DNA from: Minutocellus sp. GHC0000111
Taxonomy: Eukaryota
Assembly: GCA_977018835.1 (NCBI GenBank)
Contig: OZ361260.1
Location: 3,720,001 to 3,784,000, forward strand
Reading direction: 5' to 3'
Length of the DNA stretch: 64,000 bases
Shown: piece by piece, positions 1-64,000 of the stretch
Position numbering within the stretch: the stretch's first letter is position 1
How the letters are laid out: every line of letters begins with the position of its first letter
Program-made: the position numbers and the translations under genes
Notes under the pieces: model-generated
The model's input: only the letters and a program-made list of their open reading frames with translations
Told to the model about the DNA's origin: nothing
Database searches by the model: none

Positions 1-1169
1 TCTTCTGGGTTGGGCCAGTCAGCAATGGCACGGGCAGGCACCATGGTGAGGGCGGGAACAGACATAACGTAATGCTCGGTAGAATCAGGCCGAGCGTGGC
101 CAGAAAGCATCGTGTGCATGTCTCCAATAACAAAGCGGTTGCCTGCAAGGACTGTATTAAATCCTTTACGTATACTTTTGGCACTGGTCCATTTCTTGCA
201 TTTCTCGTCTGAAAGCTTCTTCACCACAGAAGTAACTTTCCTCGTAACAGCCTCGTTTGGCATAGATTGTAGAGATGGGAAAATGCATTTGATTCGGGGA
301 TCCTTTGAGTTGGGACGACGGAGACCACCTTCAATTACAAAGCACCCAAATGCATGGTAGATATCAGTGGCATAGTACTCAGGATCACTGACAAAGGGCA
401 CATCCTTTTGGGTTAGCTGCTTGACCTGGGTCCACACACCGGTAAGGCATTTGAAATATTCATCCCACGCCATTTTGTTGTACTTAAGATGCTTCGGCTC
501 TCCTCCTCGTCCGCCGGCAAGGTAGAGAGTGACAAGGATGAATCGCCACTCAAATGGATTGTTCAAAAAAGTTGCAGTACCACTGATGAGCTTCTTCATC
601 ATGCTCACGAGATCTCTACCCTCAAGGTCCTTCCAATATCCATCCCACGACATGCCGTCTACTTCTTGCCTCTGAGTTAGATGAAGATAGTCTGGCTTGA
701 GCTTTTTCACGATGGCACGAGTGTCGAGATCTTTTTCGTTGGCATCGTCATCGAGCAAACGACGGCCGACTCCGGTCAGGAGACGCTTCCGCATATCGGT
801 GTACCAGAGCCTCTCGTGGTCGACCCATATCTTGAGAGTCGGGTGCTTCTCTTTTATAATCTCCTTCACTTGGCCGAAGTACTGAGCAAGCGTGTCAGTG
901 GCGGTTGACACAGTAGGGTTCGACTTATTTTTGATATCCTCTTCAATCAAATACGTCTGCAGCCCGATGAGCTCGACCGTCACAGTCTCTCCTTTCAAGT
1001 CGTTCTCGTCTTCCTTTCCGTTGTGGCTTTCCATCTCGAGCACGAAGGCCGAGTAAGTCTCATCGCTCTTCTCCTTGTAATCGAGGTACATCTGCCAGGC
1101 GTTTTTCCGCCCTGCGGTAGTAGCCTCTGCTTGGCCAATAACTGCCGCCGGAGCGCTCGTATCCGTCAT
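1..1169 (-). CDS. Tyrosine recombinase (Crypton-like), continues beyond the left window edge
   Basis: Manual translation from ATG 1169 is open for 389 codons to the window edge; it is absent from the ORF track because it has no stop inside the window. YR-type motifs in order: WRFILVTLYLAGGRGGEPKHL (catalytic R), QVKQ (K), SAKSIRKG (HxxR box with K for H), SGH, STEHY (Tyr nucleophile). Confidence 0.75.
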   Translation of the reverse strand, partial: MTDTSAPAAVIGQAEATTAGRKNAWQMYLDYKEKSDETYSAFVLEMESHNGKEDENDLKGETVTVELIGLQTYLIEEDIKNKSNPTVSTATDTLAQYFGQVKEIIKEKHPTLKIWVDHERLWYTDMRKRLLTGVGRRLLDDDANEKDLDTRAIVKKLKPDYLHLTQRQEVDGMSWDGYWKDLEGRDLVSMMKKLISGTATFLNNPFEWRFILVTLYLAGGRGGEPKHLKYNKMAWDEYFKCLTGVWTQVKQLTQKDVPFVSDPEYYATDIYHAFGCFVIEGGLRRPNSKDPRIKCIFPSLQSMPNEAVTRKVTSVVKKLSDEKCKKWTSAKSIRKGFNTVLAGNRFVIGDMHTMLSGHARPDSTEHYVMSVPALTMVPARAIADWPNPE

Positions 1170-1876
1170 CGTTTCCCGTCAATACAATGCAAGAAGATGG
1201 CTATATTACACGAGAAAAAATGACGAGAATCGATCGGCGGGTGGTTTGCGGTGGTGGTAGAGTCGAGCCAGTCACACCCTGATGATGAGTCGCGTCAGTC
1301 GACTATGAATACGAGGCTAGGTTACTGTACTTTATCCCGACTCGAAAGTTTGCTCTGGTGTTATGTACTCTCAACTCGAAAGTTCGTCGAAAAAGAAGAA
1401 AAAGTGAGATGGAGTGGAGTCGGTCCTTTTGCATCAAAATCGTGGAGTATTTGAATGAATCGTGGGAGGAGAATCTCCGATACTTTTTGAATTCGCAAAG
1501 AATTTAGTGAGAAGCGGCGAAACTCATACCTCTCTTAGGGTTCACCGAGCGCAGTTCATCGTAAAAGTTTGACAATAAAGTAAGGAAAAACGGAAACGGC
1601 GATGCCCTTTACATTCTACGGTTGACTCTTAGTGTTAAAAGAAGCGCTGTTATCACAGAAACTTTTGGAACTGCAGTTTGAATCATCGAATCCAGTTGAA
1701 AGAAAATCCAGGCGTAGGATTCCGATGCATCTGGATCGCATGTCAAGGCCAGCCTGCCATCTGCAGAAAACTCCTACCTCTACCGCTTCTGTGTACCGGT
1801 AAACTGTCGTTTCTCTCTCCAGTCGAGTCTCTATTTCAATATCCTTCATTCAACAGGTTTTCCCTAATTCTCAACC

Positions 1877-2179
1877 TTACGAGAACTTTCCAAGAATGTC
1901 ATCCTCACGGTAAAGGTACATCTCATCGCCATCTACCTCAATCTTGGAGCCACCGTACTCGGGAAGGAGGACAGCATCGCCAGCCTTGAGAGTAGGTGTA
2001 TGAAGATTGCCCGAAACGTCGCGAATGCCAGGTCCGACGGCAATTACCTCACCCTCATTGGGGCTCTTGGACTTGTCCGAGGGGAGGTAGATACCGCCTG
2101 CGGTCTGGGTCTCCTTGGCCGCTCGTCGGACCAAAATCCGATCACCGAGGGGGGCGAGGGAGCGAGCGAGAGCCTGCAT
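1877..2179 (-). CDS. HSP10: 10 kDa chaperonin (Cpn10/GroES family), probably mitochondrial
   Basis: PLGDRILVRR..TAGGIYLP..GEVIAVGPG..VLLPEYGG..YREDDILG is the Cpn10 signature; 100 aa. Confidence 0.95.
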   Translation of the reverse strand: MQALARSLAPLGDRILVRRAAKETQTAGGIYLPSDKSKSPNEGEVIAVGPGIRDVSGNLHTPTLKAGDAVLLPEYGGSKIEVDGDEMYLYREDDILGKFS

Positions 2180-2910
2180 TCATGGCAAGATATCCGCAAA
2201 ATGAAATGAATTGGCAAGGGGCATAATAACCGCATCAACAGAATCAGCCGAGAGTAAGACCCCGCGCCAATTAAAATATGTAGTAGACGCCATCGAGACC
2301 AAAGAAATCAAAGTCCGCCGCAATCTCGGAAATTCAACGGTAGTCGGGTTGATAAGTACGTGATCGCAATAGCGAGGATGCCAATGAACGACGGTTGGAG
2401 AAATCGGAAGAGCGCGAGAGGGTTGAGAGAGAGGGGGAACATGAATTTGTGAGAAATCAAGATATGTAAATCAAATGCAAGTTTGACGAAATTCACCGAG
2501 GCACTGGCTAAACTACACACAGCCTGCAGCAGCCCTCCATCTGAGTACTTACACGGGTGCGGAACATAGCGGCGTTCTGATTTGGTACAGATCCAAGGGG
2601 CATAAAATGAGCGGCCGGCATGAGTTGGACGCAGTTTTTCGCCGAGCTTCTGTGAGACGGGCGACGGATAGACGAAAATGATCATGGCATCATCATTGCA
2701 CAATGAGCGAGCGAGATGCGGCGGTGACGCCGTGGACCGCGCCGCCGGCGTGCGTGTGCAATGACTTCCTACCTTACAGTAACTCAATTACAACATTCCC
2801 CCATGGCTCTGCTGCTTGAACGCAACAAATCAATTAGTACCGAGAGCCACCGAAATTAGAAAGACAATAGCGATATCTCGACGGTTTTATAGACGGGCCA
2901 GCACAGGAAC

Positions 2911-3951
2911 ATGAAGGAAGAGATTCAGGTCGTCTCGCTTGCAAGGGCGGCGGCTCGAGTTGTTCAGAGCCAGCTTATTCACGATCGTGGAACAATTTGC
3001 ATCGAGGAATATCGGAAACTCATGGAGTGGGAGAAAAAGCACAGGGAACAATTTGATAAGGAATCAAGTAAATTCAGAAATGTGAGCGGCTTTATCGAAG
3101 ACGAAGAAGGTTGGGAACCGGTGCGGAAGAAGCTCGAGGAAGAAAGGTACGAAAGGAATAAGGAACGCTGGGACACCATAAAATCGAGAATTGCAACACT
3201 CGATCGAGCATAGGAGAGGGCATTGGCCGAGATCGCCACGGCTGGTGAGTCTAACAGATATTGCGAAAGATGCAATGTCTTTTACCACCAATTTGCTTTT
3301 CATGCTATCGGGTGTACCGAGCCTGGTTGTAGATCCCACGAAGAGTGCATTCATTGTTTGCGTAAGGTTTGGGTACCTGATGACTACGTTAAATCCCTTC
3401 CCGAAGGAATTGAGCTAGACAATGGCCTTCCACACTTTGCATGTTTTCGAGAAATTTGCGAAGATCCTACCTACTCAGAACCTCTACCGGATCCAAAAAT
3501 AACTACCTCGGTACATTGTAGGTGGTGCAATACAAAGTTCTGTAAGAATCACATAATGCGTCATCACGACTCTTGCGGAGCACACCAGCCCCGACGTTGC
3601 GGGTACAGGCCACCCCCGCCTCTAGTATTTCTACGAGATGGCTTTGATGCCAACATCATCGGAGAGTCCCCCTGCGTACCTGGTCACTGTGGGAAAATAA
3701 TCCCGCCCGGGGAAGAACTCTTCACCTGCTACGAGCCAGGTCCTGAGAGAAAGCCTCTCGCGAGGTTTCGCAACCCGCACTTCGCGAAGGCGTGGTGTGG
3801 AACCACATGTTGCAAAGACTGTGTGACAATCTGCGATAGGCCGATATCTGAGGACTATCGTAATTACAGCAGGAGTCAGTCATGCGGCCAGGCACGGTGC
3901 ATTCAGTGTGCTAGGGAAGATCCGCGATGCTTTGGATTGTGTCCATATTAG
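2911..3951 (+). pseudogene. Cys/His-rich hypothetical protein interrupted by an in-frame TAG
   Basis: ORFs 2911..3213 and 3223..3951 share a frame and are separated only by TAG 3211-3213; the second part has many CxxC pairs. Confidence 0.5.
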
Positions 3952-4070
3952 AGGAGGATGATATTTGTATTGAGTGGATGAACAACCCACACAATCGTGC
4001 ATAGACATGTCTAAACTTGCACTTATATGAGTGCGATTAAGTTTGCTAGAATACAAAGAAAGCTTCTTTT

Positions 4071-5168
4071 TTATCCTCCCATGCCACCAAATCCAAGTCC
4101 GCCAAATCGTTCGACATGATCTTCGGTCTTCTTCTTGTATATCTCTGCCTTTTCATCTGACTGTGGCACGCCATCATCGCCCTGGGTATACATGACAGCC
4201 AAGTTGTAGCAGCTGGGAGCATGGCCTCGATCACAGCTCTTCTGGAGGAGACTTTCAGCACGGGGAGGGTCACGGGCCAATGCCTTTCTCTGATCATCCG
4301 CCTTCTTCTTTCGATCCTCTTCATTCTGCCGCCGTTGAATCTCCGTTACACCACGAGCCTCCATGGGCGAAACATTATCAGCCTCGGACGATACGTTGTC
4401 TCCTCTTAGCAGCATTGTGGCCAGAGTAAAGCAGCTGATTGGATCGCCCTCCTCACAGACATTGTCCAATAGGCCGGCTGCCTTTTGCGGATCATATGGT
4501 ACGCCGGGTCCCATTGCGCCTGGATAACTCAGCAACATCTTGGCCTGCATGTGACACGAACCACCATGACCAGCGCGACAGGCACGATCAAATAGATCGT
4601 ATCCCTCCTTGCGATCGAACTTGGTTCCACCCTTTCCAGTCATGCGCATCTGGGCAAGGTTGAAGCACGCTGGAGGATAAGCCCTGGTGCCATCGACGGG
4701 CACACCATTCGCCGACTTGTCGCCCTTGGATCGAAAGCAGGTATTCTCGTACAAAGTCGCCGCCTCCTTGTGCTTTCGAAGGAAGAGCGACGCATATTCC
4801 GCCATACTGAAGCATGCCACCATGGGTCCCTTGCCTCCGTCGCATGCTTCAATGTAATCTTCCACCTGCTGTCGCGATTCGTCGTCAATCACACTGGGCA
4901 AATCGGCAGCGATGCGATCCATCAGATCGTACTCATGACCGGTTGGCGTTGGGAACGACTTGCCGTCGCCTGCTCCTGCATTGGCACCATCTCCTTCGTC
5001 GTCGTCCATGAGAATGGGAGTATCCAACACCTTTGTCTTGCCGGTGATGTCATCCTTGAGGAGAGTACTGTTGGAGTTGGAGGCATCTTTATGTTTATCG
5101 TTGCTGGTAGGCACCGACGAGATTGTCGCCGCCGCCGCGTCGGAGCTAGAGGATTGGCTGGCGCCCAT
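4071..5168 (-). CDS. Sel1-like repeat protein (COA7-like)
   Basis: Repeated ACFNLAQM..G.GG, SCFTLATMLLRG and SCYNLAVMYTQGDDGV units with paired Cys; N-terminal MGASQS myristoylation-like motif. Confidence 0.8.
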   Translation of the reverse strand: MGASQSSSSDAAAATISSVPTSNDKHKDASNSNSTLLKDDITGKTKVLDTPILMDDDEGDGANAGAGDGKSFPTPTGHEYDLMDRIAADLPSVIDDESRQQVEDYIEACDGGKGPMVACFSMAEYASLFLRKHKEAATLYENTCFRSKGDKSANGVPVDGTRAYPPACFNLAQMRMTGKGGTKFDRKEGYDLFDRACRAGHGGSCHMQAKMLLSYPGAMGPGVPYDPQKAAGLLDNVCEEGDPISCFTLATMLLRGDNVSSEADNVSPMEARGVTEIQRRQNEEDRKKKADDQRKALARDPPRAESLLQKSCDRGHAPSCYNLAVMYTQGDDGVPQSDEKAEIYKKKTEDHVERFGGLGFGGMGG

Positions 5169-5347
5169 GGTTGCGTTGCTGATGAGTCAGCAAAAAATGA
5201 ACGAAAAGGAGGTGCTGAAGGCGACGGCCAGACGAAAACGGTCCGAAATCGCGCGAGCGCGAGGTCGACAGCCGACCGCTTCTACATGAGCTCAATAATG
5301 ACTCTTAGCAACTTTATTTTTCTGCTACTCTTTAAGAGAACTCTGAC

Positions 5348-6870
5348 CTACTCATTCTCTTCCATAATACTCGCGACTGATTGAAGCCAGGCATCGCCAC
5401 CGTCGTCCTTCTCCATGTACTCCTCCATTGCGGCTGCTGCAAGAGCTAGCTTCTCCTCCTCTGTCTGTTGCTCGATCTTCATTAGGGCCTCAAACGAGTC
5501 ACTCGACATTTCGGGTATCGCAATAGGATGGCGATCAATAAGATCTTCCATTACCTTGAGCTCGGAAGACAGACCCTCGTCTTTCGCAACCACTTGCCTG
5601 TCGGCAATTGAATCTTTCTTTTGATCGTTCTCGTCTTTCTCGTCCTTGCCACCATTGAATGTGGCCATTGCTCCTGCAAGACCCAATACGCCAAGGGGCA
5701 TGAAGTCGGATAAATCCCCCTCGCTGTCTCCTCTTGTGACCGCCCTAGGCTCTCGAAAGCTGGTCGCCGCTTTCTTTCCCTCTTGTTCTGCTCTTCGAGC
5801 CTTCTCGGCCTCCTTGGCCTTTCGCACTCTATCCTCCTCAGCTTCCATTTCTTCCATCAGACGTTTTTCTTTGATATTCACCATGAGCTCTGGATGCTTT
5901 TGGAAATTTGCTAGCTGGATTTTGCCTTGCTGTATAGTATCCAAGTAAACCTTGCCAGGGCCGCCACGAAGACGATCCAATGTGTTTTCCATGTCAATAT
6001 TGTATCTGACTTCGCCGGGGCTCCATTCCAGCTCATGGACGCGATTAACTGGCATTCCTGCAATCATACAACTCAAAAGCGCTGGGCCAGTGTTACATCG
6101 TCTCCAGAGAAATTGGTCTCACAAACCGCCATGAGTTGCCTCAGACGGGTGATTTGATTGGCCAACGTTTCGTTCGGTGTGCCATCATCCGTCGGCGGTG
6201 GTCGCTCTCCGTCCCGTCCCTCGGGCCCAGATTCGGCATCGAGCGCCCATATAGCAGACCTTACAGCTTCACGATCATTCATATCGAATTTCCCAATCCC
6301 CCGAGCATCCAAATTGGTATACTCGGGCAGGACTCGATTGCGACCAATTCGCATCTCCGAGGCTACAATGTCGGCGGTGTCGATGGCATTGGCGGCGGTT
6401 GGGAAGAGCACCACCGAGGGGTTGTAGTCGCGCTCCAGCATGTCGGCACATGCCGCCTGTACCTGGGCTATGCCATTTTCGCTCAGGGCATTCTCTCGAT
6501 TGGTGAGGAATAGAGGATTGGATCCCCACAGACCATCGGCTTCGATCAAGGATTCGCCCGCACGGAGAAAGCTGTAGTTGTTCTTGAGATCCCCTGGCTT
6601 GCACGGAAATTGGATCAAATCAGCTTTGGCAACTTGAGGCGCCGCAAAGATGAGTGATAGAGCGCTCAGTGCCTCTCTTCGTGACACGTCAATGGGAGCA
6701 AAGTCATCGGCGTCGTTACTACTTGAAAGTTGCTTGACAGCCAACTCGGACAAATGGTATCTTTGAGCAGATGGCTTGCTTCGTTGATGTACTGGTCGTT
6801 GAAATCAATAAGCTGGCGCTGAGAGGACCAAGAGGGCGCCTGGCGCCACTAAAAATGTGTTCGCCTTCAT
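5348..6870 (-). pseudogene. Phosphoglycerate-mutase-like (histidine phosphatase fold) plastid protein with lesions
   Basis: LKNNYSFLRAGES..NPLFLTNRENALSENG..LDARGIG..PPPTDDGTPNETL continues after a frameshift near 6085 into LSCMIAGMPVNRVHELE. The signal peptide from ATG 6870 carries an in-frame TGA at 6805-6807. Confidence 0.65.
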
Positions 6871-7163
6871 ACTCTTGCAGCTCGTGGTGCCCTTTGAAAT
6901 GGCTTTATCGGTACTTGTTGTGTAGAGAAGCGGCGTTCTTTGGCACGCCGTCATCTTGGATCTGCCTTGGGCCGGATCTCGCGCATCTGTTCGGGTGGAG
7001 GTCTCTCACAAGTTCTTGTTCAATGTTTCGGGTTAACTCAGGTTATGGGTCACAACTAGTGACAGAACAGATACGGGCCGGGCCGGCCGTACCGGACCTT
7101 CAAAGTCAAGCTGCTGCCACCGATTACTCAAGCCGCTACAATTATCACACCTCTATAAGCAAG

Positions 7164-8314
7164 ATGCGTAGATACATGCAAAGGCCAACCGCTCTGTGCT
7201 TCATCCTGTATGTACCACCTTTGCTGATCACACCCGCCCGTTCGCTCTCCCTGTCGGCACGCCCACCATCCCCTCGATCTGCCTCCACCGCCAAGCTTCG
7301 GTCCCTCCTTGCCGAACACCCCACTCCCACCGCATCGCAGGAACCTGCCATTATTGTCCCAGGAGTACACGATGCACTTTCGGCCAAGATATTCGCCTCG
7401 CACGAAAGCACTCAGTGCCTATTCCTGAGCGGCTTCGGCGTCAGCGCTACTTTGCTCGGAGAGCCCGATGCTGGCATTTTGACGCTAAGTGAGATGGAGG
7501 ATGTGGCCCGAAGAGTAATTTGCACGGTGAACAAAGTGGTGGCGACGAAAACAAAGTTGAGTGGAGCCGACATTCTTGATACTGCGATACCAGTCATTGC
7601 CGATGGCGATACTGGCTACGGTGGCGCGAACAACATCCGCCGAACAATTCGTGGTCTGGCCACTGCGGGTGCCGCTGCCATTACAATCGAGGATCAAATG
7701 TTTCCGAAACGATGCACAATCGCTGCCGGTGCAGGAGTTCGGGTTGTATCCCGCGATCAATGCGTAGAAAGGATCAAGTGCGCACTGGCCGCTCGAGATG
7801 AGGCTCGCGAAATCGATGGCAATGATGTTCTCATTGTAGCTCGAACGGATTGTAGAGCAGCTCTCGGTTTCGAGGAGGCGGTTGACCGATGCAAGGCATT
7901 CGAGGCACTGGGCGCCGACATTGTCTATGCTGAGAATTTGCAGAACCAATTCGAATACGAGCACTTACGCTCAAGTCTTAAAGAAGTCACACCGATGATG
8001 CTCGCGCAGGTTCAACAGGGGCCTGTTAAAAGTGAGTTTGATAATTCGGCATCGCTCTTTACTGCTCAGGATATCGGCGATATGGGCTATGCATTGGCGC
8101 TCTTTGGTGTGTCCGGGTTGCAATCATATGTTCAAGCTGTGCAGAATACCGTCAATGGCATGTTGCAGCCGCCAATGTCTGGAGGGGGCGGGCTTGGCGG
8201 TGGAGTTCTTGGCGAGGACGATTCAAAGATGCTTTGCTCCTTTCCAGTGCTCAATCCGCCGTGGGGTTTGATGATGTAGACGAGTTTGAGTCGAAACACA
8301 ACGTCGAGTGCTGA
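7164..8314 (+). CDS. Isocitrate lyase/PEP mutase family enzyme (PrpB/CPEP-mutase-like)
   Basis: PGVHDALSAK, LFLSGFGVSA, PVIADGDTGYG, IEDQMFPKRC, IVARTD. Restoring one base near 8253 gives the C-terminus KSAVGFDDVDEFESKH..TGA 8312-8314. Confidence 0.85.
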
Positions 8315-8595
8315 TGGTATCTTGGAGGAATCTAATTACCTGAGTTTGCGATGGAGGTGCAGATCGGCGGCTGGGAGAGCATATTGTGCAACAGAAGACT
8401 AGACTAATATCTTCACAAGCCGATGGACAAGCTTCGACTGATTTTTAGCCATTCAATTCGGTCGTTCCACGTCGAAGCAAAGTCAGTAGAATCTAGTCGT
8501 TCCACGTCGCAACCAAAGCCAATGGGACTTGGCGTTTTGGCCCACCCCTCCTATATTCATCAGCCCCCTTCTCTATCCCCACAGCGCGTGATGCA

Positions 8596-9943
8596 ATGAT
8601 GGAAACGTTGCCAAGGCGAACGGAGCCATCGGTGAAGGATCTTGAAGTTGGCCATCGAGTTCTCCTTTCAGGGCTGAGGACTGCTGTGTACAATGGAGAG
8701 CGTGGAGTCATCAAATCCTTGCCAAAGCCAGGCGAAAATAGCAACCGCTACGGTGTTGCGATTGATGGTAGAAAATTACCAATTGCTGTTCGCAGAGAAA
8801 ACATTCTATTGCTCTCGACCAATAGACAGATGACCGAGGAGAAGCGCAGGCTCCGTGATGCGACCATTGTTCAAGACCTTGACCCAGAGAATAATTGTGC
8901 AAAAACTGTGAATGTAACAACAGCTCAAGCGATGCGAATGTATGTGGATTCTCTCATGACCGAAGGAAGGGAACTAAGAATGTATGGCCGAAAGATAATT
9001 CCAATGCCAAACTTTTATGGTGAGGTTCTTTCCAATGGAGGCTTTTCTTTTGGTGTCCACGAGGGTTGGGGCAAGAATTACCTCCTTACTGTCCGAGAGT
9101 GTGACCGGTGATTTCGCCCTTGGAGGAGAAATGGTATTCTGTGGCAACACTCTTCGTTTTGATTGTCCCGATGGCACCGCTTCACTAGACAACAACGAAA
9201 TTGTCTTTTCTGTTTTGCCATTCAAAGATATCGTTGAGGCCCTCTCGCCCAGTGGATCTGTTGTCGATGCTGCTGAAACTGTGGCACTTTCAGGACTATC
9301 AAAACTTGCTCGCTGGGCAGTCACTGGCGATGTTACTGTTGATTTAATCTGCTAGAAGATTGAGTACATGGTGGACTTCGTCGCGTATGTCAGTCCTCGG
9401 ACAATGAGCTGGTCCAATGTGATTGACTATATGAAACGCAGTGATTTTCACTGGATTGCTCGCAATTGCTCTGCTCAAGGCGTCCATTTTGCTTACTCTA
9501 TGAACTGGACAAACAGCGTATTTGGCAAATACCTCTAAAATTACCGTTATTCGAGGGAGCGCTCGAAAATCCTCAGCACGGCCAATGACACTGCGAAGCT
9601 GATTTATGAATCAAAAGGATGGTCAGATTATCTCACGCTACCTCGCCCCACCGTTCCTATAAACACAACTTGCCGTTATGTCCTGGAGGTCTTGCACTAT
9701 CCGGAGTGGTTGAAATACTTTTTTGCCATTGAGAGGAAGAGTGTCACTTGCAGAATCGGCAGCTTTGAACATAGCTTCGGCTCACCAATATCACACACCG
9801 GAGCAAACCAGTCAGTGGCCTTTACATGGACGTACGGTTCAGATTTGTTGAAATCGAACGAAATGCCATCTGAATTTTTAAAACAAGGAAAAGCAGAGAA
9901 AGTAAATTCAGGACTTTTTGATTTATTTGAACTGCAATATTAG
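8596..9943 (+). pseudogene. Fragmented hypothetical gene with an SH3-like N-terminal module
   Basis: VGHRVLLSGLRTAVYNGERG..RYGVAIDG..AVRRENI module followed by coding-like pieces in several frames (9017..9355, 9692..9943). Confidence 0.4.
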
Positions 9944-10664
9944 GGGGTAAGGATCCGTATAGACACTGCTGTGCATCCTCCTCGTACTCTTTGGCCATGT
10001 GGAGATAACGTCGACAGATTAGTATTACCGCCTTCTCCAAGTCCTCATAGAGGGAAATATTACCAGACACAACATCTCGACAGTACTCGACCTTATCGCC
10101 AAAATAGACCAAGCAGTGGGCCCCATCATGTCGACGGAGTCGCATTTTCGTTTGAGCCTCGTCCCACTCCTTCTCCAAATTTTGGAGGATGGCGCTCTGG
10201 CTATTTTTGTTGATATTTTGTAAAGGGGATTCGTCACCATTATTTCTCACCAACTCTTGCGCTTTTAGTAGCTCAATGACCGACCGATACCACTGCTCGA
10301 CCGACCAACAGAGCGACTCGCAACCAGAAATTTTCCTTCTGCTTCTTGAATAGCCCTCTTTTTTCTTTCGATCAATGTCAGATCGGTAAGACGAACGACC
10401 GTGCTTCCTGGGGGTAGATGCAGAAACCATTTTGGTTACCGACTTCTTGGACGATATCTCGATCCAACCGGTCTTGTGCAAAAGGCCGAAGAAGAGAGCA
10501 ACGGTGAAAGCATACGTATAACTGAGCCGATTCGACTTTACAGCGGCCTTTCTCTTCTGTATCTTCATGTTGAATTTCAGTAAAGTATATGTATGCACGT
10601 GGGTCAAATAAAATGTAGCCCACAAACAAATCAGTCGATTTTCGTCATTGACGGTTTCCGCCAT
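9822..10664 (-). CDS. Hypothetical protein with one hydrophobic segment
   Basis: 280-aa ORF; no motif recognised. Confidence 0.3.
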   Translation of the reverse strand: MAETVNDENRLICLWATFYLTHVHTYTLLKFNMKIQKRKAAVKSNRLSYTYAFTVALFFGLLHKTGWIEISSKKSVTKMVSASTPRKHGRSSYRSDIDRKKKEGYSRSRRKISGCESLCWSVEQWYRSVIELLKAQELVRNNGDESPLQNINKNSQSAILQNLEKEWDEAQTKMRLRRHDGAHCLVYFGDKVEYCRDVVSGNISLYEDLEKAVILICRRYLHMAKEYEEDAQQCLYGSLPPNIAVQINQKVLNLLSLLFLVLKIQMAFRSISTNLNRTSM

Positions 10665-10738
10665 GAGATGACGTGCCGTACCTCCCGACGTATTTAGCAG
10701 CGCTCAAATGATGGGATTACAACTGCAGCTTTCCGTGC

Positions 10739-11197
10739 TCAGCCGCCATTGTTCAGCACATAGTAGCAAATGTATCCCGCAAAGGCTAGGAAGGCACCCA
10801 CAAAGACGAGCACGACAACGTTGGTCGTGTGGTGGCAGCAGCAGGCCCATGAAAAGGTTGGTTTGTATTCTGGAACTACGCCGTCATAGTAGGAGGTAAA
10901 GGACGTATCGTTTGCTTTGGCGCCGCGATCGGTATAGATTGCATAGTGCATCCCTGTACCGGTGTCGTAGTGGTACAGGTCAGCGGTCTTCTTTGTGGCC
11001 GTTATTTTTTTGCCATCGTCATTGGCGGCAAACATGTGCTGAGGATACTGCAATTGATGAGCGGAATTTTGTGCCTGCGGAACAAAAGATACCGGAACGT
11101 CAGCACCGTGTGAGCATGATCCAGCCTCATCGGCGGCGATGGGGCGGACATGGCCGACAAGCCGGCCCTCGACGACCGGTACATTCGGGTCGGCCAT
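10739..11197 (-). CDS. Small hypothetical protein with a C-terminal transmembrane helix
   Basis: 152-aa ATG ORF; CCC followed by VVVLVFVGAFLAFAGYICYYVL. Confidence 0.5.
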   Translation of the reverse strand: MADPNVPVVEGRLVGHVRPIAADEAGSCSHGADVPVSFVPQAQNSAHQLQYPQHMFAANDDGKKITATKKTADLYHYDTGTGMHYAIYTDRGAKANDTSFTSYYDGVVPEYKPTFSWACCCHHTTNVVVLVFVGAFLAFAGYICYYVLNNGG

Positions 11198-11344
11198 TGT
11201 CGTTGACTTTTGCTTCTGGCGTCTCTTTGATTATGGGGGAACCGAGAGAAAAGACCCTTTTTATCACCCCCTAATGCCCAGCATTCGGCATTCAGCCTTC
11301 ATCAGAGCCGAGACCGGCCCGACCGTGGACCGTGGCAACCAGCC

Positions 11345-12652
11345 ATGCCGAGGTCAACAAGGAGCAATAGTAAACGCCGTCGCATCGACGACACCCCCGC
11401 CAGTGGTGCGTCCAAACTGCTCAGTAGCCTCTCGGTTACCCCCACCAGCAGCGCTGATGATCAGCCGTCCGACGTCAAAACGCAAAGGCGCCTGACCTCA
11501 GACCGATACCTGCCGGCCTGGCTCTCGGTCTTTCGCTCGGGCAATGGTGATGCCAAATCCCTCGGCAGGTTGGCGACTCGAACGTCCAAGGCCCTCACGC
11601 AGCTTTTGGAGGTTGGTGAAGACAATCGCGATGAGATCTGGACCGCCCTCTGCCGTCAGCAGCTCGGCAAAGAGATTTATGAAGCCATCCCTCAGACCGT
11701 CAAGGACAGTATGGGACCACGTCGCCTTCTTGCTCAGATGGCCAAGGATCAGCCGGTCCATGTCCAAAGGCGCGGTTTGCATCAACTGAAAGATCCGTCA
11801 CTGACACCGGGCAACGTGACTTTTATTGTCAAAATTTCGAAGGGCGATGAAGTTATCGTTTCGCATGCGGTGACTGGAAAGGAACTCAGTGGTCTCTTCG
11901 AACCGTCGTTTCTGCCTGATATTCATGAGGAATTCTACGAAGACTACGACACTGCTGAACACACAGTTTGTGGAACTCGTGAGTGGAATTATTATGGATC
12001 GTGTGAGAAAGAGCATCCAGGCGAGGTGAAGGTGGAGCTTCCTGCCCCCGTCTTTTTGGGAGAAGGATTCCCCGACCTTGCCAAATCCTGTAAAGCTACG
12101 GTGCATATGCTAACTGATGATAGGTGCGTCTCACTGCTGCAAAGCTCCAGCAGGGGCACTGTGCCGACCAAGTGCCATTGTGGTGACGATCCGTATGATG
12201 GTGTTGAATACCAGCTACCAGACGGAGAGTATCTTTATGGAGACTGGTCTCGTGGTGGGTTCGGTCAGGGCACCGAGGCGTTCCTTGACATTGGACCCGA
12301 GGGTGACGCGATTCTTCGCCACGTCGAAAGTCCCTGGGGCTCGAGCATCATGAAAGGCCTGCGCTTCTCGCTCAATTTGGTTGCATTCCAGCAGTGGTAT
12401 TATGAAGATGATGAGGGGGAGCACCATCAAATGTGCTACCTTGATCACCTCACCTTCCGATTCTATGCGGAATATAACATCTACGGCCAGTGTGCTTGCG
12501 AGTGCTACCATTGCCGCCGGTGCTCTGAGGTTGAAGATCCTCCAACAATCGATCAGGTGGAGAATGCTTGGAAGAAGTCAGGTGTGACAATTCCCCATCT
12601 ACTTGACCATCTCAAAGGTGTGAAGGTCCAAATGGACTGCGAGGGAGGCTGA
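11345..12652 (+). CDS. Hypothetical protein, possible degenerate F-box at the N-terminus
   Basis: 435-aa ORF; KSLGRLA..SKAL..DEIWTALC resembles an F-box end; NLS-like KRRR. Confidence 0.55.
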   Translation: MPRSTRSNSKRRRIDDTPASGASKLLSSLSVTPTSSADDQPSDVKTQRRLTSDRYLPAWLSVFRSGNGDAKSLGRLATRTSKALTQLLEVGEDNRDEIWTALCRQQLGKEIYEAIPQTVKDSMGPRRLLAQMAKDQPVHVQRRGLHQLKDPSLTPGNVTFIVKISKGDEVIVSHAVTGKELSGLFEPSFLPDIHEEFYEDYDTAEHTVCGTREWNYYGSCEKEHPGEVKVELPAPVFLGEGFPDLAKSCKATVHMLTDDRCVSLLQSSSRGTVPTKCHCGDDPYDGVEYQLPDGEYLYGDWSRGGFGQGTEAFLDIGPEGDAILRHVESPWGSSIMKGLRFSLNLVAFQQWYYEDDEGEHHQMCYLDHLTFRFYAEYNIYGQCACECYHCRRCSEVEDPPTIDQVENAWKKSGVTIPHLLDHLKGVKVQMDCEGG

Positions 12653-12775
12653 GAGGGACAATGGCGAGAAGGATGAAGAGAAATAGAAGAGTAAAATGCA
12701 AGAAGTGTTGGCATGAATACATGCAAGGCAACTCTACTTTTCAGTAATAAATCTATGTGCATTACTCATTCCTGG

Positions 12776-15025
12776 CTACTGGGCAGTCTTTAGCTTCTCA
12801 ACCGTGCCAATGTTGCTCCAGCCATCATCAACAACCCCTTTCGACTCTCCTTCCTCCAACAAGACTGATTCCATAACCTCCTTCGAATCTTTCATGAGTA
12901 AAAAGGGCAATTTTGGCTGGAGCGTATTTAGCAATCGACTTGCTGCACTCTTTGCGTTTGATGGTGATGCGTTGATATCGCTAGGTATAAGTTTCATGGC
13001 TTCAATTATCGCCCTCACATCGCTCTTTTCGTTATCCATCCCTTCCAACTTCTCAAGTCTTGACTCTATATTTTTGGCATATCTCATAGTTTTGAGCTCA
13101 AATCGCCCGATGGAAGTCATTGGATAGATGGTATTTGTCCCGTACATGCATTGCTGGACAATAGCGGCACTATCGTTGCATACTGCGGTGACCCCGTATC
13201 CACCAAAGGGAAGGCCAAGGTCTGAGGCTAGACCATTCAGAGTGACTGCATAGAGAGCTGCAAGACGAGCACCTCGCACTGCATCTTCATTATAGGCCCA
13301 TAGGAATTGCTTCATTGAATGGAACATCAGGATTGGCGTGGCTTTTCCATCCGCAGAAGCCCTCGATTCCGATAAAATGTTGGATCGACAGCTCGGATTG
13401 AGTCCCATCGGCCCGGTTTCCCGCTATAGGACCTTTGATGTACATATTGAGACCGGAATGGGGCATCATTGCCGGAGCCATGCGGCCCTTCTCATCCTCA
13501 ACCCACTTTCTATGAACACTCCGAGCGGAACATTCGTCCATGAGCCATCCTTTTCAGCTATGCACATGCCAATCCCAAATGTAGTGAGCCGAGATGTTGG
13601 AACGATTGAAACCTCGTGGCCTGATTCGATTAGGGCCTGAACGAACTGGTCAGGACGTGAGATTGGAGAACTATCTTGCGACATATGAATCGCAAATAGC
13701 TCATCTTCCTTGGCCCCGTCCATCTGACGGCAGTAATTGGCACCAAGTTTATTGAGTAGGTTCGAAATGAGACGCATCCTGAGTACCTCTCGTTTGGTGT
13801 GCGATGACTTGGCATCTCCCCAACCCAAATGAAGATCAGGAAATAATCTTGGATTGATAGGTACTGGCTTGCCCATACTGCGATCTTCTGGGTCATATTT
13901 TACATCTTCAGAATTGGCTGTCACATCGTTTTCGCCTCTATTATGATCAGACCCGTCGTTATACTCACGAAGGTCCTCCGAGGCAATCTGAAGCTCTGGA
14001 GAGCTCTGAACGTCATGTTCTTGGAATCCTAGCTGGATTTCCATTTGTCGAATAAAATTATCAAAGTCCTCAGATATGACGAAGGAATCAGTCCGATTGG
14101 ATAATAATTCATCAAAGGAAGGGCCTTTGACAATTTCTCCAGCCTCCATCTTTCTCATGGACGACATGTTTGGAAAAGGAAATGCCTCATCAGTTGTGTC
14201 CTTCTTGTCGTCGTTGGCGCTCTTGCTATTTATCTTGGCATTGACATAACTCAAACTGAGTAATGTCATGAGAGATATGGGGAATCCTGCTTTATCTTGA
14301 CTTTCACTCATTGTAGAATTGGGATCCAGAAGCCAATTTGTAGCAAGTTTACCAGCGAGGCCAGATGCTACTGAGCGCACTGGTCCTGCACCAACGGCAG
14401 GTAGAAGTGCGGCTCCAAGATTCGGACCGAGGCCCTTCAGAAGTCCAAGTGCCAGTCCTGCCTCAATTTCTCGCTGTATTATCCTTGGCAAATCCTCGGT
14501 GTTCATACGAGATGGCATATTCTTTGGGCGGAGTCTCGCCATGTAAGAGCCAAGCGATTCCAATTTCCAACCCACCTTTTCATATCTGGTCTTGAAGTCT
14601 GGGTTGAGCTCCAACAGCCGAAGATTTCCAAAGAGGCCCGCATCATTCTCTGCTCGTTTCTTGGTATCGGTTCTGGCGACGTTGCTTCTTTCCATGTTAA
14701 GTCCAGCTCCAAAGATCCAGCTTTCTTCCTTCACCTGTCGGATACGTTTTTGGATGGAGGTTCGATACTTGACCAGCGCGAGGATAGACAAGAAGCCGGC
14801 CACCGGTGGAATAGCCCTTAGCGGTGATGAAATGATTTGTGAGACTGTAGACGAGAAGGCATTAGAATCGGTGCTCAGGTATCGAGCCGAAGTGCCGCCC
14901 CCGAAAGATCGGGAGGTCAAAGTAGGAAACAAGGACGGTCTCGACATCAATGTGCTGGTCGATGTTACAGAGAGCGAGTTGGCAGTGGCTGTGGCATCAG
15001 ATATGATTGAACGAAGAACAAGCAT
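12776..15025 (-). CDS. Hypothetical protein split by two frameshifts
   Basis: 13466..15025, 13290..13541 and 12776..13408 join as one protein (PLGVFIESG/EDEKGRMAPAMMPHSG/..LPFGGYGVTAVCNDSAA). Confidence 0.6.
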
Positions 15026-15474
15026 GTTCTTTTCCTTTAGCTATGGTCGGCACGAGATGATTGTGATTTTGCTGATGAGATCGATGCGGGTCTTTCAGCG
15101 CGCCTTTTGTTCCGAGGGAGATGCTCTTCGAGCAGGGTGTGCAGCAAGGTTCGCACCTCGCAGCTGAGCTTCTATTCTGCGAACCTTCTTCTGGCGGGCG
15201 TGTCTTCCCTACCAATTGTATTAGAAATCGACAGTAGATCTAGTCTAGAAGCATGCTAGATCTACTGAATAGATAATTCCTCTTTGTAGCAATTACATTT
15301 TATGTTTATAGTGTTATTTTGTTGCTTTGTTCAACATGTTCAATTCTATCATCAATTCAAAAATATGTAGCAGACACCAAACTGGGGAGACTGCTTCTCG
15401 CATCATTGTCTGTGGTGTGTAAGCTGCGCAATCTCGGTGTCCCAAAAATGCCTTTGGTTTGTTTTAAAAACAAT

Positions 15475-16599
15475 TTAGGCGGAGGCACGGAGCTTGCGGT
15501 TGGCCTGGTTGTTGGCGGTGAGCTGATCGGAGACCAGAGTACGGGAGCCGTGGGCGTAGAGGTCGTCGGACATGTCGTCGCGCTGGGCCTTCATGTCGGC
15601 GCACATCTTGTCGAAGGAGGAGGCGGAGATCATGTGGCACTTGCGATCGACCTGCCAGGTGATGGGAGAGTACTGGGAGCAGACCTCGTTGTCACGGCTG
15701 GTACCGGTGGTGGAGCCGGTGTACATGGCAATATCCTGGCCCATCTCGCCGTCGACGATCATGCCACGGAAGAGGTCGGGGTAGTAGTAGTCCTCGTCGT
15801 TGACGATGGTGAAGACCTGGGCCTGGACGCCGATCTGGGCGGCGGTGTCGGTGAGGACTCCATCGACGCAGAAGACACCGTCGTAGAAGGGGGTCTGGTA
15901 CTGGTTGGGAGTGCCGCACATGCCGGCGGCGGAGTGGGGCCAGTGGACCTCGTAGGTCTCACCGATGCGCATGCCGACGCAGTGCTTCCAGACGTAGGGG
16001 GTGTTGAACTTGTTGTCGTCGAGGTCGTAGTAACGGCACTGGTATCCCTTGCGAGTCTCGGTCTCGGCCAGACGACGGTCGCCAAGGCCGTAGTTGTTCT
16101 GGACGGGTCCCGAGCCGAACTCGTCGTACTCGCCGGCGGAGTAGTGCTCGGTGCCCAAATGCCAGTGGACGTTGACGGGGCACATCTTGTTCTGCCAGTA
16201 GGGAGTCGTGATGGGGACGTGATCGACCTCCATGCCACCCTTGTAGCCCTTGGTGACGTTGCCGCCGGCCTGAGGCTTGACGTCGGCAATGGCGCCGATG
16301 ACGCAGTCGTAGTTCTCGAGCTCGGGCTTCTTGCCCTCGCAGGGATTCTCGCCTTCCGGAGGCTTGCCAGTGGCGTAGAGCATGTCGCCGGTGTTGACGA
16401 CGATGGTGGCATCCTTCATGGAGGCGGGGCTGGCGGAACCTCCGCTACCGGCGGTATTGGTAGCGACGACGGCAAGCGAGGCAACAGAAGCGATGGTGAC
16501 GGCACCACAGAAGGCGATGGCCGAAACGAGGACCTTGTTGTTCGAGAGGAGTCCCTCGGACGAGGAGGCGGTCTTGGAGGAAGAGTCGGGGGCGCACAT
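15475..16599 (-). CDS. Delta-class carbonic anhydrase (TWCA1 family), with an N-terminal membrane anchor or signal
   Basis: MCPVNVHWHLGTEHYSAGEYD, YEVHWPHSAAG, QYQTPFYDGVFC, VQAQVFTIVND, YTGSTTG, WQVDRKCHMISASSFDKMC; strong C/G-ending codon bias. Confidence 0.93.
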   Translation of the reverse strand: MCAPDSSSKTASSSEGLLSNNKVLVSAIAFCGAVTIASVASLAVVATNTAGSGGSASPASMKDATIVVNTGDMLYATGKPPEGENPCEGKKPELENYDCVIGAIADVKPQAGGNVTKGYKGGMEVDHVPITTPYWQNKMCPVNVHWHLGTEHYSAGEYDEFGSGPVQNNYGLGDRRLAETETRKGYQCRYYDLDDNKFNTPYVWKHCVGMRIGETYEVHWPHSAAGMCGTPNQYQTPFYDGVFCVDGVLTDTAAQIGVQAQVFTIVNDEDYYYPDLFRGMIVDGEMGQDIAMYTGSTTGTSRDNEVCSQYSPITWQVDRKCHMISASSFDKMCADMKAQRDDMSDDLYAHGSRTLVSDQLTANNQANRKLRASA

Positions 16600-17107
16600 G
16601 GTTACAAGTTAAAGAATATAGTTACGAAGAACACAAGAATTGAAGAAATGAAGAATTGGCTTGAGGTTGAGCTCAAAGCAAAAAAAGTGAGCAGTGAAAG
16701 CAGCGTGGATTTGCTGGGATTGCCCGCCACAGAAGAACGAAGGCTGGGGTAGTGGGGGCAGATGTTGGTATGTCACTCATTCGCCACGTGTGTGCTTCTC
16801 CTTTTACCGCGAATTTCAAAAAAATCAAACGAGCACTTGTCGAAGAACATTCAATGACCTGACATTGGAGCATAAATCATTCAAGAAATTTAATGAAACA
16901 CCCGGATTATGTTGCAACATCGCCGACCAGCGCACTCCCGGCAATGAAACCGGAACTTGAGACGGGAAACGTCAGCCGCCACACGGCAATTGATGACGAG
17001 GATGCAGCCACGTAGCATAGAGAAAGAGCCTTTCTCCTTGTGCACACCACGCCCTTTTTCCTGCAGGCAGCTTGAACTTGACGGTCTCCCGCGCTTCAGC
17101 GCTTTTA

Positions 17108-17463
17108 CCTGTGGTCAAAGTCACTAAATCGTCTTTTATACGCGGTGAAAGCTACGTAGTAGGTGCCAAAGTATGGATTCCGGTGCGTACCACTTGGAAT
17201 GCTTGGTACCGTTTGAAAAAGCTCCCTCTGGAGGCCCAGAATCAGCTTGAAAGAAAAATCACGATTTCTCTCGGAAAAGTGCGTACATCTTGGCGCACGA
17301 AGCTGATTCTGACTCGCAGTGAGGTGTTTACCATACGGTAGTAAGTGCGCCAAGTGGTATGTATTGGAACCGGTACTTTCCAAAACCCCTAGCTTCGCCG
17401 CGTTAAAGACTAGAATGAGGCGCTGATCACAATAAAAGATGATTTTGGGACTTTGACCACGGG
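17108..17463. mobile_element. Foldback MITE, 356 bp, TA target-site duplication
   Basis: TA|CCTGTGGTCAAAGTCACTAAATCGTCTTTTAT ... ATAAAAGATGATTTTGGGACTTTGACCACGGG|TA (32-bp TIR, 4 mismatches), plus nested internal inverted blocks. Confidence 0.85.
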
Positions 17464-17707
17464 TAGCTTTGATGCTTGTGTCTGAAAAATGTCGACTGCT
17501 CTCTTGATACCGCGGGGGTATTCTCTGTGCTTCCATACGGCTGTACATGTACGAGTCGAGCCCATCATTTGTCGCGCGCCGAGCCATCAAAGCCGAGTGG
17601 GAAATCGTGTGCTCTGGTAACTGCAGCAGCTGAATTCTGCACCAGCAGTGAAAAGACGTCGCCAGAACGTCGTATCGTACATGTGCTAGAAATGGGCACA
17701 TGGAGTA

Positions 17708-17887
17708 CAGTCCGGCCACACCTATATAAGGATATTTTTTTGGAGAGGTAAGCTTGGAATATCCTTAATTAGAATAAGGATTTCTAAACACCAATTGATA
17801 AGAAATGCATAGAAGAATAAGGAACATGTCCGAAATTCCAAGCTTACCCTAAGGATAAAAAATATCCTTATAGGTGTGGCCGGACTG
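17708..17887. mobile_element. Tc1/mariner/pogo-type MITE, 180 bp, TA TSD
   Basis: TA|CAGTCCGGCCACACCTATA ... TATAGGTGTGGCCGGACTG|TA is a perfect 19-bp TIR, extending imperfectly to about 50 bp (AAGGATATTTTTT, GGTAAGCTTGGAAT). Confidence 0.9.
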
Positions 17888-18533
17888 TACTACGGAGTAG
17901 AGAGAATTGATGCAATTTGCCATCTATCATGATGTTCCGATCCTTCCGAATGGAAAATGGGATTACCTTCTTGGTTTTTCGGGATGATAGCGCTAGATAG
18001 CTACTGGTGAATAGGCATCAGCATTGAACGCAGACTACAGTCTGTAGGCACATGCACGTACATGGCTATCTCTTCATGATGACAGTTCGATGAACGTTTA
18101 CGTAGACGAAAGAAGTCAGATATCTCTGCCACAAACCACCGATCCAATGGGGATCAAGAATTATGAAAATAAATTGGATAAATCCTCCGCATTCTGCCAC
18201 ATTCTCGTTCATGGGCATATTCTGCTCGGAGGGATCTGCTGCAACATACACATTCACGTACCAGCAGATTTTTTCCGAGATGAAAATCTAATAAACATAT
18301 TTTGTTGGTGTGTCGTTGCGCAAGCAGGGCGAATTCATGCAATATCTGAGATGCTGTTGTGGACAATCGAGTATTTGAAGTGTTTCCGCAGAGGTAACCT
18401 GGAGATAATCATTTATATTGCGTACATGTAGAAAGTGATGTGAAAGAATTGCTCTTTCTTTCTATACTAGCTCAAAATTAATTGATGATGATAAGACAAA
18501 GACTGCCAACAATAAACCGCCAACAATACAAAT

Positions 18534-20821
18534 CTAACGGCAGTAATGCGTGCAATTCCTCTTCTTGCCGGTATTCATCCACTTGACCAAATGGACGGCC
18601 TGTCTCTGATCGCCTTCGCCACTGCCTCCGAACCATTGCTTGCGTCCGAGCTTGTCGAGCTTCTTGGCCACACGCTCGGCAGCCTCGTCCTTGAGACCAA
18701 CGGAGCTGGGGTCGCGGGGGCGAGAATGGGACCGAGCCAAACTCATCTCGCGCTTGGCCGATTGCTTCTTCTCCTTCTTGATTCGCTTGACCTCCTTGTT
18801 GGACATGCCTTCTGTGGAAATTTCCATCTCCGCATCGAAGCCATCGTCGCCGCCACGGTCTCCGGCACGAGTACGAGAACGTCCCCGAGCACTGGGTCCA
18901 AGGGAACGGTCCCTCTTCCTTCCACGCTGGGCGGTGGCCGATTCGATCATCTTGGACGCATCAATACCGTACTGATCCATCTTTCTCTTCACCTCGGCAG
19001 CATCGCGTGCTCCGGCGTCGTGCTTATCACGGCTTCGACCACGAATGGCACGAGACTGCACCGGCTTGTTCTGGCCGTTATTGCTGACCCGAGAGCTGCG
19101 AGCAATGGTCTTGCGCTCCCGGATGGCCTCAATGGCGGCAGACTCCTCCTCGTCGAGGTCCGACTCGGGATCCTCTCCCATGGCGGCAGCGGCATCCTCC
19201 TCAAGAAGTTGGGCCTCCTCCTCTTCCAGTCTGGCGAGCTTGGCATCGATATCGGGATCGACGTAGTCGGCAATGTTCTTGCCATCGAGGATCTGGGGGA
19301 TGGCATCGAAGCGCCACTCGTCGTCCTTGAGGTCGTAGATCTCACGGTAATCGGGAGCCCAGACACCAGGACCACCGTTCTCCCACATCAGGTCACGAGC
19401 AGTCTTCTTAGCGCTGGCATCGCCCATGGCCTCGTCACCGGTGTCATCGGGTAGAAGGTTGCCATCGTCGTCCTTGGTGACGGCATATCCCGAACGGGAG
19501 CGCTTGGGCTTGCGCTCGTCGTCGGTGGGGCCGAGCGTTCCGGCCTCCCGAGCCCGCTGGACCGATTCGGGGATGCAAGCCTCGCGAGTGCGTCCGTCGC
19601 GAGGAGTGGGCTCGAACACCTGCAGACGGTTCATGACGCCCTCAATCTTCTTGCCGGACACACGACTCTCGACGCGAGCGGCCAGAAGCTTGTCGCAGGC
19701 GGCGGCCTTGACCTCCGAAACGCCCTCCTCGGAATGGTTGGACATTTGCATGAGGGTGGTCTGTCCATCGACGAGTCCCTCGACCATGGCCTTCTTGCCC
19801 GAGTCGAGCGTCTCCCAGGGCTGCGCATCGATCTTGTTGACGACAATGATGAGCTGCTTGTTGGCAAAGAGAGGTTTGATGGACTGGAACAGGCTGATCT
19901 GCTGCTCGAGGGGGTAGCCGCACTGCTCGGAGATGTCGACAAAGTGCAATACGGAGCACGTCAAGTGCGCCAGGGCCGTGATGGCCTGCATTTCGATGGT
20001 GTTGCGTTCCTCGAGGGAGTGATCGAGGATACCGGGAGTGTCAATGACCTGCCACCTCAGGTATCGGTAGTCGCAGTGACCGACAAAGAGGGATTTGGTA
20101 GTAAAGGCATACGGCTGAACGTCGACATTGGCACGGGTAATCTTGTTCATGAAGGAGGACTTGCCGACGTTGGGCAGACCGCACATGAGGAGAGTACGGG
20201 TGTTGGGGTCGAGGGCCGGAAGACGGCTCATGTGCTTACGGACCTCCTCCAGGTAGGCCAGACTGGCTTTCTGACGCTTGAGGACGGTGCACATCCGACC
20301 GAGGGCGGCGCGCTTCAGACACTTGCACCTGTACAGCGAGTCGCCGTACTTGACCATCCGGATCATGTCGCGGGCAATGGAATCGCACAGAGAACGGGCG
20401 GTGTTGATCTGGCCCAAGGCGAGCTGTTATTGGTGGTTGTGGTAAGGAGCAAGGAAGAAAGAATATATGTAAGAAATTGAAATTGCAAATATAACTGTAC
20501 GATGTACAGCTATTATCGCCAGTACTCTCATAGATGCCTCACCTTGTAATGATCGCGATCGTACAGCGTGTTGCACAAATCGGCATAGAACGGGTGGATG
20601 TCGTTCAGACGAGGGAAGTCGGTGAGGATCTGTCCCAACCGTTCCGAGATGGTCTGCTGCGTGAACTTGATCTTGCGCATGTAAAAGGCACGGATGCGCT
20701 GGATTTTGTACCCCGGGTGGATGACCGTGGGAGTCTTGCGCTGGGTGCGCATCAGGACGATGTCGACCAGATCGGGTGCCGAGGGCACCGGGGCCATCTT
20801 CTTGAAGTTGTAGACGGGCAT
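18534..20821 (-). CDS. NOG1: Nucleolar GTP-binding protein 1; intron 20424..20542
   Basis: [67 protein letters not shown] intron joins DHYK to LALGQINTA in frame. Confidence 0.96.
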
Positions 20822-21523
20822 GGTTCAAGTTGGTTGTTTCTTGTGTTATCGGCGGCAGGTTTGCAAAGAACAATGAGAATGAACAAGGGACACAGGAAGA
20901 AAAGAAATATTTCTGCTGTGCTGATCACAAAACCGAGAAAGAGATATGGAGCTGAGATGCGATGGATCGACAACACAATATGTATGACAAAGGCGACGAC
21001 CAGAGAACAGAGTTGAGGGCTCTGTAATATGGTCGGTCAGTGCAATGCCGACCGACTGACTGCCGAGGAATGTTTGGAAGAGGAGGGCGGCCCGCAGATT
21101 TTCATTGGTGCCGCAAGCGCGAAAGCGACCCGTTCGACTCGAGAATCTGCCTCATAACCTGATGATGTCATGTCAACGCAGCAGAAACTATCTGTGTCAA
21201 AACCTCAAAACGAAACATCTCGGCATCTCGGCCGCAACCATGACGCCATGCGCCGAAGCCACAACAAACCGCACACCGCCGGCAACACCGGCCGCTGACT
21301 GCACGCACGTGCCATACTAGTACCAGTGGGTCCAGTCCAGGAGGGCACTTCTTCCGAGCGTGTACAAAGAGAATACATAGAAGCGGGGCCCACGCACGTC
21401 AAGGATATCCTCCGACCACGTGCTCCGACCAGACGAAAGTTACTCGTACTACGTAGTACATCATAGAGTTGAAGATCGCACACTGAGGAATAATCCAAAT
21501 CATCGAATCCATCGTCAGCAACC

Positions 21524-23269
21524 ATGCCGAAGGCCGAGCGGGGTACCCCGAAGGACATCGCCAACAAGATGAAGGTGAGCTGCTAGTCGATTTGGAATAT
21601 ATATTTGTTCCGACCCTAATTCGATTCGAATTGCATTTACGGGTGTATTTATTCGCAGCCGTGTTCCTTCCGCTTTGCCCTCTCTCATGACTAACTCTTC
21701 CTTCCTCTTTCCTTCCTTATGTACGCTCCAATTTCTGCAAATCACCCAAATTTTTAACAGGCCAAGGGCCTTCAGAAGCTCAAGTTCTACTGCCAAATGT
21801 GCAACAAGCAGTGCCGGGACGAGAACGGCTTCAAATGTCACCTCACCTCCGACTCCCACCTGCGCCAGATGAAGATATTTTCCGAAAACGCCGGGGAATT
21901 CCTCGACAGCTTCTCGGAGGAATTCGAGCAATCCTACATGGACACCCTCCGTCGGAGACATGGTACGAAGAAGATGAACGCCAACAATGTGTATCAGGAG
22001 GTCATTCAGGACAAGCATCACGTGCACATGAACAGTACCAAGTGGGCCACCCTCACGGACTTTGTCCAGTATCTGGGCAAGACGGGCAAGTGTGTCGTGG
22101 AAGAAACCGAGAGAGGTTGGTATGTGACGTACATTGAGCGGGATCCGGCTTTGCTGGCGCGGCAGGAGGCCCACCGACGGCGGGTGGAGAGCGAACGCGC
22201 CGAAGAGGAGAAGGCCGCCAAGCGGATGGAGAAGCAGAGAGTCGAGGCTGCCAAGGCCGTGGCGTTGGCCGGTGGAACGGTCGAGGTGGCCGAAGCCTCC
22301 AAAATGGAACGATCGGAGGATGACAAGCCTGTGGCGCTAACCATTGGTGGTGCTAGCGGTGGTAGTGGCGCCGCCAATGGAACTGCAGGCAGTGGCACTG
22401 GTGGTGGATTGGATGGACTTGCCGGCAAAAAGAGAAAGAAGAGCAGCAGCGCCAGCGGTGATGCCAAGAAGGTCAAGGCTGTATTCGGCGGTGATGATGA
22501 GGACGACGAGGATGATCCCGAACAGGATCGAAAACCTCCAGCGAAGCCAACGTCCAACGGCGACGCCAAGCCCGCCAAGTTGGTGGAAGCGGCGGCTGCA
22601 GCGCAGGCGGGTACTCCTGCGACCGCCGCTCTGGAGTCGTCCAGTGCAAGCAGCAAGTCCGATGGTCGTCACAAGAGCAGCCGATCGGGACCGCTGGTGT
22701 CGTCCACCTCCAAACAGAAGCCGGAGGTAGATCTGCTCATCGCCACGGCCACGGCGGCGTGTATTTACGACGCCGATGCCCGACGAAAGTGCCGGGATGA
22801 GGACTACTACCGCCGCAAAGCCTTCAAGATGGCCGGTGGCGATGGTGGCGACGGCCTCGGAAGTGGCGGCAAGTTGTCCTCGTCGTCCAAGCGCATTCGA
22901 AAGGACTACTGGATCCGGCGCAACATTGTCGTTCGGATCATATCGAAGAAATTATCGGGTGGCAAATACTACAAGCGCAAGGGTGTGATCATTCGCGTCA
23001 TCGATCGGTACATGGCCGAGGTGGAGATTTTTGACACTGCTCCAGATGCCAAAGACGGCGGCGATCTCATTCGCATCGATCAGGATGATTTGGAGACCGT
23101 GGTTCCAAAGGAGGGCAAGGAATGTCGCATCTTGAATGGTCGCGGTCGAGGCAAGAGAGCGGAGGTTATTAGTCTGGACAAAGCCAAGTACCGGGGTACG
23201 CTCAAGATTTTGGATAGCGGTGAGATTGTGGAAAAGATGCATTATGAAGATTTCAGCAAAATTGCTTGA
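21524..23269 (+). CDS. KIN17: DNA/RNA-binding protein KIN17; intron 21575..21760
   Basis: MPKAERGTPKDIANKMK/AKGLQKLKFYCQMCNKQCRDENGFKCH; HVHMNSTKWATL; C-terminal KOW/SH3-like region ending YEDFSK. Confidence 0.95.
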
Positions 23270-23321
23270 TATGTTGAAAGCTACTGCTTTAAATTTGCTT
23301 GCATAGCTACAATCAGGTAAG

Positions 23322-25211
23322 CTAATGTTCCAAGTCCCCTAGAGAAGACGATGTAGATGATACAAAGCTTCCCTCTGACTCATCCTCGCCTGTAGAAAGA
23401 TCATCAATATCCTCCACCTTGACATCAAAGGCCTCCATCGACAGAAGCGTCTGATAAATCTCGCTATCCAACCGCTCCTCTTCTTGCTCATAGCCAAACT
23501 GCTTTGGCTTACCTGCAGGTACTCCGTCATCTCCAAATAAATCAAGACTCGATTCTCTGCCACCATCGTCCATATTACCACCACTACTGTAAAATGAGCA
23601 GAGACGCTCTTCGCGGAATTGGAGGCTCTGTCTGCCCTGTTCAATGGAATCTATGCTCTTGTTTCGAGATACTTTTGGCTCATTACGTGGGAACAAAGGC
23701 ATCCTCGGAGCAGCCAACATCTGCTCTTCTCGGCTGGGTAGACGACGATGACGCCGGTCCCCGGGCACCATGGGCAATTGTGGTGGATGAAGTGTCACCC
23801 TTGCATTTTGGTGTTCTCCTTTCCTTTCTGCGCCCGCGCCATAGGACTCAAATCGTGGGGCCAATACTCCTCCAGCTCCAGATTCTCTTGCCCTCGCCCG
23901 TTCTTCGTGCTCCACAAAGCCAATATTTGCAATGGCGTTTATGTTGGACGCTTGCTTCTTTCTCCTAGTACCACTAGACGCCGTCGCCCGGGACTGCACA
24001 ATCTTGTTGGCCTTGAGCATATCTTCGATGCCCCGTCCCGGTGCATCGGTGATGTTGAGGATGGTAGCAAATAGTTCGTCCATCTGCTCTTGAGATTTGG
24101 CCCTCCGATGGAAAATTGCCTGCTTATCGTCCATAGATGTGTTGCTATCGGCACATGCCATCGCTGGGGCTGACTTTACAGATGGATTTGTCGATGACTT
24201 GGTCGTTAGGGTGCTAAAGGTATCGCCAGAATACGATGAAGAGAACGACGTCGACGACGACGAGTCGTTGCTGCTCGGCCTTGTCGGTGCCGATGGAGTT
24301 GACATGTGCTCGTTGCCACGTGCGAGTGGATGGACAAGATCATGTGTTTGGTGGGGAGGCGTGTGCACTTCGACTGGTGATGGCTCCGCCTCATCGGTCG
24401 AGTAATCCAGCGACGCTTCTTCCGTTATCTCCGTTTTGGGTGTCTTGGGACTGGCCATTTGCTGGATATGTCGTTGGCTCGCATGACTAGTCTTTGGCGC
24501 GTTGAGCAATGCACTCATGTCCGCCCTGAACTTTCTTAGGGGAGACGGAGGGATGCCACCGCCCTTGGCCTTGGGCGTCCTGCTGCTGCCGCCGCTGCTC
24601 CGTCCAAAGCTGAGTTGTGGTTTTGTATACTTGAGTTTTCGTCGGAATATCGACTTGGGCTTCTTCACAGCCTTCTCCCTTGTCATCTCGGTGCTATTGG
24701 CCTGGTCAGTCCCATCGACTTCCGTTTGTGCACCGCTATTATACGCCGCGGAAAGTGCGGTAAGATCCGATATGGTATCGCTCTCGTCATCCGACAAGGT
24801 GCTACCACCGTCATCATCTTGGGCCCCATCCAACATAGCCGCAGCAGCTGCTTTTGTGGCCCTTTCGTACTCCGAGGCACGATGTGCTGATGTGGTTACA
24901 TTGGTCGCTACTTGAGTCGTCTCCGACTGGCTGATGCAGGTGCCGTACGACTTGCGAGTTGATATGGTATTGTCTGTCGATGGACGGGGTGGGGTGCGGC
25001 CGCCGTTGTTGCTGTATGTGCTTCTTCTTGTGCCTTGCGCTAGTGCACCTCGAGGCGAGGTTGCAGCTACCGGCGGTGCTGGTGGAGGCAGGTCGAGAGC
25101 ACAAATCGCCGAGACGTTGGACGGAGGTGAGGCGAGCAGATGGGGCGTGGCGCCGCTGTTGCTGCTGCTGCCCAGGCTGCTGCGACGCCGGAACACCTGG
25201 AGGGTCCTCAT
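23322..25211 (-). CDS. Ser/Thr-rich low-complexity hypothetical protein
   Basis: 629-aa ATG ORF, apparently disordered; no motif recognised. Confidence 0.55.
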   Translation of the reverse strand: MRTLQVFRRRSSLGSSSNSGATPHLLASPPSNVSAICALDLPPPAPPVAATSPRGALAQGTRRSTYSNNGGRTPPRPSTDNTISTRKSYGTCISQSETTQVATNVTTSAHRASEYERATKAAAAAMLDGAQDDDGGSTLSDDESDTISDLTALSAAYNSGAQTEVDGTDQANSTEMTREKAVKKPKSIFRRKLKYTKPQLSFGRSSGGSSRTPKAKGGGIPPSPLRKFRADMSALLNAPKTSHASQRHIQQMASPKTPKTEITEEASLDYSTDEAEPSPVEVHTPPHQTHDLVHPLARGNEHMSTPSAPTRPSSNDSSSSTSFSSSYSGDTFSTLTTKSSTNPSVKSAPAMACADSNTSMDDKQAIFHRRAKSQEQMDELFATILNITDAPGRGIEDMLKANKIVQSRATASSGTRRKKQASNINAIANIGFVEHEERARARESGAGGVLAPRFESYGAGAERKGEHQNARVTLHPPQLPMVPGDRRHRRLPSREEQMLAAPRMPLFPRNEPKVSRNKSIDSIEQGRQSLQFREERLCSFYSSGGNMDDGGRESSLDLFGDDGVPAGKPKQFGYEQEEERLDSEIYQTLLSMEAFDVKVEDIDDLSTGEDESEGSFVSSTSSSLGDLEH

Positions 25212-25859
25212 GTTTTTCCTTGTGAATTCTACTTTCTATGTAATTTTTTCTCACTGCCGATGCTTCGGATGCAACTGATCGTACAAAAGGCACGCCGCAA
25301 GTGCATCGACAATCTCCGTGAAGAACTTTCCGCGGCGCCTTGGCTTCGGACGAACATACTGAGCCATTCGAACTCTACTTGCTCGACCAATCAAAGAAGG
25401 TTGGGATTGGCGGCGGAAGTCCTTTTCCTTTTTCCGTAAAAATGTACTGGCGGGCAGGCTCGCTACTTTTTTCCACATCCAGCAGAGTCAGGTAAAGACA
25501 TGGCGCAACTCTGGCATGCCATGGCGCACCCCCTTTCGAATTTTCTGCATGTCAGGTGAAAGGTTAGCACGATCGTTCCAACCAAGACGCCGCGCGTCGT
25601 AGCCACCCTTTGTGCTGACATGATGAGCACGTAAGGAACTCCTTGGTATTTGCTCTCGTTCAAAAGCAGCACATCTCGTGCAGTGTTTCTTCCCGAGCGC
25701 CTCTCCATTGTAGCCGCCGACTTTTTCGGCTGAGCGCGAGGCGTCGCCATCAGCGTGGAGACGGCGAGGTAGCCGCTCAAAGCACAATTGCTAGTGGGCC
25801 CCAAGAGTTCTTATCCATCATCATCAGAATATTGTGCGCTATAATAGCAGCTCCATCCC

Positions 25860-28031
25860 ATGCCCTTCTTCCGACGAGGCGGGGGCCAGTCGTCGGCCTC
25901 GGCTACTTATGCCAGCGCGACTAGTAGTAGCAAGGATGGCGATGCCGACGGCGTGTGGCGCTCGTCGACGCACTGCACGCCCTCCGAGGTGGCCAGCGTG
26001 GTATCGAAAACATCGTCGCATCGATCGAGCAGAACGGGTGCTCTCATGGTGACCATGAGCCGGCCGCCTCGACCGACGACTGCTGCTTCATCGGCAAAGA
26101 GCGACGACAAGTCCAGCAAGGATCTGAGTCAAAAGAAGAACAAGCAGAAAAAGAAGAAGGAGAGAATAACTCGAACAACAAAGCCCGGATCATCCACAAA
26201 GAGCAGCTCAAAAAAGAACAAATCAAGCAAATCAATGGCATCATCATCGTCAGCGGCTACTCCTGCGGCAGATCGAAGCAGAAGTCGCACCAAGAGAGAT
26301 CGAGATGGCAACGAGCAAGGCCAAGAGGGGCAGACACCATCCAGATCGTCGACTCCGGTGAGACGAAACAGATGTGATGATGATAACGTGCAAAACGTGG
26401 AACAAATGTCAACTCCAAGAGCCACTGCCCTGCCATTGCCCTCTACCCCAACAGTATCATCCGCCAATACCGGCAAACCTCTCCCATCCTCCTCACCGGA
26501 ATCGACAACTTCGACCGTCATATCCGACTCCTCCGAGGACAGTCATGGCAACACAACGGTATCATCCATAACCCAAACCATGGCACTGGATCCTGCCCGC
26601 ATGGCCATGGACTATCCCGAACTGGCGGCCTCGCTCAAACATCATCCTCCGATGATCGAACGCACACTCAAATGTCCCGCCGGTGCCATTGGTTGTCAGA
26701 TCGATGACTCATCGACGGGTCCCATCATCGACGATGTTCTGGCCAGCAGCAGTATGGGCGGATTGCTCTTTCCGGGCGATCGGATATTGGCCGTGGATGG
26801 TCTGGACGTGAGGGGGCTCAAATGCGGCCGAGTTAGGGAGATCATGTCAGAGCGAAGACATGAGGAGCGCGAGATCAGGGTATTGAGTATCATCAACATT
26901 GCCGAGAATGGGTGCAAGGGTGATGCCGAGGAGCCGAAGGTGGGAGAATCTAGTGAGGATCAGGGCATGGAGAGGTTAAGGGCAAGGAAGAAGAAAATAA
27001 TGACCCCGGCGGTATCTTCTGTCCCGGTCATGCAAAGTCCTATCAAGGATCACTCACATCCTCGGCCTCTCCACCGCCGGTCGATTGTAGCACCGGCCGG
27101 CAAACTTGGCCTCGTGCTCAGAAACACAAAGGATGGTCCAGCGATCCACACTACCAAGCCAACCTCGCCTCTTGAGGGTAAGGTATTTGTTGGCGATCGG
27201 ATTGTGCGGGTGAATTGCACTGATACTACTACGTTGAGAGCCAAGGAGCTGACGAAACTGATGGCTGGCAACTCGACCAAGACTCGTGAGATTGTTGTTT
27301 TGAGCACGGTAGATGGAGCGAAAGATGAGAAACCAGAACAAAAGATGCAAATGAAAGCCACACAGCCGTCGTCTTCTTCGCCGCCCAAGCCTTTAACCAC
27401 TGAAACAAATAAAGCAGCGCATACAGCAGCGTCGATAACATCTGCAAAGGCATCGCTTTCTACTCGGTCTGATACCAAGGATAGTGGTGTCACAGAATCG
27501 GAAGCAGCTGAGCAACCAAGTGTATCTGTGGACCATAGCTTTCCACCGTTCCGGTCGACCCCAAGTCGTCGGAAAGAAGGAGAATCGTTCCAGCAATATT
27601 TGGTGAGACGAAGGAAAGATTTGTCGGACATTCGAGCAAAGAAGGAGTGCCACGATGATCCTGCGTGCACCGACGTAGAGTCGAGGAGCAGCGAAGGGAA
27701 TCGAAGCAGCGCGTCGTCTTTTGGCACGATGAAGATGTCGGCAGAGAAATTTGTGCAAGAAGGTAATCAAGATGCAGCTATACAACAATACGAGCGTATC
27801 ATTGGCTGCCTTGAGATAAAATACAACAGCAACGGCAGCCAAGTCGACAGTGATGCCGATGAGATCACAAAGGTACAACAAGCGGGCGCTCAGGAGGAGA
27901 TTATTGCGCTTTGCGATGTACTGAGGGAGCTGTACAGGGCAAAGGGGGAGAAGTCCAAGAGCGTCAAATGTTTGCGAAGGAAGATCAGTACTCAACGTTC
28001 GTTGTTGAAGCTGAAAATGGAGATGATGTAG
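25860..28031 (+). CDS. Protein with two PDZ domains
   Basis: PAGAIGCQI..GPIIDDV..SSMGGLLFPGDRILAVDG and APAGKLGLVL..GPAIHT..SPLEGKVFVGDRIVRVN. Confidence 0.8.
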   Translation: MPFFRRGGGQSSASATYASATSSSKDGDADGVWRSSTHCTPSEVASVVSKTSSHRSSRTGALMVTMSRPPRPTTAASSAKSDDKSSKDLSQKKNKQKKKKERITRTTKPGSSTKSSSKKNKSSKSMASSSSAATPAADRSRSRTKRDRDGNEQGQEGQTPSRSSTPVRRNRCDDDNVQNVEQMSTPRATALPLPSTPTVSSANTGKPLPSSSPESTTSTVISDSSEDSHGNTTVSSITQTMALDPARMAMDYPELAASLKHHPPMIERTLKCPAGAIGCQIDDSSTGPIIDDVLASSSMGGLLFPGDRILAVDGLDVRGLKCGRVREIMSERRHEEREIRVLSIINIAENGCKGDAEEPKVGESSEDQGMERLRARKKKIMTPAVSSVPVMQSPIKDHSHPRPLHRRSIVAPAGKLGLVLRNTKDGPAIHTTKPTSPLEGKVFVGDRIVRVNCTDTTTLRAKELTKLMAGNSTKTREIVVLSTVDGAKDEKPEQKMQMKATQPSSSSPPKPLTTETNKAAHTAASITSAKASLSTRSDTKDSGVTESEAAEQPSVSVDHSFPPFRSTPSRRKEGESFQQYLVRRRKDLSDIRAKKECHDDPACTDVESRSSEGNRSSASSFGTMKMSAEKFVQEGNQDAAIQQYERIIGCLEIKYNSNGSQVDSDADEITKVQQAGAQEEIIALCDVLRELYRAKGEKSKSVKCLRRKISTQRSLLKLKMEMM

Positions 28032-28164
28032 GAATTCCTGCATGTACCTTTGGTAGCTAGTCGATAAATGTATGTTCTATGTTTATCCGTGATCAAGGCC
28101 GTCAATGACGACGTGCAATCACAATAAATGCTTCGCAAAATATATTTCCCTCTACCGTTGTCCA

Positions 28165-29097
28165 CTACTCAATATTCCAAAGCCCCGCCTCCACCTCGAG
28201 TTTGGGCTGATGCTTCTGGTACCACTTCGCAAGCCGGTCGTTGCGATCCTGGCGGAGCACCTGGCAATACTCACGATGCTTGCCTGACCAATCCTTCTCC
28301 TGGCATTCCTTGCCGCAGTACCGAACAGCGGAGCAGCCGCCGCATCTTTTCGTGTCGGGACCATTGGGAAGGCTTGTAGTGCAGTGGGCGCACGAGGGGA
28401 CTTAGAGTACAAGTGACGCATCGCGTCCCGATATTTTGCATCATCAAGGGATTGGATCATCTTTGGGAACATTGCAGCGGTGCAAGAGGCGCAGTGGCCT
28501 TCAGTGGCACAAAAGATTTCTCCTATGGCATCTTTTGAATCTTCTTTGAACGTGAACTCCAGGATAGGATCACACCCATAGCAGAGCTGAACATTGCACC
28601 CTTTGCTGGTGCCAATGCAGTTCGGGCAAAAAGTGCGATCGCACTTTGCACAATGAAGCGCGTCGATTTTCTTCCTGGCGTCGGTGTTTCCTCTGGATAC
28701 GCCCGCAATCTGAAGGATGTTTTCGCACTCATGCCCAAAGCAGAGACTGCACCGAAAGTCGTGCCCACCGTCCTTGATCATTTGCTGGATAAAATCGTGG
28801 CGAGATGCAACCAGTGCCGCTTGGGCGTCGACAGTCATCTCTTCGATAGGCGTGCTCATGTCCAAACCACCGGGCAATGGGTATCGTCTGTTCTCCTCCG
28901 CGAAAGAATATCTGGTGGCCACTTCGAGGGTATGAGGACAAACGTGGACATGACGGCACTTGGTCGGCGCAACGCAACCCGTTCGGACAGGGCTCGTAGA
29001 TCAGCCGCGCCTCGAATTTCTTCCGTTCTTTCTCAGCCTTGCGATCGTCCTTGGTGCCCTTCTTGGCGGAGCGTCCTTTTTTCTTGTTGTTCGGCAT
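28165..29097 (-). pseudogene. Cys-rich protein with a C-terminal MYND zinc finger, two frameshifts
   Basis: An alternative frame at about 28264-28392 reads CAHCTTSLPNGPDTKRCGGCSAVRYCGKECQEKDWSGKHREYC, with stop at 28165-28167. The start MPNNKKKGR at 29097 joins through a shift near 28965. Confidence 0.75.
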
Positions 29098-29330
29098 GGT
29101 GACAGCGATAGTCGGTCGACAACGGCAGCCACACAAGAGTGTCGTCCCGAGATCGATGAGATAGTCCGATCGAGCAGCGCGGTATCTACCGCATTTCTGA
29201 ATGATCCGCATTTCTGAATGATGCAAAGATGACGTGTAAATTTCCCACAAACACTTATGCCCCCTCCTCTCGTCAGTTGAGCGAGGCCATAATAAAGCAA
29301 ACTGAAAAACCAAGAAGGAAGCAAGGAACG

Positions 29331-32300
29331 ATGAGGAGGGCGTGGGCGTACCTCGCCGGAAGCGGCGGCGACGCCGGTAACGAAGATGCCTCTGCAATCG
29401 ACAAGGAGAGCCATGTATCTGCAGGCGAGCAGCAGGAAACAAATGCCGGCGATCAGCAGCAAAAGCAGCACAATCAAGGCCCAAGCGACGACGGCGATGG
29501 GCCGCTGGAGGAGGCACGTTCCAGCGCCGGCGGTACCGATGGGAACGGCAATGATGCGCAACCAGACGACCTTAAAACCCGTGCAACGGATTCAGTTGCG
29601 GCTGGTGTGCCTCCTGGCGGTGACGACGGAGCTGACGCTGCTGCTGCGGTGAAGGAATCTCCGGAAAGCGTATCTTCTGCGAGCAAAAGCGTTACAAATA
29701 ACGCCAGAGCGAATGAGGACGATAATAACGTCGGAGCAATGGACACTAACAAAGAGGAGCAGCAGCAAACCGAGTTGAAATCAGATTCCACGCCAGCGGT
29801 AGCACCGGCACCGTCGTCTGGTTTGGGCCTTGGACTGGCCTCGGCCGCCGCCCTGCAGCTCGTAGCGAACGCCGAGACTCCCCAGCGGGCCGAGCGGATC
29901 GTCGACGTTGGCGCTGCAACTCCAGCAGCTCTCCACTACGAGGAACCGCCGGCCACCGACCAATCGTCCCTGCTGGAGCAGAGCTGGGATCCCATGGCAT
30001 CGACCAGCACGGAGGAGGAGACCGCCGATATTTACGACGACGATGATGAGGCTGGTGATAATGACAATGATGGTAATGTTGGCAATGGTGCTGATATGGA
30101 AGGAGCAATCGCTACTACTAGTACCAGCATCGGCCCCTCCCCGCCGCAGTCCAACGGTGCCATCAGCTTTGGCGAGCCGCCGACTCCCATCGTTGGCAAC
30201 CGAAGCAACAGAAACAATCAGGAAGGTGATGACGGTAAATTTGTCGCAGAGAACAAGGAAGATGAGGATGTTCTGGTGGGGAGCGATTTGAGCATACCCG
30301 TCATCGTCGATCCAAACGGAGCACCGCCAGCCAGCAATGGCAGTAGTACCAAGAGTAGCGGTGGCGGGAAGAAGGGCTGGTCGTTCTTTGGAATGCTCCA
30401 GTCAGCCGAAGAGGGGGCTGGAGGAGCGGATGGGGAAATATCGGTATTGGCAGATGTAAAGAGCGTCGTGGAAGGAGAGGAGAAGAAGAAGGGACACGAC
30501 AGTGGTGACGGTTCAAAGGACGTGGGAGTGCAACTGGCGCACATTGGTGACGAGGGGGGCAAAACCGGTGCTGTACCAAAGGCACCTGAGCAACAGCAAG
30601 CGCCCGAAGAAGCATCTCCATTACCAGTCGAGCCAAAGCCCAATGCCGTCGTGGACGCCATTCCTCCAGATATTGGTACAGGTAATGGTACGGACGACGA
30701 TTATGCCAGCGAGGTCGATCTGGATGAATTCGATGGAAGCATCGATAGGAATGATGAGAGAGACAATGCCTCGACTTTGTCGCATACGCCGCCACCAACA
30801 TCACCAAAGCGACAAGAGATGACCAACAAGCTCCTCGCAAATCTCATGGCCGACGTGGCCGATGATGAGGATGGAGATGGGTCCATCGTTCCGATCAAGG
30901 TGGTGCAACCACCATCAAAGGGAGACGGTGAGGAGTGCAACGTGGACCAGCAAGATCAAGGCGATGACGTTGCTGTGGCCGAAGAAGAGGTGGAGATATC
31001 CTCAACGGGTGTGCTGGAAGTGGATGCCGACGAAGTATTTGGTCTGCATGAGTCATTGAATGAGTCAAAGCGAAACCTCGTTGCAAGTGGCGCCGATGAA
31101 AAGACAGGAGGCACTGCTAGCACTGGTGGCCAAGGTCCCTCAGCAGATGTTGACACTGACGAAAATGACTACGGCGATGACTTTGAGGGCGTGGAAAATG
31201 AGCTGCTGGAATCCTTTCGAGATAGCAAAGCCGCCCCCGTCAAACCGGAAAAGCCAAGGACAAGGCCGGATGAAGTAACAGTCGATCCAAGAGCTCTAGC
31301 CCGCGGTTTTGGCGCGCCGGCACATGAGAGGAACAATCGGCGCCACCTCAAAACGCTCGAGGAAGATGACGAGGATGAAGAACGGAGGGCCGTCCGCGAT
31401 GGAGCATCACCGACTCCAGATGAAATGGGCCACGTTGAGCCTCATCCCAACCAAGAACTTTTTGATATCATCGATCGCAACTTTGAGTCCTTCAGCCCGC
31501 AATGCGATCCCTTGGGAGAGGATCAAAAGCGCTATCTCACATCCGAGGACGTCCGGCTCTGCTTTGTGGCATTTGTCGCAATTTTCTCCCCTCCTCCGAT
31601 TACTACGCTCGCCGAGGAATACAACCATTCGCTCGACGATGACCTCGCCGCTGAGCGTGAGGAACTCGAGCGCCAACGTGCAGAATTGGACCGTTCTGGG
31701 TCTGGTCACGGAGAAGCAATCAGTGGCGACAGACAACGGCACGGGGGTGATGACGAGGGAGAAGCTGGAGCCGACGATGGTGACAATGATGCGCGACGGC
31801 GTCCTCACGTCCCAATGGACCTTGTGGTTGCTTTATGGGAGGAGGTCCTTCGAACCGTGGGAGATGAAGGGGCCCTCAAACCTGGCACCGATGGCGTTTT
31901 GGCTGCAAGAGATGGACAGTATTCACCCGCGATCTCATATGTCCGGGACGCTTTAGTTTCACTTGGCTTGGTCGATGTTGTCAGTGGTAGTACGGTCGGG
32001 CGTGATGATGGAATGCAGAGCATCCATCTTGATGATGAAGACGGCTTCTTCGGAAAGGTTCTTGGTGGATTCCGCAATGACAAAGGTCGTGGTGGATCAA
32101 GACAACGAGGAAGCGTCGAAACCATGGTAGTACACCAGAGCACCAATCAGCAGTACGGAGAGTATCTTGCAGACGAACATCACTGTTACGAGTTCCCTCA
32201 GATTGTGGCCGAGTACAGACGCCGGTGGAGCAAGGCCGTCGTCAAGTGCAGCATGACCGAAGGAGGGGAGTGGTCAGAATTCACTTCCGGCTACGACCTC

Positions 32301-35300
32301 TATACCCTCCCGTGGAATCTCACCTGTACCAGCATGTTTGATGAATGCGCCGCGTTGATGCGAGATCAACGGTATGTCATTCGCCGTCTGGAAGAGGTTG
32401 GTGTCATTGACGGCACGACCGCTCACGTGACCGACGTCGATGAGCTCCTTCGCACTATTTGCGAACAGTGGGAAGACTACAATGGCACCGTCGATTGGAA
32501 AGCCTTTATCCTTGAAACCTACGGCCACATCAAATCGTATGCGGCAAGTCTCTTGAAGTCCAGGGAGGACGCCGCAAATGCGGCGCGTGGTGACGGAGAA
32601 ATATCTAGAAGCTTTGATGCCGATGAATTGGATAGTCCCGACGCATCTCGTCTGCTCGAGGCTGGACGCGCACTTCATCTGATAGGAGTCTCGCTAGGAA
32701 CCCATGGTTATGTCGATGAAGAGATTGAATACTATCTCGAATCACTCCGCTTCAAAGAAGCCACTCCTGATGGTGACGACCGTGTGGACTACTCGGATAC
32801 GCTCCACTGCTTAGGCTTTGCGTATGATAGCGTTGGAAGGACGGCCGAGGCGCTGGAAAAGTATGACGAGGCGCTCGATATCCGATTAAAGTTGCTTGGT
32901 GAAGATGATCTCCGTGTGGCCGAGACCATGCACAACAAAGGAGCCATTTGCTGCGAAAACGGTGAATGTGATGAAGCTCTGAGCTGTCTGGAGGAAGCAC
33001 TGCGAATCCGCCGAGAACACTTTGGCGATGTTCATGAAAGCTGTGCTGATACCGAGCAATGGCTTGGCAATGTAATGCGTGAGTGGGAGGACCACGAAGA
33101 GGCGATGATGTACTTCCGGGAGGCGCTTCGCATCAAGAAGATTCTTCTGGGGAAGGATCACGAAGACGTTGGCAATACCGTCTACAACCTCGCGGTAGTC
33201 TTGGACGATCTGGGGAAATTTGATGTGTCGATGGGTTGCTACAAGGAAGCATTGCGCATACGAAGGTTGAATTACGGTGCCGACGACGCCCACACCGCTG
33301 ATTACTTACAGTGTATGGGCAACGTATCGAACGCGTTGGAGCAGCAGCAGGAGGCACATGACTACTTCAAGGAATCCATTGAGATACGCGAACAATTCCT
33401 CCAGACCGAGGTGATTGACTTGCTTGGGGAAGACTTTGATCCTTTCGTTGTGGAACTGAAGCCTTGTAGCGAGGAGACGCAAGCACAATACGAAAAGCTC
33501 ATCCTGTGCTACGAAGAGGTAAGTGTACGGCGTGAGTTGTGTATCTTCTCTGGTCCTGTCCCTTCTATTTGTCCGAGAACTAATCTCTTCCAACAAAATC
33601 TATATCTACTGAATTGATCTATGTCGTGCAATCGCCCACTCTTCAAAATTGCAGGTCCTCCCACTTACCAAGCTCTTATCGGGAAGCGATCACATTGACG
33701 TTGCCAACCTTCTCGAGCGGATGGGCGCCATTTATGCCAAAACTTATGATTGGCAGCTACCAAGGAGCCATCCGGGTCCGCCGATCTCTCGAGTCAACTG
33801 AGCGCGCCGAGGAGCTCACCATCGCATCTCTTTTCTACAACAAGGGACGATGCCACGCACAGCGAAAGGAATATGCTGTTGCGAAGGCATGCTACGAATC
33901 ATCACTCAAGTACCGCATCCCCCTCCTCGGCGATAAGTCCATCGACGTCGCCCTTGCCCTGTATGGAATGGGATTTGCTTTAGGCAGACTCAAGAGGCAC
34001 CAACAAGCAATCGTCGCTCTCACCGAGTGCCTCAACATCTTCAAGAAAGAGCTGGGCGAGAATCATATTCGATGCGGCGACGCACTGCATTGGATTGGAA
34101 GGCAACACGCGTCACGTTCTGATTTCGACAAGGCCCTCGCCAAGTATACCGCCGCTTTGCGAGTTTACAAGACAAATAAGGCCAACAAGGAAATGGATCC
34201 CCGAGTAGTTGCTGCGACGCTGCATTGCATGGGCAACGTCCACGAGAGACAACGCCACAGCAGCAGTGGAACGGCCCTCAAGTGCTACGAGGAGGAAATC
34301 CGCCTCCTCAAGTCCCTCGAAGATGATGGCGATACTGCCAGCAGCGTCAGCCTCCATGAAGCTCTCCTCTCTGCCGCCAATGTTCAGGCGAAACGAGGTC
34401 AGTACGATGAATCCATGGAGAACTTTCGTGGTGCGCTGGAGCATGCGAAACTTGCCTTTGGAGATGAAAGCGAGCAGGTTGCGACAGCGCTAGAGAAAAT
34501 GGGCGTCATCCATGCCAAGCAAGGCGAGAACGAACTGGCCAAGGCCGCTTTGACCGAGGCATATTCGCTGCGAGAAGTCGTTAGTGGGCGAGCCAATGCA
34601 GAGACTGCCCTCACAGCCTTCAAGCTGGGCTGTGTCCTTGACAAACTCGACGAGCAGGAAGCTGCGGGTGTTTGCTTCGAGGAGGTCATTCGCATTCAGA
34701 GGAATAAGCTTGGTCTGCAGAACGAGGTCATGGCCAAATCGCTGTTCAAGATGGGCGAAAATTATGCGAAGCGCGGCAAGGCCCGAAGTGCAGTAGACTG
34801 CTTCCAAGATGTGAGTTGTTATCGCTGGATCTGATTTTTGTACGGTATTTTGCATTCTCGGCATGTACTAACTTCTTTCTTCCCTGAAATTTAATATATA
34901 TCATCCCACAGTCTCTTCGTATCAGGCGAAGGCTCGCTGGAGATGACAGCGAGGTTGTTTCCCTGACCCTTCATCGACTCGCCAATGCATATGTTCTGAC
35001 AAAGTCCAACGACAAGGCACTGCTGTGTTACAAGGAAGCCCATCGCGTTCGCAAGGACAACAATGACACTGAAAGCAGAGAAATGGCTGACTTGGCCTTC
35101 GACATGGGCCAATGCTACGATAAGAGCGGCAACTTCGTCAATGCTGGCAATTCATACTCCGAAGCGCTTGGTATTTACAAGGTGCAGTGCCCCGGCGCCG
35201 ATAGAATTCCGCAGGTTCTTGTTCTCATCGCTACTACGTATGAGAAACGAGACATGTTTGCCGAAGCTTCAGAGTGCCTATCGGAGGCTATTGCCATTAT

Positions 35301-38300
35301 GAAGAGCAAAGGCGACGACGAGGATGAGGACGACGAAGACAAGAACGAGCAGAAGCAGAGAGTTATACTCACTCTTGTGGCTAAATATTTGTCTCGCAAG
35401 GGTGACTACAAGGAAGCACTGGCTTGCTACGAGGATCACATGCTATGGTACCCGACGATGCTCCGGACCGCGTCGAGATTGTATCCGATGATATGTTTCA
35501 GATGGGCAATCTTTGTGCTCGGATGCAATTGCTCGACATGTCCATCGAACACTTCCAGGAATGCCTCGAATGAGGAAGAAGGAAGGCGACATGGAAGAGG
35601 GCGTCGCAAAGGCACTTTTCAACATGGCCGTTGTTCAGGAGAAGAAGGAAGACCACGATGCCGCCATCAAGTCTCTCCGAGAAGCTCTGAAATACTACAA
35701 AATGAAGCAGCTCGACGTAGATGTGGCTTCCACACTCAACAAGCTCGGCCGCGTCCAGGAAAAGATTGATCATTTCGAGGAGGCCCTCGAGTGTTACACC
35801 GAGGCGATTGAACTTCGACGTACTTCGGCGTCTGGAGAGGAGGAAAAGATTTGGCCATGGCGTCGGACCCTCCATGACTATGCGAGTGTTCTTATCAAGT
35901 TGGGCGCTGACGACCAAAAGGCCCGGGAGATCCTTGAAGAGTGCTTAACAATCCGATCATCCAAGGCCTCCAAGGACGACCTCAAGACGTTGTGGAATCA
36001 CTTCATCTGTTTGCCGACTTGTCAATTAAAAAGGGAGGATATCAAAAGGCGATCAAATTCCTCAACCGCATCTTGGCTGTTTGTAGAGAAAAGCTCGGAA
36101 ACGATCACAAGGACGTCGGCGGATGTCTACACTCACTAGGCCTCGCCCACATGGAGAGGGGTGAGATCGATCAGGCACTGGACTATCTCACTGAGAGCCT
36201 TGCCATCCGCAATGAGTCCTTTGGCGAAGAAAGTCTCGAAACAGGAGCAACTCTGCATATTCTCGGACGTGCATACCGGAAGAAGGGCCAAAATGATAAG
36301 GCGGCTAGCGCCCTCGTTCGAGCTCTTCGTATCCGAAAGGTTGAGCTGGGCAATGACGCATTCGAGTGTGCTCAAACGCTTTGCAGTCTCGGCGAGGTCC
36401 AAGAGGCCATGGGCAAGAACCAAGAAGCGTTGAATTGCTACAATGAAGGCCTTCGTGTGTTCCGATTGGAAGAGGGCAGGAAGAGCCTTTCGGTTGCCGA
36501 GGCCCTCTTACGCACCGGGCAGCTGCTCATTAAAATTGACAAGCCCGACGCGGCTCTACGAGACCTCCGAGAAGCTTTGAGCATCCACCAAAAGCTAGAA
36601 AGCGGACCTCAACGCGAAGCCGACGTTCTGCTCAGTATTGGAAAGGCATATGCTACCAACGGAAGAACAGAAGTGGCGCTAGAAAAGTTCAAGACCTGTC
36701 AAAAAATTCGCATGGAGGAGAACGGCGAGGATCACGCCTCGGTGGCTCACGTGCTCGTCGAGATTGGCGAATTATCAGAATCGCAAGGTGGCCTCCAAGA
36801 AGCCCTGGGATGCTACAATAAGAGCATTCGTATCTATCGGAAGCGTCTTGGCGATCGCGATGTTCAAATCGCCAAGTGTCTGAACAAGGTAGCTGCAGTT
36901 TACACCGAAGAAGGCGATTTCGGCGAAGCTCTCGGCGCATGCAAGGAGGCTCTTACCATCTACAAGGAGGAGCTACTGCAAGGCAGTGATGCCCTCGAGG
37001 TTGGTCACACGCAGCATCAGATTGGAGGGATTTATGACCAATTGAAACGTTTTGATGATTCCCTGGAATGCTTCACAGAAGCGCTTCGCGTTTTCGAGCT
37101 CAATCTCGGTGAGGATGACCTGACTGTTGCTCTTGCTCGAAATAATATGGGCATCAACTACGCTCGGCGCAAGGACTATAATAAGGCCATCGAACTATGC
37201 AGCGAAGCGTTGAGAATCCGTAGACTTCACGCCGAGGAGGGCGATCAGAGTGGCTGCGACGTAGCCGATACCACCTTCAACCTTGCCAGTATATACGATG
37301 AGGCCGAGAATTACGACAAGGCCCTCAAGTTGTACGGCGAGGCGCTGGCAGCGTATCGCGAGAGCCTCGGTGACGATGACATAGAGGTGGCCAATTGTCT
37401 CAAGTTCATCGGCGTCATTTTGGTCTCCCGAAAGGATTTCGAAGAAGCCCAGCACACACTTTTGGAGGCCGTGCGTATCTACAAGGCCGAGGACTCCATT
37501 CGCCACAACGTGGACCTAGCAACCGTCCTGTACAATCTTGGTTTGGTCTACGAGAAGCGCCAAGATTTGGAGAAGGCACTCAATTGTCACGCACAGTGTC
37601 TTCGCATACGAAAAGCAGAGCTAGGCGAAAACGACAAGGACATTGCGCACCCTGCCTTGCACATTGGTTCCATCTACCTCCCCCGTGGTAAGGTCGACGA
37701 GGCTCTGGTATTTCTCAATACAGCCCTCGAGCTCTACGGAAGTGAGTGGGGCAAGGAGAGTTCTGAGTACGCCGATGCCCTTTCCAAGGTGGCCGCAGCC
37801 CACATCGCTCAGGAAGAGTATGATTTGGCCCTATCGGAATTGCATGCTTGTCTCGGTATCTGCAAGAAGAAGGATGGCACGGGTGACGCCGAGAACAGCG
37901 AAAAGATCGCCAACATCCTGTCCTTGATCGGTACGATCCACAATAGACAAGTTGAGTATGAAGAAGCGATGAAGTTCTACTCAGGCGCTCTTAAAATTCG
38001 AATCAAGTTGCACGGCAAGAATCATGAGAAGGTTGCCACCACAATGATGGAAATTGGCAACGTTCTTGAGGACTGGGGCGATTCCGACGAAGCCCTCGAT
38101 TGTTACTCCGAATGTCTGCGGATCCAGCGATTGGGACATGGCGACGAAAGTATAGCAGTCGCCGAGACTCTGAACAAACTTGGCGGTGTCTTTGCGGAGC
38201 GAGAAGAGCACGAAAGGGCACTCAAATCATTCGACGAAGCTCTCACCATCTATAAATCTCATCTTGGCGACAACGCAGTGGACGTTGGCCACACCTGGCA

Positions 38301-39078
38301 TCAAATGGGCAAAGCTCATGATGCACTGGAGCAGCACGATGAATCCTTACATTGTTTTACAGAAGCCCTCCGCATTTTCAGGACGCAACTAGGTGAAGAA
38401 GATCTGACCGTGGCGCTTGCTTTGAACAATGTGGGCGTCAATTACGCCCGGCGAAAGGAGTATGCCAAGGCTATCGAGCTCTGCAGTGAGGCGCTTCGAA
38501 TCCGTAAAGTCCGTCTAGGCGAAGGGCATTTGGACATCGCCGACGGACTCTACAATCTTGCAAACATCCTCGACGAATGGCGACGATACGACCAAGCTCT
38601 TAAGTTCTACAGTCAGGCCCTTGCAATTTATCGCTCCAATTGTCTAATTTGTCTACAATTCATGGGAAGCATCTTTATGAAGGAGAACGAGCACGACCGA
38701 GCTCTAACCTGCTTCAATGAAGCCGTTCGCATTTATCGGCAGAAAGACGGCGGAGAAGACGAGCTTGCCGGGACATTGTTTTATCTGGGACGGATATTTG
38801 TGAGTACCGTGAAAGCTGATGGCTACTGCTTGTCGTGTCTATAGCTTGTCATCTCTTACTATCTTTCTCACCTCTCTCACCTCTTTTGCGTTTCAATCCA
38901 TTCCTTCTTCATCACCTCCACACCGCAGGCTAAGAGAGCAGAATTCAAGTCAAGCCTTGATTGCTTCACCGAGAGCTATCAGCTTAGAAAGAGCCAGCTC
39001 GGCGAGAACCACGTTGACACAGTCGAAGCTGCCAGATTCGTTGCAGCGATCGAACGAAAGCTCCACTCTGGAAGATAG
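29331..39078 (+). CDS. Giant TPR-repeat protein (KLC/nephrocystin-3-type ~42-aa repeats) with an acidic N-terminus; introns 33519..33654, 34811..34911 and 38800..38928; several frameshifts
   Basis: Dozens of EALRIR..LGEDHxDVAxTLxNLG repeats across ORFs 29229, 33614, 35083, 35513 and 35941; canonical GT..AG introns; last exon ends at TAG 39076-39078. Confidence 0.85.
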
Positions 39079-39218
39079 TCGACGTCGATTTTAAAAGGGA
39101 GCTTGTATGTAATAGTAATAACACGCACAACCACATTCTTGCTACCGATACACGTTTATTCTAACCTATGATTATTTTTTATTTGTCCAAGGCCATGCAT
39201 GCGGTCATCTGTGTGCCT

Positions 39219-40382
39219 CTATTCGTCCGCCACACTAATGACGACCTTGCCCTTGACATGTCGCGTTTCTTGCAGCATGAATGCCTCCACAATACCGTCC
39301 GTTGTGAATGGGAAGGGACCTCTCGGATCGATGCAAGGTGCAACGAGGCCCTCGGAAACAAGCCGAAGGATTCTATCTAAATCTGTTCTTTTTGAAGGAA
39401 GCCCGATCGCATAGGTATACTTCGGCAAGCGACCTCGAGTTGTAAGCCTTGAGTACATTGCTCGCCAAAGGGCTGGGAACAAGAATATTTTCAGAATTGC
39501 CCACCATGTATGTGCTTCGAATGACGGTTCATCAGGACAGAGAGTTAGATATCTCCCGCCCTCGTTGGCTGTCTTCACAATTGATGCCTTGCCAGACTTG
39601 GACTTCTCCAAGAGCTTCAGCCACCCTCCCGATGCCAAATCAATGATAACGTCAAATTTATTGCTTTGCCATTCTTCTTTGGAGAAGGGGTCTTCTTTCG
39701 TGTAGTCCACCGCCGCATCCACTGCCAGAGGTTTCTCTGTTAATCGGTGTGGATCGCTCGAGACTCCAGCGACAAATGATGCTTTCTTGATGCGGGCCAA
39801 CTGGCAAAGGAGCGAACCAACACCACCGCCAGCACCAGGTATGAGCACTCGATCGCCCTCCTTGATCCTGTCGAAGAGAGCTATCGCAGCTGGTCCCGAG
39901 CTTCCAAGAGATGCTGCATCGGTGGATCGAACATTGTCCGGCACCTTGGAGCACACCGACGATGCATGGACCGCTGCATATTCGCCCAGAGCTCCACGGG
40001 GTGCTTCGTGAAACATCGCACATATCTTGTCTCCTACTTTGAACGGCAAATCGGGGGGTGCTTCGTCATCTAATTCGGTGATAACGCCACAGACATCTCC
40101 TCCTGGAACATATGGGAACGCCGGTGGCCCTTGAAGTGGTGCAGTCTTGCCGCTGAGGACTCTGCAATCGCCAGGAGCCAATGCGACGGCATGAACCTTG
40201 ATAATCGCCCAATCTTTGCGTTGCTTTTTCGGGATGCTGTCGGCCAGAGCAAGAGACGGAATCTTCACGCCGGTCTCTACTCTGAGCATATCTTGAGGGG
40301 CACCATATCCACTTCCTTGGCATGCCTTCATCGTTGTCATTGCGGTGGCTGGTTCCATCGCCATGTTTGATTGTAGAGGCAA
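39219..40382 (-). CDS. MDR-superfamily NAD(P)H oxidoreductase (quinone-oxidoreductase/RTN4IP1-like)
   Basis: PYVPGGDVCGV, FKVGDKI, GALGEYA, VLIPGAGGGVGS, HVKGKVVI. Confidence 0.88.
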   Translation of the reverse strand: MPLQSNMAMEPATAMTTMKACQGSGYGAPQDMLRVETGVKIPSLALADSIPKKQRKDWAIIKVHAVALAPGDCRVLSGKTAPLQGPPAFPYVPGGDVCGVITELDDEAPPDLPFKVGDKICAMFHEAPRGALGEYAAVHASSVCSKVPDNVRSTDAASLGSSGPAAIALFDRIKEGDRVLIPGAGGGVGSLLCQLARIKKASFVAGVSSDPHRLTEKPLAVDAAVDYTKEDPFSKEEWQSNKFDVIIDLASGGWLKLLEKSKSGKASIVKTANEGGRYLTLCPDEPSFEAHTWWAILKIFLFPALWRAMYSRLTTRGRLPKYTYAIGLPSKRTDLDRILRLVSEGLVAPCIDPRGPFPFTTDGIVEAFMLQETRHVKGKVVISVADE

Positions 40383-40649
40383 TTGATATGTTGCAAAGTG
40401 CCACCTCTTGTATTGGTTCGCTGCGTTTCACCGGCCGCTCGTGGGAGAGATGTGTTCATCGTTGTTCTTTTTCTTTGACTGCCGCGTGCGAAGGCGAAAG
40501 ATCTTTCTCGGTCACACAACACCCCGAAATTTCGACACAGGGATCCTTGTGAGGGTAAGGAATCGGCAACATTGTCGAGAAATTTTCGGTACAAAGTTGA
40601 TCTACAACTTAGGAGAGAAGTACCGGTACCTGTACAGAGCTCCCTACTA

Positions 40650-42419
40650 CTATTTAGTTTCCGGACTAACATAAAATAACGCGGCAGTGAGATAGTTACC
40701 AGCAGGATAACTTGCGGGGCTTTGAGTGTGACAGGGTGCGGCACCACTCTTTCGAAGCAAAGTGACTTGTCTTCCAGCTGCAAGCGCAGCGTTTTGGACA
40801 GTTTGCAAAAAGAAGTTGCCACCATCCTTCTGGGTCATTGCACCTGAACACGTGCACGTCAGTAGCAAACCTCCCTCCTTCCTATCAATAATCTTCATGG
40901 CATCGCGATTCAAAGCGTGGTATTTGCGCGATGCTCTATCCAAACCAGAGACTGATGGCGCCAGCTTTGGCGGATCCAGCACAATGACATCATACTCCTT
41001 TGCATCGTCATTCGCATCCTTCATATACTGGGCAATATCGTCTCGAAGGAATTGTATCCGGCTATCGTCCAGACCATTGAGCTCGGCGTTAGCGATAGCC
41101 GCATCAATGGCATCCTGTGACGAATCGACGCCTGTGCAACTCGAGGCTCCTCCATGCACCATGGCATTCAGTGCAAAGCCTCCGTTGTAGCAGCACAGAT
41201 CCAGGACTCGCTTGTCATCGCAAAGCTTGGCCACATCCAATCGATTGTCTCTCTGATCACAATAGAAACCAGTCTTTTGAGAACTCCCGAAAGGATACGT
41301 GTGGTATTTCACGCCGGACTCTGTCACAATTACGCACTCGTCATTACCAGATTCATCGCCATCGGCCTCTGACAACTCATATCCATCCTGCTTGAGAAAG
41401 CTTGGAGTGTTTCTCCACACAATTTCAAGACCATCTTGCTCCGAGTACAGAGGGTGTTCCTTCAGCACGGCATCGAGTGTCTCCAATATCGTTGCCTTGT
41501 GAATCTCCACCCACGCTGCAGATGACATTACTACAGCCACCTTGCCGCCCAGCACATCCACCGCAAAACCCGAAAGGCCATCGCCTTCGCCATTGACAAG
41601 CCGATAGCTGTCGGTAGAATCCGAGGGAAGATTGAGAGACAATCGCGCCTGGATGGATTCATGCAGCTTCGTCTGCAGAATGAGGGCAACTGCCTCTCGC
41701 TCTGCCCCCTCCTCATCGTTGGCATCGTCCTTCATCGCCGCCTTCACCTTCTTCAAGAGCGCTCCGTGCGACGATCCATGGCACAAGATGCGAACTCGAT
41801 ACATTGACAAAGGATTGTACATGCCAACACCAATATCTTGCGCCTGCTTGATCATTTGCGCTTCGTCGCTCTTGTCGTCACTAATGATTTGATGAGGGAT
41901 CTCAGCACGAGCCGCATCGCCTCCACGGCCGCCGCCGCCGCCGCCGCGACCACCGCGGCCTCCTCTTCGCCGATCTTTGCCAGATGATTTCTTCTTGTTG
42001 TCGCCGGCATCTTTCTTGGGACTTACAGCTACCAGTACCAGCGATCCCATCTGTAGAGTCGAGGTGGAGGATGGGCCGCCACCCAAGCTAAATGTCGATT
42101 CGATCGCCCCCGAAAAAACAAGCGGAGAACCATTACGGAACGCCATGCTTTGCTTGTTGCGCCGAACGAGGACCACATCATGTGAGTTGTTGGGTGGCAA
42201 CGCTGATTCGTCAGCGGTAGTAGTCTCGTCAGCACCCTGCTCGATGTCGGCAGCAGTAGATGAAAGGAGAGAGGGATGAGAATTCTGATACCAGCGGGCA
42301 GCAGCAGACTGTGGATAACGGCTCAGCGCTGGCGACGAGAACGCATGTGCTGCATATCTGGGCTGATGACCAGCCTGATGCCGGAGAGCGGCAAGCAGAG
42401 CAATCGCAAGTACTCTCAT
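40650..42419 (-). CDS. RlmI-like 23S rRNA m5C methyltransferase, probably plastid-targeted
   Basis: YRLVNGEGDGLSG, QKTGFYCDQRDNR, VLDLCCYNGGF, YDVIVLDPPKLA; presequence MRVLAIALLAAL..AHA-FSS. Confidence 0.88.
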   Translation of the reverse strand: MRVLAIALLAALRHQAGHQPRYAAHAFSSPALSRYPQSAAARWYQNSHPSLLSSTAADIEQGADETTTADESALPPNNSHDVVLVRRNKQSMAFRNGSPLVFSGAIESTFSLGGGPSSTSTLQMGSLVLVAVSPKKDAGDNKKKSSGKDRRRGGRGGRGGGGGGRGGDAARAEIPHQIISDDKSDEAQMIKQAQDIGVGMYNPLSMYRVRILCHGSSHGALLKKVKAAMKDDANDEEGAEREAVALILQTKLHESIQARLSLNLPSDSTDSYRLVNGEGDGLSGFAVDVLGGKVAVVMSSAAWVEIHKATILETLDAVLKEHPLYSEQDGLEIVWRNTPSFLKQDGYELSEADGDESGNDECVIVTESGVKYHTYPFGSSQKTGFYCDQRDNRLDVAKLCDDKRVLDLCCYNGGFALNAMVHGGASSCTGVDSSQDAIDAAIANAELNGLDDSRIQFLRDDIAQYMKDANDDAKEYDVIVLDPPKLAPSVSGLDRASRKYHALNRDAMKIIDRKEGGLLLTCTCSGAMTQKDGGNFFLQTVQNAALAAGRQVTLLRKSGAAPCHTQSPASYPAGNYLTAALFYVSPETK

Positions 42420-42615
42420 GGCTATTCTGTGGCAAGTCTGCGCCAAGGGGCGTACAATCAGCCAAAAATTTGGACGGCGCTGGCTCAATGTCAATGATTG
42501 GACGGGAGACAGCAAGACGGCGGTTTTGCGGCAAGATCGAAAGCAATGATTCGCGCAGAGCAGCAGCTCCATCATATTTTCTTTTTGCTTATTGTCTACA
42601 TAAAGTACCAGCCAT

Positions 42616-44598
42616 TTACGCTACCGCTGGGTCCAAGGTGCCAATGTTTACACTTGAGTATCCCACCAGACGACTCAGACCGTCTCGATACATACTCTCA
42701 ATTTCCTCCTCGTACTTACTGGCTACGATTGCTCGCTTGAGCTTCATCGTCGGGGTCAGCTCGTGAGTTGCCACGCTGAACGGAAATTCGAGCACATGCG
42801 CTCGCTGGACTCTCTGAGCTCGGCTCTTGGCATGCGAGTTGTTGTAGGTTTCGATGGCGGTTTCAACTTGTTCTGGTGTAAGAATTTCATGGCCCTCACC
42901 TTCCGGAGGAGCAATGAGTATGGTCAAGTACTTTCTCTTATCACCGATCAACACCACATGGCCTGCGCCAGGACCCAGGAGAGACTTGATTGATTCCTCG
43001 ATAGGATTAGGGGCGACATTTTCTCCACCAGCAGTAATGATAAGATCCTTCTTTCGGCCTGTAATGTAGAGATACCCTTCATCATCCACCTTGCCAATAT
43101 CTCCGGTATGGAGGAAGCCTGTTTCGCGAGGAATGGCAGCTTCGGTCGCATCAGCTAGGCCCTTATATCCCAACATGTTGTTTAGACCTTGCCAGGTAAT
43201 CTCTCCATCATCGGCAATTGCGAGCTCACCGTTGGGCAGGGCACGACCGCATGCGCCAAGAGGACGGGAGCAATCGTTTGGACCACACACAGCGATAGCA
43301 CCATTGCTTTCGCTCATCCCAAAGACTTCCAAAAGAGGAAGGTCGACCGAGCGCAAGTAATCCAGTTCATCAGAGGACAGAGGCGCGGCACCAGTATACA
43401 GGAACTTGCACCGATCAAGACCGCATCCCTTTCGAACCTTTTTGACTGCAAGAATTTTGAAGAAACCAAAAAGTGGAGCTAAACCAAGACATCTTGCAAT
43501 CTCGGGAGTATCATGGCACCACCAGGCGCCTCCCACCGACTTGGCGGCAGATCCAATGGCTTTTAGGACAGGTCCCGATCCTCGTTTACTATAAGACTTT
43601 GCTGCTGCAGCTTGCATAGCCGCCGCCATCTTTTCCCACACACGAGGGACGCCAAAGAACAGAGTCGGCCGAACCTTGAGCAAAGTATCTTTTAGCGAAC
43701 CTCTCAAGGCATTTGAGTCGGCAAAGTAGACCGTAGCACCACAAAATAACGACGAAAAGATGTCGATTCCCATTGCTGCAATGTGGCTGAGCGGAAGATA
43801 GGAAACTACTACAGTCTTTTCATCCAAAGGGATACGGGCGTGCATTTGAGCACAAACGGCAGCGATAGAACTGTGCGATAATTCGACGGCCTTGGGGTTT
43901 CCTGTCGTTCCTGAGGTGTAGACCAAAGATGCAACCGAATCACCAGGTAGATCACAGGGTTTTAGTATATCAACATCCTTGTAGACGAGAAAGTTGCTAA
44001 ACGATGAAACGCGAGGGTGCTTCACACCATCGCCTGATCCATGGAGGTAGACAATCTTGAGTTGAGGGAAATCTTTCATCACGTTCTTGTACACCGAGTC
44101 GAGCATGTCAATATCCTCGATGACCAGAACCCGAACATCCGATGTGCGCAAGACATGTGAGGCCTGCTCGTACGTGTTGGTGAGGTAGATGCCACTGACG
44201 GTCCAGCCGGCTGCCAACGCTCCCATGGCGGAAACGAACCAATTGGGCTCGTGGATCGCTACTCCGCACTGTGCTCCACCTGTACTTGGCCGATCAATTT
44301 GCACCAAAGCACGAGCATATTGCTGCACCTTTTCATAGTATTCAGCCCACGTGCACTGACTGCCGTCGGCACCCTCGAGAGCCAGCTGATCGCGCTGCTT
44401 GCTTTCGGACGACGTTGCCCGCCATTCCAGCGCTTCGACGGCGTTGGATACTTGCGGCATTAGGCCACCCTGCGAGGCGACTTTTCTTTCACGCGAGGTA
44501 ATCCGACGACGCCGATAGGCGCGATAGAGGAGTGTGGTTACTCCCACTGTTCCCCAGGTGGTGAGGGCATAAGTCAAGGACTTGCTGCTCGGCGCCAT
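42616..44598 (-). CDS. Long-chain fatty acyl-CoA synthetase (bubblegum/ACSBG-like)
   Basis: YTSGTTGNPK, SYLPLSHIAA, FFGVPRVWEK, LHTGDIG, GRKKDLIITAGGEN, ELTPTMKLKR. Confidence 0.9.
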   Translation of the reverse strand: MAPSSKSLTYALTTWGTVGVTTLLYRAYRRRRITSRERKVASQGGLMPQVSNAVEALEWRATSSESKQRDQLALEGADGSQCTWAEYYEKVQQYARALVQIDRPSTGGAQCGVAIHEPNWFVSAMGALAAGWTVSGIYLTNTYEQASHVLRTSDVRVLVIEDIDMLDSVYKNVMKDFPQLKIVYLHGSGDGVKHPRVSSFSNFLVYKDVDILKPCDLPGDSVASLVYTSGTTGNPKAVELSHSSIAAVCAQMHARIPLDEKTVVVSYLPLSHIAAMGIDIFSSLFCGATVYFADSNALRGSLKDTLLKVRPTLFFGVPRVWEKMAAAMQAAAAKSYSKRGSGPVLKAIGSAAKSVGGAWWCHDTPEIARCLGLAPLFGFFKILAVKKVRKGCGLDRCKFLYTGAAPLSSDELDYLRSVDLPLLEVFGMSESNGAIAVCGPNDCSRPLGACGRALPNGELAIADDGEITWQGLNNMLGYKGLADATEAAIPRETGFLHTGDIGKVDDEGYLYITGRKKDLIITAGGENVAPNPIEESIKSLLGPGAGHVVLIGDKRKYLTILIAPPEGEGHEILTPEQVETAIETYNNSHAKSRAQRVQRAHVLEFPFSVATHELTPTMKLKRAIVASKYEEEIESMYRDGLSRLVGYSSVNIGTLDPAVA

Positions 44599-44829
44599 GG
44601 TTGCAGTTCGGATTGTTGCCGCCGCCGAGTGGATGAGTGGAGGTGGGTCGGCGACGGAGGCAAATCTTTAAGGGAATCTTCATTACCTCCCAGATCGCCA
44701 TAGGATGACCTCCCCCACCCCCATACCGCCCGGAGTCTGTCGGTAAACTTGCAGGTACGGCTAAGATCTAGCTAGCAGACTACGGGCTAGATCTACGCAG
44801 TGCCATCTACCTTAGATCCACAGAGTGTT

Positions 44830-46372
44830 TCATTCACTCTTTCCAACCACAACAAATAGGTTCCTTGCGAGCCTTCGAATTGCTCTGACCTTCAGTGCAT
44901 TCATTTCCTCGACATCAGCTGAGGTGTTGTTGTCGTCATTACTACCGGCACCATTTCCACCCTTGCCAACTCCAGCAAGTCTCTTGGCGAATCTATCAAC
45001 GTCAAAGCTCAGGGGCAACTTGAGGCCAATTGCACTCGGGTTCAGCTTTCCCATCACCGTCTTTACAACCTCCGAGAGCGGCATGTCACCGAGCTTGAGC
45101 CCTTCTTCGTCATAATCATCATCGTCTCCTTGGTTGCCATTCGGGACCATCTTGCTTCCTTGCCGGCGATAATGTATACCACCAAACGGTGGATCGATAA
45201 TCACTGCCGCTTGTTTAGAACCATCAAGGCCATCTGATCGAAGCTCAGCAAGTAAGGAATCCAAGGCAAGGAGGGAGTCTCCACATCGGAGAGAGATATC
45301 AACATTCGATGCGCCCGCCCTTTCTTCGACATTTTGCTTCAGGAATTCGATTCTGCTTGAATCAATCTCATATGCAATTACTTTGGGGAATATCTTGCAC
45401 AGCCCCATGGTATTGCCTCCAACGCCAGCAGTCATATCGATTGCAACTCTTGATTCTTCTGCTTTCGATTTTTCGCCAGTAGTCATATTATTGGCAAGGA
45501 CTTTGGCCATGGCAAGAGCGCTCGTTGCGTCAGTCAGGGAATAAGTTCCAACCTCGTCGGCATGCAGTAAATGCTTCTTACGTTTCGATCCCCAAGCATC
45601 GTTGTTGGTATCCGCGAAATCAAAATCCGTGAGTCTGCAATACCAGACATTATTACGCTGCTCATCTTGATACATCTCAACTGATGAATCAAATGCGGCT
45701 GAATTGCCTCGAACAACCGTGGTGAGGTCTCTGCCTCCGAGCAATCGCCTCATTTTCTCATCAGTCATTATATTGCCAACATCGAGACCGCCGACGGCAT
45801 TCCCTCGTTCTCTCAGTATGCTCACTAACTTGGTGCATGTTCCTTCCAAGTCAATTGAATTGCTCCCACCCTCGTCTTCTTCTTCGCCCCGAAGACTCTG
45901 GACGAGACCGACACTTGCTCTAACATTTTCCTTGTGCTCACCAACGACAAATATGGCATCTGCATGCCGCGTTATGAAATCCAAAAGTATAGACTCAGTC
46001 TTCAAATTCCACTCTTTGGAGAGAGGAAGCACATCCATTGGTCTATTGGGCTGCAACCGCGCAAACATGTGAAGTTCCTTGGGACATTTCTTGACGAGCC
46101 AGGGCACAGAAGCGCCACTTGATTCGTCGGATGTCTTATTTTGTTCATCACAATCGTCAGCCTTTCGATTTTCTCTTCTCCGTCGCAACTTGCAATAGTT
46201 CTGTCTAAGTCGATAAATCAACCGCTCCTTCAACGCCTCTTCCGCATCGTGTAACTTGCTCTTGTATTCTCCATTGTTGTTAGCAACAAAGTCCTCGACC
46301 AACTTGACAGCCCTTTGCCGACCGGCATTAGTCAGCGATACAATATGTGGAGGCTTTGATCTATTGCTGATA
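44830..46372 (-). pseudogene. 3' part of a TGS1-like (cap guanine-N2) SAM methyltransferase gene, split by a transposon
   Basis: TYSLT, IDMTAGVGGNT, AYEIDSSRIEFLKQN, IDPPFGG. The ORF start in the track lies inside the transposon end. Confidence 0.7.
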
Positions 46373-48264
46373 CTTACGAAGTCCGTTTCGCGAGAAATCG
46401 AGCGCAGGGCCGGGACCAAAAAATGTCGATTTTTGGGCCCGCAACCCGGACACGGACACATGCATGTAAAGCCGGAACCATCAAAACTGACAAGAGAGCA
46501 CTACACATGCATGTACGGCATGTGTGTGTAGTAGCACAAATATAGCTCGAATCTAAATAATCTAGTATTATTTTAAACATAACATAACTTAAAAGCACCG
46601 CAGGACTAATTATCCATGGTTGGATCAGCAGGAGGAGGAGCGATAATTTTCCCATCTATCCGAACCATGCCATTTTCAGTCGGCCTGAAATCCTTTCGCA
46701 CCCCAACATGAATGCCTTCACCGTTTCCAAGAAAATCATTGTTGCCTTTTGCAACGATTACCTTCTTTGCAATTCTATGAGCCTGGATGTATGCCGATGC
46801 GATCTTCCAGTTTTCCAGCCCCATCCAAACTTCCTCCGCTGCATCCCAAGTCTGATCTTCTGTCAAAACCTTCAGCCCCTCCCGATCGCGGCTCAACATT
46901 GTATGCCGCTTTGACATGCAAGGGAAAACAGACAGATCAAGAACATTCATATGGGGCATTTGCGGGGCCTGAGGTTCCCAACGCCATCCCTTGTCCCGAC
47001 AGTATCCTTCCACATATTCCACAAATTCAGTCTCGGCATGGGGCCCAGCATTGTCGCCCTGAAAAATAGGGACATAGCCTTCAAACTTTCCACCAGGTCC
47101 GACCAAAGCCTCAACATCCGGAAACATCTTGTTCTCAAATAAAGCTTTCAGTGGGAACTTGGGATTATCAAGGGTGCCATGGCTGCATCCAGTCACCGCG
47201 CAATCCACAAGGTATAGATCGTCTTTCTTCCGAACCACCGGGCCGCAATATTTGATTCTACCATCTGCCTGCCGCACCGCCTCCCTTACCATCTGCCTCG
47301 CAATTTTATGCGCCTGAGCCCGAAAAAGTCCAAGCTTGAACGCAATGCCGCCATTCTCAATGCTGTCAATAAAAGCCAAGGCAGTGACAGCCACCACCAT
47401 GCACTTGTTGATGTGATTTCGGTGATATGCCGAGAAGGACCGAGGATCAATACCCAATTCTGCAACTTGCTTGGCATACGATCGAAGAACCAAGCCCCAA
47501 AACCACTTCTCATCGAACATAATAAGGAGAAACTTGCCACCGCCGAGCCCCCAATTGTTTCGGAATTTCCGCGCAAATGCCAAATGTTTCTCCATCTGAT
47601 GGGTAGTAAGGAGAGGGATGATCCTTTCGGCATAGTACCGGAACCCTTCCCGCGACATTATCCACCGCCGTATTGCCGAGTAGGAACACCAAAAGTTGAC
47701 ATCCACCTCCAGCTCCCGCCAAGATTCCCGAGGATTTCGTATCAGAGCATCAACAATAACATCTCGAATGTATGGCTGCATAGCCAGATGAGATCTCCTC
47801 TTCATCTCCCACATCGCCTTCTCAGATGCAGGTAGAGCACCATACGCCTTCATCCATCCCGAAAATCGTGCACCATGCTCTGCGCTGGACAGCACCGAAT
47901 AGTCCACCTTTGCCTGCTCCCTGCACTTGGCAATTGCAAAGAGACATGGTGCAGTATACCGCCGGGTCGCCGTTGCAAGATCGTCGATGACAGAACGGAA
48001 GGCGGCCGAATCAGATGAATCATCGGCACTCGTTGGGAAGCAGTATACCGGTCCAAGTGCGACGAACGCGTCCATTTGATTAGAGCCGCTGAAATCTAAA
48101 GTCTTATCCGAATTATTGTTTCACATGAAGATAAATCAAAATTAGAGTAAAAATAGCCATTTTCTTAAATATTTCAGCATGACTATTCTTCGAGGCGCTT
48201 TTCAATCCCCTCGAAAGCAGTCAAAAACCGGGCGCTCGATTTCTCGCGAATCTGACCTCGTAGG
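46373..48264 (-). mobile_element. Mariner-like DNA transposon, 1892 bp, 33-bp imperfect TIRs, TA flanks
   Basis: TA|CTTACGAAGTCCGTTTCGCGAGAAATCGAGCGC (46373-46405) versus GCGCTCGATTTCTCGCGAATCTGACCTCGTAGG|TA (48232-48264), 29/33 match. Confidence 0.9.
46606..48075 (-). CDS. IS630/Tc1/mariner transposase, DD38D
   Basis: FDEKWF..QGDNAGPH..QAPQMPHMNVLDLSVF with 38 residues between the second and third Asp; motifs resemble plant-type DD39D mariners. Confidence 0.9.
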   Translation of the reverse strand: MDAFVALGPVYCFPTSADDSSDSAAFRSVIDDLATATRRYTAPCLFAIAKCREQAKVDYSVLSSAEHGARFSGWMKAYGALPASEKAMWEMKRRSHLAMQPYIRDVIVDALIRNPRESWRELEVDVNFWCSYSAIRRWIMSREGFRYYAERIIPLLTTHQMEKHLAFARKFRNNWGLGGGKFLLIMFDEKWFWGLVLRSYAKQVAELGIDPRSFSAYHRNHINKCMVVAVTALAFIDSIENGGIAFKLGLFRAQAHKIARQMVREAVRQADGRIKYCGPVVRKKDDLYLVDCAVTGCSHGTLDNPKFPLKALFENKMFPDVEALVGPGGKFEGYVPIFQGDNAGPHAETEFVEYVEGYCRDKGWRWEPQAPQMPHMNVLDLSVFPCMSKRHTMLSRDREGLKVLTEDQTWDAAEEVWMGLENWKIASAYIQAHRIAKKVIVAKGNNDFLGNGEGIHVGVRKDFRPTENGMVRIDGKIIAPPPADPTMDN

Positions 48265-48500
48265 TATTGCCTGGCATGCTTGGATTCCATGAACTGCATG
48301 AGCTTGCTGCATTTGCCAGCACGAAGAAGACCGGGGAGGGCATTTGCCTTGTCGTATGAATCGCGATACGCCGTTGCATAGCATGCGCCCCCATCGAGGT
48401 AGGTTTGAATCAGCAGAAAATGGAGGACAGATTGACGGTCAGCTTCCACGGCGTCGGTGCCAGCATCGTTGTCTCTGGTGGCTTCGTGCTTGTCGTTCAT
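48265..48500 (-). pseudogene. Probable 5' part of the TGS1-like gene
   Basis: ORF MNDKHEAT..KLMQFMESKHARQY runs into the transposon TIR exactly at TA 48265-48266. Confidence 0.6.
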
Positions 48501-48811
48501 GGTCGCCGGCGCTGAAGAAATTGTTGGAGCCTACTTTTATCAGGTAATGAGCTCCCAGATCAACTCCATAGCGCTCGGATCGGAAGGGTTCGCACGATGA
48601 GCCGGGGATCGGATGCGGATGCGGAGCGGAGGCGTCGCGTCGAAGAATTCCCATCATCAAACCCGCCAGAAGATCACACGACCGAACGCCATCTCGTTTC
48701 ATTCGGACCTGCTCCCATTCACAATTAAAAAACGAAAACTTGAAGAACGCAATTTACTCAATTCCAACAATTACAATCGATCGATCGAAACAAAAGACCA
48801 AACGATAGAAC

Positions 48812-51800
48812 ATGATAATAGTGCGCAGAGCCATTCTTCTCGCTGTCAACATGAGCCTGGAGCTTTTGGCCGCGCTCCAGAACTCCAGCAACACCTTAAG
48901 TACTGGTGTCATCCTCGACGTTGGCAACCAGACGTATCAGGTGGTTGGTGGGAATTTCACCATAGTCCCCGGCAGTGACTTGGAGATCGACGTGGTCAAT
49001 CAAACAAATCTCGATGAAGGATTGAACGACAGTACTTCTACGCCCGGCGAAGACGAGAACCCAATCGTTACACCAGGAATACCAGCAGATATCGACGCCG
49101 ACGATGAGATCGAAATCTACCCAGAACCACGAAATTCAACTGATGTAGTGGGAACCTCGGATTTGACCTATCATGACGAGACATGGCATGGAAATCATCC
49201 CGACGATGAGCCATCTCGTTGGGTTCTCATTGGATCAGCACTCGACAATCTCGGCGAAGAGTACTGCATGGAAGTCAGAATGCCCGTGCATAGTGGGCAG
49301 ACCATCGGTGTGAGCATGTGTGATTGGGCGAAGGAAGAGCAGCTCTTCTTCTGGGAGGATGGAAAACGCATGCGACCTTTCCTCGATATTAGTCTGTGCG
49401 TTGACGCCAACGACGGATCGTGGCCAAGCTTGCGAGACTGCGAAGAGAATGGACCGCACCAACGCTGGGATGCAGGTAGTTTTGACGGAGTGCATCTCTC
49501 CCCAAGAACGCACCCGGACTCATGCCTAAAGCCCACCGAAGTTTCGAGAGGTTTCATAGAAAATAGCTCGATGGAATACGGGAGAGTGCGCAGAATGGAA
49601 GAAACAGAATTTTTCAGCAGAAGGTTCGGTCAGTGGCGAAACAGAACAGCAAGAAGAGCAGAACGAAGATGCCATTTGGCCCTCCGAACCAACGGCGGCT
49701 CTTTCTGAATACGTCTTTTTGATCAATCGAGCGCACGATTATGATGATCCCGATGCCAAGTGCTTGAAGGCGAATGATAGAGGTGAAGTTAAGTTGGTCG
49801 AATGTGAGGAAGACAATTACAAGATGCACTGGTTGAACGATGATTTTGATTTGTCTGATGAAAGTGCAGCAGTCCGACTAAGACCCAGGTCTGATCCTAG
49901 CACTTGCATCACTCGAGGTGATATTGACAAGCCGCCTTCGGATATTCATTGCTGTGTTGACGATACTCGCCTCTACATGAGAAGTTGCGACGGGAGCTCA
50001 GAGCAGATGTGGCTATACGACCGAACTTTTGGCTACCTTTCTCCAGCAGACTACGAGACCCTATGCATTGCATCTTGGTTCAACCCACGAGTAGGTCTCT
50101 CCTATTGTGCATTTGGTGCCATCGAAGAACAGTCATATGGTGAATTCCGGTTTGACCTAGTCGATCCAGCGAGCGGCTTGACAAGGCCCGCAGCCGTCGC
50201 CGAGGACGCCGACAACATGTTCTGGGTTGAGGCTACTGTCAGTCAAATACCCCGCCGGCTTTGGTGCAGTGTTTCTGATGGAGGACAAAATTGCAAGGTG
50301 GTGGCCGAACAGGATGACGACGGCGATATTGACGAAGATTTTGAATCTGTCGATGCCATATGGTTGAGAGACGACAATGACCGTCTTCGGTCTGCGTCCG
50401 ATACCAGTATTTGTCTCACCTACGATAGTGCTTACAGCAATCTGTATGCCACAGCATGCTATCAGTACAGAGAGGAGGAGCAGATTTGGCACTATGAAGA
50501 CAGAGGGAACATGGAACTCTCTCCAAAGGGAAATCCAAGTGTTTGTGCTGTGGCAAAACTTGGTGATGATCCACCAGTAGAAAGTTGTGGCAGCAGAGTC
50601 AACAAACAATCGTGGAGATTTGTTCCGTTCAACAACGAAACCCCCGAAGGTCCTTCTTCTTGTGATGAGGGCTTAGTAGATACAAATATGATTGTTTGGG
50701 AAGGCGGTGAAGGCTACTACTGTGTTGAAGCTAGCGACGTTGATGAAGGAAATGAGCTCGAACTCAAGAAGTGCGACGCATTGAATGAAAATCAGCTCTT
50801 CATCTTCGAAAACCATAAATGGATGTCCAAACGCAATCCTGATCTTTGCATACAAGCGATCAAAAATGAAGATACTGAGGGCATGAGGGTTCCCATTTTC
50901 ATGCCATGCGATGGGTCACTGAAGCAGAAATGGATATTTGGTGAAGATGGTGCGATAGTGTGGGGCAAGGACGATAGTCTCTGTGCCTCCTACCACTTTG
51001 ATGGCGAAAGGTCTTGGTTCTATAATTTCGGCCTGAAAACTTGTTCCAATGAAGAAAACAAAGACCAAATGTTTCAGCTTGTGAACCCAAAGGATTACAG
51101 TACTCCGACGCTGAACTATGTCCTCTTGTCCACCAAGAATGATTTGTCCTGGGCGATTTCCTGCTATCCTGATCATGAGGGTAAGTAATACTAGTAGCGG
51201 AACAGTGTGTGGAACTGATCATCATGCTTAAAAGCTGGGAAAATCTCACTCACTGATCCATTTCCCTCTCTTCTGAATTTAATTTTCCGTAGAAAACACT
51301 TGCCCGGGTTACCGAGAGATTCGGCCGACATATGGTAAATTTTATGAGGGCACCAAATGGTTTATCGAAGAAATGAAGAACGGAATCCGTCTTCGAAGAG
51401 GTGAACCTCGAGGTCCAATGCTGAAGGTGGACGGGCAGACCCTTTGGAAGTACAACCCGAATAGTAAGGAGTTGAAATCAGTTGCGAACGGGCAGTGCAT
51501 AGACAATAGAGGGCAGATAGGCAAACCATGCGAACCCTTTTGCGAAGAATGCGACTCATATTCCTGCTACGGTTCTACGGGCGACCTTACAATGGCGGAG
51601 TGCAATGGTAAGGTAAGGCAGCAATGGGTCCTCCAAGACGCCGATGACTTTTTGTACAGCCATGGTTCTGACTTCGCAGGCAAGCCTAACGAGAATGACT
51701 TCCATCTGTTGGTATCCTCGAAGGATAACGACTTCTGCGTTGGTGCAAAAGATCCATATGCGAGACACCCCGACGGTGAAATACTGCTCATGAGATGCAA

Positions 51801-52167
51801 TCCAGCTGATCCAAAGCAAGTATGGACTATCGAGACCGTCGAAGGAAGGAAAAGAATTCGTCTGAAGGCCAACCTCAGCTTATGCATGCACGTTTCTAGA
51901 GTAGAGCTGTTACAAACGCTTCATCTCGAGGAGTGCAATGATCTTCAGCAAAAGCAACACTGGAACCATAAATCAGAAGACGGTGAAATATCCGCCGCAA
52001 AGAATGGCAATTTGTGCGTTGGATTTGATTATGAAGACGGTTGTCTCCAAGAGGGAACTCCGCTGCAGCTGCTTCCTTGCAGCAACGGAGAGAGTCCTGA
52101 GCAAAGCTTTGATTTGGTGCGACCAAATGCTTACTTAGAGCGTCCGAACAGAGGTCGAACGTGGTGA
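48812..52167 (+). CDS. Large multi-ricin-B-lectin (beta-trefoil) repeat protein; intron 51181..51292; frameshifts near 49580-49710
   Basis: Repeated C-x(10-15)-C..QxW/F units (CDWAKEEQLF, CEENGPHQRW, CDGSSEQMW, CDALNENQLF, CNGKVRQQW, CNPADPKQVW). A GTAAGT..TAG intron joins ORFs 49719 and 51373 in frame. Confidence 0.75.
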
Positions 52168-52305
52168 AAACAGTAGAGTACATGAGGGTTAGAGACATAG
52201 ACTTGAACCAGTAGAACATTGATAAAACTTGTACGAATATCTGATCTCTATCTATTTACTCTATTGAACTCTCTTTCTCCGCCATGTAAAACTTTCCACC
52301 ATCGA

Positions 52306-52370
52306 CTGCGTATGGAATGTCGGAGAGATTGAAATTCGTCCCTTTCAATCGCTCGTCATTCTCCATCGAG
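52306..52370 (-). promoter_or_regulatory. Putative eukaryotic SECIS element
   Basis: Minus strand reads ATGGAG-A-ATGAC-GAGCGATTG-AAA-GGGACGAATTT-CAATCTCTC-CGAC-A-TTCCAT: helix I, AUGA/GA core, helix II and apical AAA. Folded by eye. Confidence 0.65.
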
Positions 52371-53771
52371 CGAAATCAATGATGAACCGTTGCCGAACAT
52401 AATTAGCGCTTTATTAACAACCGCTGCAATGAACGCAAAGGCAATGGCAGTAAGGCCCGCTCCAATCACATTTCTGTTCTTCAAGGTTTTCATTACAAAC
52501 ACTTTGATTCTGGTTTCCTGCTTTGACATGAGCTGACGTCCGGTTGCATCTACAAGCTTGGTAATGGCCTCGAAAGCACCCACAACTGCAGAAGCTTCTA
52601 CCAATAATTCTTTTCCTCCCTCCTTTACAACATTAGCGCGAGCTTCACTAACCTGGTCATCGTCAAATGGAATGGAACTACAAAGCGAAGCAAATAGTTC
52701 CAAAGCTTGCTCACGGGCCTGAGATGTGGGCGGGCATATAACCTTCATCTCGTTCCCGTGGCCTTCATGTCAATACGTGCACTTATGTGCCTTTGCAGTA
52801 GCTCCCGCCACCGTCTCCACGTCATGTCGACATACGGTGGAACATTTTGAAGTCCCCAGCTCATTCCATCGCAAGAGCATATCCTTTGCGGGCAGATATA
52901 AAGCCGCATGGAACGATTGAAAGAAGATAAAGTCTTCGATGGCCAAAATTGTGCAACGATAGGGCGATGGTGAGTATGGTAATTTGGCCCACGTCTCCGC
53001 GGGAATCTTCTTACATTCGGAACCGTCTCGAATAACATCCGACGACACAAAGAATGGCGAAAAAGCAAATTCCTGATTATACTGTATTCCTTTGAGGAGT
53101 AGTCGGTATCGGATGTTGCTTGGTGGAGGTGCACCCTTGATCTCGTGCCAACTTGGAAGGGCAGGGACATTGACGCCGTTTCCCAAGCTCAAAAAGAGCA
53201 CATGCAGAGCATGCGAAATGGACGACAGCAAAATTATCTCACAGTAAAGAGCCCGGGCAGCCAAATCTGCGTCTTCTCTTGTCATGGGTCTTCCACACTC
53301 CTCTTCGAATGATTTGTCATACTGATCCAAAATGCCACAGGACATTAATGCAGCCACGGCATCTTCGTAAAAGAGCTGATCGATACGTTCCTGATGACAT
53401 ACGAGCGTATGGACGATGGTCACGAGGCACTTTTCAACCTCTTTCGATAACTTGCTACCGGATTCGCCCTCGGTTGGGAATCCAGGCTTGTGCTTCTGGC
53501 TTGCATAAATGTTGTAGAATCGAGCATTCGGCATAGGGCAGACCATGGTGGATCGTCGCTCGGCTACATTTTCATGACAGTGCTTGCATTTGAGCAGAGC
53601 ATCTCGAGCGCAGAGAGCGACACCGAGGCGGATGTTTGAAGGCAGGATAGTCCCAGAGACGGTGCATAGATGCGTGTTGAAGGATTCGGCAAAAGCATGG
53701 AGGTCATGTATCCGCTCCTCAGCTGTTTGACCTGGCTCCTCGGCACTAATCGACTTTGGGAAGAGGCGCAT
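52356..53771 (-). CDS. AhpD/CMD-like alkylhydroperoxidase-related protein, probable selenoprotein (471 aa, Sec at codon 334)
   Basis: ORFs 52770..53771 and 52356..52748 are in frame across TGA 52770-52772, giving VETVAGATAKAHKCTY-U-HEGH. The second half has LVEASAVVGAFEAITKLVDATG and a hydrophobic tail. Confidence 0.8.
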
Positions 53772-54700
53772 GTTGTTTTTATGGCATCAACGTCCAGAGA
53801 GGAAATGCTGGCTCGTGCTAATGGAAGCCGCTTCCGGAACAATGACGAAGCACGATATTCAGTCTGCAAGAAGTCTCCTGTAGGCTTATCGCCCGCCTGC
53901 TGCCTCGCTCGAGTCACCCTTCGATGAACAATGCTCGTCATCGCCGTGTCAGCCAGCCGCAGCAGGGGCAGCGCAGCACAGCCCCATCTCGTCTTGTTTC
54001 GCCGGTCGGATGAAGCGTTTTTCGGCAGAAGACGAACACGTCACGAAGAAACCCAACAAAACCCAATCTCGTTCGTCACCCATTCTTTGACCGTCCAACA
54101 CCATGGTGGTCCGTCGGCGTTGCGCCGGCGTATAACTATGTTTTCGTACCAAATACGCATTCATTATCATGTTTGGATATAGTTGAAGCTTACTGTATCC
54201 TCAGATTGGCCTCCGCTGCGTATCAACGCCACGAACCATCGGCCTACTTTTCTTCCTCCATCTGTCGGCCGTTCGTTTCTCTGGGGTGGTGCAATTGCTC
54301 CGTCTTTGTGCTCGTCGTGCTCCCGTTGTGATGCCCCAGACCCTCTGGTACTTTCCCACGTTGTTGTTGATGATAAACTGCCGGGATTGCGCCGCACCCC
54401 CCGTATGACCGACTCTCGCTGATCCCGACCGATCGCATCCCCACTCGACCTCCCCCGGAATTCCGACAACAATTTTGCGCCCGAGGAGAGACAGATAGCA
54501 TTGGGATAAGTTTATGCAACAATCAACCCGACAAAGGGACTTTTTGGTCTGGGAGATAAATGGGTGAGTTAAGAAGGACGTGATGTGTTTGTTTGGGTGC
54601 ACTCTTTACTTTTTTGCTCAATCGCGACACTGTTTGTAAAAGTTGGATTGTGCAATTCATTTGTTGTTGTGTAGCAGCAGTGTAATTTCATTTTCTAATT

Positions 54701-56486
54701 TTATACATGCCCTGCTCCCATCTCTACATCCTCATCTCCATCGGTGGCCATCATGATCATTTGTTGGCGCTTGTCATCAGTTTCTGCTTTAACAGCTTCG
54801 GTCCTTGTCCTTTTCCTTGTTCTTGCCACCCGAGAGTTTCGCTCCCGCCTCTCCTCGACCTTTGGATTGGATGCCCTCTCCTCAGCCTTGAACTGCGCCG
54901 TCTGTTGGGCCTCATGTCCCTTGACGCCCTGAGTCCGACGATCTTCCTTAACGCCCTCTTGGTGGGCTCGCTCTACAAACGATTCGTCGAGCCAATGGAT
55001 GCCGCCCCATCCATTCTTCACTAGCCAAATGTGTTGGTCCAAGATGTGATCTTCGAGCAAGTGCCACTTGGGCGTCATGCTAACATGCCGATTGCCCGTG
55101 CTTGCTTGAGGGCACTTGCAATCAATGCTTCAAGCTCTCTCACAGCCTTCTTTGCCTCATCATCCCATTTCATGTGCCATTTCAGAAACCTGGAACATGT
55201 TGCGTCAAGAGTGTGGAGCAAATTAGAGCAAGCTTTGCAGAGCTCTTTGATGTCGTCATCCGTCATGCCATCTTCCTCGCGATTGTGCTCTAGGAGAGTT
55301 CCTTTGGTGGAGGTGTTATGGTGGATGAACTCTATTGTCCTTGGTTTCTTCTTGTTGTTGCCATCAGAAATGTTAACAGATAAAGCTCTCCAGCATTCTG
55401 CCAGCACTGCCCTTATTTTACCTGAGTCGGCCGCCTCAATGCCGGCCTTTTTCAGGAAATGGAAGTGAGGGGCATCGTCATCCTCGGCATCATCGACAGC
55501 TCCCATCTCTGGCTCGCCATCACCGTGCTTCTGACGACTCTTCTCAAAGCACTGCTGCATGCATGCTTCATGTGTAGCGTCCTCTCTTGCAACATCAGCT
55601 TCGTCCTCATAACAGGGCACATAGTCCTCGTCTTCGTCGTCATCGTCCTCACTGATCTCGCCGGCCTCCGTCGTGGTCAGGGTGCCCACCGTCCCAACAT
55701 CGTCGTCATTGTCCCACCCATCGTCCTGCCTGGCCATTGCACACCCACCAGGGAACTTCTGGGCCTCGAGCAACATCTGCCTGTTGATTTCGTAGTCCAT
55801 CGCCGCACATCCCACCGACATGTGTGGTGCGACCGACTTGAGGAATGCATTACATGCCTTCGTCAAATTGAGCCGCGGCGGCGGCATTTCGAGGCGAAAT
55901 TGTTGCTCGACCGTGACCATGTCGAAAGCCATCCATCCATCATCATGGAGAGCGTCGGCTGCACGAGGATTGACAGAACCGAGGCGAACAAATGTGCTCT
56001 TTTTGCATGGGGTTCGCTGAACGTCGTCGGCAAGGCAGTGTCTTGATGCCATTTCATCCCATCCATTCTGGTTGTCTGTCCTCACAAAAAACACATCGCA
56101 GTCTTCGTGTTTCTTCTTCTTCAAACCCAAGATGCCCGCAGTGTGCACATGACGGCGCCGTACATGATGGGACTGCATCCCAACACATTCATCAAGGAGT
56201 CGTTGTTGTTGCCGATGAAATTGTAGTAATGAAGTTCCTTCCTGCGAAGACGGACGAGCAGTTCAGCCAGGGCGTCCTGCACCGCAATTCTGTCTGCGGT
56301 GTTGACCGCGGGATTGCGGCCGTCATTTTTTTTGCTCATGGAGAATTGTGGATCGAGACCAACGGGAATATCACCAGGATGTCGGGAGTGCCTGGTTGGT
56401 CTCGTGCCGTAATTCTCCCACACCAGCGCGAGATATCGCCTTCGTTCTGCACGTAGCGGGGCGGCAATTTGAATTTTTGCCGCCAT
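54701..56486 (-). mobile_element. Degenerate DNA-transposase remnant (Transib/Chapaev/RAG1-like C-terminus)
   Basis: TPKWHLLEDH..GIHWLDESFVERAHQ matches the HxxxxH..ExxExxH end of Transib/CMC-type transposases; broken over three frames. Confidence 0.55.
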
Positions 56487-56700
56487 GGTGGCTCGCGTTG
56501 GGCGCGCCGGTCGGTTGCTTCGCGCGCCGGCCGGCCACCGAAAGTGCGACCAAAAGTATGCGAGTCATCCGGCTGGCAGATTGTGCTTTGGCAGGGGGGC
56601 ACGTCTGGTCGTCTGGCCTTCGATCGAACTCGCCCGCTGTTGACCTCATTTGCCTTTAGCTGCTGCCCAAAGCAAAGCCGAAGGTGCTCCTCCCTGCACC

Positions 56701-57777
56701 ATGGTCATCCGATCATACCCGCGCTTTATTCTGATTGCATTTCTTCCAACGGTTTTGAATTGTGCAGGCGCTTTCGTGCTCGATGGTGTGCTAGTGTCAA
56801 GGCCCTCACATTTAACGAGAAAGAGGAGCAGACAACTTGCCTCTACTTTCACCGACATTGGAGACAACAATGTGACGCCACTTGAGCCATCTGATGACGA
56901 CGAAAACACCGATTCCGAAGCAACATTATATGGATGGACCGACGACCAGTTCAAGTCTTGGTTTGGAAAGGAGTTGGCTGCTCATCCACTCATGGATAAG
57001 TGTCCTCGGATGCAAGCCACGGCACCCAGGGCAGCAACGGCATGGAGGGCACGATATCGTGGCAACCCAACCCTATGGAGACGAGTCTTTACGGTCGATC
57101 GCGTTATCAAGGAGTTGGTCGAAGCTGCGCCGATATTGGATGCCGTGATTCAGATTGTCGATGAGGCTGACATCGACGAGACGGGCAACCTCACGGCATT
57201 GGACTTAGCAAGTGGACGGGGCTTTTTGAGCATGTATCTGTCTGAAATTCTGCCAAAGGAGAAGGTGGAGAAGATTATACTGGTTGACAAGGCATGGCCA
57301 ATGTGCAATGCAAACGAAGTATTGCCACATCAAATGTCATGGGAACACATCTATGGAAATCGGACAAATGCTTTGGAAGATGGCGATGGGAGTTCATCTT
57401 CTTCGTCGACCTACTTTGACACATGGCCAATCCATTTGCATACGTCCAAACCAGATCTCAAGCAAAAATGCACCAAACGACAAATGAAGAAGTTCATGTT
57501 CGATCGAGCACCCGGTCCTGTGCTGATTTTGGCGGTCCATCTCTGCGGCGCATTGTCGCTCCGTGCGGTGGAAATGTTCAATGACTATCCAGACAAGGTT
57601 CAATTTCTCGCCCTAAAGCCCTGTTGTTTACCTCCAATGGCCTATGCCAATAGAGGCGATGTGTTTGAAATCGGCCAGCATAGCTTTGATGCCTCTGATG
57701 TTTGTGCTGTTGGTCGTTTTTTGGGCACTAATTATGCACTTTGGGCACTAATTATGCACCACAAACGGCGCAATTGA
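56701..57777 (+). CDS. SAM-dependent methyltransferase-like protein, plastid-type presequence, possibly 3'-truncated
   Basis: ALDLASGRGFLSMYL, ILVDKAW, ILAVHLCGALS, LKPCCLP; presequence ..NCAGA-FVL. Ends in a 20-bp tandem repeat. Confidence 0.7.
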   Translation: MVIRSYPRFILIAFLPTVLNCAGAFVLDGVLVSRPSHLTRKRSRQLASTFTDIGDNNVTPLEPSDDDENTDSEATLYGWTDDQFKSWFGKELAAHPLMDKCPRMQATAPRAATAWRARYRGNPTLWRRVFTVDRVIKELVEAAPILDAVIQIVDEADIDETGNLTALDLASGRGFLSMYLSEILPKEKVEKIILVDKAWPMCNANEVLPHQMSWEHIYGNRTNALEDGDGSSSSSSTYFDTWPIHLHTSKPDLKQKCTKRQMKKFMFDRAPGPVLILAVHLCGALSLRAVEMFNDYPDKVQFLALKPCCLPPMAYANRGDVFEIGQHSFDASDVCAVGRFLGTNYALWALIMHHKRRN

Positions 57778-57796
57778 AGACGAAGTGTGCAGTACC

Positions 57797-57999
57797 ATGG
57801 GCTTCGAGACGTCGCTCTTCGTCTCCCAGCCTGTGGACGACAATTTGACGTGCTCGCTATGTCTCAACGTTTTTGACAAACCGACGACAGCATGCGCAAA
57901 TGGACACGTCTACTGCCTGAAATGCCTGACCAACGCCAAGAGGCGAAGCAACGCCTGCCCCGATTGTCGCCAGCCCATGATCGACCCGCCCCCTCTTAA
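57797..57999 (+). pseudogene. 5' part (RING finger) of a TRAF-type ubiquitin ligase gene, split by a transposon
   Basis: MGFETSLF..CSLCLNVFDKPTTACANGHVYCLKCL..CPDCR (C3HC4). Confidence 0.85.
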
Positions 58000-58123
58000 G
58001 AGGGCGCTGTCCATAATTTTCCCCGTTTTTAATCCCCCTTATTCTTATTTCTTATGACGAGCGAAGCATGACAAAAACTCGACCCCACCATGAGAATCGC
58101 CGCTCTGCCCCCTCTTCATTACG

Positions 58124-59353
58124 ATGAAGCGCAGCGCTGATAATAGTGCCGGCCCGGCCCACAACGCAGATACGCGGTTGCGGAAACTCAAGACAGATGA
58201 CTCCTGTCGCCCGATTTTGCCTGTTGACAAGAAGAAAGAGAAGGCGGAGGACAAAGCGAAAGACGCCGTTACCGAGATACTGGAGGGCCTCGCCGTCACG
58301 TTGGAGAACGACCCGAACGGACAAGGACGAGAATTATGGAACAATCCCGGCGTTGGCCATGCACTTCAACATCTTGTCAAAGCAGTCGAGGCTCGCGCTG
58401 ATAAGTATCATGTTCGGGATGATATTGATGTCGCTGCTGAGCGGCCCGGCCTCGTAGTTACCAACCTGTCCGTGGCTGATGTGAAGTTGAGGCTGACGGT
58501 CGGCATCGTCGATCAATTGCAAGATCCCATGTTTGACGCCGGACCTGAATTCTTCCCTATATTTCAACTTCATGGGAAACGGATCGATATTGGATCGGCT
58601 CTTGCTGCGCACGGCCGACCTTTCAACACCACATCGCTTACTTTGCTTGATGGAAGCGGAACGCTTATCGTCGCTCGTGTTGCCCTGACAATTACCGAAA
58701 AGGCCCGAAGTCTACAACAGGGCCATGTGATCAAATTGACAAAGTTCCACCGATGGCATGTGGCTCCATATGATGACATGCACTCTGCTGCTGGGATTGG
58801 ACTAGTTGATTTTGATATTGTTGGAATGGGCCAACTTCTGCAGGTAGATGGTGGGCCATCAGCAGCGATCAGATCGGACACGGATGCTCTTGTTGCGGCC
58901 GTTTGTGAGGAAGCCGACGATGATCCGACGGCAGCGCCGGAGGCAGACACATTCGGTAATTGGGACGAGACCAGAGAGAGGCCGCCAATACCCCCTGCTT
59001 GCTGCACTGCCGCCAACCGAAGCTGCTCAATGTACGGCACACTCTTCTTTCAGAAATGCGTCTGCGAAGAAATGCTGGTGCCGACGGAGGAGGACCTGGA
59101 GGATATCGCTGACAAATACTACGCAACCACCATGCCAGTCGAAGCCATGGCAAATAATTTGAAGAGGAACATGCTGTATTGGTACTATGCAACTGAGGTG
59201 TATCATGTGAGAGGTTGGCTTGATCGGAAGCCCTTGCCAACCTGTCTAGTCTTTTGCATTAGGTTCATTTATCCAAATGATAAAGGTGAACGATATGTTG
59301 GATTCATCCCTGGTCATCAAGATGAAGAGGAAGAAGAAGAGGAAAATGCATAA
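58124..59353 (+). CDS. KolX-like accessory protein (P2X7 cytoplasmic-ballast-like C-terminus)
   Basis: NNLKRNMLYWYY..RKPLPTCLVFCIRFIYPNDKGERYVGF preceded by a Cys cluster. Confidence 0.7.
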   Translation: MKRSADNSAGPAHNADTRLRKLKTDDSCRPILPVDKKKEKAEDKAKDAVTEILEGLAVTLENDPNGQGRELWNNPGVGHALQHLVKAVEARADKYHVRDDIDVAAERPGLVVTNLSVADVKLRLTVGIVDQLQDPMFDAGPEFFPIFQLHGKRIDIGSALAAHGRPFNTTSLTLLDGSGTLIVARVALTITEKARSLQQGHVIKLTKFHRWHVAPYDDMHSAAGIGLVDFDIVGMGQLLQVDGGPSAAIRSDTDALVAAVCEEADDDPTAAPEADTFGNWDETRERPPIPPACCTAANRSCSMYGTLFFQKCVCEEMLVPTEEDLEDIADKYYATTMPVEAMANNLKRNMLYWYYATEVYHVRGWLDRKPLPTCLVFCIRFIYPNDKGERYVGFIPGHQDEEEEEEENA

Positions 59354-59457
59354 TCATTACCTCAACACATGTAGATAACAAGAATGTGCGTAGCACGTGA
59401 GTAACAGCACACAATAAATCCATTTTTATTTACAGTGATAAAATATTTTACACGTGT

Positions 59458-61986
59458 TTACAAGCTGCCATTTTCTCTCAGTATCGCCGGCATCCAAGAG
59501 CTAACATCATTTGCCGATACACCGAAGTTTGTCTTAGCTTTCTTATTATTTCTTGCAGATTTCTTGTTGCTGCCTGGGCTTCTGCGCTTCTTTCCGGCGT
59601 AAACGACAACGTCGTCAGCATCGTCGCATTGACATTCAGCCCGAGTGTGGCCAAGCTGCTTGCATTTCTGACACTGCTGGTCAATCTTCTTCTTGCGGCC
59701 AGGCTTTGCTGGTTTCGCCTTACCAGCAGCTAGGGCCCTGTTCTTCTTGTACACATAGTCCTTGTCGTCTTTCTCGCTTCTGTTTCGCAAGGCTGCTCGA
59801 AGGCGCTTGCTGTCGCTCTTGCTCTTTTTGTGCTCATCGGTGCGCTTACGCGCAAGGTCGCCCTCGAGCTTCCGGTCAATTGCATCGAATCCATCTTTTC
59901 GGGTAGGAGAATCCCTCGATCCCAACTTTCCAAGAACTCGCTCATTGAATTCCGTACCCAGTGACTTGTGGCCAGCGGCTCTACTTGTTGCATTTGGGTA
60001 GGCGTCTGAAGCAGTCAAATTCGGCCTTTTCCCCATCGTGAACTTCGTCACCATCCCGTTGAGCTGTTCGACGCCGGTGGTAGATTCCTTCTTGCAGTTG
60101 GAGTCGGCAGTATTCTTGTTGATTCTCTTGGTTATTTCAAGCGTCATCTTGCGAATCGTGTCGTCACTAATCTCCAATATGTCGCCATCGAATTGATTCC
60201 CCGAGCTCCATTCCTCATCGAGCTTGCCATCACTCCAATCAGGATGAGCAATGCTGAGGCGAATCCAATCACACGTGTTGGTGGTGCAAAAAGTGTGAAT
60301 GCCACATTGGTGACGAACGACGGACTGGAGTTCTTTCTGAAGGAGGGCCAGATGACTTTGTTTTTCCTCCTCGGACACAGCACCATCGGGCTGATCGAGA
60401 ACGCTGTGCTTGTGCCGATCAGTAATCTTCGAAATGTCCTGTTTCGTCCGATTGATGCGTGGTCGGGGGATGGCATTAAAATTTTCAACTCCTTTGCATG
60501 CTTTTCGAAAGCCTGAGTCAATTGAATTGCTCAGATGATTAAAGTCACGGCAAAGCTCAACACCAGAAGCCAACTCATCACCTACTATGTCTTCCTGAGC
60601 GGCTGCTGCCCTAGTGATGCCTTTGCTATCGCCATCGGCAACGTGCTTCTCAACGAAAAGAGGACACGCCTGCACGCTTCCTTCATCGTCGACCAGAAGA
60701 TTCCGTCCAACATTCTCGGCCAGATGCTCCTCTGCCACACCGGGGGAGCAGGAAGAGTTGCGATAGCAGAAGCCATCATGGTCGTACAGGGCCAGCATCT
60801 CATCCTTGCTCATGTTTTTGAGCTCACTCGGCGTTATTGGATTGCCGGCTTCCCGCCTCTCCCTCAATCTTGCATTGCAGGCTCTCACGCAACAGTGGCA
60901 GCTTGCCTGAGAGATTCCCTTGTCAACAACAAGGCCAGTTTCCTTGTCTACGGCAAATACCGCTGCAGCAGAGCCAGTGTAGCAATGGCCGTAGTCGCGT
61001 TTGAGGGCGCTGCCGTCTTGGGCCACCGCAACCACCGCCGCCGTGTGCATCTCGCCGCCTTGTTCAAACTCAACAGTCTTGCTGCTAGCGGCACATGCTT
61101 TTGCCCTGTTCTCGTCAATGATTTCATCAGCTGCTTCAATAGCCGCTGCTCTGCATTTCTTTTCCACCTGTCGGGCACTCTTTTCGGTCGGATGGACGAT
61201 GTCGGCCTTCGTGCAGAAATTCATGAAGCGACTTGCGCACATGGCCTCATCTTCCGCTGCCTCCATCAGCTCCAAGTTCATTCCAGCCTGACTTCTAGAA
61301 TGCTTTCTGCCGGGGCACACAACTTCTGACCTCTGGCCGATCCAAGTGCAAAAAGAAAAAGGTTGGTTGCATCTGTCGCATCGCCATTCAAATGTGACGC
61401 CGAATCCACGCCGAACTGGCTCGGCCGAGAGACACAGATTGCCGCACGATCGGTGGAGATTCTGTGCGAAATCACACAGCTGCTTCATCTCAACCACAAT
61501 TCTTTTGCCGTTGAGCTGCACGCCGGTGATGTTGGGACGATCGGTAGCGTTGGCGGTGGGAGTAGATGACCGACCGCCCGAAGAATTCTTGTCGGAATAA
61601 CATTTCAGTGTCGCGTTGAGATGGGGCCCATGCTTTTCATCGTCCTGGAAGCAATTTTCAGGCATGGTCGGCAGTGATCGCTTGCCATTGCGTTGAGAGC
61701 GTGGGCTGGCGTTATCGGCTATTCTGGAGAAGCGGTAGAAGGGCTTTGCAACGTCAAGGCCTGATATTTTCTCTGGACGTCGTCGTTGGATGTTGACCTC
61801 GTGTCGTGTTGGGACGTGTTGAAGAGATGATCGAACAAGAGAGATCTCTAAGCTCGGCGATGCGCCACCGCGCATCAAGATGCGGACAAGCTCATCAACA
61901 GTGTAGTAAGTACATCTGACGTCGTCTGGGAATGAGAGCAAGAGTGAGAGGATTGCCTCCTTGGCGTTAGCACGTGATGTTTCCAT
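59458..61986 (-). CDS. Kolobok-type DDE transposase with a C-terminal CCHC knuckle
   Basis: VAQDGSALKR..ETGLVVD..CHCC..CYRN..VADGDSK..NH..TTGVEQLN; CQKCKQLGHTRAEC; 842 aa uninterrupted. Confidence 0.8.
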   Translation of the reverse strand: METSRANAKEAILSLLLSFPDDVRCTYYTVDELVRILMRGGASPSLEISLVRSSLQHVPTRHEVNIQRRRPEKISGLDVAKPFYRFSRIADNASPRSQRNGKRSLPTMPENCFQDDEKHGPHLNATLKCYSDKNSSGGRSSTPTANATDRPNITGVQLNGKRIVVEMKQLCDFAQNLHRSCGNLCLSAEPVRRGFGVTFEWRCDRCNQPFSFCTWIGQRSEVVCPGRKHSRSQAGMNLELMEAAEDEAMCASRFMNFCTKADIVHPTEKSARQVEKKCRAAAIEAADEIIDENRAKACAASSKTVEFEQGGEMHTAAVVAVAQDGSALKRDYGHCYTGSAAAVFAVDKETGLVVDKGISQASCHCCVRACNARLRERREAGNPITPSELKNMSKDEMLALYDHDGFCYRNSSCSPGVAEEHLAENVGRNLLVDDEGSVQACPLFVEKHVADGDSKGITRAAAAQEDIVGDELASGVELCRDFNHLSNSIDSGFRKACKGVENFNAIPRPRINRTKQDISKITDRHKHSVLDQPDGAVSEEEKQSHLALLQKELQSVVRHQCGIHTFCTTNTCDWIRLSIAHPDWSDGKLDEEWSSGNQFDGDILEISDDTIRKMTLEITKRINKNTADSNCKKESTTGVEQLNGMVTKFTMGKRPNLTASDAYPNATSRAAGHKSLGTEFNERVLGKLGSRDSPTRKDGFDAIDRKLEGDLARKRTDEHKKSKSDSKRLRAALRNRSEKDDKDYVYKKNRALAAGKAKPAKPGRKKKIDQQCQKCKQLGHTRAECQCDDADDVVVYAGKKRRSPGSNKKSARNNKKAKTNFGVSANDVSSWMPAILRENGSL

Positions 61987-62342
61987 GGTTGTTTTTTTGT
62001 TTTGTGTCGGTTCTGGCGCAAGACACGCTTTTCGATGAGAGCCTTACAAAAAGAACCCCAAATGAGGGAGACGTGCAAAAATACCCCAAACAAATATCCC
62101 CTTATGTCCGCATCAAGATGCGGACAAGCTCATCAACAGTGTAGTAAGTACATCTGACGTCGTCTGGGAATGAGAGCAAGAGTGAGAGGATTGCCTCCTT
62201 GGCGTTAGCACGTGATGTTTCCATGGTTGTTTTTTTGTTTTGTGTCGGTTCTGGCGCAAGACACGCTTTTCGATGAGAGCCTTACAAAAAGAACCCCAAA
62301 TGAGGGAGACGTGCAAAAATACCCCAAACAAATATCCCCTTA
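61871..62342. repeat. 234-bp tandem direct duplication (61871..62104 and 62109..62342)
   Basis: The copies appear identical by eye and are separated by TGTC; they cover the transposase ATG region. Confidence 0.92.
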
Positions 62343-62702
62343 CCTCCCAACAGCAAAACTTCAAGATATCTTCCCACCAGCACCACCAATGCTGGTTGTG
62401 CGTCGGCCGAGACTAATTTCGGTCGATCCGACGATGGAGCGCTCGATGATGTGCACGTCGACCACTGTGTTTCTGAGGGAGAGTTTATTCATCGAAGTTC
62501 CTCTGAACCAAGTGTTCCTGGAGGGATTTCCGACTTAATGCTGAAAGGAACGTCGATGACTCTTCGCCACTGTGGAGAGCGGCGGCCTTCGATGAGGAGC
62601 CCATTGTCACGTTGGAGTGCTAACTTTGGCGACGGTGCGAAGAAAAAACGGCACAAAACACGCTTTTTGGGGGGCTTCCTAAAAGTTATGGACAGCGCCC
62701 TC

Positions 62703-63853
62703 TAAACCGCCCTCTTCAGAAAATGATCGACAGCCTGAAGATCAAATGTGAGCATAACGATTCAAAGGAGGGCGATGGCGACCAGCACCGGCCTCCCTCG
62801 TCACGCCGCCGGACAACTGAAAGCGGCGAAGCCGTGGACGGCGAGGCGAAGGAGCCCGAGGCATGTGCGTGGGAGGGCCCTGTTTCGGAGTACCGCCAGC
62901 ATGTCAAATCCTGTCCGTTCCGAGTAGTCCAATGCCCATTGAAATGTCGCGCTAGGTTTCAGCATCGATTCCTACAACACCATAAAGAGAACGAATGTCC
63001 TCGTCGCACTGTCACGTGCGAACAATGCGGCAAAAACAACATTCGGTTGGGGGGGATGGACCACCACAAGAACCATCAGTGCCCCGAGGCTGATGAGCAG
63101 TGCGAATACTGTGAACTTCAGATGAAGCGCAAGGAACTTGGCACTCTGCCGTATCTTGCTCAGGATGCGCTCACGACCAAGTGCCAAAAGTCTTTCTCTG
63201 GACACTACAAAGTATGCCCAAAAGTCCCAGTTCAATGCGAGTTTTATGGCGTTGGTTGTAGACATGAAGGAGCGCGGGAAGATATGCGTGATCACCACGC
63301 CGACAATGCTCGGTTCCATGCGAAGCTGGTAAGCGATGCCATCAATTGGCAGTCTACAACGGCGCATTGGGATGTATCCCCGAGGCTCATCGCGGGCATA
63401 GAAAATCGTGTCATTGACAGTCCACCAATCCCTGTCTTCGGTCTGCCTTACCAGTTCTTTGCTCGTCTCCATTTGGATGGAGAAAAGGTTGAGATTGAGC
63501 TACGCCTCCAAGAGGCACAGCAGCCGAATGGCGTCGAACGTCCAACCGTTTTGTTGCGAGATATCTCAATTTCCATCGACGCAGGCTATACCCTATGCTT
63601 TGCAAAAGGTCTACAGGATGGTGAGATCAAAGCAGTAGGCCCTGACACAGACAGCGTCGGAATATCTGCATTCTTTTGCAAAAGAAGGGAAAACGAAGTG
63701 AATTCATCACATGATGGCGAGGAAATTCAAAGAGTAAGAACAACCGTTGTCGAAGTCACAAGAGCAATGATCCAAGAAGAATCCGACGATGCCCAATTCA
63801 CTATCACCTTTGATGTGAAGAAGAATGTTGAGCATTTTTTAGCATCTCGGTAA
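62703..63853 (+). pseudogene. 3' part of the RING/TRAF zinc-finger gene
   Basis: LNRPLQKMIDSLKIKC..CAWEG..HVKSCPFRVVQCPLKC..ECPRRTVTCEQC..CPKVPVQCEF (TRAF-type zinc fingers). Confidence 0.85.
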
Positions 63854-64000
63854 AAAGGACTTCAATAAAAAATCTCTCTCGATCTTGGACTGGTCCTCCA
63901 GCTAGATCCATCTTGTGTGCACATCAAATTTGCATCTGTCCTTTGAAATATACTACGTAGCTAAATTGAGCTAGTCCACTAGCTAGAGTCCGCGAAACAA

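Follow-up and report, generated by a model that had tools for sequence, protein, structure and literature searches.

Two neighbouring open reading frames on the minus strand of the window, the 64,000-nucleotide stretch of Minutocellus sp. GHC0000111 DNA analysed here, quite probably constitute a single gene, in which an in-frame TGA is likely read as selenocysteine (Sec) by means of a predicted SECIS element in the 3′ UTR, and which likely encodes a 455-residue, two-lobed, tail-anchored protein of AhpD fold, most likely reducing hydrophobic (lipid) hydroperoxides at the membrane surface. The parts of this reading differ in strength: insertion of Sec at codon 334 is very likely, the protein is highly probably a thiol/selenol oxidoreductase, and we lean only slightly towards a hydroperoxide as its main substrate.

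One reading frame across an internal TGA

The original prediction that the two listed ORFs (333 aa and 130 aa) are one frame broken only by a TGA was confirmed, and the gene is delimited by the following features.

53771-52356, minus strand: frame as assembled, 471 codons, with the TGA as codon 334.
52770..52772, minus strand: in-frame TGA, predicted Sec334 of C-x-Y-U; TGA in the homologous locus L001, a stop in 68 of 76 clusters and Cys in four.
53771-52403, minus strand: likely true coding sequence, 455 aa once base 52414 is discounted, with a TAA stop at 52405-52403.
52414: extra base, absent in the X5 and X10 contigs, which shifts the last codons.

The sole internal stop of the minus-strand frame 53771->52356 is the TGA at 52772-52770, in the context ETVAGATAKAHKCTY*HEGH. 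The upstream half matches positions 193-238 of the bacterial family model NF041238 and the downstream half positions 278-341, and the joined protein (E 2.7e-14) scores better than either the upstream (8.7e-4) or the downstream half (2.9e-9); since both halves match one model, in order, and the joined score beats each of them, the continuity of the frame exceeds chance.

The length of 471 aa proposed at the outset was not borne out. Base 52414 is absent from the contigs of two independent runs, X5 and X10; four database proteins of the downstream half (P0008, P0028-P0030) terminate in V[VA]IKR at 114 aa, database copies of this half close behind the hydrophobic segment at 114-116 aa, and one of them, P0029, equals the window sequence apart from that end; the frame of L001 also terminates at the 455-aa-type end. 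On these grounds the protein is likely 455 aa long, and the 19 additional residues in the window likely stem from an indel in the assembly or from a rare allele. With base 52414 present, the frame of the window stops on the UGA of the SECIS core itself. P0012, a database copy near identical to the window, carries an exact 76-residue tandem duplication in its N-lobe, absent in the window, which is either an assembly artefact or an allele.

Conservation at and around the TGA

L001, the one homologous locus found in JGI metagenomes (one of 182 candidates; about 65% identity to the window gene), reads TAC TGA CAT at the same codon, after which its open frame continues into HE[G/S]HGN. Between the window and L001, dN/dS is 0.14 upstream of the TGA and 0.17 downstream, at a dS of 1.5-2.0, and of the seven residues that separate the TGA from the following Met, five are conserved; these ratios show purifying selection on both sides of the TGA. 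The orthologue comparison proposed with the original prediction, namely TGA or Cys at this column with conservation on both sides, came out in its favour.

A word-based search (7,996 candidates scored) returned six matches, all six ending at Cx[YF], as do 23 of 23 near homologues once cluster members are added. A profile search, run exhaustively, yielded 133 clusters at the 50% identity level, from which 57 falling short of the motif (fragments, or proteins cut or skipped before it) were set aside. The other 76 clusters extend as far as the motif, and in 68 of them the protein ends precisely at column 334; these 68 have 20-51% identity to the window (median 28%), and their stop is known by the protein end. 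One of them, P0095, looks misaligned, which leaves 67. The eight clusters that continue past column 334 comprise four with Cys (P0068, P0069, P0146 and P0159), one with Trp (P0043), one with Tyr (P0060) and two that are apparently misaligned. A TGA codon was read directly in three sequences only: the window, L001 and a contig of X5. The X5 contig has no letter that differs from the window over 52050-52801, with just 29 letters beyond the codon; an X10 contig also spans the codon, with no change there among the changes listed. No contig from the RNA runs bridges the TGA or covers the 3′ UTR, positions 52770-52776 being uncovered, a gap that counts neither for nor against the reading; a word search focused on the region did not recover a full-length form either. 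In one cluster, members of 448 aa were considered as Cys read-through forms and proved to be N-terminal extensions ending at the same CAY.

In homologues the UGA is aligned with Cys (the four clusters above) or Sec (TGA in bacterial members, which were selected by pattern). The idea that the TGA occupies the second-Cys place of an AhpD-type CxxC is supported by the NF041238 match, the TGA of L001, the 68 of 76 stopping clusters and the four Cys clusters. Variants of the motif occur as well: P0136, P0139, P0156 and P0160 have lost the first Cys and still stop at the Sec column (TxxU/NxxU-type), and next to them stand the Cys forms P0146 and P0159, which read TxxC or AxxC; all of these are one-residue active sites.

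A candidate SECIS element in the 3′ UTR

52312..52366, minus strand: candidate eukaryotic SECIS, with helix I, an AUGAC core at 52359, a 10-bp helix II with one mismatch, AAA, and the 3′ core CGAC at 52322-52319.

Eukaryotic SECIS elements are described as two helices with an AUGA/GA core and an unpaired AAR (PMC13188914, in part), and all of these are present in the candidate, which lies about 45 nt past the likely stop and 410 nt past the TGA, is rare by pattern and comes from one full 3′ UTR; no SECIS family of Rfam matched at E<=10. A pattern written after the candidate was seen gave two matches in 128 kb of strand (the candidate and one inside a coding region), a mean of 0.5 matches over 10 shuffles, and a presence in 3/2000 local shuffles. 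Folding of the candidate yields a z of -2.2 to -2.9, and folding of the entire 241-nt 3′ region a z of -0.38. Among the changes listed for X10, the 3′ core becomes UGAU and one G-C pair becomes G-U, the core being kept, and the apical part carries a small insertion and one substitution; over 52171-52310 the same contig differs by at least 17 substitutions and at least three indels. The sequence of L001 ends 24 nt past its stop, at GUGAU, which may be the start of a SECIS core. A 3′ SECIS candidate is present, as an element predicted by pattern scan and fold z.

Predicted fold, active site and membrane anchor

52758..52817, minus strand: AhpD-type catalytic helix hairpin with E319, C331, Y333, U334 and H338, at PA0269 spacing.
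53538..53588, minus strand: N-lobe C62-x-x-C65 and C78, a second conserved cysteine cluster, from alignment columns.
52416..52469, minus strand: predicted C-terminal transmembrane helix, residues 435-453, by Kyte-Doolittle hydropathy, with a short basic end in relatives.

A structural model built from 54 aligned sequences (pLDDT 82.8, pTM 0.85), which leans on its bacterial rows, the eukaryote-only alignment giving the fold at pLDDT 35, predicts a tandem, two-lobed AhpD fold with catalytic helices 315-328 and 332-345 in a block of pLDDT 82-93. The structure closest to the model is that of human Sestrin2, which matches across both lobes (Z 16.8, rmsd 3.6, 245 aligned, 12% identity); next, on the C-lobe, come AhpD-like chains and the debrominase Bmp8 (Z 7.4-10), unrelated rows reaching at most 3.5. 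Foldseek ranked the same families high, with no match at E<=0.001. By sequence, a PDB search with a shallow alignment found nothing, the 19 PDB matches at E<=10 place alkyl hydroperoxide reductase-like chains first, and Pfam gave nothing significant for the window protein or for 58 family members.

The proton relay of PA0269 is described as E36/C48/Y50/C51/H55 (PMC3141380, in part); E319, C331, Y333, U334 and H338 have equal spacing, and all five residues of the relay are found on the two-helix hairpin of the model. The same E-x11-C-x-Y-C-x3-H spacing occurs in AhpD-like peroxidases (P. aeruginosa PA0269, D. radiodurans 6k40 and M. tuberculosis AhpD), on which the modelled C-lobe superposes with Z 7.4-10. 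These peroxidases are single-lobe Cys oligomers, whereas the window protein is a two-lobe chain with a predicted Sec and anchor. Sestrin2 shares with the model the tandem AhpD-like duplication and the two-lobed, pseudo-symmetric fold, but it is active in its N-lobe and by the first Cys only (C125, with Leu at the second place) (PMC4674687, in part), whereas the window protein bears the full motif in its C-lobe, with the second position as the constant one. None of the 58 members matches a Sestrin Pfam model at E<=0.01, and no Sestrin stands among the 19 PDB matches; judged by sequence and by which lobe is active, the protein is not a Sestrin.

In the filled rows of the N-lobe alignment, C62 is present in 43/51, C65 in 43/50 and C78 in 41/49, and the CxxC is found in 28 of 46 bacterial rows, a pattern that suggests a redox relay or a metal site. 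At the other end of the protein, the original prediction of a C-terminal membrane anchor held as a hydrophobic tail in all seven near eukaryotic copies: the Kyte-Doolittle 19-mer value is 1.94-2.6 in these 7/7 tails and at most 1.23 in 36 bacterial C-termini. The window protein is accordingly predicted, from hydropathy, to be tail-anchored. The anchor is not family-wide, the hydropathy of the last 45 residues being 0.3-0.8 in P0060, P0068, P0143 and P0159.

Bacterial relatives and origin

A review table counts NF041238 among the prokaryotic CxxU selenoproteins and gives data from the Sargasso Sea as its first sighting (PMC13188914, in part). A GTDB motif scan returned 121 stretches, mostly read-through CFYUT genes. 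Relative to the NF041238 cutoff of 175 bits, the window protein (53.2) and L001 (47.4) fall below and all five bacterial controls score 212-475; 41 of the 58 family members match the model at E<=0.01. Profile comparison with 36 bacterial sequences gave an HH value of 99.0% over 295 columns (residues 37-415), which rose to 99.9% over 307 columns with the deeper 58-member profile, which bears out, for an AhpD-related selenoprotein family, the earlier suggestion that both halves resemble bacterial alkylhydroperoxidase-related proteins. All 46 bacterial rows retain E178 and H338, two residues that the search pattern did not include. When GTDB was scanned with the eukaryotic alignment, 39 candidates resulted, none related, and a plasmid search gave no match.

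The two families are colinear over residues 37-415, have CxxU at the same column and share R315, E319, H338 and E178, as well as the N-lobe CxxC in many bacterial members. They differ in that identity is about 20%, the motif is CTYUH in the window and CFYUT in bacteria, the window gene has a eukaryotic-type SECIS candidate in its 3′ UTR and a eukaryotic host, C310 is near invariant in its family (57/58 members), and its clade carries a C-terminal anchor. Two other proteins invite comparison. AhpC_b, an algal selenoprotein of likely bacterial origin, also has prokaryotic homologues and a 3′ UTR SECIS, but it carries a thioredoxin-type AhpC_TSA domain (PMC7539508, in part). Bmp8 shares the AhpD fold (Z 9.5 against the window model), but it is bacterial, single-lobed and 14% identical to the window protein.

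In a C-lobe tree of 68 rows, the eight eukaryotic rows group together (100/99) within the long bacterial proteins and away from the 14 short AhpD-like ones, with L079 as their sister (98/93); the branch is 2.49 long, six rows are under half filled and the sampling is biased by the motif. The best bacterial HMM scorers include L003 and L065, whereas the tree places L079 by the eukaryotic clade. The eukaryotic proteins likely descend from the NF041238-type bacterial family. Horizontal acquisition, as suggested at the outset, is no more than plausible for the gene, since the tree depends on a long branch; that the acquisition was recent or private is contradicted by a deep family of at least 67 clusters.

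Among the bacterial genes, L019 and L020 are selenoprotein genes of NF041238 type that stand in tandem on one Dehalococcoidia chromosome, at a distance of about 1.2 kb. The 14 short genes (L008, L014, L031, L033, L037, L039, L048, L049, L062, L066, L070, L071, L074 and L080) are single-lobe and AhpD-like, with a core of about 180-230 aa and the same CFYUT motif, and in the tree they group with one another, separate from the long family.

Annotation and range of the family

The family is deep, with at least 67 clusters stopping at column 334, and contains paralogue-like clades as well as stop-column and Cys forms. Of 20 distant clusters looked up, two name organisms, both of them diatoms, Thalassiosira sp. 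AJA248-18 and Seminavis robusta. In the gene models of both (KAL7533061.1 and CAB9528885.1), precisely the stretch with the motif is missing and the protein continues behind it, from which we infer that they contain invented introns dodging a TGA. The expectation that standard annotation would split or truncate such genes agrees with the ORF list of the window, the Cx[YF] protein ends and the two diatom models that skip the motif.

Genomic context

On the plus strand, a convergent neighbour occupies 48812-52167. Its three ORFs follow one another, carry ricin-B-type beta-trefoil lectin repeats and are likely exons of a single gene with GT..AG introns, of which one lies at about 51181-51291. The stop of this neighbour and the likely stop of the selenoprotein gene are only about 240 nt apart. 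The minus strand carries two transposase-like ORFs, both long and intact, one at 46606-48075 with a Tc3/Tc1-type HTH (PF01498, below cutoff) and one at 59458-61986 that is Mutator-like (PF20700). The window also holds an RNA cap guanine-N2 methyltransferase-like gene (44830-46461, minus strand), a Methyltransf_32 gene (56701-57777, plus strand) and a RING finger ORF (57797-58057), and no tRNA gene was found in it. For one neighbouring gene, the best atlas cluster is 100% Eukaryota, most commonly Bacillariophyta. With this cluster and the intron-like GT..AG gap of the lectin-repeat gene, the window has a eukaryotic look, and the two organisms named among the distant clusters add to making a diatom host likely.

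Proposed mechanism and alternative readings

Diatoms are reported to have 20-44 selenoprotein genes (PMC7539508, in part). In the proposed mechanism, the anchor would hold the catalytic domain at the membrane and the peroxide would be hydrophobic. The selenolate of Sec334, positioned by the E319/Y333/H338 proton relay, would attack the peroxide; C331 would resolve by closing a selenenylsulfide with Sec334; and a thiol donor would then reduce the Sec334-C331 bond, possibly by way of the N-lobe C62xxC65. The role of attacker is assigned to Sec334 because its column holds a stop or Cys in nearly all members and C331 is replaced in some, namely in 4/67 stopping members and in 4/4 Cys forms. Sestrin2 reduces cumene hydroperoxide and not H2O2 (PMC4674687, in part), a preference that by analogy is compatible with a lipid peroxide role and is no proof of it here.

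Selenium could also serve a different job on this scaffold, and the protein might then act as a reductive dehalogenase in the manner of Bmp8, or else re-reduce a partner, for instance a peroxiredoxin, in the role of disulfide relay or redox sensor. Deiodinases carry out Sec-dependent dehalogenation, Bmp8 matches the C-lobe of the model as well as the best AhpD-like chains do (Z 9.5, rmsd 3.7-3.8, about 160 aligned), and the bacterial profile matches Bmp8 weakly (E 0.003). A relay would fit the description of AhpD as an AhpC adaptor and of PA0269 as only a weak peroxidase (PMC3141380, in part). We regard these alternatives as serious but less likely, given that the sequence ranking puts alkyl hydroperoxide reductase-like chains first and that the five-residue proton relay is complete in the window protein; the literature on Bmp8, debrominase and AhpD yielded nothing for comparing residues.

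The remaining explanations dispense with Sec. Reading of the TGA as an ordinary residue (Trp or Cys), or leaky termination, would agree with the Trp of P0043 and the Tyr of P0060 at column 334 and with the Rfam search, which returned no SECIS match; it is very improbable, as the family has its catalytic Cys/Sec at column 334, the gene is followed by a hairpin of SECIS type, the bacterial family is listed as a CxxU selenoprotein (PMC13188914, in part) and, for Trp, all three Trp codons of the gene are TGG. To a similarly small degree one may suppose that the halves are made separately, by a stop and a restart at Met342, or that an intron removes the codon. A Met does stand eight codons past the TGA in both the window and L001, frame-keeping GT..AG pairs span the codon in both (12 at shared offsets), and the motif stretch is absent from two public diatom gene models. 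Yet the codons from the TGA to that Met are conserved as protein, catalytic H338 included; each candidate intron at a shared offset would remove C331 and H338; bacterial and Cys-form relatives are single chains; and contigs of the RNA runs follow the window without any joint over 52618-52769 and 52777-52928, an argument that is weak because such runs can contain DNA. Finally, a private nonsense mutation or a sequencing error in a Cys gene might be suspected in a window with another likely error, at base 52414, but L001 has the same TGA at dS >1.5, 68 of 76 clusters stop at column 334 and both halves are under selection, by which the pseudogene or sequencing-error reading is effectively refuted.

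Significance

Literature searches on selenoproteomes (of algae, diatoms and protists), AhpD and Sestrin gave, among the titles and abstract openings listed, none that indicates a eukaryotic AhpD-type selenoprotein, a mention under a "hypothetical" name, e.g., in Aureococcus, being possible. The terms AhpD, CMD and carboxymuconolactone are absent from the main text of PMC7539508, and AhpD is absent from the parts covered of PMC2375036 (parts 1 and 8 of its supplement 2 included) and, by term search, from PMC6627142 and PMC4561486; a term search of the preprint 10.1101/2022.07.06.499078 found none. The selenoprotein lists consulted give the AhpD-type fold only for prokaryotes (PMC13188914 and PMC7435645, both in part). 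The Ostreococcus hypothetical proteins 1-3, considered as relatives, look unrelated by eye.

What is described here is likely a novel eukaryotic branch within a selenoprotein kind known from bacteria, one that differs in SECIS type and, in the window clade, also has a membrane anchor. We are moderately confident of a broader statement: that this is a large and deep eukaryotic selenoprotein family missing from the algal surveys consulted (at least 67 clusters below 50% identity to each other, with relatives in Thalassiosira and Seminavis) and the first eukaryotic selenoenzyme on the AhpD/Sestrin fold; that it came from a bacterial selenoprotein, swapped the in-gene SECIS for one in the 3′ UTR and, in the window clade, acquired a tail anchor with which to work on lipid hydroperoxides as a membrane reductase; and that truncation or invented introns hid it from gene finders. 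Novel families of eukaryotic selenoproteins are rarely found; three were reported when 137 algae were surveyed (PMC7539508, in part). The family would expose a systematic annotation error in diatom genomes and add to estimates of selenium demand in marine algae. It would also make two questions testable: whether a selenoprotein can pass from bacteria to a eukaryote with a change of SECIS type or needs a Cys stage, and what Sec adds on the AhpD/Sestrin scaffold, for which natural Sec, Cys, SxxC and TxxU-type variants could be compared.

Follow-up and report, generated by a model that had tools for sequence, protein, structure and literature searches.

Can one UGA serve both as the stop codon of a selenoprotein gene and as part of the SECIS core through which that gene is decoded? 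The question arises at a locus of Minutocellus sp. GHC0000111, for which an earlier note, made from the sequence alone, had described a eukaryote-type SECIS on a bacterial-type selenoprotein gene, with the UGA of the AUGA core acting as the terminator of the reading frame. We analyzed the 64,000-nucleotide stretch of contig OZ361260.1 that contains the locus (positions 3,720,001 to 3,784,000; assembly GCA_977018835.1), referred to here as the window. All coordinates are positions in the window, and the gene and its hairpins are on the minus strand.

Layout of the hairpin and end of the reading frame

Every motif that the note had listed was located on the minus strand at its expected place: AUGGAG from 52366, AUGAC from 52359, GAGCGAUUG from 52354, AAA from 52345, CAAUCUCUC from 52331, CGAC from 52322, and UUCCAU from 52317. 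They make up a likely eukaryotic SECIS (52312–52366, −) consisting of helix I (52366–52361 paired with 52317–52312), a core in which AUGAC (52359–52355) faces CGAC (52322–52319), helix II (52354–52345 paired with 52332–52323), and AAA at 52345–52343. The RUGAN…NGAN kink-turn core that closes helix II is present as AUGAC/CGAC, and the AUGA lies 410 nt downstream of an in-frame TGA at 52770–52772, as described. In the window as given, the UGA of this core (52356–52358) is indeed the terminator of the open reading frame. It closes a frame of 130 codons, which becomes a protein of 471 residues when the upstream TGA is read as Sec.

This arrangement depends on one base. The base at 52414 was missing from the short-read contigs of all four runs compared; each run has a single contig across the region, and none has a second contig that keeps the base. 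The comparison covered four of 24 listed runs, representing at most three samples from two studies, and three of the runs may be the window's own source. Without the base, the frame closes as AAVVIKR-TAA, with the stop at 52405–52403, and the core UGA is a terminator in the frameshifted reading only. The note had itself cautioned that a one-nucleotide error could hide an earlier stop, and this is what the contigs contain. The TAA is also the likely true stop judging by the ends of relatives. P0025, which is 93% identical, has AAVVIKR as its C-terminus, and P0026, P0027 and L001 end at most two residues from the VVIKR position. The number of residues after Sec is 121 in the contig form and 121, 123, 122 and 123 in the four relatives (the counts for the three P-numbered proteins assume the same 7-residue offset to the first Met), compared to 137 in the window as given. 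With the base missing, the protein therefore ends at the TAA (52403–52405) and the hairpin falls in the 3′ UTR, where the stop codon is followed by helix I at 36 nt and by the core at 43 nt, an ordinary position for such an element.

The C-terminus itself provides further information. Hydropathy analysis predicts a C-terminal transmembrane helix followed by KR, that is, a tail anchor (52412–52469, −). The segment has a Kyte-Doolittle mean of 2.59 and ends two residues before the C-terminus, and six relatives have a similar tail; among the bacterial loci listed, none of 60 proteins reaches 1.8 at this place. The extension encoded by the window as given leaves 18 residues behind the anchor instead of 2–4. 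This extension would be real if the base at 52414 is genuine in the strain, in which case the protein terminates at the core UGA and helix I is part of the coding sequence, as the note had proposed. The window sequence itself speaks for that reading, and the window may come from another isolate than the runs compared; because contigs drop rare variants, a frameshift specific to the window's strain is conceivable. We regard it as very unlikely, given the four runs without the base and without a second contig, the four relatives that stop at the TAA position, the misplaced anchor, and a 1476-nt contig that lacks the base and has two further letters unlike the window. The extra base is likely an assembly error, and the overlap of SECIS and coding sequence that the note had called unusual is almost certainly not real.

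The upstream UGA lies at a conserved redox site

In the frame of the short-read contigs, and by comparison with homologues, the gene is an intronless CDS (52403–53771, −) predicted to encode an AhpD-related selenoprotein of 455 residues. Its in-frame TGA (52770–52772, −) would specify Sec334 in the motif C331-T-Y-U334-x-x-x-H338. All six close homologues end at the residue before the UGA. L001, the one relative for which DNA is at hand, has a TGA at the Sec site and an open frame behind it; its DNA ends 24 nt after its stop codon. A metagenome scan for DNA relatives returned one locus from 182 candidates, ending before any SECIS, and no DNA relatives were found in viral contigs, in plasmids or, by close alignment, in prokaryote genomes.

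By profile search, the protein belongs to a family that comprises 133 clusters when grouped at 50% identity. Exactly at the Sec site, 66 of these clusters end, 63 of them with a Cys three residues before; they are seen as protein ends, and the identity of the stop codon is given by DNA for two family members only. Another six clusters read through the site, with Cys in four and Trp and Tyr in one each. The four Cys forms have the sequences SxxC, SxxC, AxxC, and TxxC; since their first position is Ser, Ser, Ala or Thr, the Sec position is the conserved one of the pair. Two clusters are named gene models without the Sec-site segment, and the other 59 comprise fragments, proteins with an earlier end, and unclassed cases. 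Of 49 full-length family members, 39 have an N-terminal Cys pair, as do 32 of 60 bacterial proteins among the loci listed.

Some individual members deserve mention. P0039 and P0056, both full length, have CAFW and CEYY, with Trp and Tyr in place of Sec. These may be genuine substitutions; the Trp could alternatively reflect a gene caller that applied a different genetic code to the UGA. The two named models, P0029 (KAL7533061.1) and P0138 (CAB9528885.1), are public diatom models that lack the CxxU segment, probably because an intron was called across the UGA.

Species names in the 26 clusters examined were limited to Thalassiosira sp. AJA248-18 and Seminavis robusta, both diatoms. One of the same 26 clusters includes MMETSP transcripts, and none names a prokaryote. 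The window protein groups with the Thalassiosira protein with support values of 96 and 100. Together with the eukaryotic genes around it, this points to a centric diatom as the likely host.

Relation to bacterial selenoproteins

The protein matches the NCBIfam model NF041238 (AhpD_rel_CFYUT) with an E value of 2.7e-14 and 53.2 bits, against a cutoff of 175. None of 60 family members reached this cutoff (best score 56.7 bits), whereas all eight bacterial proteins tested passed it. NF041238 corresponds to the bacterial 'hypothetical protein 1' of the Sargasso Sea study, according to passages of PMC1088965 and a table of PMC13188914. To compare the two groups, we used a bacterial set that came from a motif scan of prokaryote genomes, which found at least 121 loci, 60 of which had a full-length frame and were kept. 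The CTYU of the window protein aligns with bacterial CFYU, and the protein matches a profile of 59 bacterial proteins with an E value of 2.7e-17. The homology is colinear in both halves, with Sec at the same CxxU, His at +4, and a similar length behind Sec. The window protein differs in being about 80 residues longer before Sec, in its predicted tail anchor, and in the absence of the bacterial SECIS. That element, a small conserved hairpin 21 nt behind the UGA (consensus GCUC-CGUGC-GAGC), is present in 57 of the 60 bacterial genes among the loci listed and in neither of the two diatom-family genes.

A FastTree analysis with 30 bacterial proteins and 49 from the family separated the two groups by a long branch with support 100. 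The tree is unrooted, carries a long-branch warning and does not indicate donor or direction; transfer from bacteria would be plausible. The description of a eukaryote-type SECIS on a bacterial-type selenoprotein thus stands in part. A SECIS-like hairpin does lie behind a UGA gene related to NF041238, but 'bacterial-type' overstates the relation, given the eukaryotic neighbouring genes (RING finger, Mutator and Tc1 transposases, ricin-B lectins), the grouping with Thalassiosira, the score of 53 versus 175 bits, and the missing bacterial SECIS.

Within the bacterial set, L017 and L018 are NF041238-like selenoprotein genes that lie in tandem on one Dehalococcoidia chromosome, separated by about 1.2 kb, and two further pairs of such genes (L014 with L049, and L051 with L078) occur in one genome each.

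Predicted fold and function

A Pfam search with the protein gave nothing meaningful, and a single-sequence search of the PDB returned no matches. A family profile of 94 sequences matched the E-x11-CxxC-x3-H helices of D. radiodurans AhpD (6k40) with an E value of 3e-4; weaker matches were obtained to four further AhpD-like structures. The structure model built from these 94 sequences has a pLDDT of 92, compared to 39 with an input of seven sequences. In Foldseek the best rows were Sestrin2 (probability 0.98–0.99, E 0.016–0.02), followed at lower rank by Bmp8 and AhpD; at E up to 0.001 there was no structural match. With AhpD/CMD-fold proteins (6k40, the debrominase Bmp8, and human Sestrin2) the protein shares the helix E-x11-C-x-x-C-x3-H and an all-helical model, at 10–17% sequence identity, and the likeness to Sestrin2 consists of Foldseek rows above E 0.001. 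The redox Cys of Sestrin2 is in the N-terminal half of that protein, unlike the CxxU of the window protein, which is in the C-terminal half. Judging by the motif and by AhpD chemistry, the protein is most likely an AhpD-type peroxide or disulfide reductase that would use Sec as its nucleophile.

A hairpin directly behind the predicted selenocysteine codon

A stable hairpin in the coding region (52709–52762, −), larger than the bacterial one, starts 8 nt after the predicted Sec codon. In the window it has a z score of −4.1 against synonymous shuffles, with none of 1500 as stable, and it is the best of 107 windows. The counterpart in L001 is less pronounced (z −1.7, 86 of 1500 shuffles as stable). 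All 11 consensus pairs are kept in the two sequences, none of them by compensatory change. Its place makes it a candidate for, and it may be, a Sec redefinition element as defined in passages of PMC4561486. We also considered that it could be a relic of the bacterial SECIS, which was ruled out by position and motif.

Parts of the same article (PMC4561486) indicate that such hairpins can drive readthrough independent of Sec, which bears on whether the UGA encodes Sec. It might instead be a true stop or be read through without selenium, the locus being a split gene, a pseudogene, or a case of leaky readthrough promoted by the hairpin. An in-frame Met seven codons after the UGA would suit a split gene, and gene callers do list the second half alone. 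Set against this are the stop exactly at the redox residue in 66 clusters less than 50% identical to one another, the Cys in four others, and the bacterial relatives that carry TGA plus SECIS at the same site. In addition, the frame downstream of the UGA is conserved (39, 33 and 62 changes at codon positions one, two and three) and completes one confident fold. A stop or selenium-free readthrough is accordingly most improbable in our view, and we conclude from the comparison of sequences that UGA 334 nearly certainly encodes Sec.

Tests of the SECIS candidate

The 76-nt hairpin region folds with −23.4 kcal/mol (z = −2.17), and 5 of 200 shuffles were as good. Our own strict SECIS pattern, scanned over 128 kb and over shuffles, had this hairpin as its one match, against 0.47 in shuffles. 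We then turned to the four SECISearch patterns published in the supplement of PMC3753652 and re-implemented three of them, without the energy filters of the program. The hairpin matched the loose pattern but neither the strict nor the default pattern, because only 10 nt separate the core from the AA. The loose pattern matched 24 times in 128 kb; by upper-stem energy the hairpin was the fourth best of these, and it was the only loose match in the 1.27 kb behind the UGA. Rfam gave no matches on the whole window at the gathering threshold. On 52000–52800 with E up to 10, five unrelated chance matches and no SECIS were returned, so the covariance-model check that the note had named came out negative for the hairpin. 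ViennaRNA predicted that the apical AAA pairs with UUU (p 0.98–1.0), which the note had raised as a caveat; opening these pairs costs about 5 kcal/mol. Eight RNA runs contain 15–50% of the sampled words, which has no bearing on the 3′ end of the mRNA.

Eukaryotic SECIS elements (type I/II; SECISearch, PMC3753652; Rfam) and this hairpin have in common a place in the 3′ UTR, an AUGA…GA core, two helices, and an apical AA(A). They differ in the 10 nt from core to AA, in an AAA that is able to pair, and in the lack of an Rfam match. Such differences would be explained if the selenoprotein is real and the hairpin a chance look-alike, the working SECIS being elsewhere or of an unusual type. The negative Rfam result, the failure of the strict and default patterns, the frequency of loose matches, the paired AAA, and a fold z of only −2.17 all point in this direction. 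On the other hand, no other candidate lies in the UTR between the stop codon and the convergent gene. Three NUGA sites occur in these 235 nt, and only the one in the SECIS core closes a stem onto a GA. The chance of a match in about 600 nt is roughly 0.002–0.005 for our own patterns; the loose-pattern counts give about 0.02 when the energy rank is taken into account and 0.11 when it is ignored. Moreover, in the benchmark of Chlamydomonas elements given in the SECISearch3 supplement (PMC3753652), the default pattern recovered two of eight and Infernal (score 10) four of eight, so that, as far as this benchmark goes, algal SECIS elements often fail such tests. We therefore consider a chance resemblance quite unlikely. 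Given its place, the hairpin is beyond chance, yet it is not a textbook SECIS. On the strength of its sequence and position, it is probably the working SECIS of the UGA gene.

One other site in the window, at 61250 (−), passes the strict, default and loose patterns with an upper-stem energy of −12.9. It lies inside a Mutator-like ORF and is probably due to chance.

Surroundings of the gene

Three consecutive ORFs with ricin-type beta-trefoil lectin domains (48812–52167, +) probably belong together as exons of a single large gene, or else represent tandem copies. The final ORF is convergent with the selenoprotein gene and ends about 235 nt from its stop. A Tc1/mariner-like transposase ORF (46606–48075, −) and a Mutator-like transposase ORF (59458–61986, −) are also present. 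In P0009, from another assembly, residues 55–130 occur twice in frame, corresponding to 53381–53610 of the window. Contigs break exactly at the ends of this segment, the depth rises about 1.5–1.7-fold, and a 58-nt contig fits only half, which suggests that some molecules carry a tandem duplication of 228 nt; the window has one copy. Furthermore, one contig covers the gene from 52135 to 53380 at about half the depth of 52039–52135, a stretch from which a second contig continues into unlike sequence. Either a repeat in the flank or the presence of the selenoprotein gene on just one of the haplotypes could account for this.

Discussion

Taken together, the hairpin is with good probability an ordinary eukaryotic 3′ UTR SECIS of a likely diatom gene, in which an in-frame UGA is predicted to be read as Sec, giving an AhpD-fold redox enzyme of 455 residues, and the overlap with the coding sequence stems from one extra base. 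By analogy with established eukaryotic Sec decoding, SBP2 would bind the kink-turn core and eEFSec would deliver Sec-tRNA to UGA 334. The hairpin at +8 may help by slowing termination, and translation would then continue to the TAA. In the enzyme, presumably tail-anchored in an organelle membrane, an AhpD-type mechanism of peroxide or disulfide reduction would use Sec334 as nucleophile, Cys331 as the resolving residue, and Glu319 and His338 as a possible proton relay.

We found no eukaryotic AhpD-type selenoprotein in the literature covered, a search that extended neither to the Aureococcus selenoprotein lists nor to the supplement of PMC7539508. The main text of this algal survey (PMC7539508), which reports 42 selenoprotein families, one of them named 'Hypo', has no AhpD or CMD. 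In PMC2375036, Ostreococcus is credited with three hypothetical selenoproteins and T. pseudonana with none. AhpD-like and CMD stand in what reads as the prokaryote column of PMC7435645, AhpD-like families are treated as prokaryotic in parts of PMC2398784, and 'AhpD' is absent from the available portions of PMC6627142 and from supplement file 2 of PMC3753652. It is unlikely, though by no means far-fetched, that the family has been published before under some neutral name.

AhpC_b and SymSEP, algal selenoproteins for which PMC7539508 gives a proposed bacterial origin, likewise come from redox genes that are related to prokaryotic ones and rely on a eukaryotic SECIS in the 3′ UTR. They are AhpC- or thioredoxin-like and have prokaryotic homologues with Cys, whereas the present family has an AhpD fold and bacterial homologues with Sec. 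Because the bacterial homologues already contain Sec, it was either retained while the type of SECIS changed or gained on two occasions. The family behind the hairpin probably constitutes a new branch, in eukaryotes, of a kind of selenoprotein known from bacteria. A fuller account has, in our estimate, an even prospect of being correct: this would be the first eukaryotic AhpD-fold selenoprotein family, an old and diversified diatom family hidden as truncated or Sec-skipping models, which kept the Sec of its bacterial ancestor, exchanged the bacterial SECIS for a 3′ UTR SECIS plus an SRE-like hairpin, and became tail-anchored in this branch.

The SECIS element itself is ordinary, and the claimed oddity of a SECIS core that is also the stop codon disappears. 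The remaining finding contributes one more fold to the set of eukaryotic selenoproteins, in organisms that depend on selenium. At least 63 deeply diverged clusters of the CxxU type are cut at the UGA or bridged by gene callers, and the gene models of Thalassiosira sp. and Seminavis robusta are without the active-site segment. The family also offers a tractable case for asking what allows a Sec codon to persist when it passes between the decoding systems of bacteria and eukaryotes.

Follow-up and report, generated by a model that had tools for sequence, protein, structure and literature searches.

Transposons of the piggyBac superfamily target TTAA, have ends of the YY..RR type and encode a DDD transposase. 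Kolobok elements differ from piggyBac in their RR..YY ends, and one of the closest described systems, Kol0 (type Kolobok-1_XT), which is listed for animals, shares with the element reported here a TTAA target, RR..YY termini, a DDE transposase with a DxxH motif and an H/C finger before the Glu, and a ballast-related second gene (PMC9587614). The second protein of Kol0, KolX, has a ballast fold over P2X7 residues 476–595 with seven conserved Cys; the CCHC finger is confined to KolobokP, E, D, Kolobok5 and solitary families and is absent in the Kolobok-1_XT row, and the KolobokP pathway is called unknown (PMC9587614). Our search of the literature found no experimentally tested function of KolX and no description of a Kolobok branch whose second gene combines an OB fold with a KolX-like tail. 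Kolobok-1_FraCyl from Fragilariopsis cylindrus shares with the present element a diatom host and a CCHC-type transposase, and its label '2p' suggests two proteins; its first-Asp motif is DAGW, compared with DGS, DGAG and DGGG here, in a by-eye comparison of the transposase core only, so that the same lineage is possible. The KolX-like proteins of piggyBac-2_GrCh and piggyBac-14_PI (Data S6, PMC9587614) share the C-terminal ballast motif and a TTAA-targeting host transposon, but they accompany a transposase of another superfamily and, compared without computation, are far shorter than the 409 aa found here.

Here, we describe an element of 4,703 bp (58000–62702) lying between two parts of a RING/TRAF gene in a window of 64,000 nucleotides, the whole stretch of DNA that was analysed. 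We favour, with a probability of roughly 0.78, the reading that it is a full-length two-gene Kolobok transposon belonging to a family with many copies, that it entered the gene at its only TTAA, with an empty allele still extant, and likely inactivates this allele, and that it encodes a second protein that would act as an OB-fold adaptor with a KolX-like tail. The insertion site and ends comprise the following features:

57797–57995, plus strand: 5′ part of the host gene, 66 codons, with the entire RING finger (zf-RING_UBOX, E 3.4e-08; Sina_RING, E 5.1e-08)
57996–57999, plus strand: left target tetramer TTAA, the sole TTAA within either gene part and also TTAA in the empty allele
58000–58016, plus strand: left terminal inverted repeat (TIR) GAGGGCGCTGTCCATAA, 17 bp perfect, 20/21 when extended to 58020
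62650–62667, plus strand: putative subterminal 18-bp motif, repeated at 62015 and 62253, just 5′ of the transposase ATG copies
62686–62702, minus strand: right TIR, 17-bp partner of the left
62703–62706, plus strand: right tetramer TAAA, an imperfect duplication, covered by an X5 contig (62674–62859) with 0 differences
62707–63853, plus strand: 3′ part of the host gene, with three TRAF zinc fingers (zf-TRAF, E 7.6e-14) and the next ATG at 62723

The 17-bp perfect TIRs described in an earlier note made from the sequence are present, and the termini read GA..TC. About 0.12 inverted repeats of 17 bp are expected by chance in 64 kb, so a lone repeat is not decisive, and the decision came from read data. 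Searching reads for the empty site, as the earlier note had proposed, recovered a TTAA empty allele from public runs X1, X2 and X3. Contigs of X1 and X3 join 57997 to 62705 with a short side of 209 letters and read CCT CTT AAC, and the empty allele thus corresponds to loss of 4,707 bp, the element plus four. The X2 empty contig showed two counted differences, one of them placeable. The empty-allele contigs represent two samples of one study. Filled junctions were present in runs X5 and X7 from two other studies, in contigs that enter the element by just 24–29 bases, below the 31-letter bridging threshold; X5 is possibly related to the source of the window. Since contigs drop alleles, zygosity is not readable from them.

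The size of this loss largely refutes the very improbable reading of a MuDR/MULE element sitting by chance at a TTAA, for which the sole significant Pfam match of the transposase, PF20700, is named 'Mutator-like', and CCCTCTTAA and CCCTCTAAA beside the ends resemble a 9-bp repeat. The target is a fixed 4 bp rather than the variable duplication of about 9 bp with long TIRs that typifies MuDR/MULE, TTAA ends are found in other copies and in distant relatives, and the diatom MULE described in an excerpt of 10.1101/2023.01.02.522487 has TIRs of ~200 bp and 9-bp duplications. A family-typical DDE transposase would cut at the TIRs and insert at TTAA with a 4-bp duplication. All right ends of other copies among the records and loose ends displayed read TTAA; one left end in X3 reads TGAA, so that a non-TTAA flank is not confined to the window copy. 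The likeliest origin of the TAAA is a point mutation after insertion or faulty repair at the time of insertion. Contigs that stop at 62703 do not count as support for TAAA, since contigs from runs lacking the filled allele stop at that position too.

The data support a recent and polymorphic insertion. There is a slim chance of an old insertion from which precise excision regenerated the empty alleles as revertants: the X1 empty contig matches the window flanks with 0 differences over 1,505 bases, two flank variants are common to the X5 filled and X3 empty contigs, and 17 residues of the window transposase depart from the family majority. Contigs of a diploid are haplotype mosaics, however, which explains the same pattern, and 14 of these 17 residue differences are also found in other copies, mainly at TpA sites, and have little dating value.

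Within the element, the two internal ORFs that the earlier note had called uninterrupted and convergent are confirmed, with a stop-to-stop gap of 104 bp. No Rfam match was found in 57500–64000. The internal features are:

58124–59353, plus strand: accessory ORF (ORF2), 409 aa, with a helical N-terminal part, OB fold, acidic linker, Cys cluster and ballast/KolX-like tail
58472–58882, plus strand: predicted OB fold, aa 117–253, nearest to the Rfa1/RPA70 N-terminal OB and the TPP1 OB
58991–59308, plus strand: Cys cluster and KolX/P2X7-ballast C-terminal motif, approximately aa 290–395, with C301 and C312 invariant in 59 rows
59458–61986, minus strand: DDE transposase, 842 aa, from PF20700 (E 3e-19) and motif positions
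60492–60706, strand not assigned: 215-bp segment absent from many other copies, with the joint 60491–60707 in 4/4 runs
61871–62346, strand not assigned: 238-bp tandem duplication (61871–62108 and 62109–62346) with two differences, spanning the transposase start, read from the window sequence
61926–62343, minus strand: GT-AG intron, joint 61925–62344 with ends CT..AC, from one contig of RNA run X7 with a short side of 23 letters

The transposase carries D324, a CCHC finger at 363–407 (C363, C366, H403, C407), D451, a DxxH motif (D481–H484), an H/C finger at 559–572 (H559/H564/C567/C572), E640 and a C-terminal zinc knuckle; these Kolobok motifs are colinear, in a comparison by eye, with the rows of Data S5 (PMC9587614). 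A transposase profile search recovered only the same five proteins, and its profile matched no transposase in the PDB. The motifs, with a DDE triad, a C/DxxH and a zinc finger between the second Asp and the Glu, together with the ends and the target, support placing the element in the Kolobok superfamily. The TTAA duplication is seen at the empty site, in other copies and in two complete metagenome elements (L001 and L007), alongside the TAAA of the window and the one TGAA of X3, and the GA..TC ends with a 17-bp TIR have RR..YY counterparts (GG..CC) in the two complete relatives. The RR..YY ends and the lack of any piggyBac Pfam match in the transposase separate it from piggyBac. Long terminal direct repeats are absent from the element, and neither ORF has a Pfam PD-D/ExK, DEDDh, RecQ or His-Me nuclease domain, which sets it apart from KolobokP (direct repeats with His-Me nuclease), E, D and H.

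The earlier note had expected a Kolobok with a TTAA target, RR..YY ends and a 'transposase plus KolX'. The target, the ends and the recency of the insertion are supported by the empty site, the other copies and the relatives; the ballast tail is there over the C-terminal ~55 residues, but ORF2 adds an OB fold, and the transposase differs in type from that of Kolobok-1_XT. Judged from its motifs, the element probably lies outside Kol0. It is distinctly unlikely that this is an ordinary Kol0 with a divergent KolX, in which the OB fold would be an addition peculiar to this lineage and without mechanistic importance; the two-gene layout, TTAA, RR..YY ends and ballast-like tail would all fit, whereas the CCHC finger that follows the first Asp is lacking from the Kolobok-1_XT row, the match is limited to P2X7 residues 539–593 rather than 476–595, and the OB part, RPA70N-like, is retained in ORF2 relatives at 20–35% identity.

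The evidence for the tail comes from profiles, as the fold-search lists for ORF2 were filled by OB-domain matches. The top PDB match of the ORF2 profile was the P2X7 tail (E 0.0014). P2RX7_C was matched by 22 of 59 ORF2 rows at E up to 0.1, with one relative above the P2RX7_C cut-off, and the ORF2 of the window itself had no Pfam match at E up to 10. Three Cys are near-invariant, and the Cys cluster upstream of the matched part may be the remainder of the ballast. ESM Atlas gave no usable match for ORF2. A first structural model was poor (pLDDT 44), and the 59-row model (pLDDT 83) was used. Its predicted OB fold aligned with Rfa1/RPA70N at a VIA-align Z of 12.5 (rmsd 2.6, 119 aligned; range for RPA70N/Rfa1-N, 12.2–12.5), and the Foldseek match had an E of 2.5e-04. 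The OB domains of RPA70N and TPP1 are known for binding proteins rather than DNA. Because the ORF2 OB is nearest to these two, we infer that the accessory protein could, at about even odds, act by protein contact, docking the transposase or host replication/repair factors; ORF2 is predicted to be an OB-fold and KolX-tail adaptor that would likely assist the transposase.

An unlikely alternative is that the OB fold binds ssDNA and shields 4-nt overhangs or hairpins, with piggyBac-like movement, a carried or mis-paired tetramer yielding TAAA, and seamless excision. The ssDNA-binding OB folds of MCM10, Teb1 and RADX rank close behind (Z about 9), piggyBac carries 4-nt flank overhangs according to an excerpt of PMC7351741, some piggyBacs have a similar KolX C-terminal part (Data S6, PMC9587614), and two flanks (TAAA and TGAA) depart from TTAA. 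Against this, RPA70N/Rfa1-N are the best OB matches, no second TAAA was seen among the other-copy ends, the odd flanks are among those preferentially presented, KolobokP excision reportedly deletes 1–5 flanking bases, and the DxxH signature puts Kolobok with hAT/P/MuDR (PMC9587614).

In metagenomes, ORF2 relatives face a related transposase in 8/10 loci, the remaining two being contigs of about 1.2 kb, and L001 and L007 are complete elements with TTAA on both sides. ORF2 and transposase co-diverge among seven elements (Spearman 0.89, Mantel p 0.0008), a small set that includes the near-duplicate pair L003 and L006. The ORF2 architecture beside a non-Kol0 transposase is kept down to about 23% identity. 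A shallow ORF2 alignment recovered no relatives from metagenomes, and no relatives were found in viral contigs.

Removal of the element leaves an open frame of 449 aa with Pfam RING (57797–57994) and zf-TRAF (62702–63850) matches, in agreement with the earlier note. That note had joined the empty site as CCT CTA AAC, which is not the real allele (CCT CTT AAC); the protein is restored in both joins because CTA AAC and CTT AAC each give Leu-Asn. In the filled allele, the 5′ frame reads on into the element to a stop at 58057, for a product of 86 aa. From this anatomy, the insertion likely inactivates this RING/TRAF allele, so the proposed knockout is reasonable, but another allele may itself be frameshifted. 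RNA runs X7, X6 and X16 gave zero cover of the TRAF half, and they do not give the allele or its expression state; absent cover thus cannot show a knockout. By itself, a transposon lying in one gene of a zinc-finger family is unremarkable.

The copies and flanks that the earlier note had proposed to count and compare yielded an element-to-flank depth ratio of 54–74 in three runs, which suggests roughly 55–75 copies, a depth ratio not being a copy number; the other right ends agreed on TTAA, and the X3 left end did not. Family proteins are 95–99% identical, a single ORF2 sequence is identical across 22 contigs, and an 842-aa transposase occurs in another copy also. The 215-bp deletion removes HVADGD with a catalytic Asp, giving a dead 428-aa product (five among the 15 members listed of 170). 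In the window copy, the upstream duplicate supplies an ATG (62224) with an ORF of 40 codons that ends in a stop; the earlier note had overlooked this duplication. Splicing of the intron drops the transposase ATG with the frame preserved in translation, which may damp transposase output. The element is likely mobile in trans, and the window copy probably only so; its autonomy is doubtful because of conserved-residue substitutions and the duplication adding an upstream ORF, which narrows the earlier claim that it is possibly still mobile.

Differences among copies are biased towards TA-to-CA/TG changes. As read from differences between the proteins of young transposon copies, these make up 55/100 transitions compared with 5.7% expected from opportunities, a rate about 20 times background, with both strand classes represented. 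The bias is present in three repeat families; flank transitions were in TpA context in 5/9 cases, and one host gene lacks a clear bias, its conservative changes giving 3/31 vs 4/160 (p 0.086). CpG decay was rejected as the source of the CA/TG pairs, as outgroups retain Tyr/Ile/Val/Thr and CpG changes were 11/100 vs 11.9% expected, and a pure assembly artefact was rejected on derived states in an Illumina RNA run (61598, 61601–61602). For 5-hydroxymethyluracil, an excerpt of PMC11572971 cites a TA/TC preference and one of PMC11071213 describes no strong preference; these data give no support for it as the cause. TpA hypermutation of integrated viral DNA has been described in Bigelowiella natans (bioRxiv 10.64898/2026.01.13.699255), whose main text never mentions 'diatom'. 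In both cases, TpA sites on either strand of foreign or repeated DNA undergo T/A to C/G changes, but those in B. natans were measured in chlorarachniophyte mutation-accumulation lines and ours are read from protein differences in a probable diatom. By analogy, a similar host editing process has likely eroded the copies; with the pattern already in one preprint, the present case extends rather than discovers it, and the TpA changes carried by so young a family place the process in the recent past of a probable diatom.

The OB fold fused to a KolX tail gives a concrete hypothesis for KolX function, and its occurrence beside a non-Kol0 transposase suggests that the ballast tail is an accessory module wider than the Kol0 label implies. 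More tentatively, the element may typify a Kolobok lineage that is widespread in algae and as yet unnamed. The second protein of that lineage would be obligatory, mimic the docking OB of RPA70, carry the ballast tail of accessory proteins from both TTAA-targeting superfamilies, and recruit host replication/repair factors to the transpososome. If true, this young family, with its live and dead copies and a host gene that it can exit with the protein unaltered, would be the first in which the Kolobok mechanism is open to experiment and TpA editing can be followed under way in a diatom.

The element and the gene that it interrupts have the following parts in the window.

57797–63853, RING/TRAF gene split by the element
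58000–62702, Kolobok-superfamily transposon, 4,703 bp
61986–59458 (-), transposase ORF, 842 aa
58124–59353 (+), ORF2, the second (accessory) protein, 409 aa

The anatomy described in the earlier note was confirmed: the two element ends match perfectly over 17 bp as terminal inverted repeats (TIRs), both internal ORFs are uninterrupted and convergent, and taking the element out restores an ORF of 449 codons, with a RING finger 5′ of the element and three TRAF zinc fingers 3′ of it. A 17-bp inverted repeat alone is expected by chance about 0.12 times per 64-kb window, so read evidence was required. Contigs assembled from 7 of 23 listed public sequencing runs were compared with the window, and the empty allele, which the earlier note had proposed to seek in reads, was found in three runs (X1, X2, and X3; two samples of a single study). 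One contig each in X1 and X3, at flank depth, joins 57997 to 62705, and the same join was found in X2; the empty site therefore reads TTAA, and the missing length equals the element plus 4 bp. Filled junctions were detected in runs X5 (DNA) and X7 (RNA), from two further, separate studies, as flank contigs reaching 24–29 bases into the element, which is under the 31-letter bridging rule yet includes the entire TIR. The contigs pop bubbles, and are thus uninformative on zygosity and haplotype background.

The tetramers flanking the window copy are TTAA and TAAA. The X5 contig had zero differences from the window over 62674–62859, which shows that the window is not alone in carrying TAAA. Among the records listed, all right ends of other copies carry TTAA (six in X2, two contigs in X5, and one in run X16), and one left end in X3 carries TGAA. 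The TAAA change is not of the TpA type (T>C at TpA, either strand), and is most simply explained as a point mutation or as an error during repair. Alternatively, flank tetramers may have been carried over in the style of piggyBac, for which such carry-over is described in the available part of PMC7351741. One Xenopus Kolobok is also listed with an imperfect flank (PMC6004289, within Table 5).

The RING/TRAF allele carrying the element would be knocked out, leaving at most a RING-only product of 86 aa. Because both tetramers encode Leu-Asn, the protein would be recovered if the element were excised cleanly. A second allele of the TRAF part, within 62860–63853, may be frameshifted, given one gap in the X3 empty-site contig and a 189-aa cluster member starting at 63284, which lies on a different contig. 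A 20-bp tandem duplication lies at 57720–57759, close to where a Methyltransf_32 ORF ends and 37 bp before the RING start, and three DNA runs carry an alternative allele there (joint 57720–57772) at about one-third to one-half of the depth.

Element depth was 54–74 times flank depth in X1–X3, as a rough guide only. The protein clusters held 170 transposase and 71 ORF2 members, with an identical ORF2 sequence on 22 contigs. One full-length transposase was present among the cluster members listed; a 215-bp deletion, which loses the second catalytic Asp and was found in 4/4 runs, accounts for the 428-aa members. Both genes have relatives at 51–57% identity. The nearest named ORF2 relatives come from the diatoms Minutocellus polymorphus and Extubocellulus spinifer, which makes a diatom the probable host.

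The transposase matched PF20700 (E 3e-19), and its motifs, compared by eye, were colinear with the Kolobok alignment of Data S5 in PMC9587614. The window copy has all catalytic residues intact and both zinc fingers. In the available part of PMC9587614, the finger after the first Asp is confined to KolobokP, E, D, Kolobok5, and certain solitary families; the alignment row of Kolobok-1_XT, type of the KolX-coding Kol0 group, is without this finger, whereas the window transposase has it. Compared with the family majority, the window transposase differs at 17 residues, several of them conserved in outgroups. A 40-codon ORF, produced by a 238-bp duplication, precedes the transposase start, and a GT-AG intron removing the start codon was seen in one RNA contig, a single observation; such splicing might damp the transposase. 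The non-coding stretch 61990–62108, upstream of the ATG, is seemingly conserved in relatives of 52–88% protein identity, going by the N-terminal extensions that these relatives carry in frame.

A Pfam search with the window ORF2 itself gave no match, and a profile search collected 255 relatives. For the profile of the ORF2 alignment (59 sequences, chiefly long ones), the best PDB match was P2X7 residues 539–593 (E 0.0014), with RPA70N also among the best, weakly. P2RX7_C matched 22 of the 59 rows at E up to 0.1, and the relative from one metagenome locus (L005) passes its cut-off. By contrast with this profile, which covers P2X7 539–593 only, KolX spans P2X7 476–595 with 7 Cys in the portion of PMC9587614 consulted. 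An OB fold was predicted at ORF2 residues 117–253 (model pLDDT 83), its closest structure being Rfa1/RPA70N (Z 12.5, rmsd 2.6, 119 residues), also by Foldseek. We put an adaptor role for ORF2 at about 50%; the main rival is that ORF2 protects ssDNA. In the literature searched on Kolobok (KolX/TTAA, diatom, OB-fold/accessory protein; Repbase outside this scope), no OB-fold accessory gene was described, and Kolobok-1_FraCyl may already hold one.

ORF2 relatives occurred in 10 metagenome loci, with a related convergent transposase in 8, the other 2 being too short to tell. Two loci (L001 and L007) are complete elements that have GG..CC ends and are flanked by TTAA on each side. The identities of transposase and ORF2 correlate over 7 elements; with kin-related rows, this tracking shows joint descent only. 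L007 (7321–12154) has 453-bp perfect TIRs with internal repeats, versus about 21 bp in L001 and the window element, and the transposase ORFs in both loci are apparently split by introns or breaks.

Distinct non-synonymous transitions were read from protein differences in a set of 17 transposases and 24 ORF2 proteins, leaving out one multi-step change and 34 transversions and masking frameshifted stretches. T>C at TpA on either strand made up 55/100 transitions versus 5.7% of opportunities, with no excess of CpG changes among the same 100. Majority-polarised counts concur; the bias extends to two further repeat families, and was not clear in one host gene by such counts.

TpA transitions (TA to CA/TG) per family, out of all transitions, from protein differences among at most 15 members listed for each cluster.
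58000–62702, Kolobok element genes: 28/64 and 25/39
46609–48075, Tc1-like family: 24/38
55078–56178, third repeat family: 11/36
40653–42575, host methyltransferase (control): 3/35

For conservative changes alone, the count was 42/103 at TpA versus 13/626 for other T>C in the repeats, and 3/31 versus 4/160 in the host gene (repeats versus host, p 0.001, inferred from proteins with a single control gene). The pattern of the window repeats matches a Bigelowiella signature for which adenine deamination is proposed, as given in the available part of bioRxiv 10.64898/2026.01.13.699255.

At 46387–48250, a 19-bp inverted repeat encloses a transposase that gives a weak HTH match of the Tc3 type (146-member cluster); TA flanks are not obvious. 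The ORF at 55075–56178 (-), of a 57-member cluster, has very low TA (o/e 0.24) and no match in a Pfam search, and is probably another mobile element. The window also contains a MITE-like unit at 17704–17891 (188 bp; inverted arms of 60 nt, 23 bp of them perfect). TPR ORFs and beta-trefoil lectin ORFs occur in runs at 29205–38844 and 48809–52167, each run spread over several frames.

Kolobok elements move by cut-and-paste through a DDE enzyme. In the proposed mechanism, the DDE transposase would move this element in that way with ORF2 as a putative adaptor, and host editing would act on its copies at TpA.
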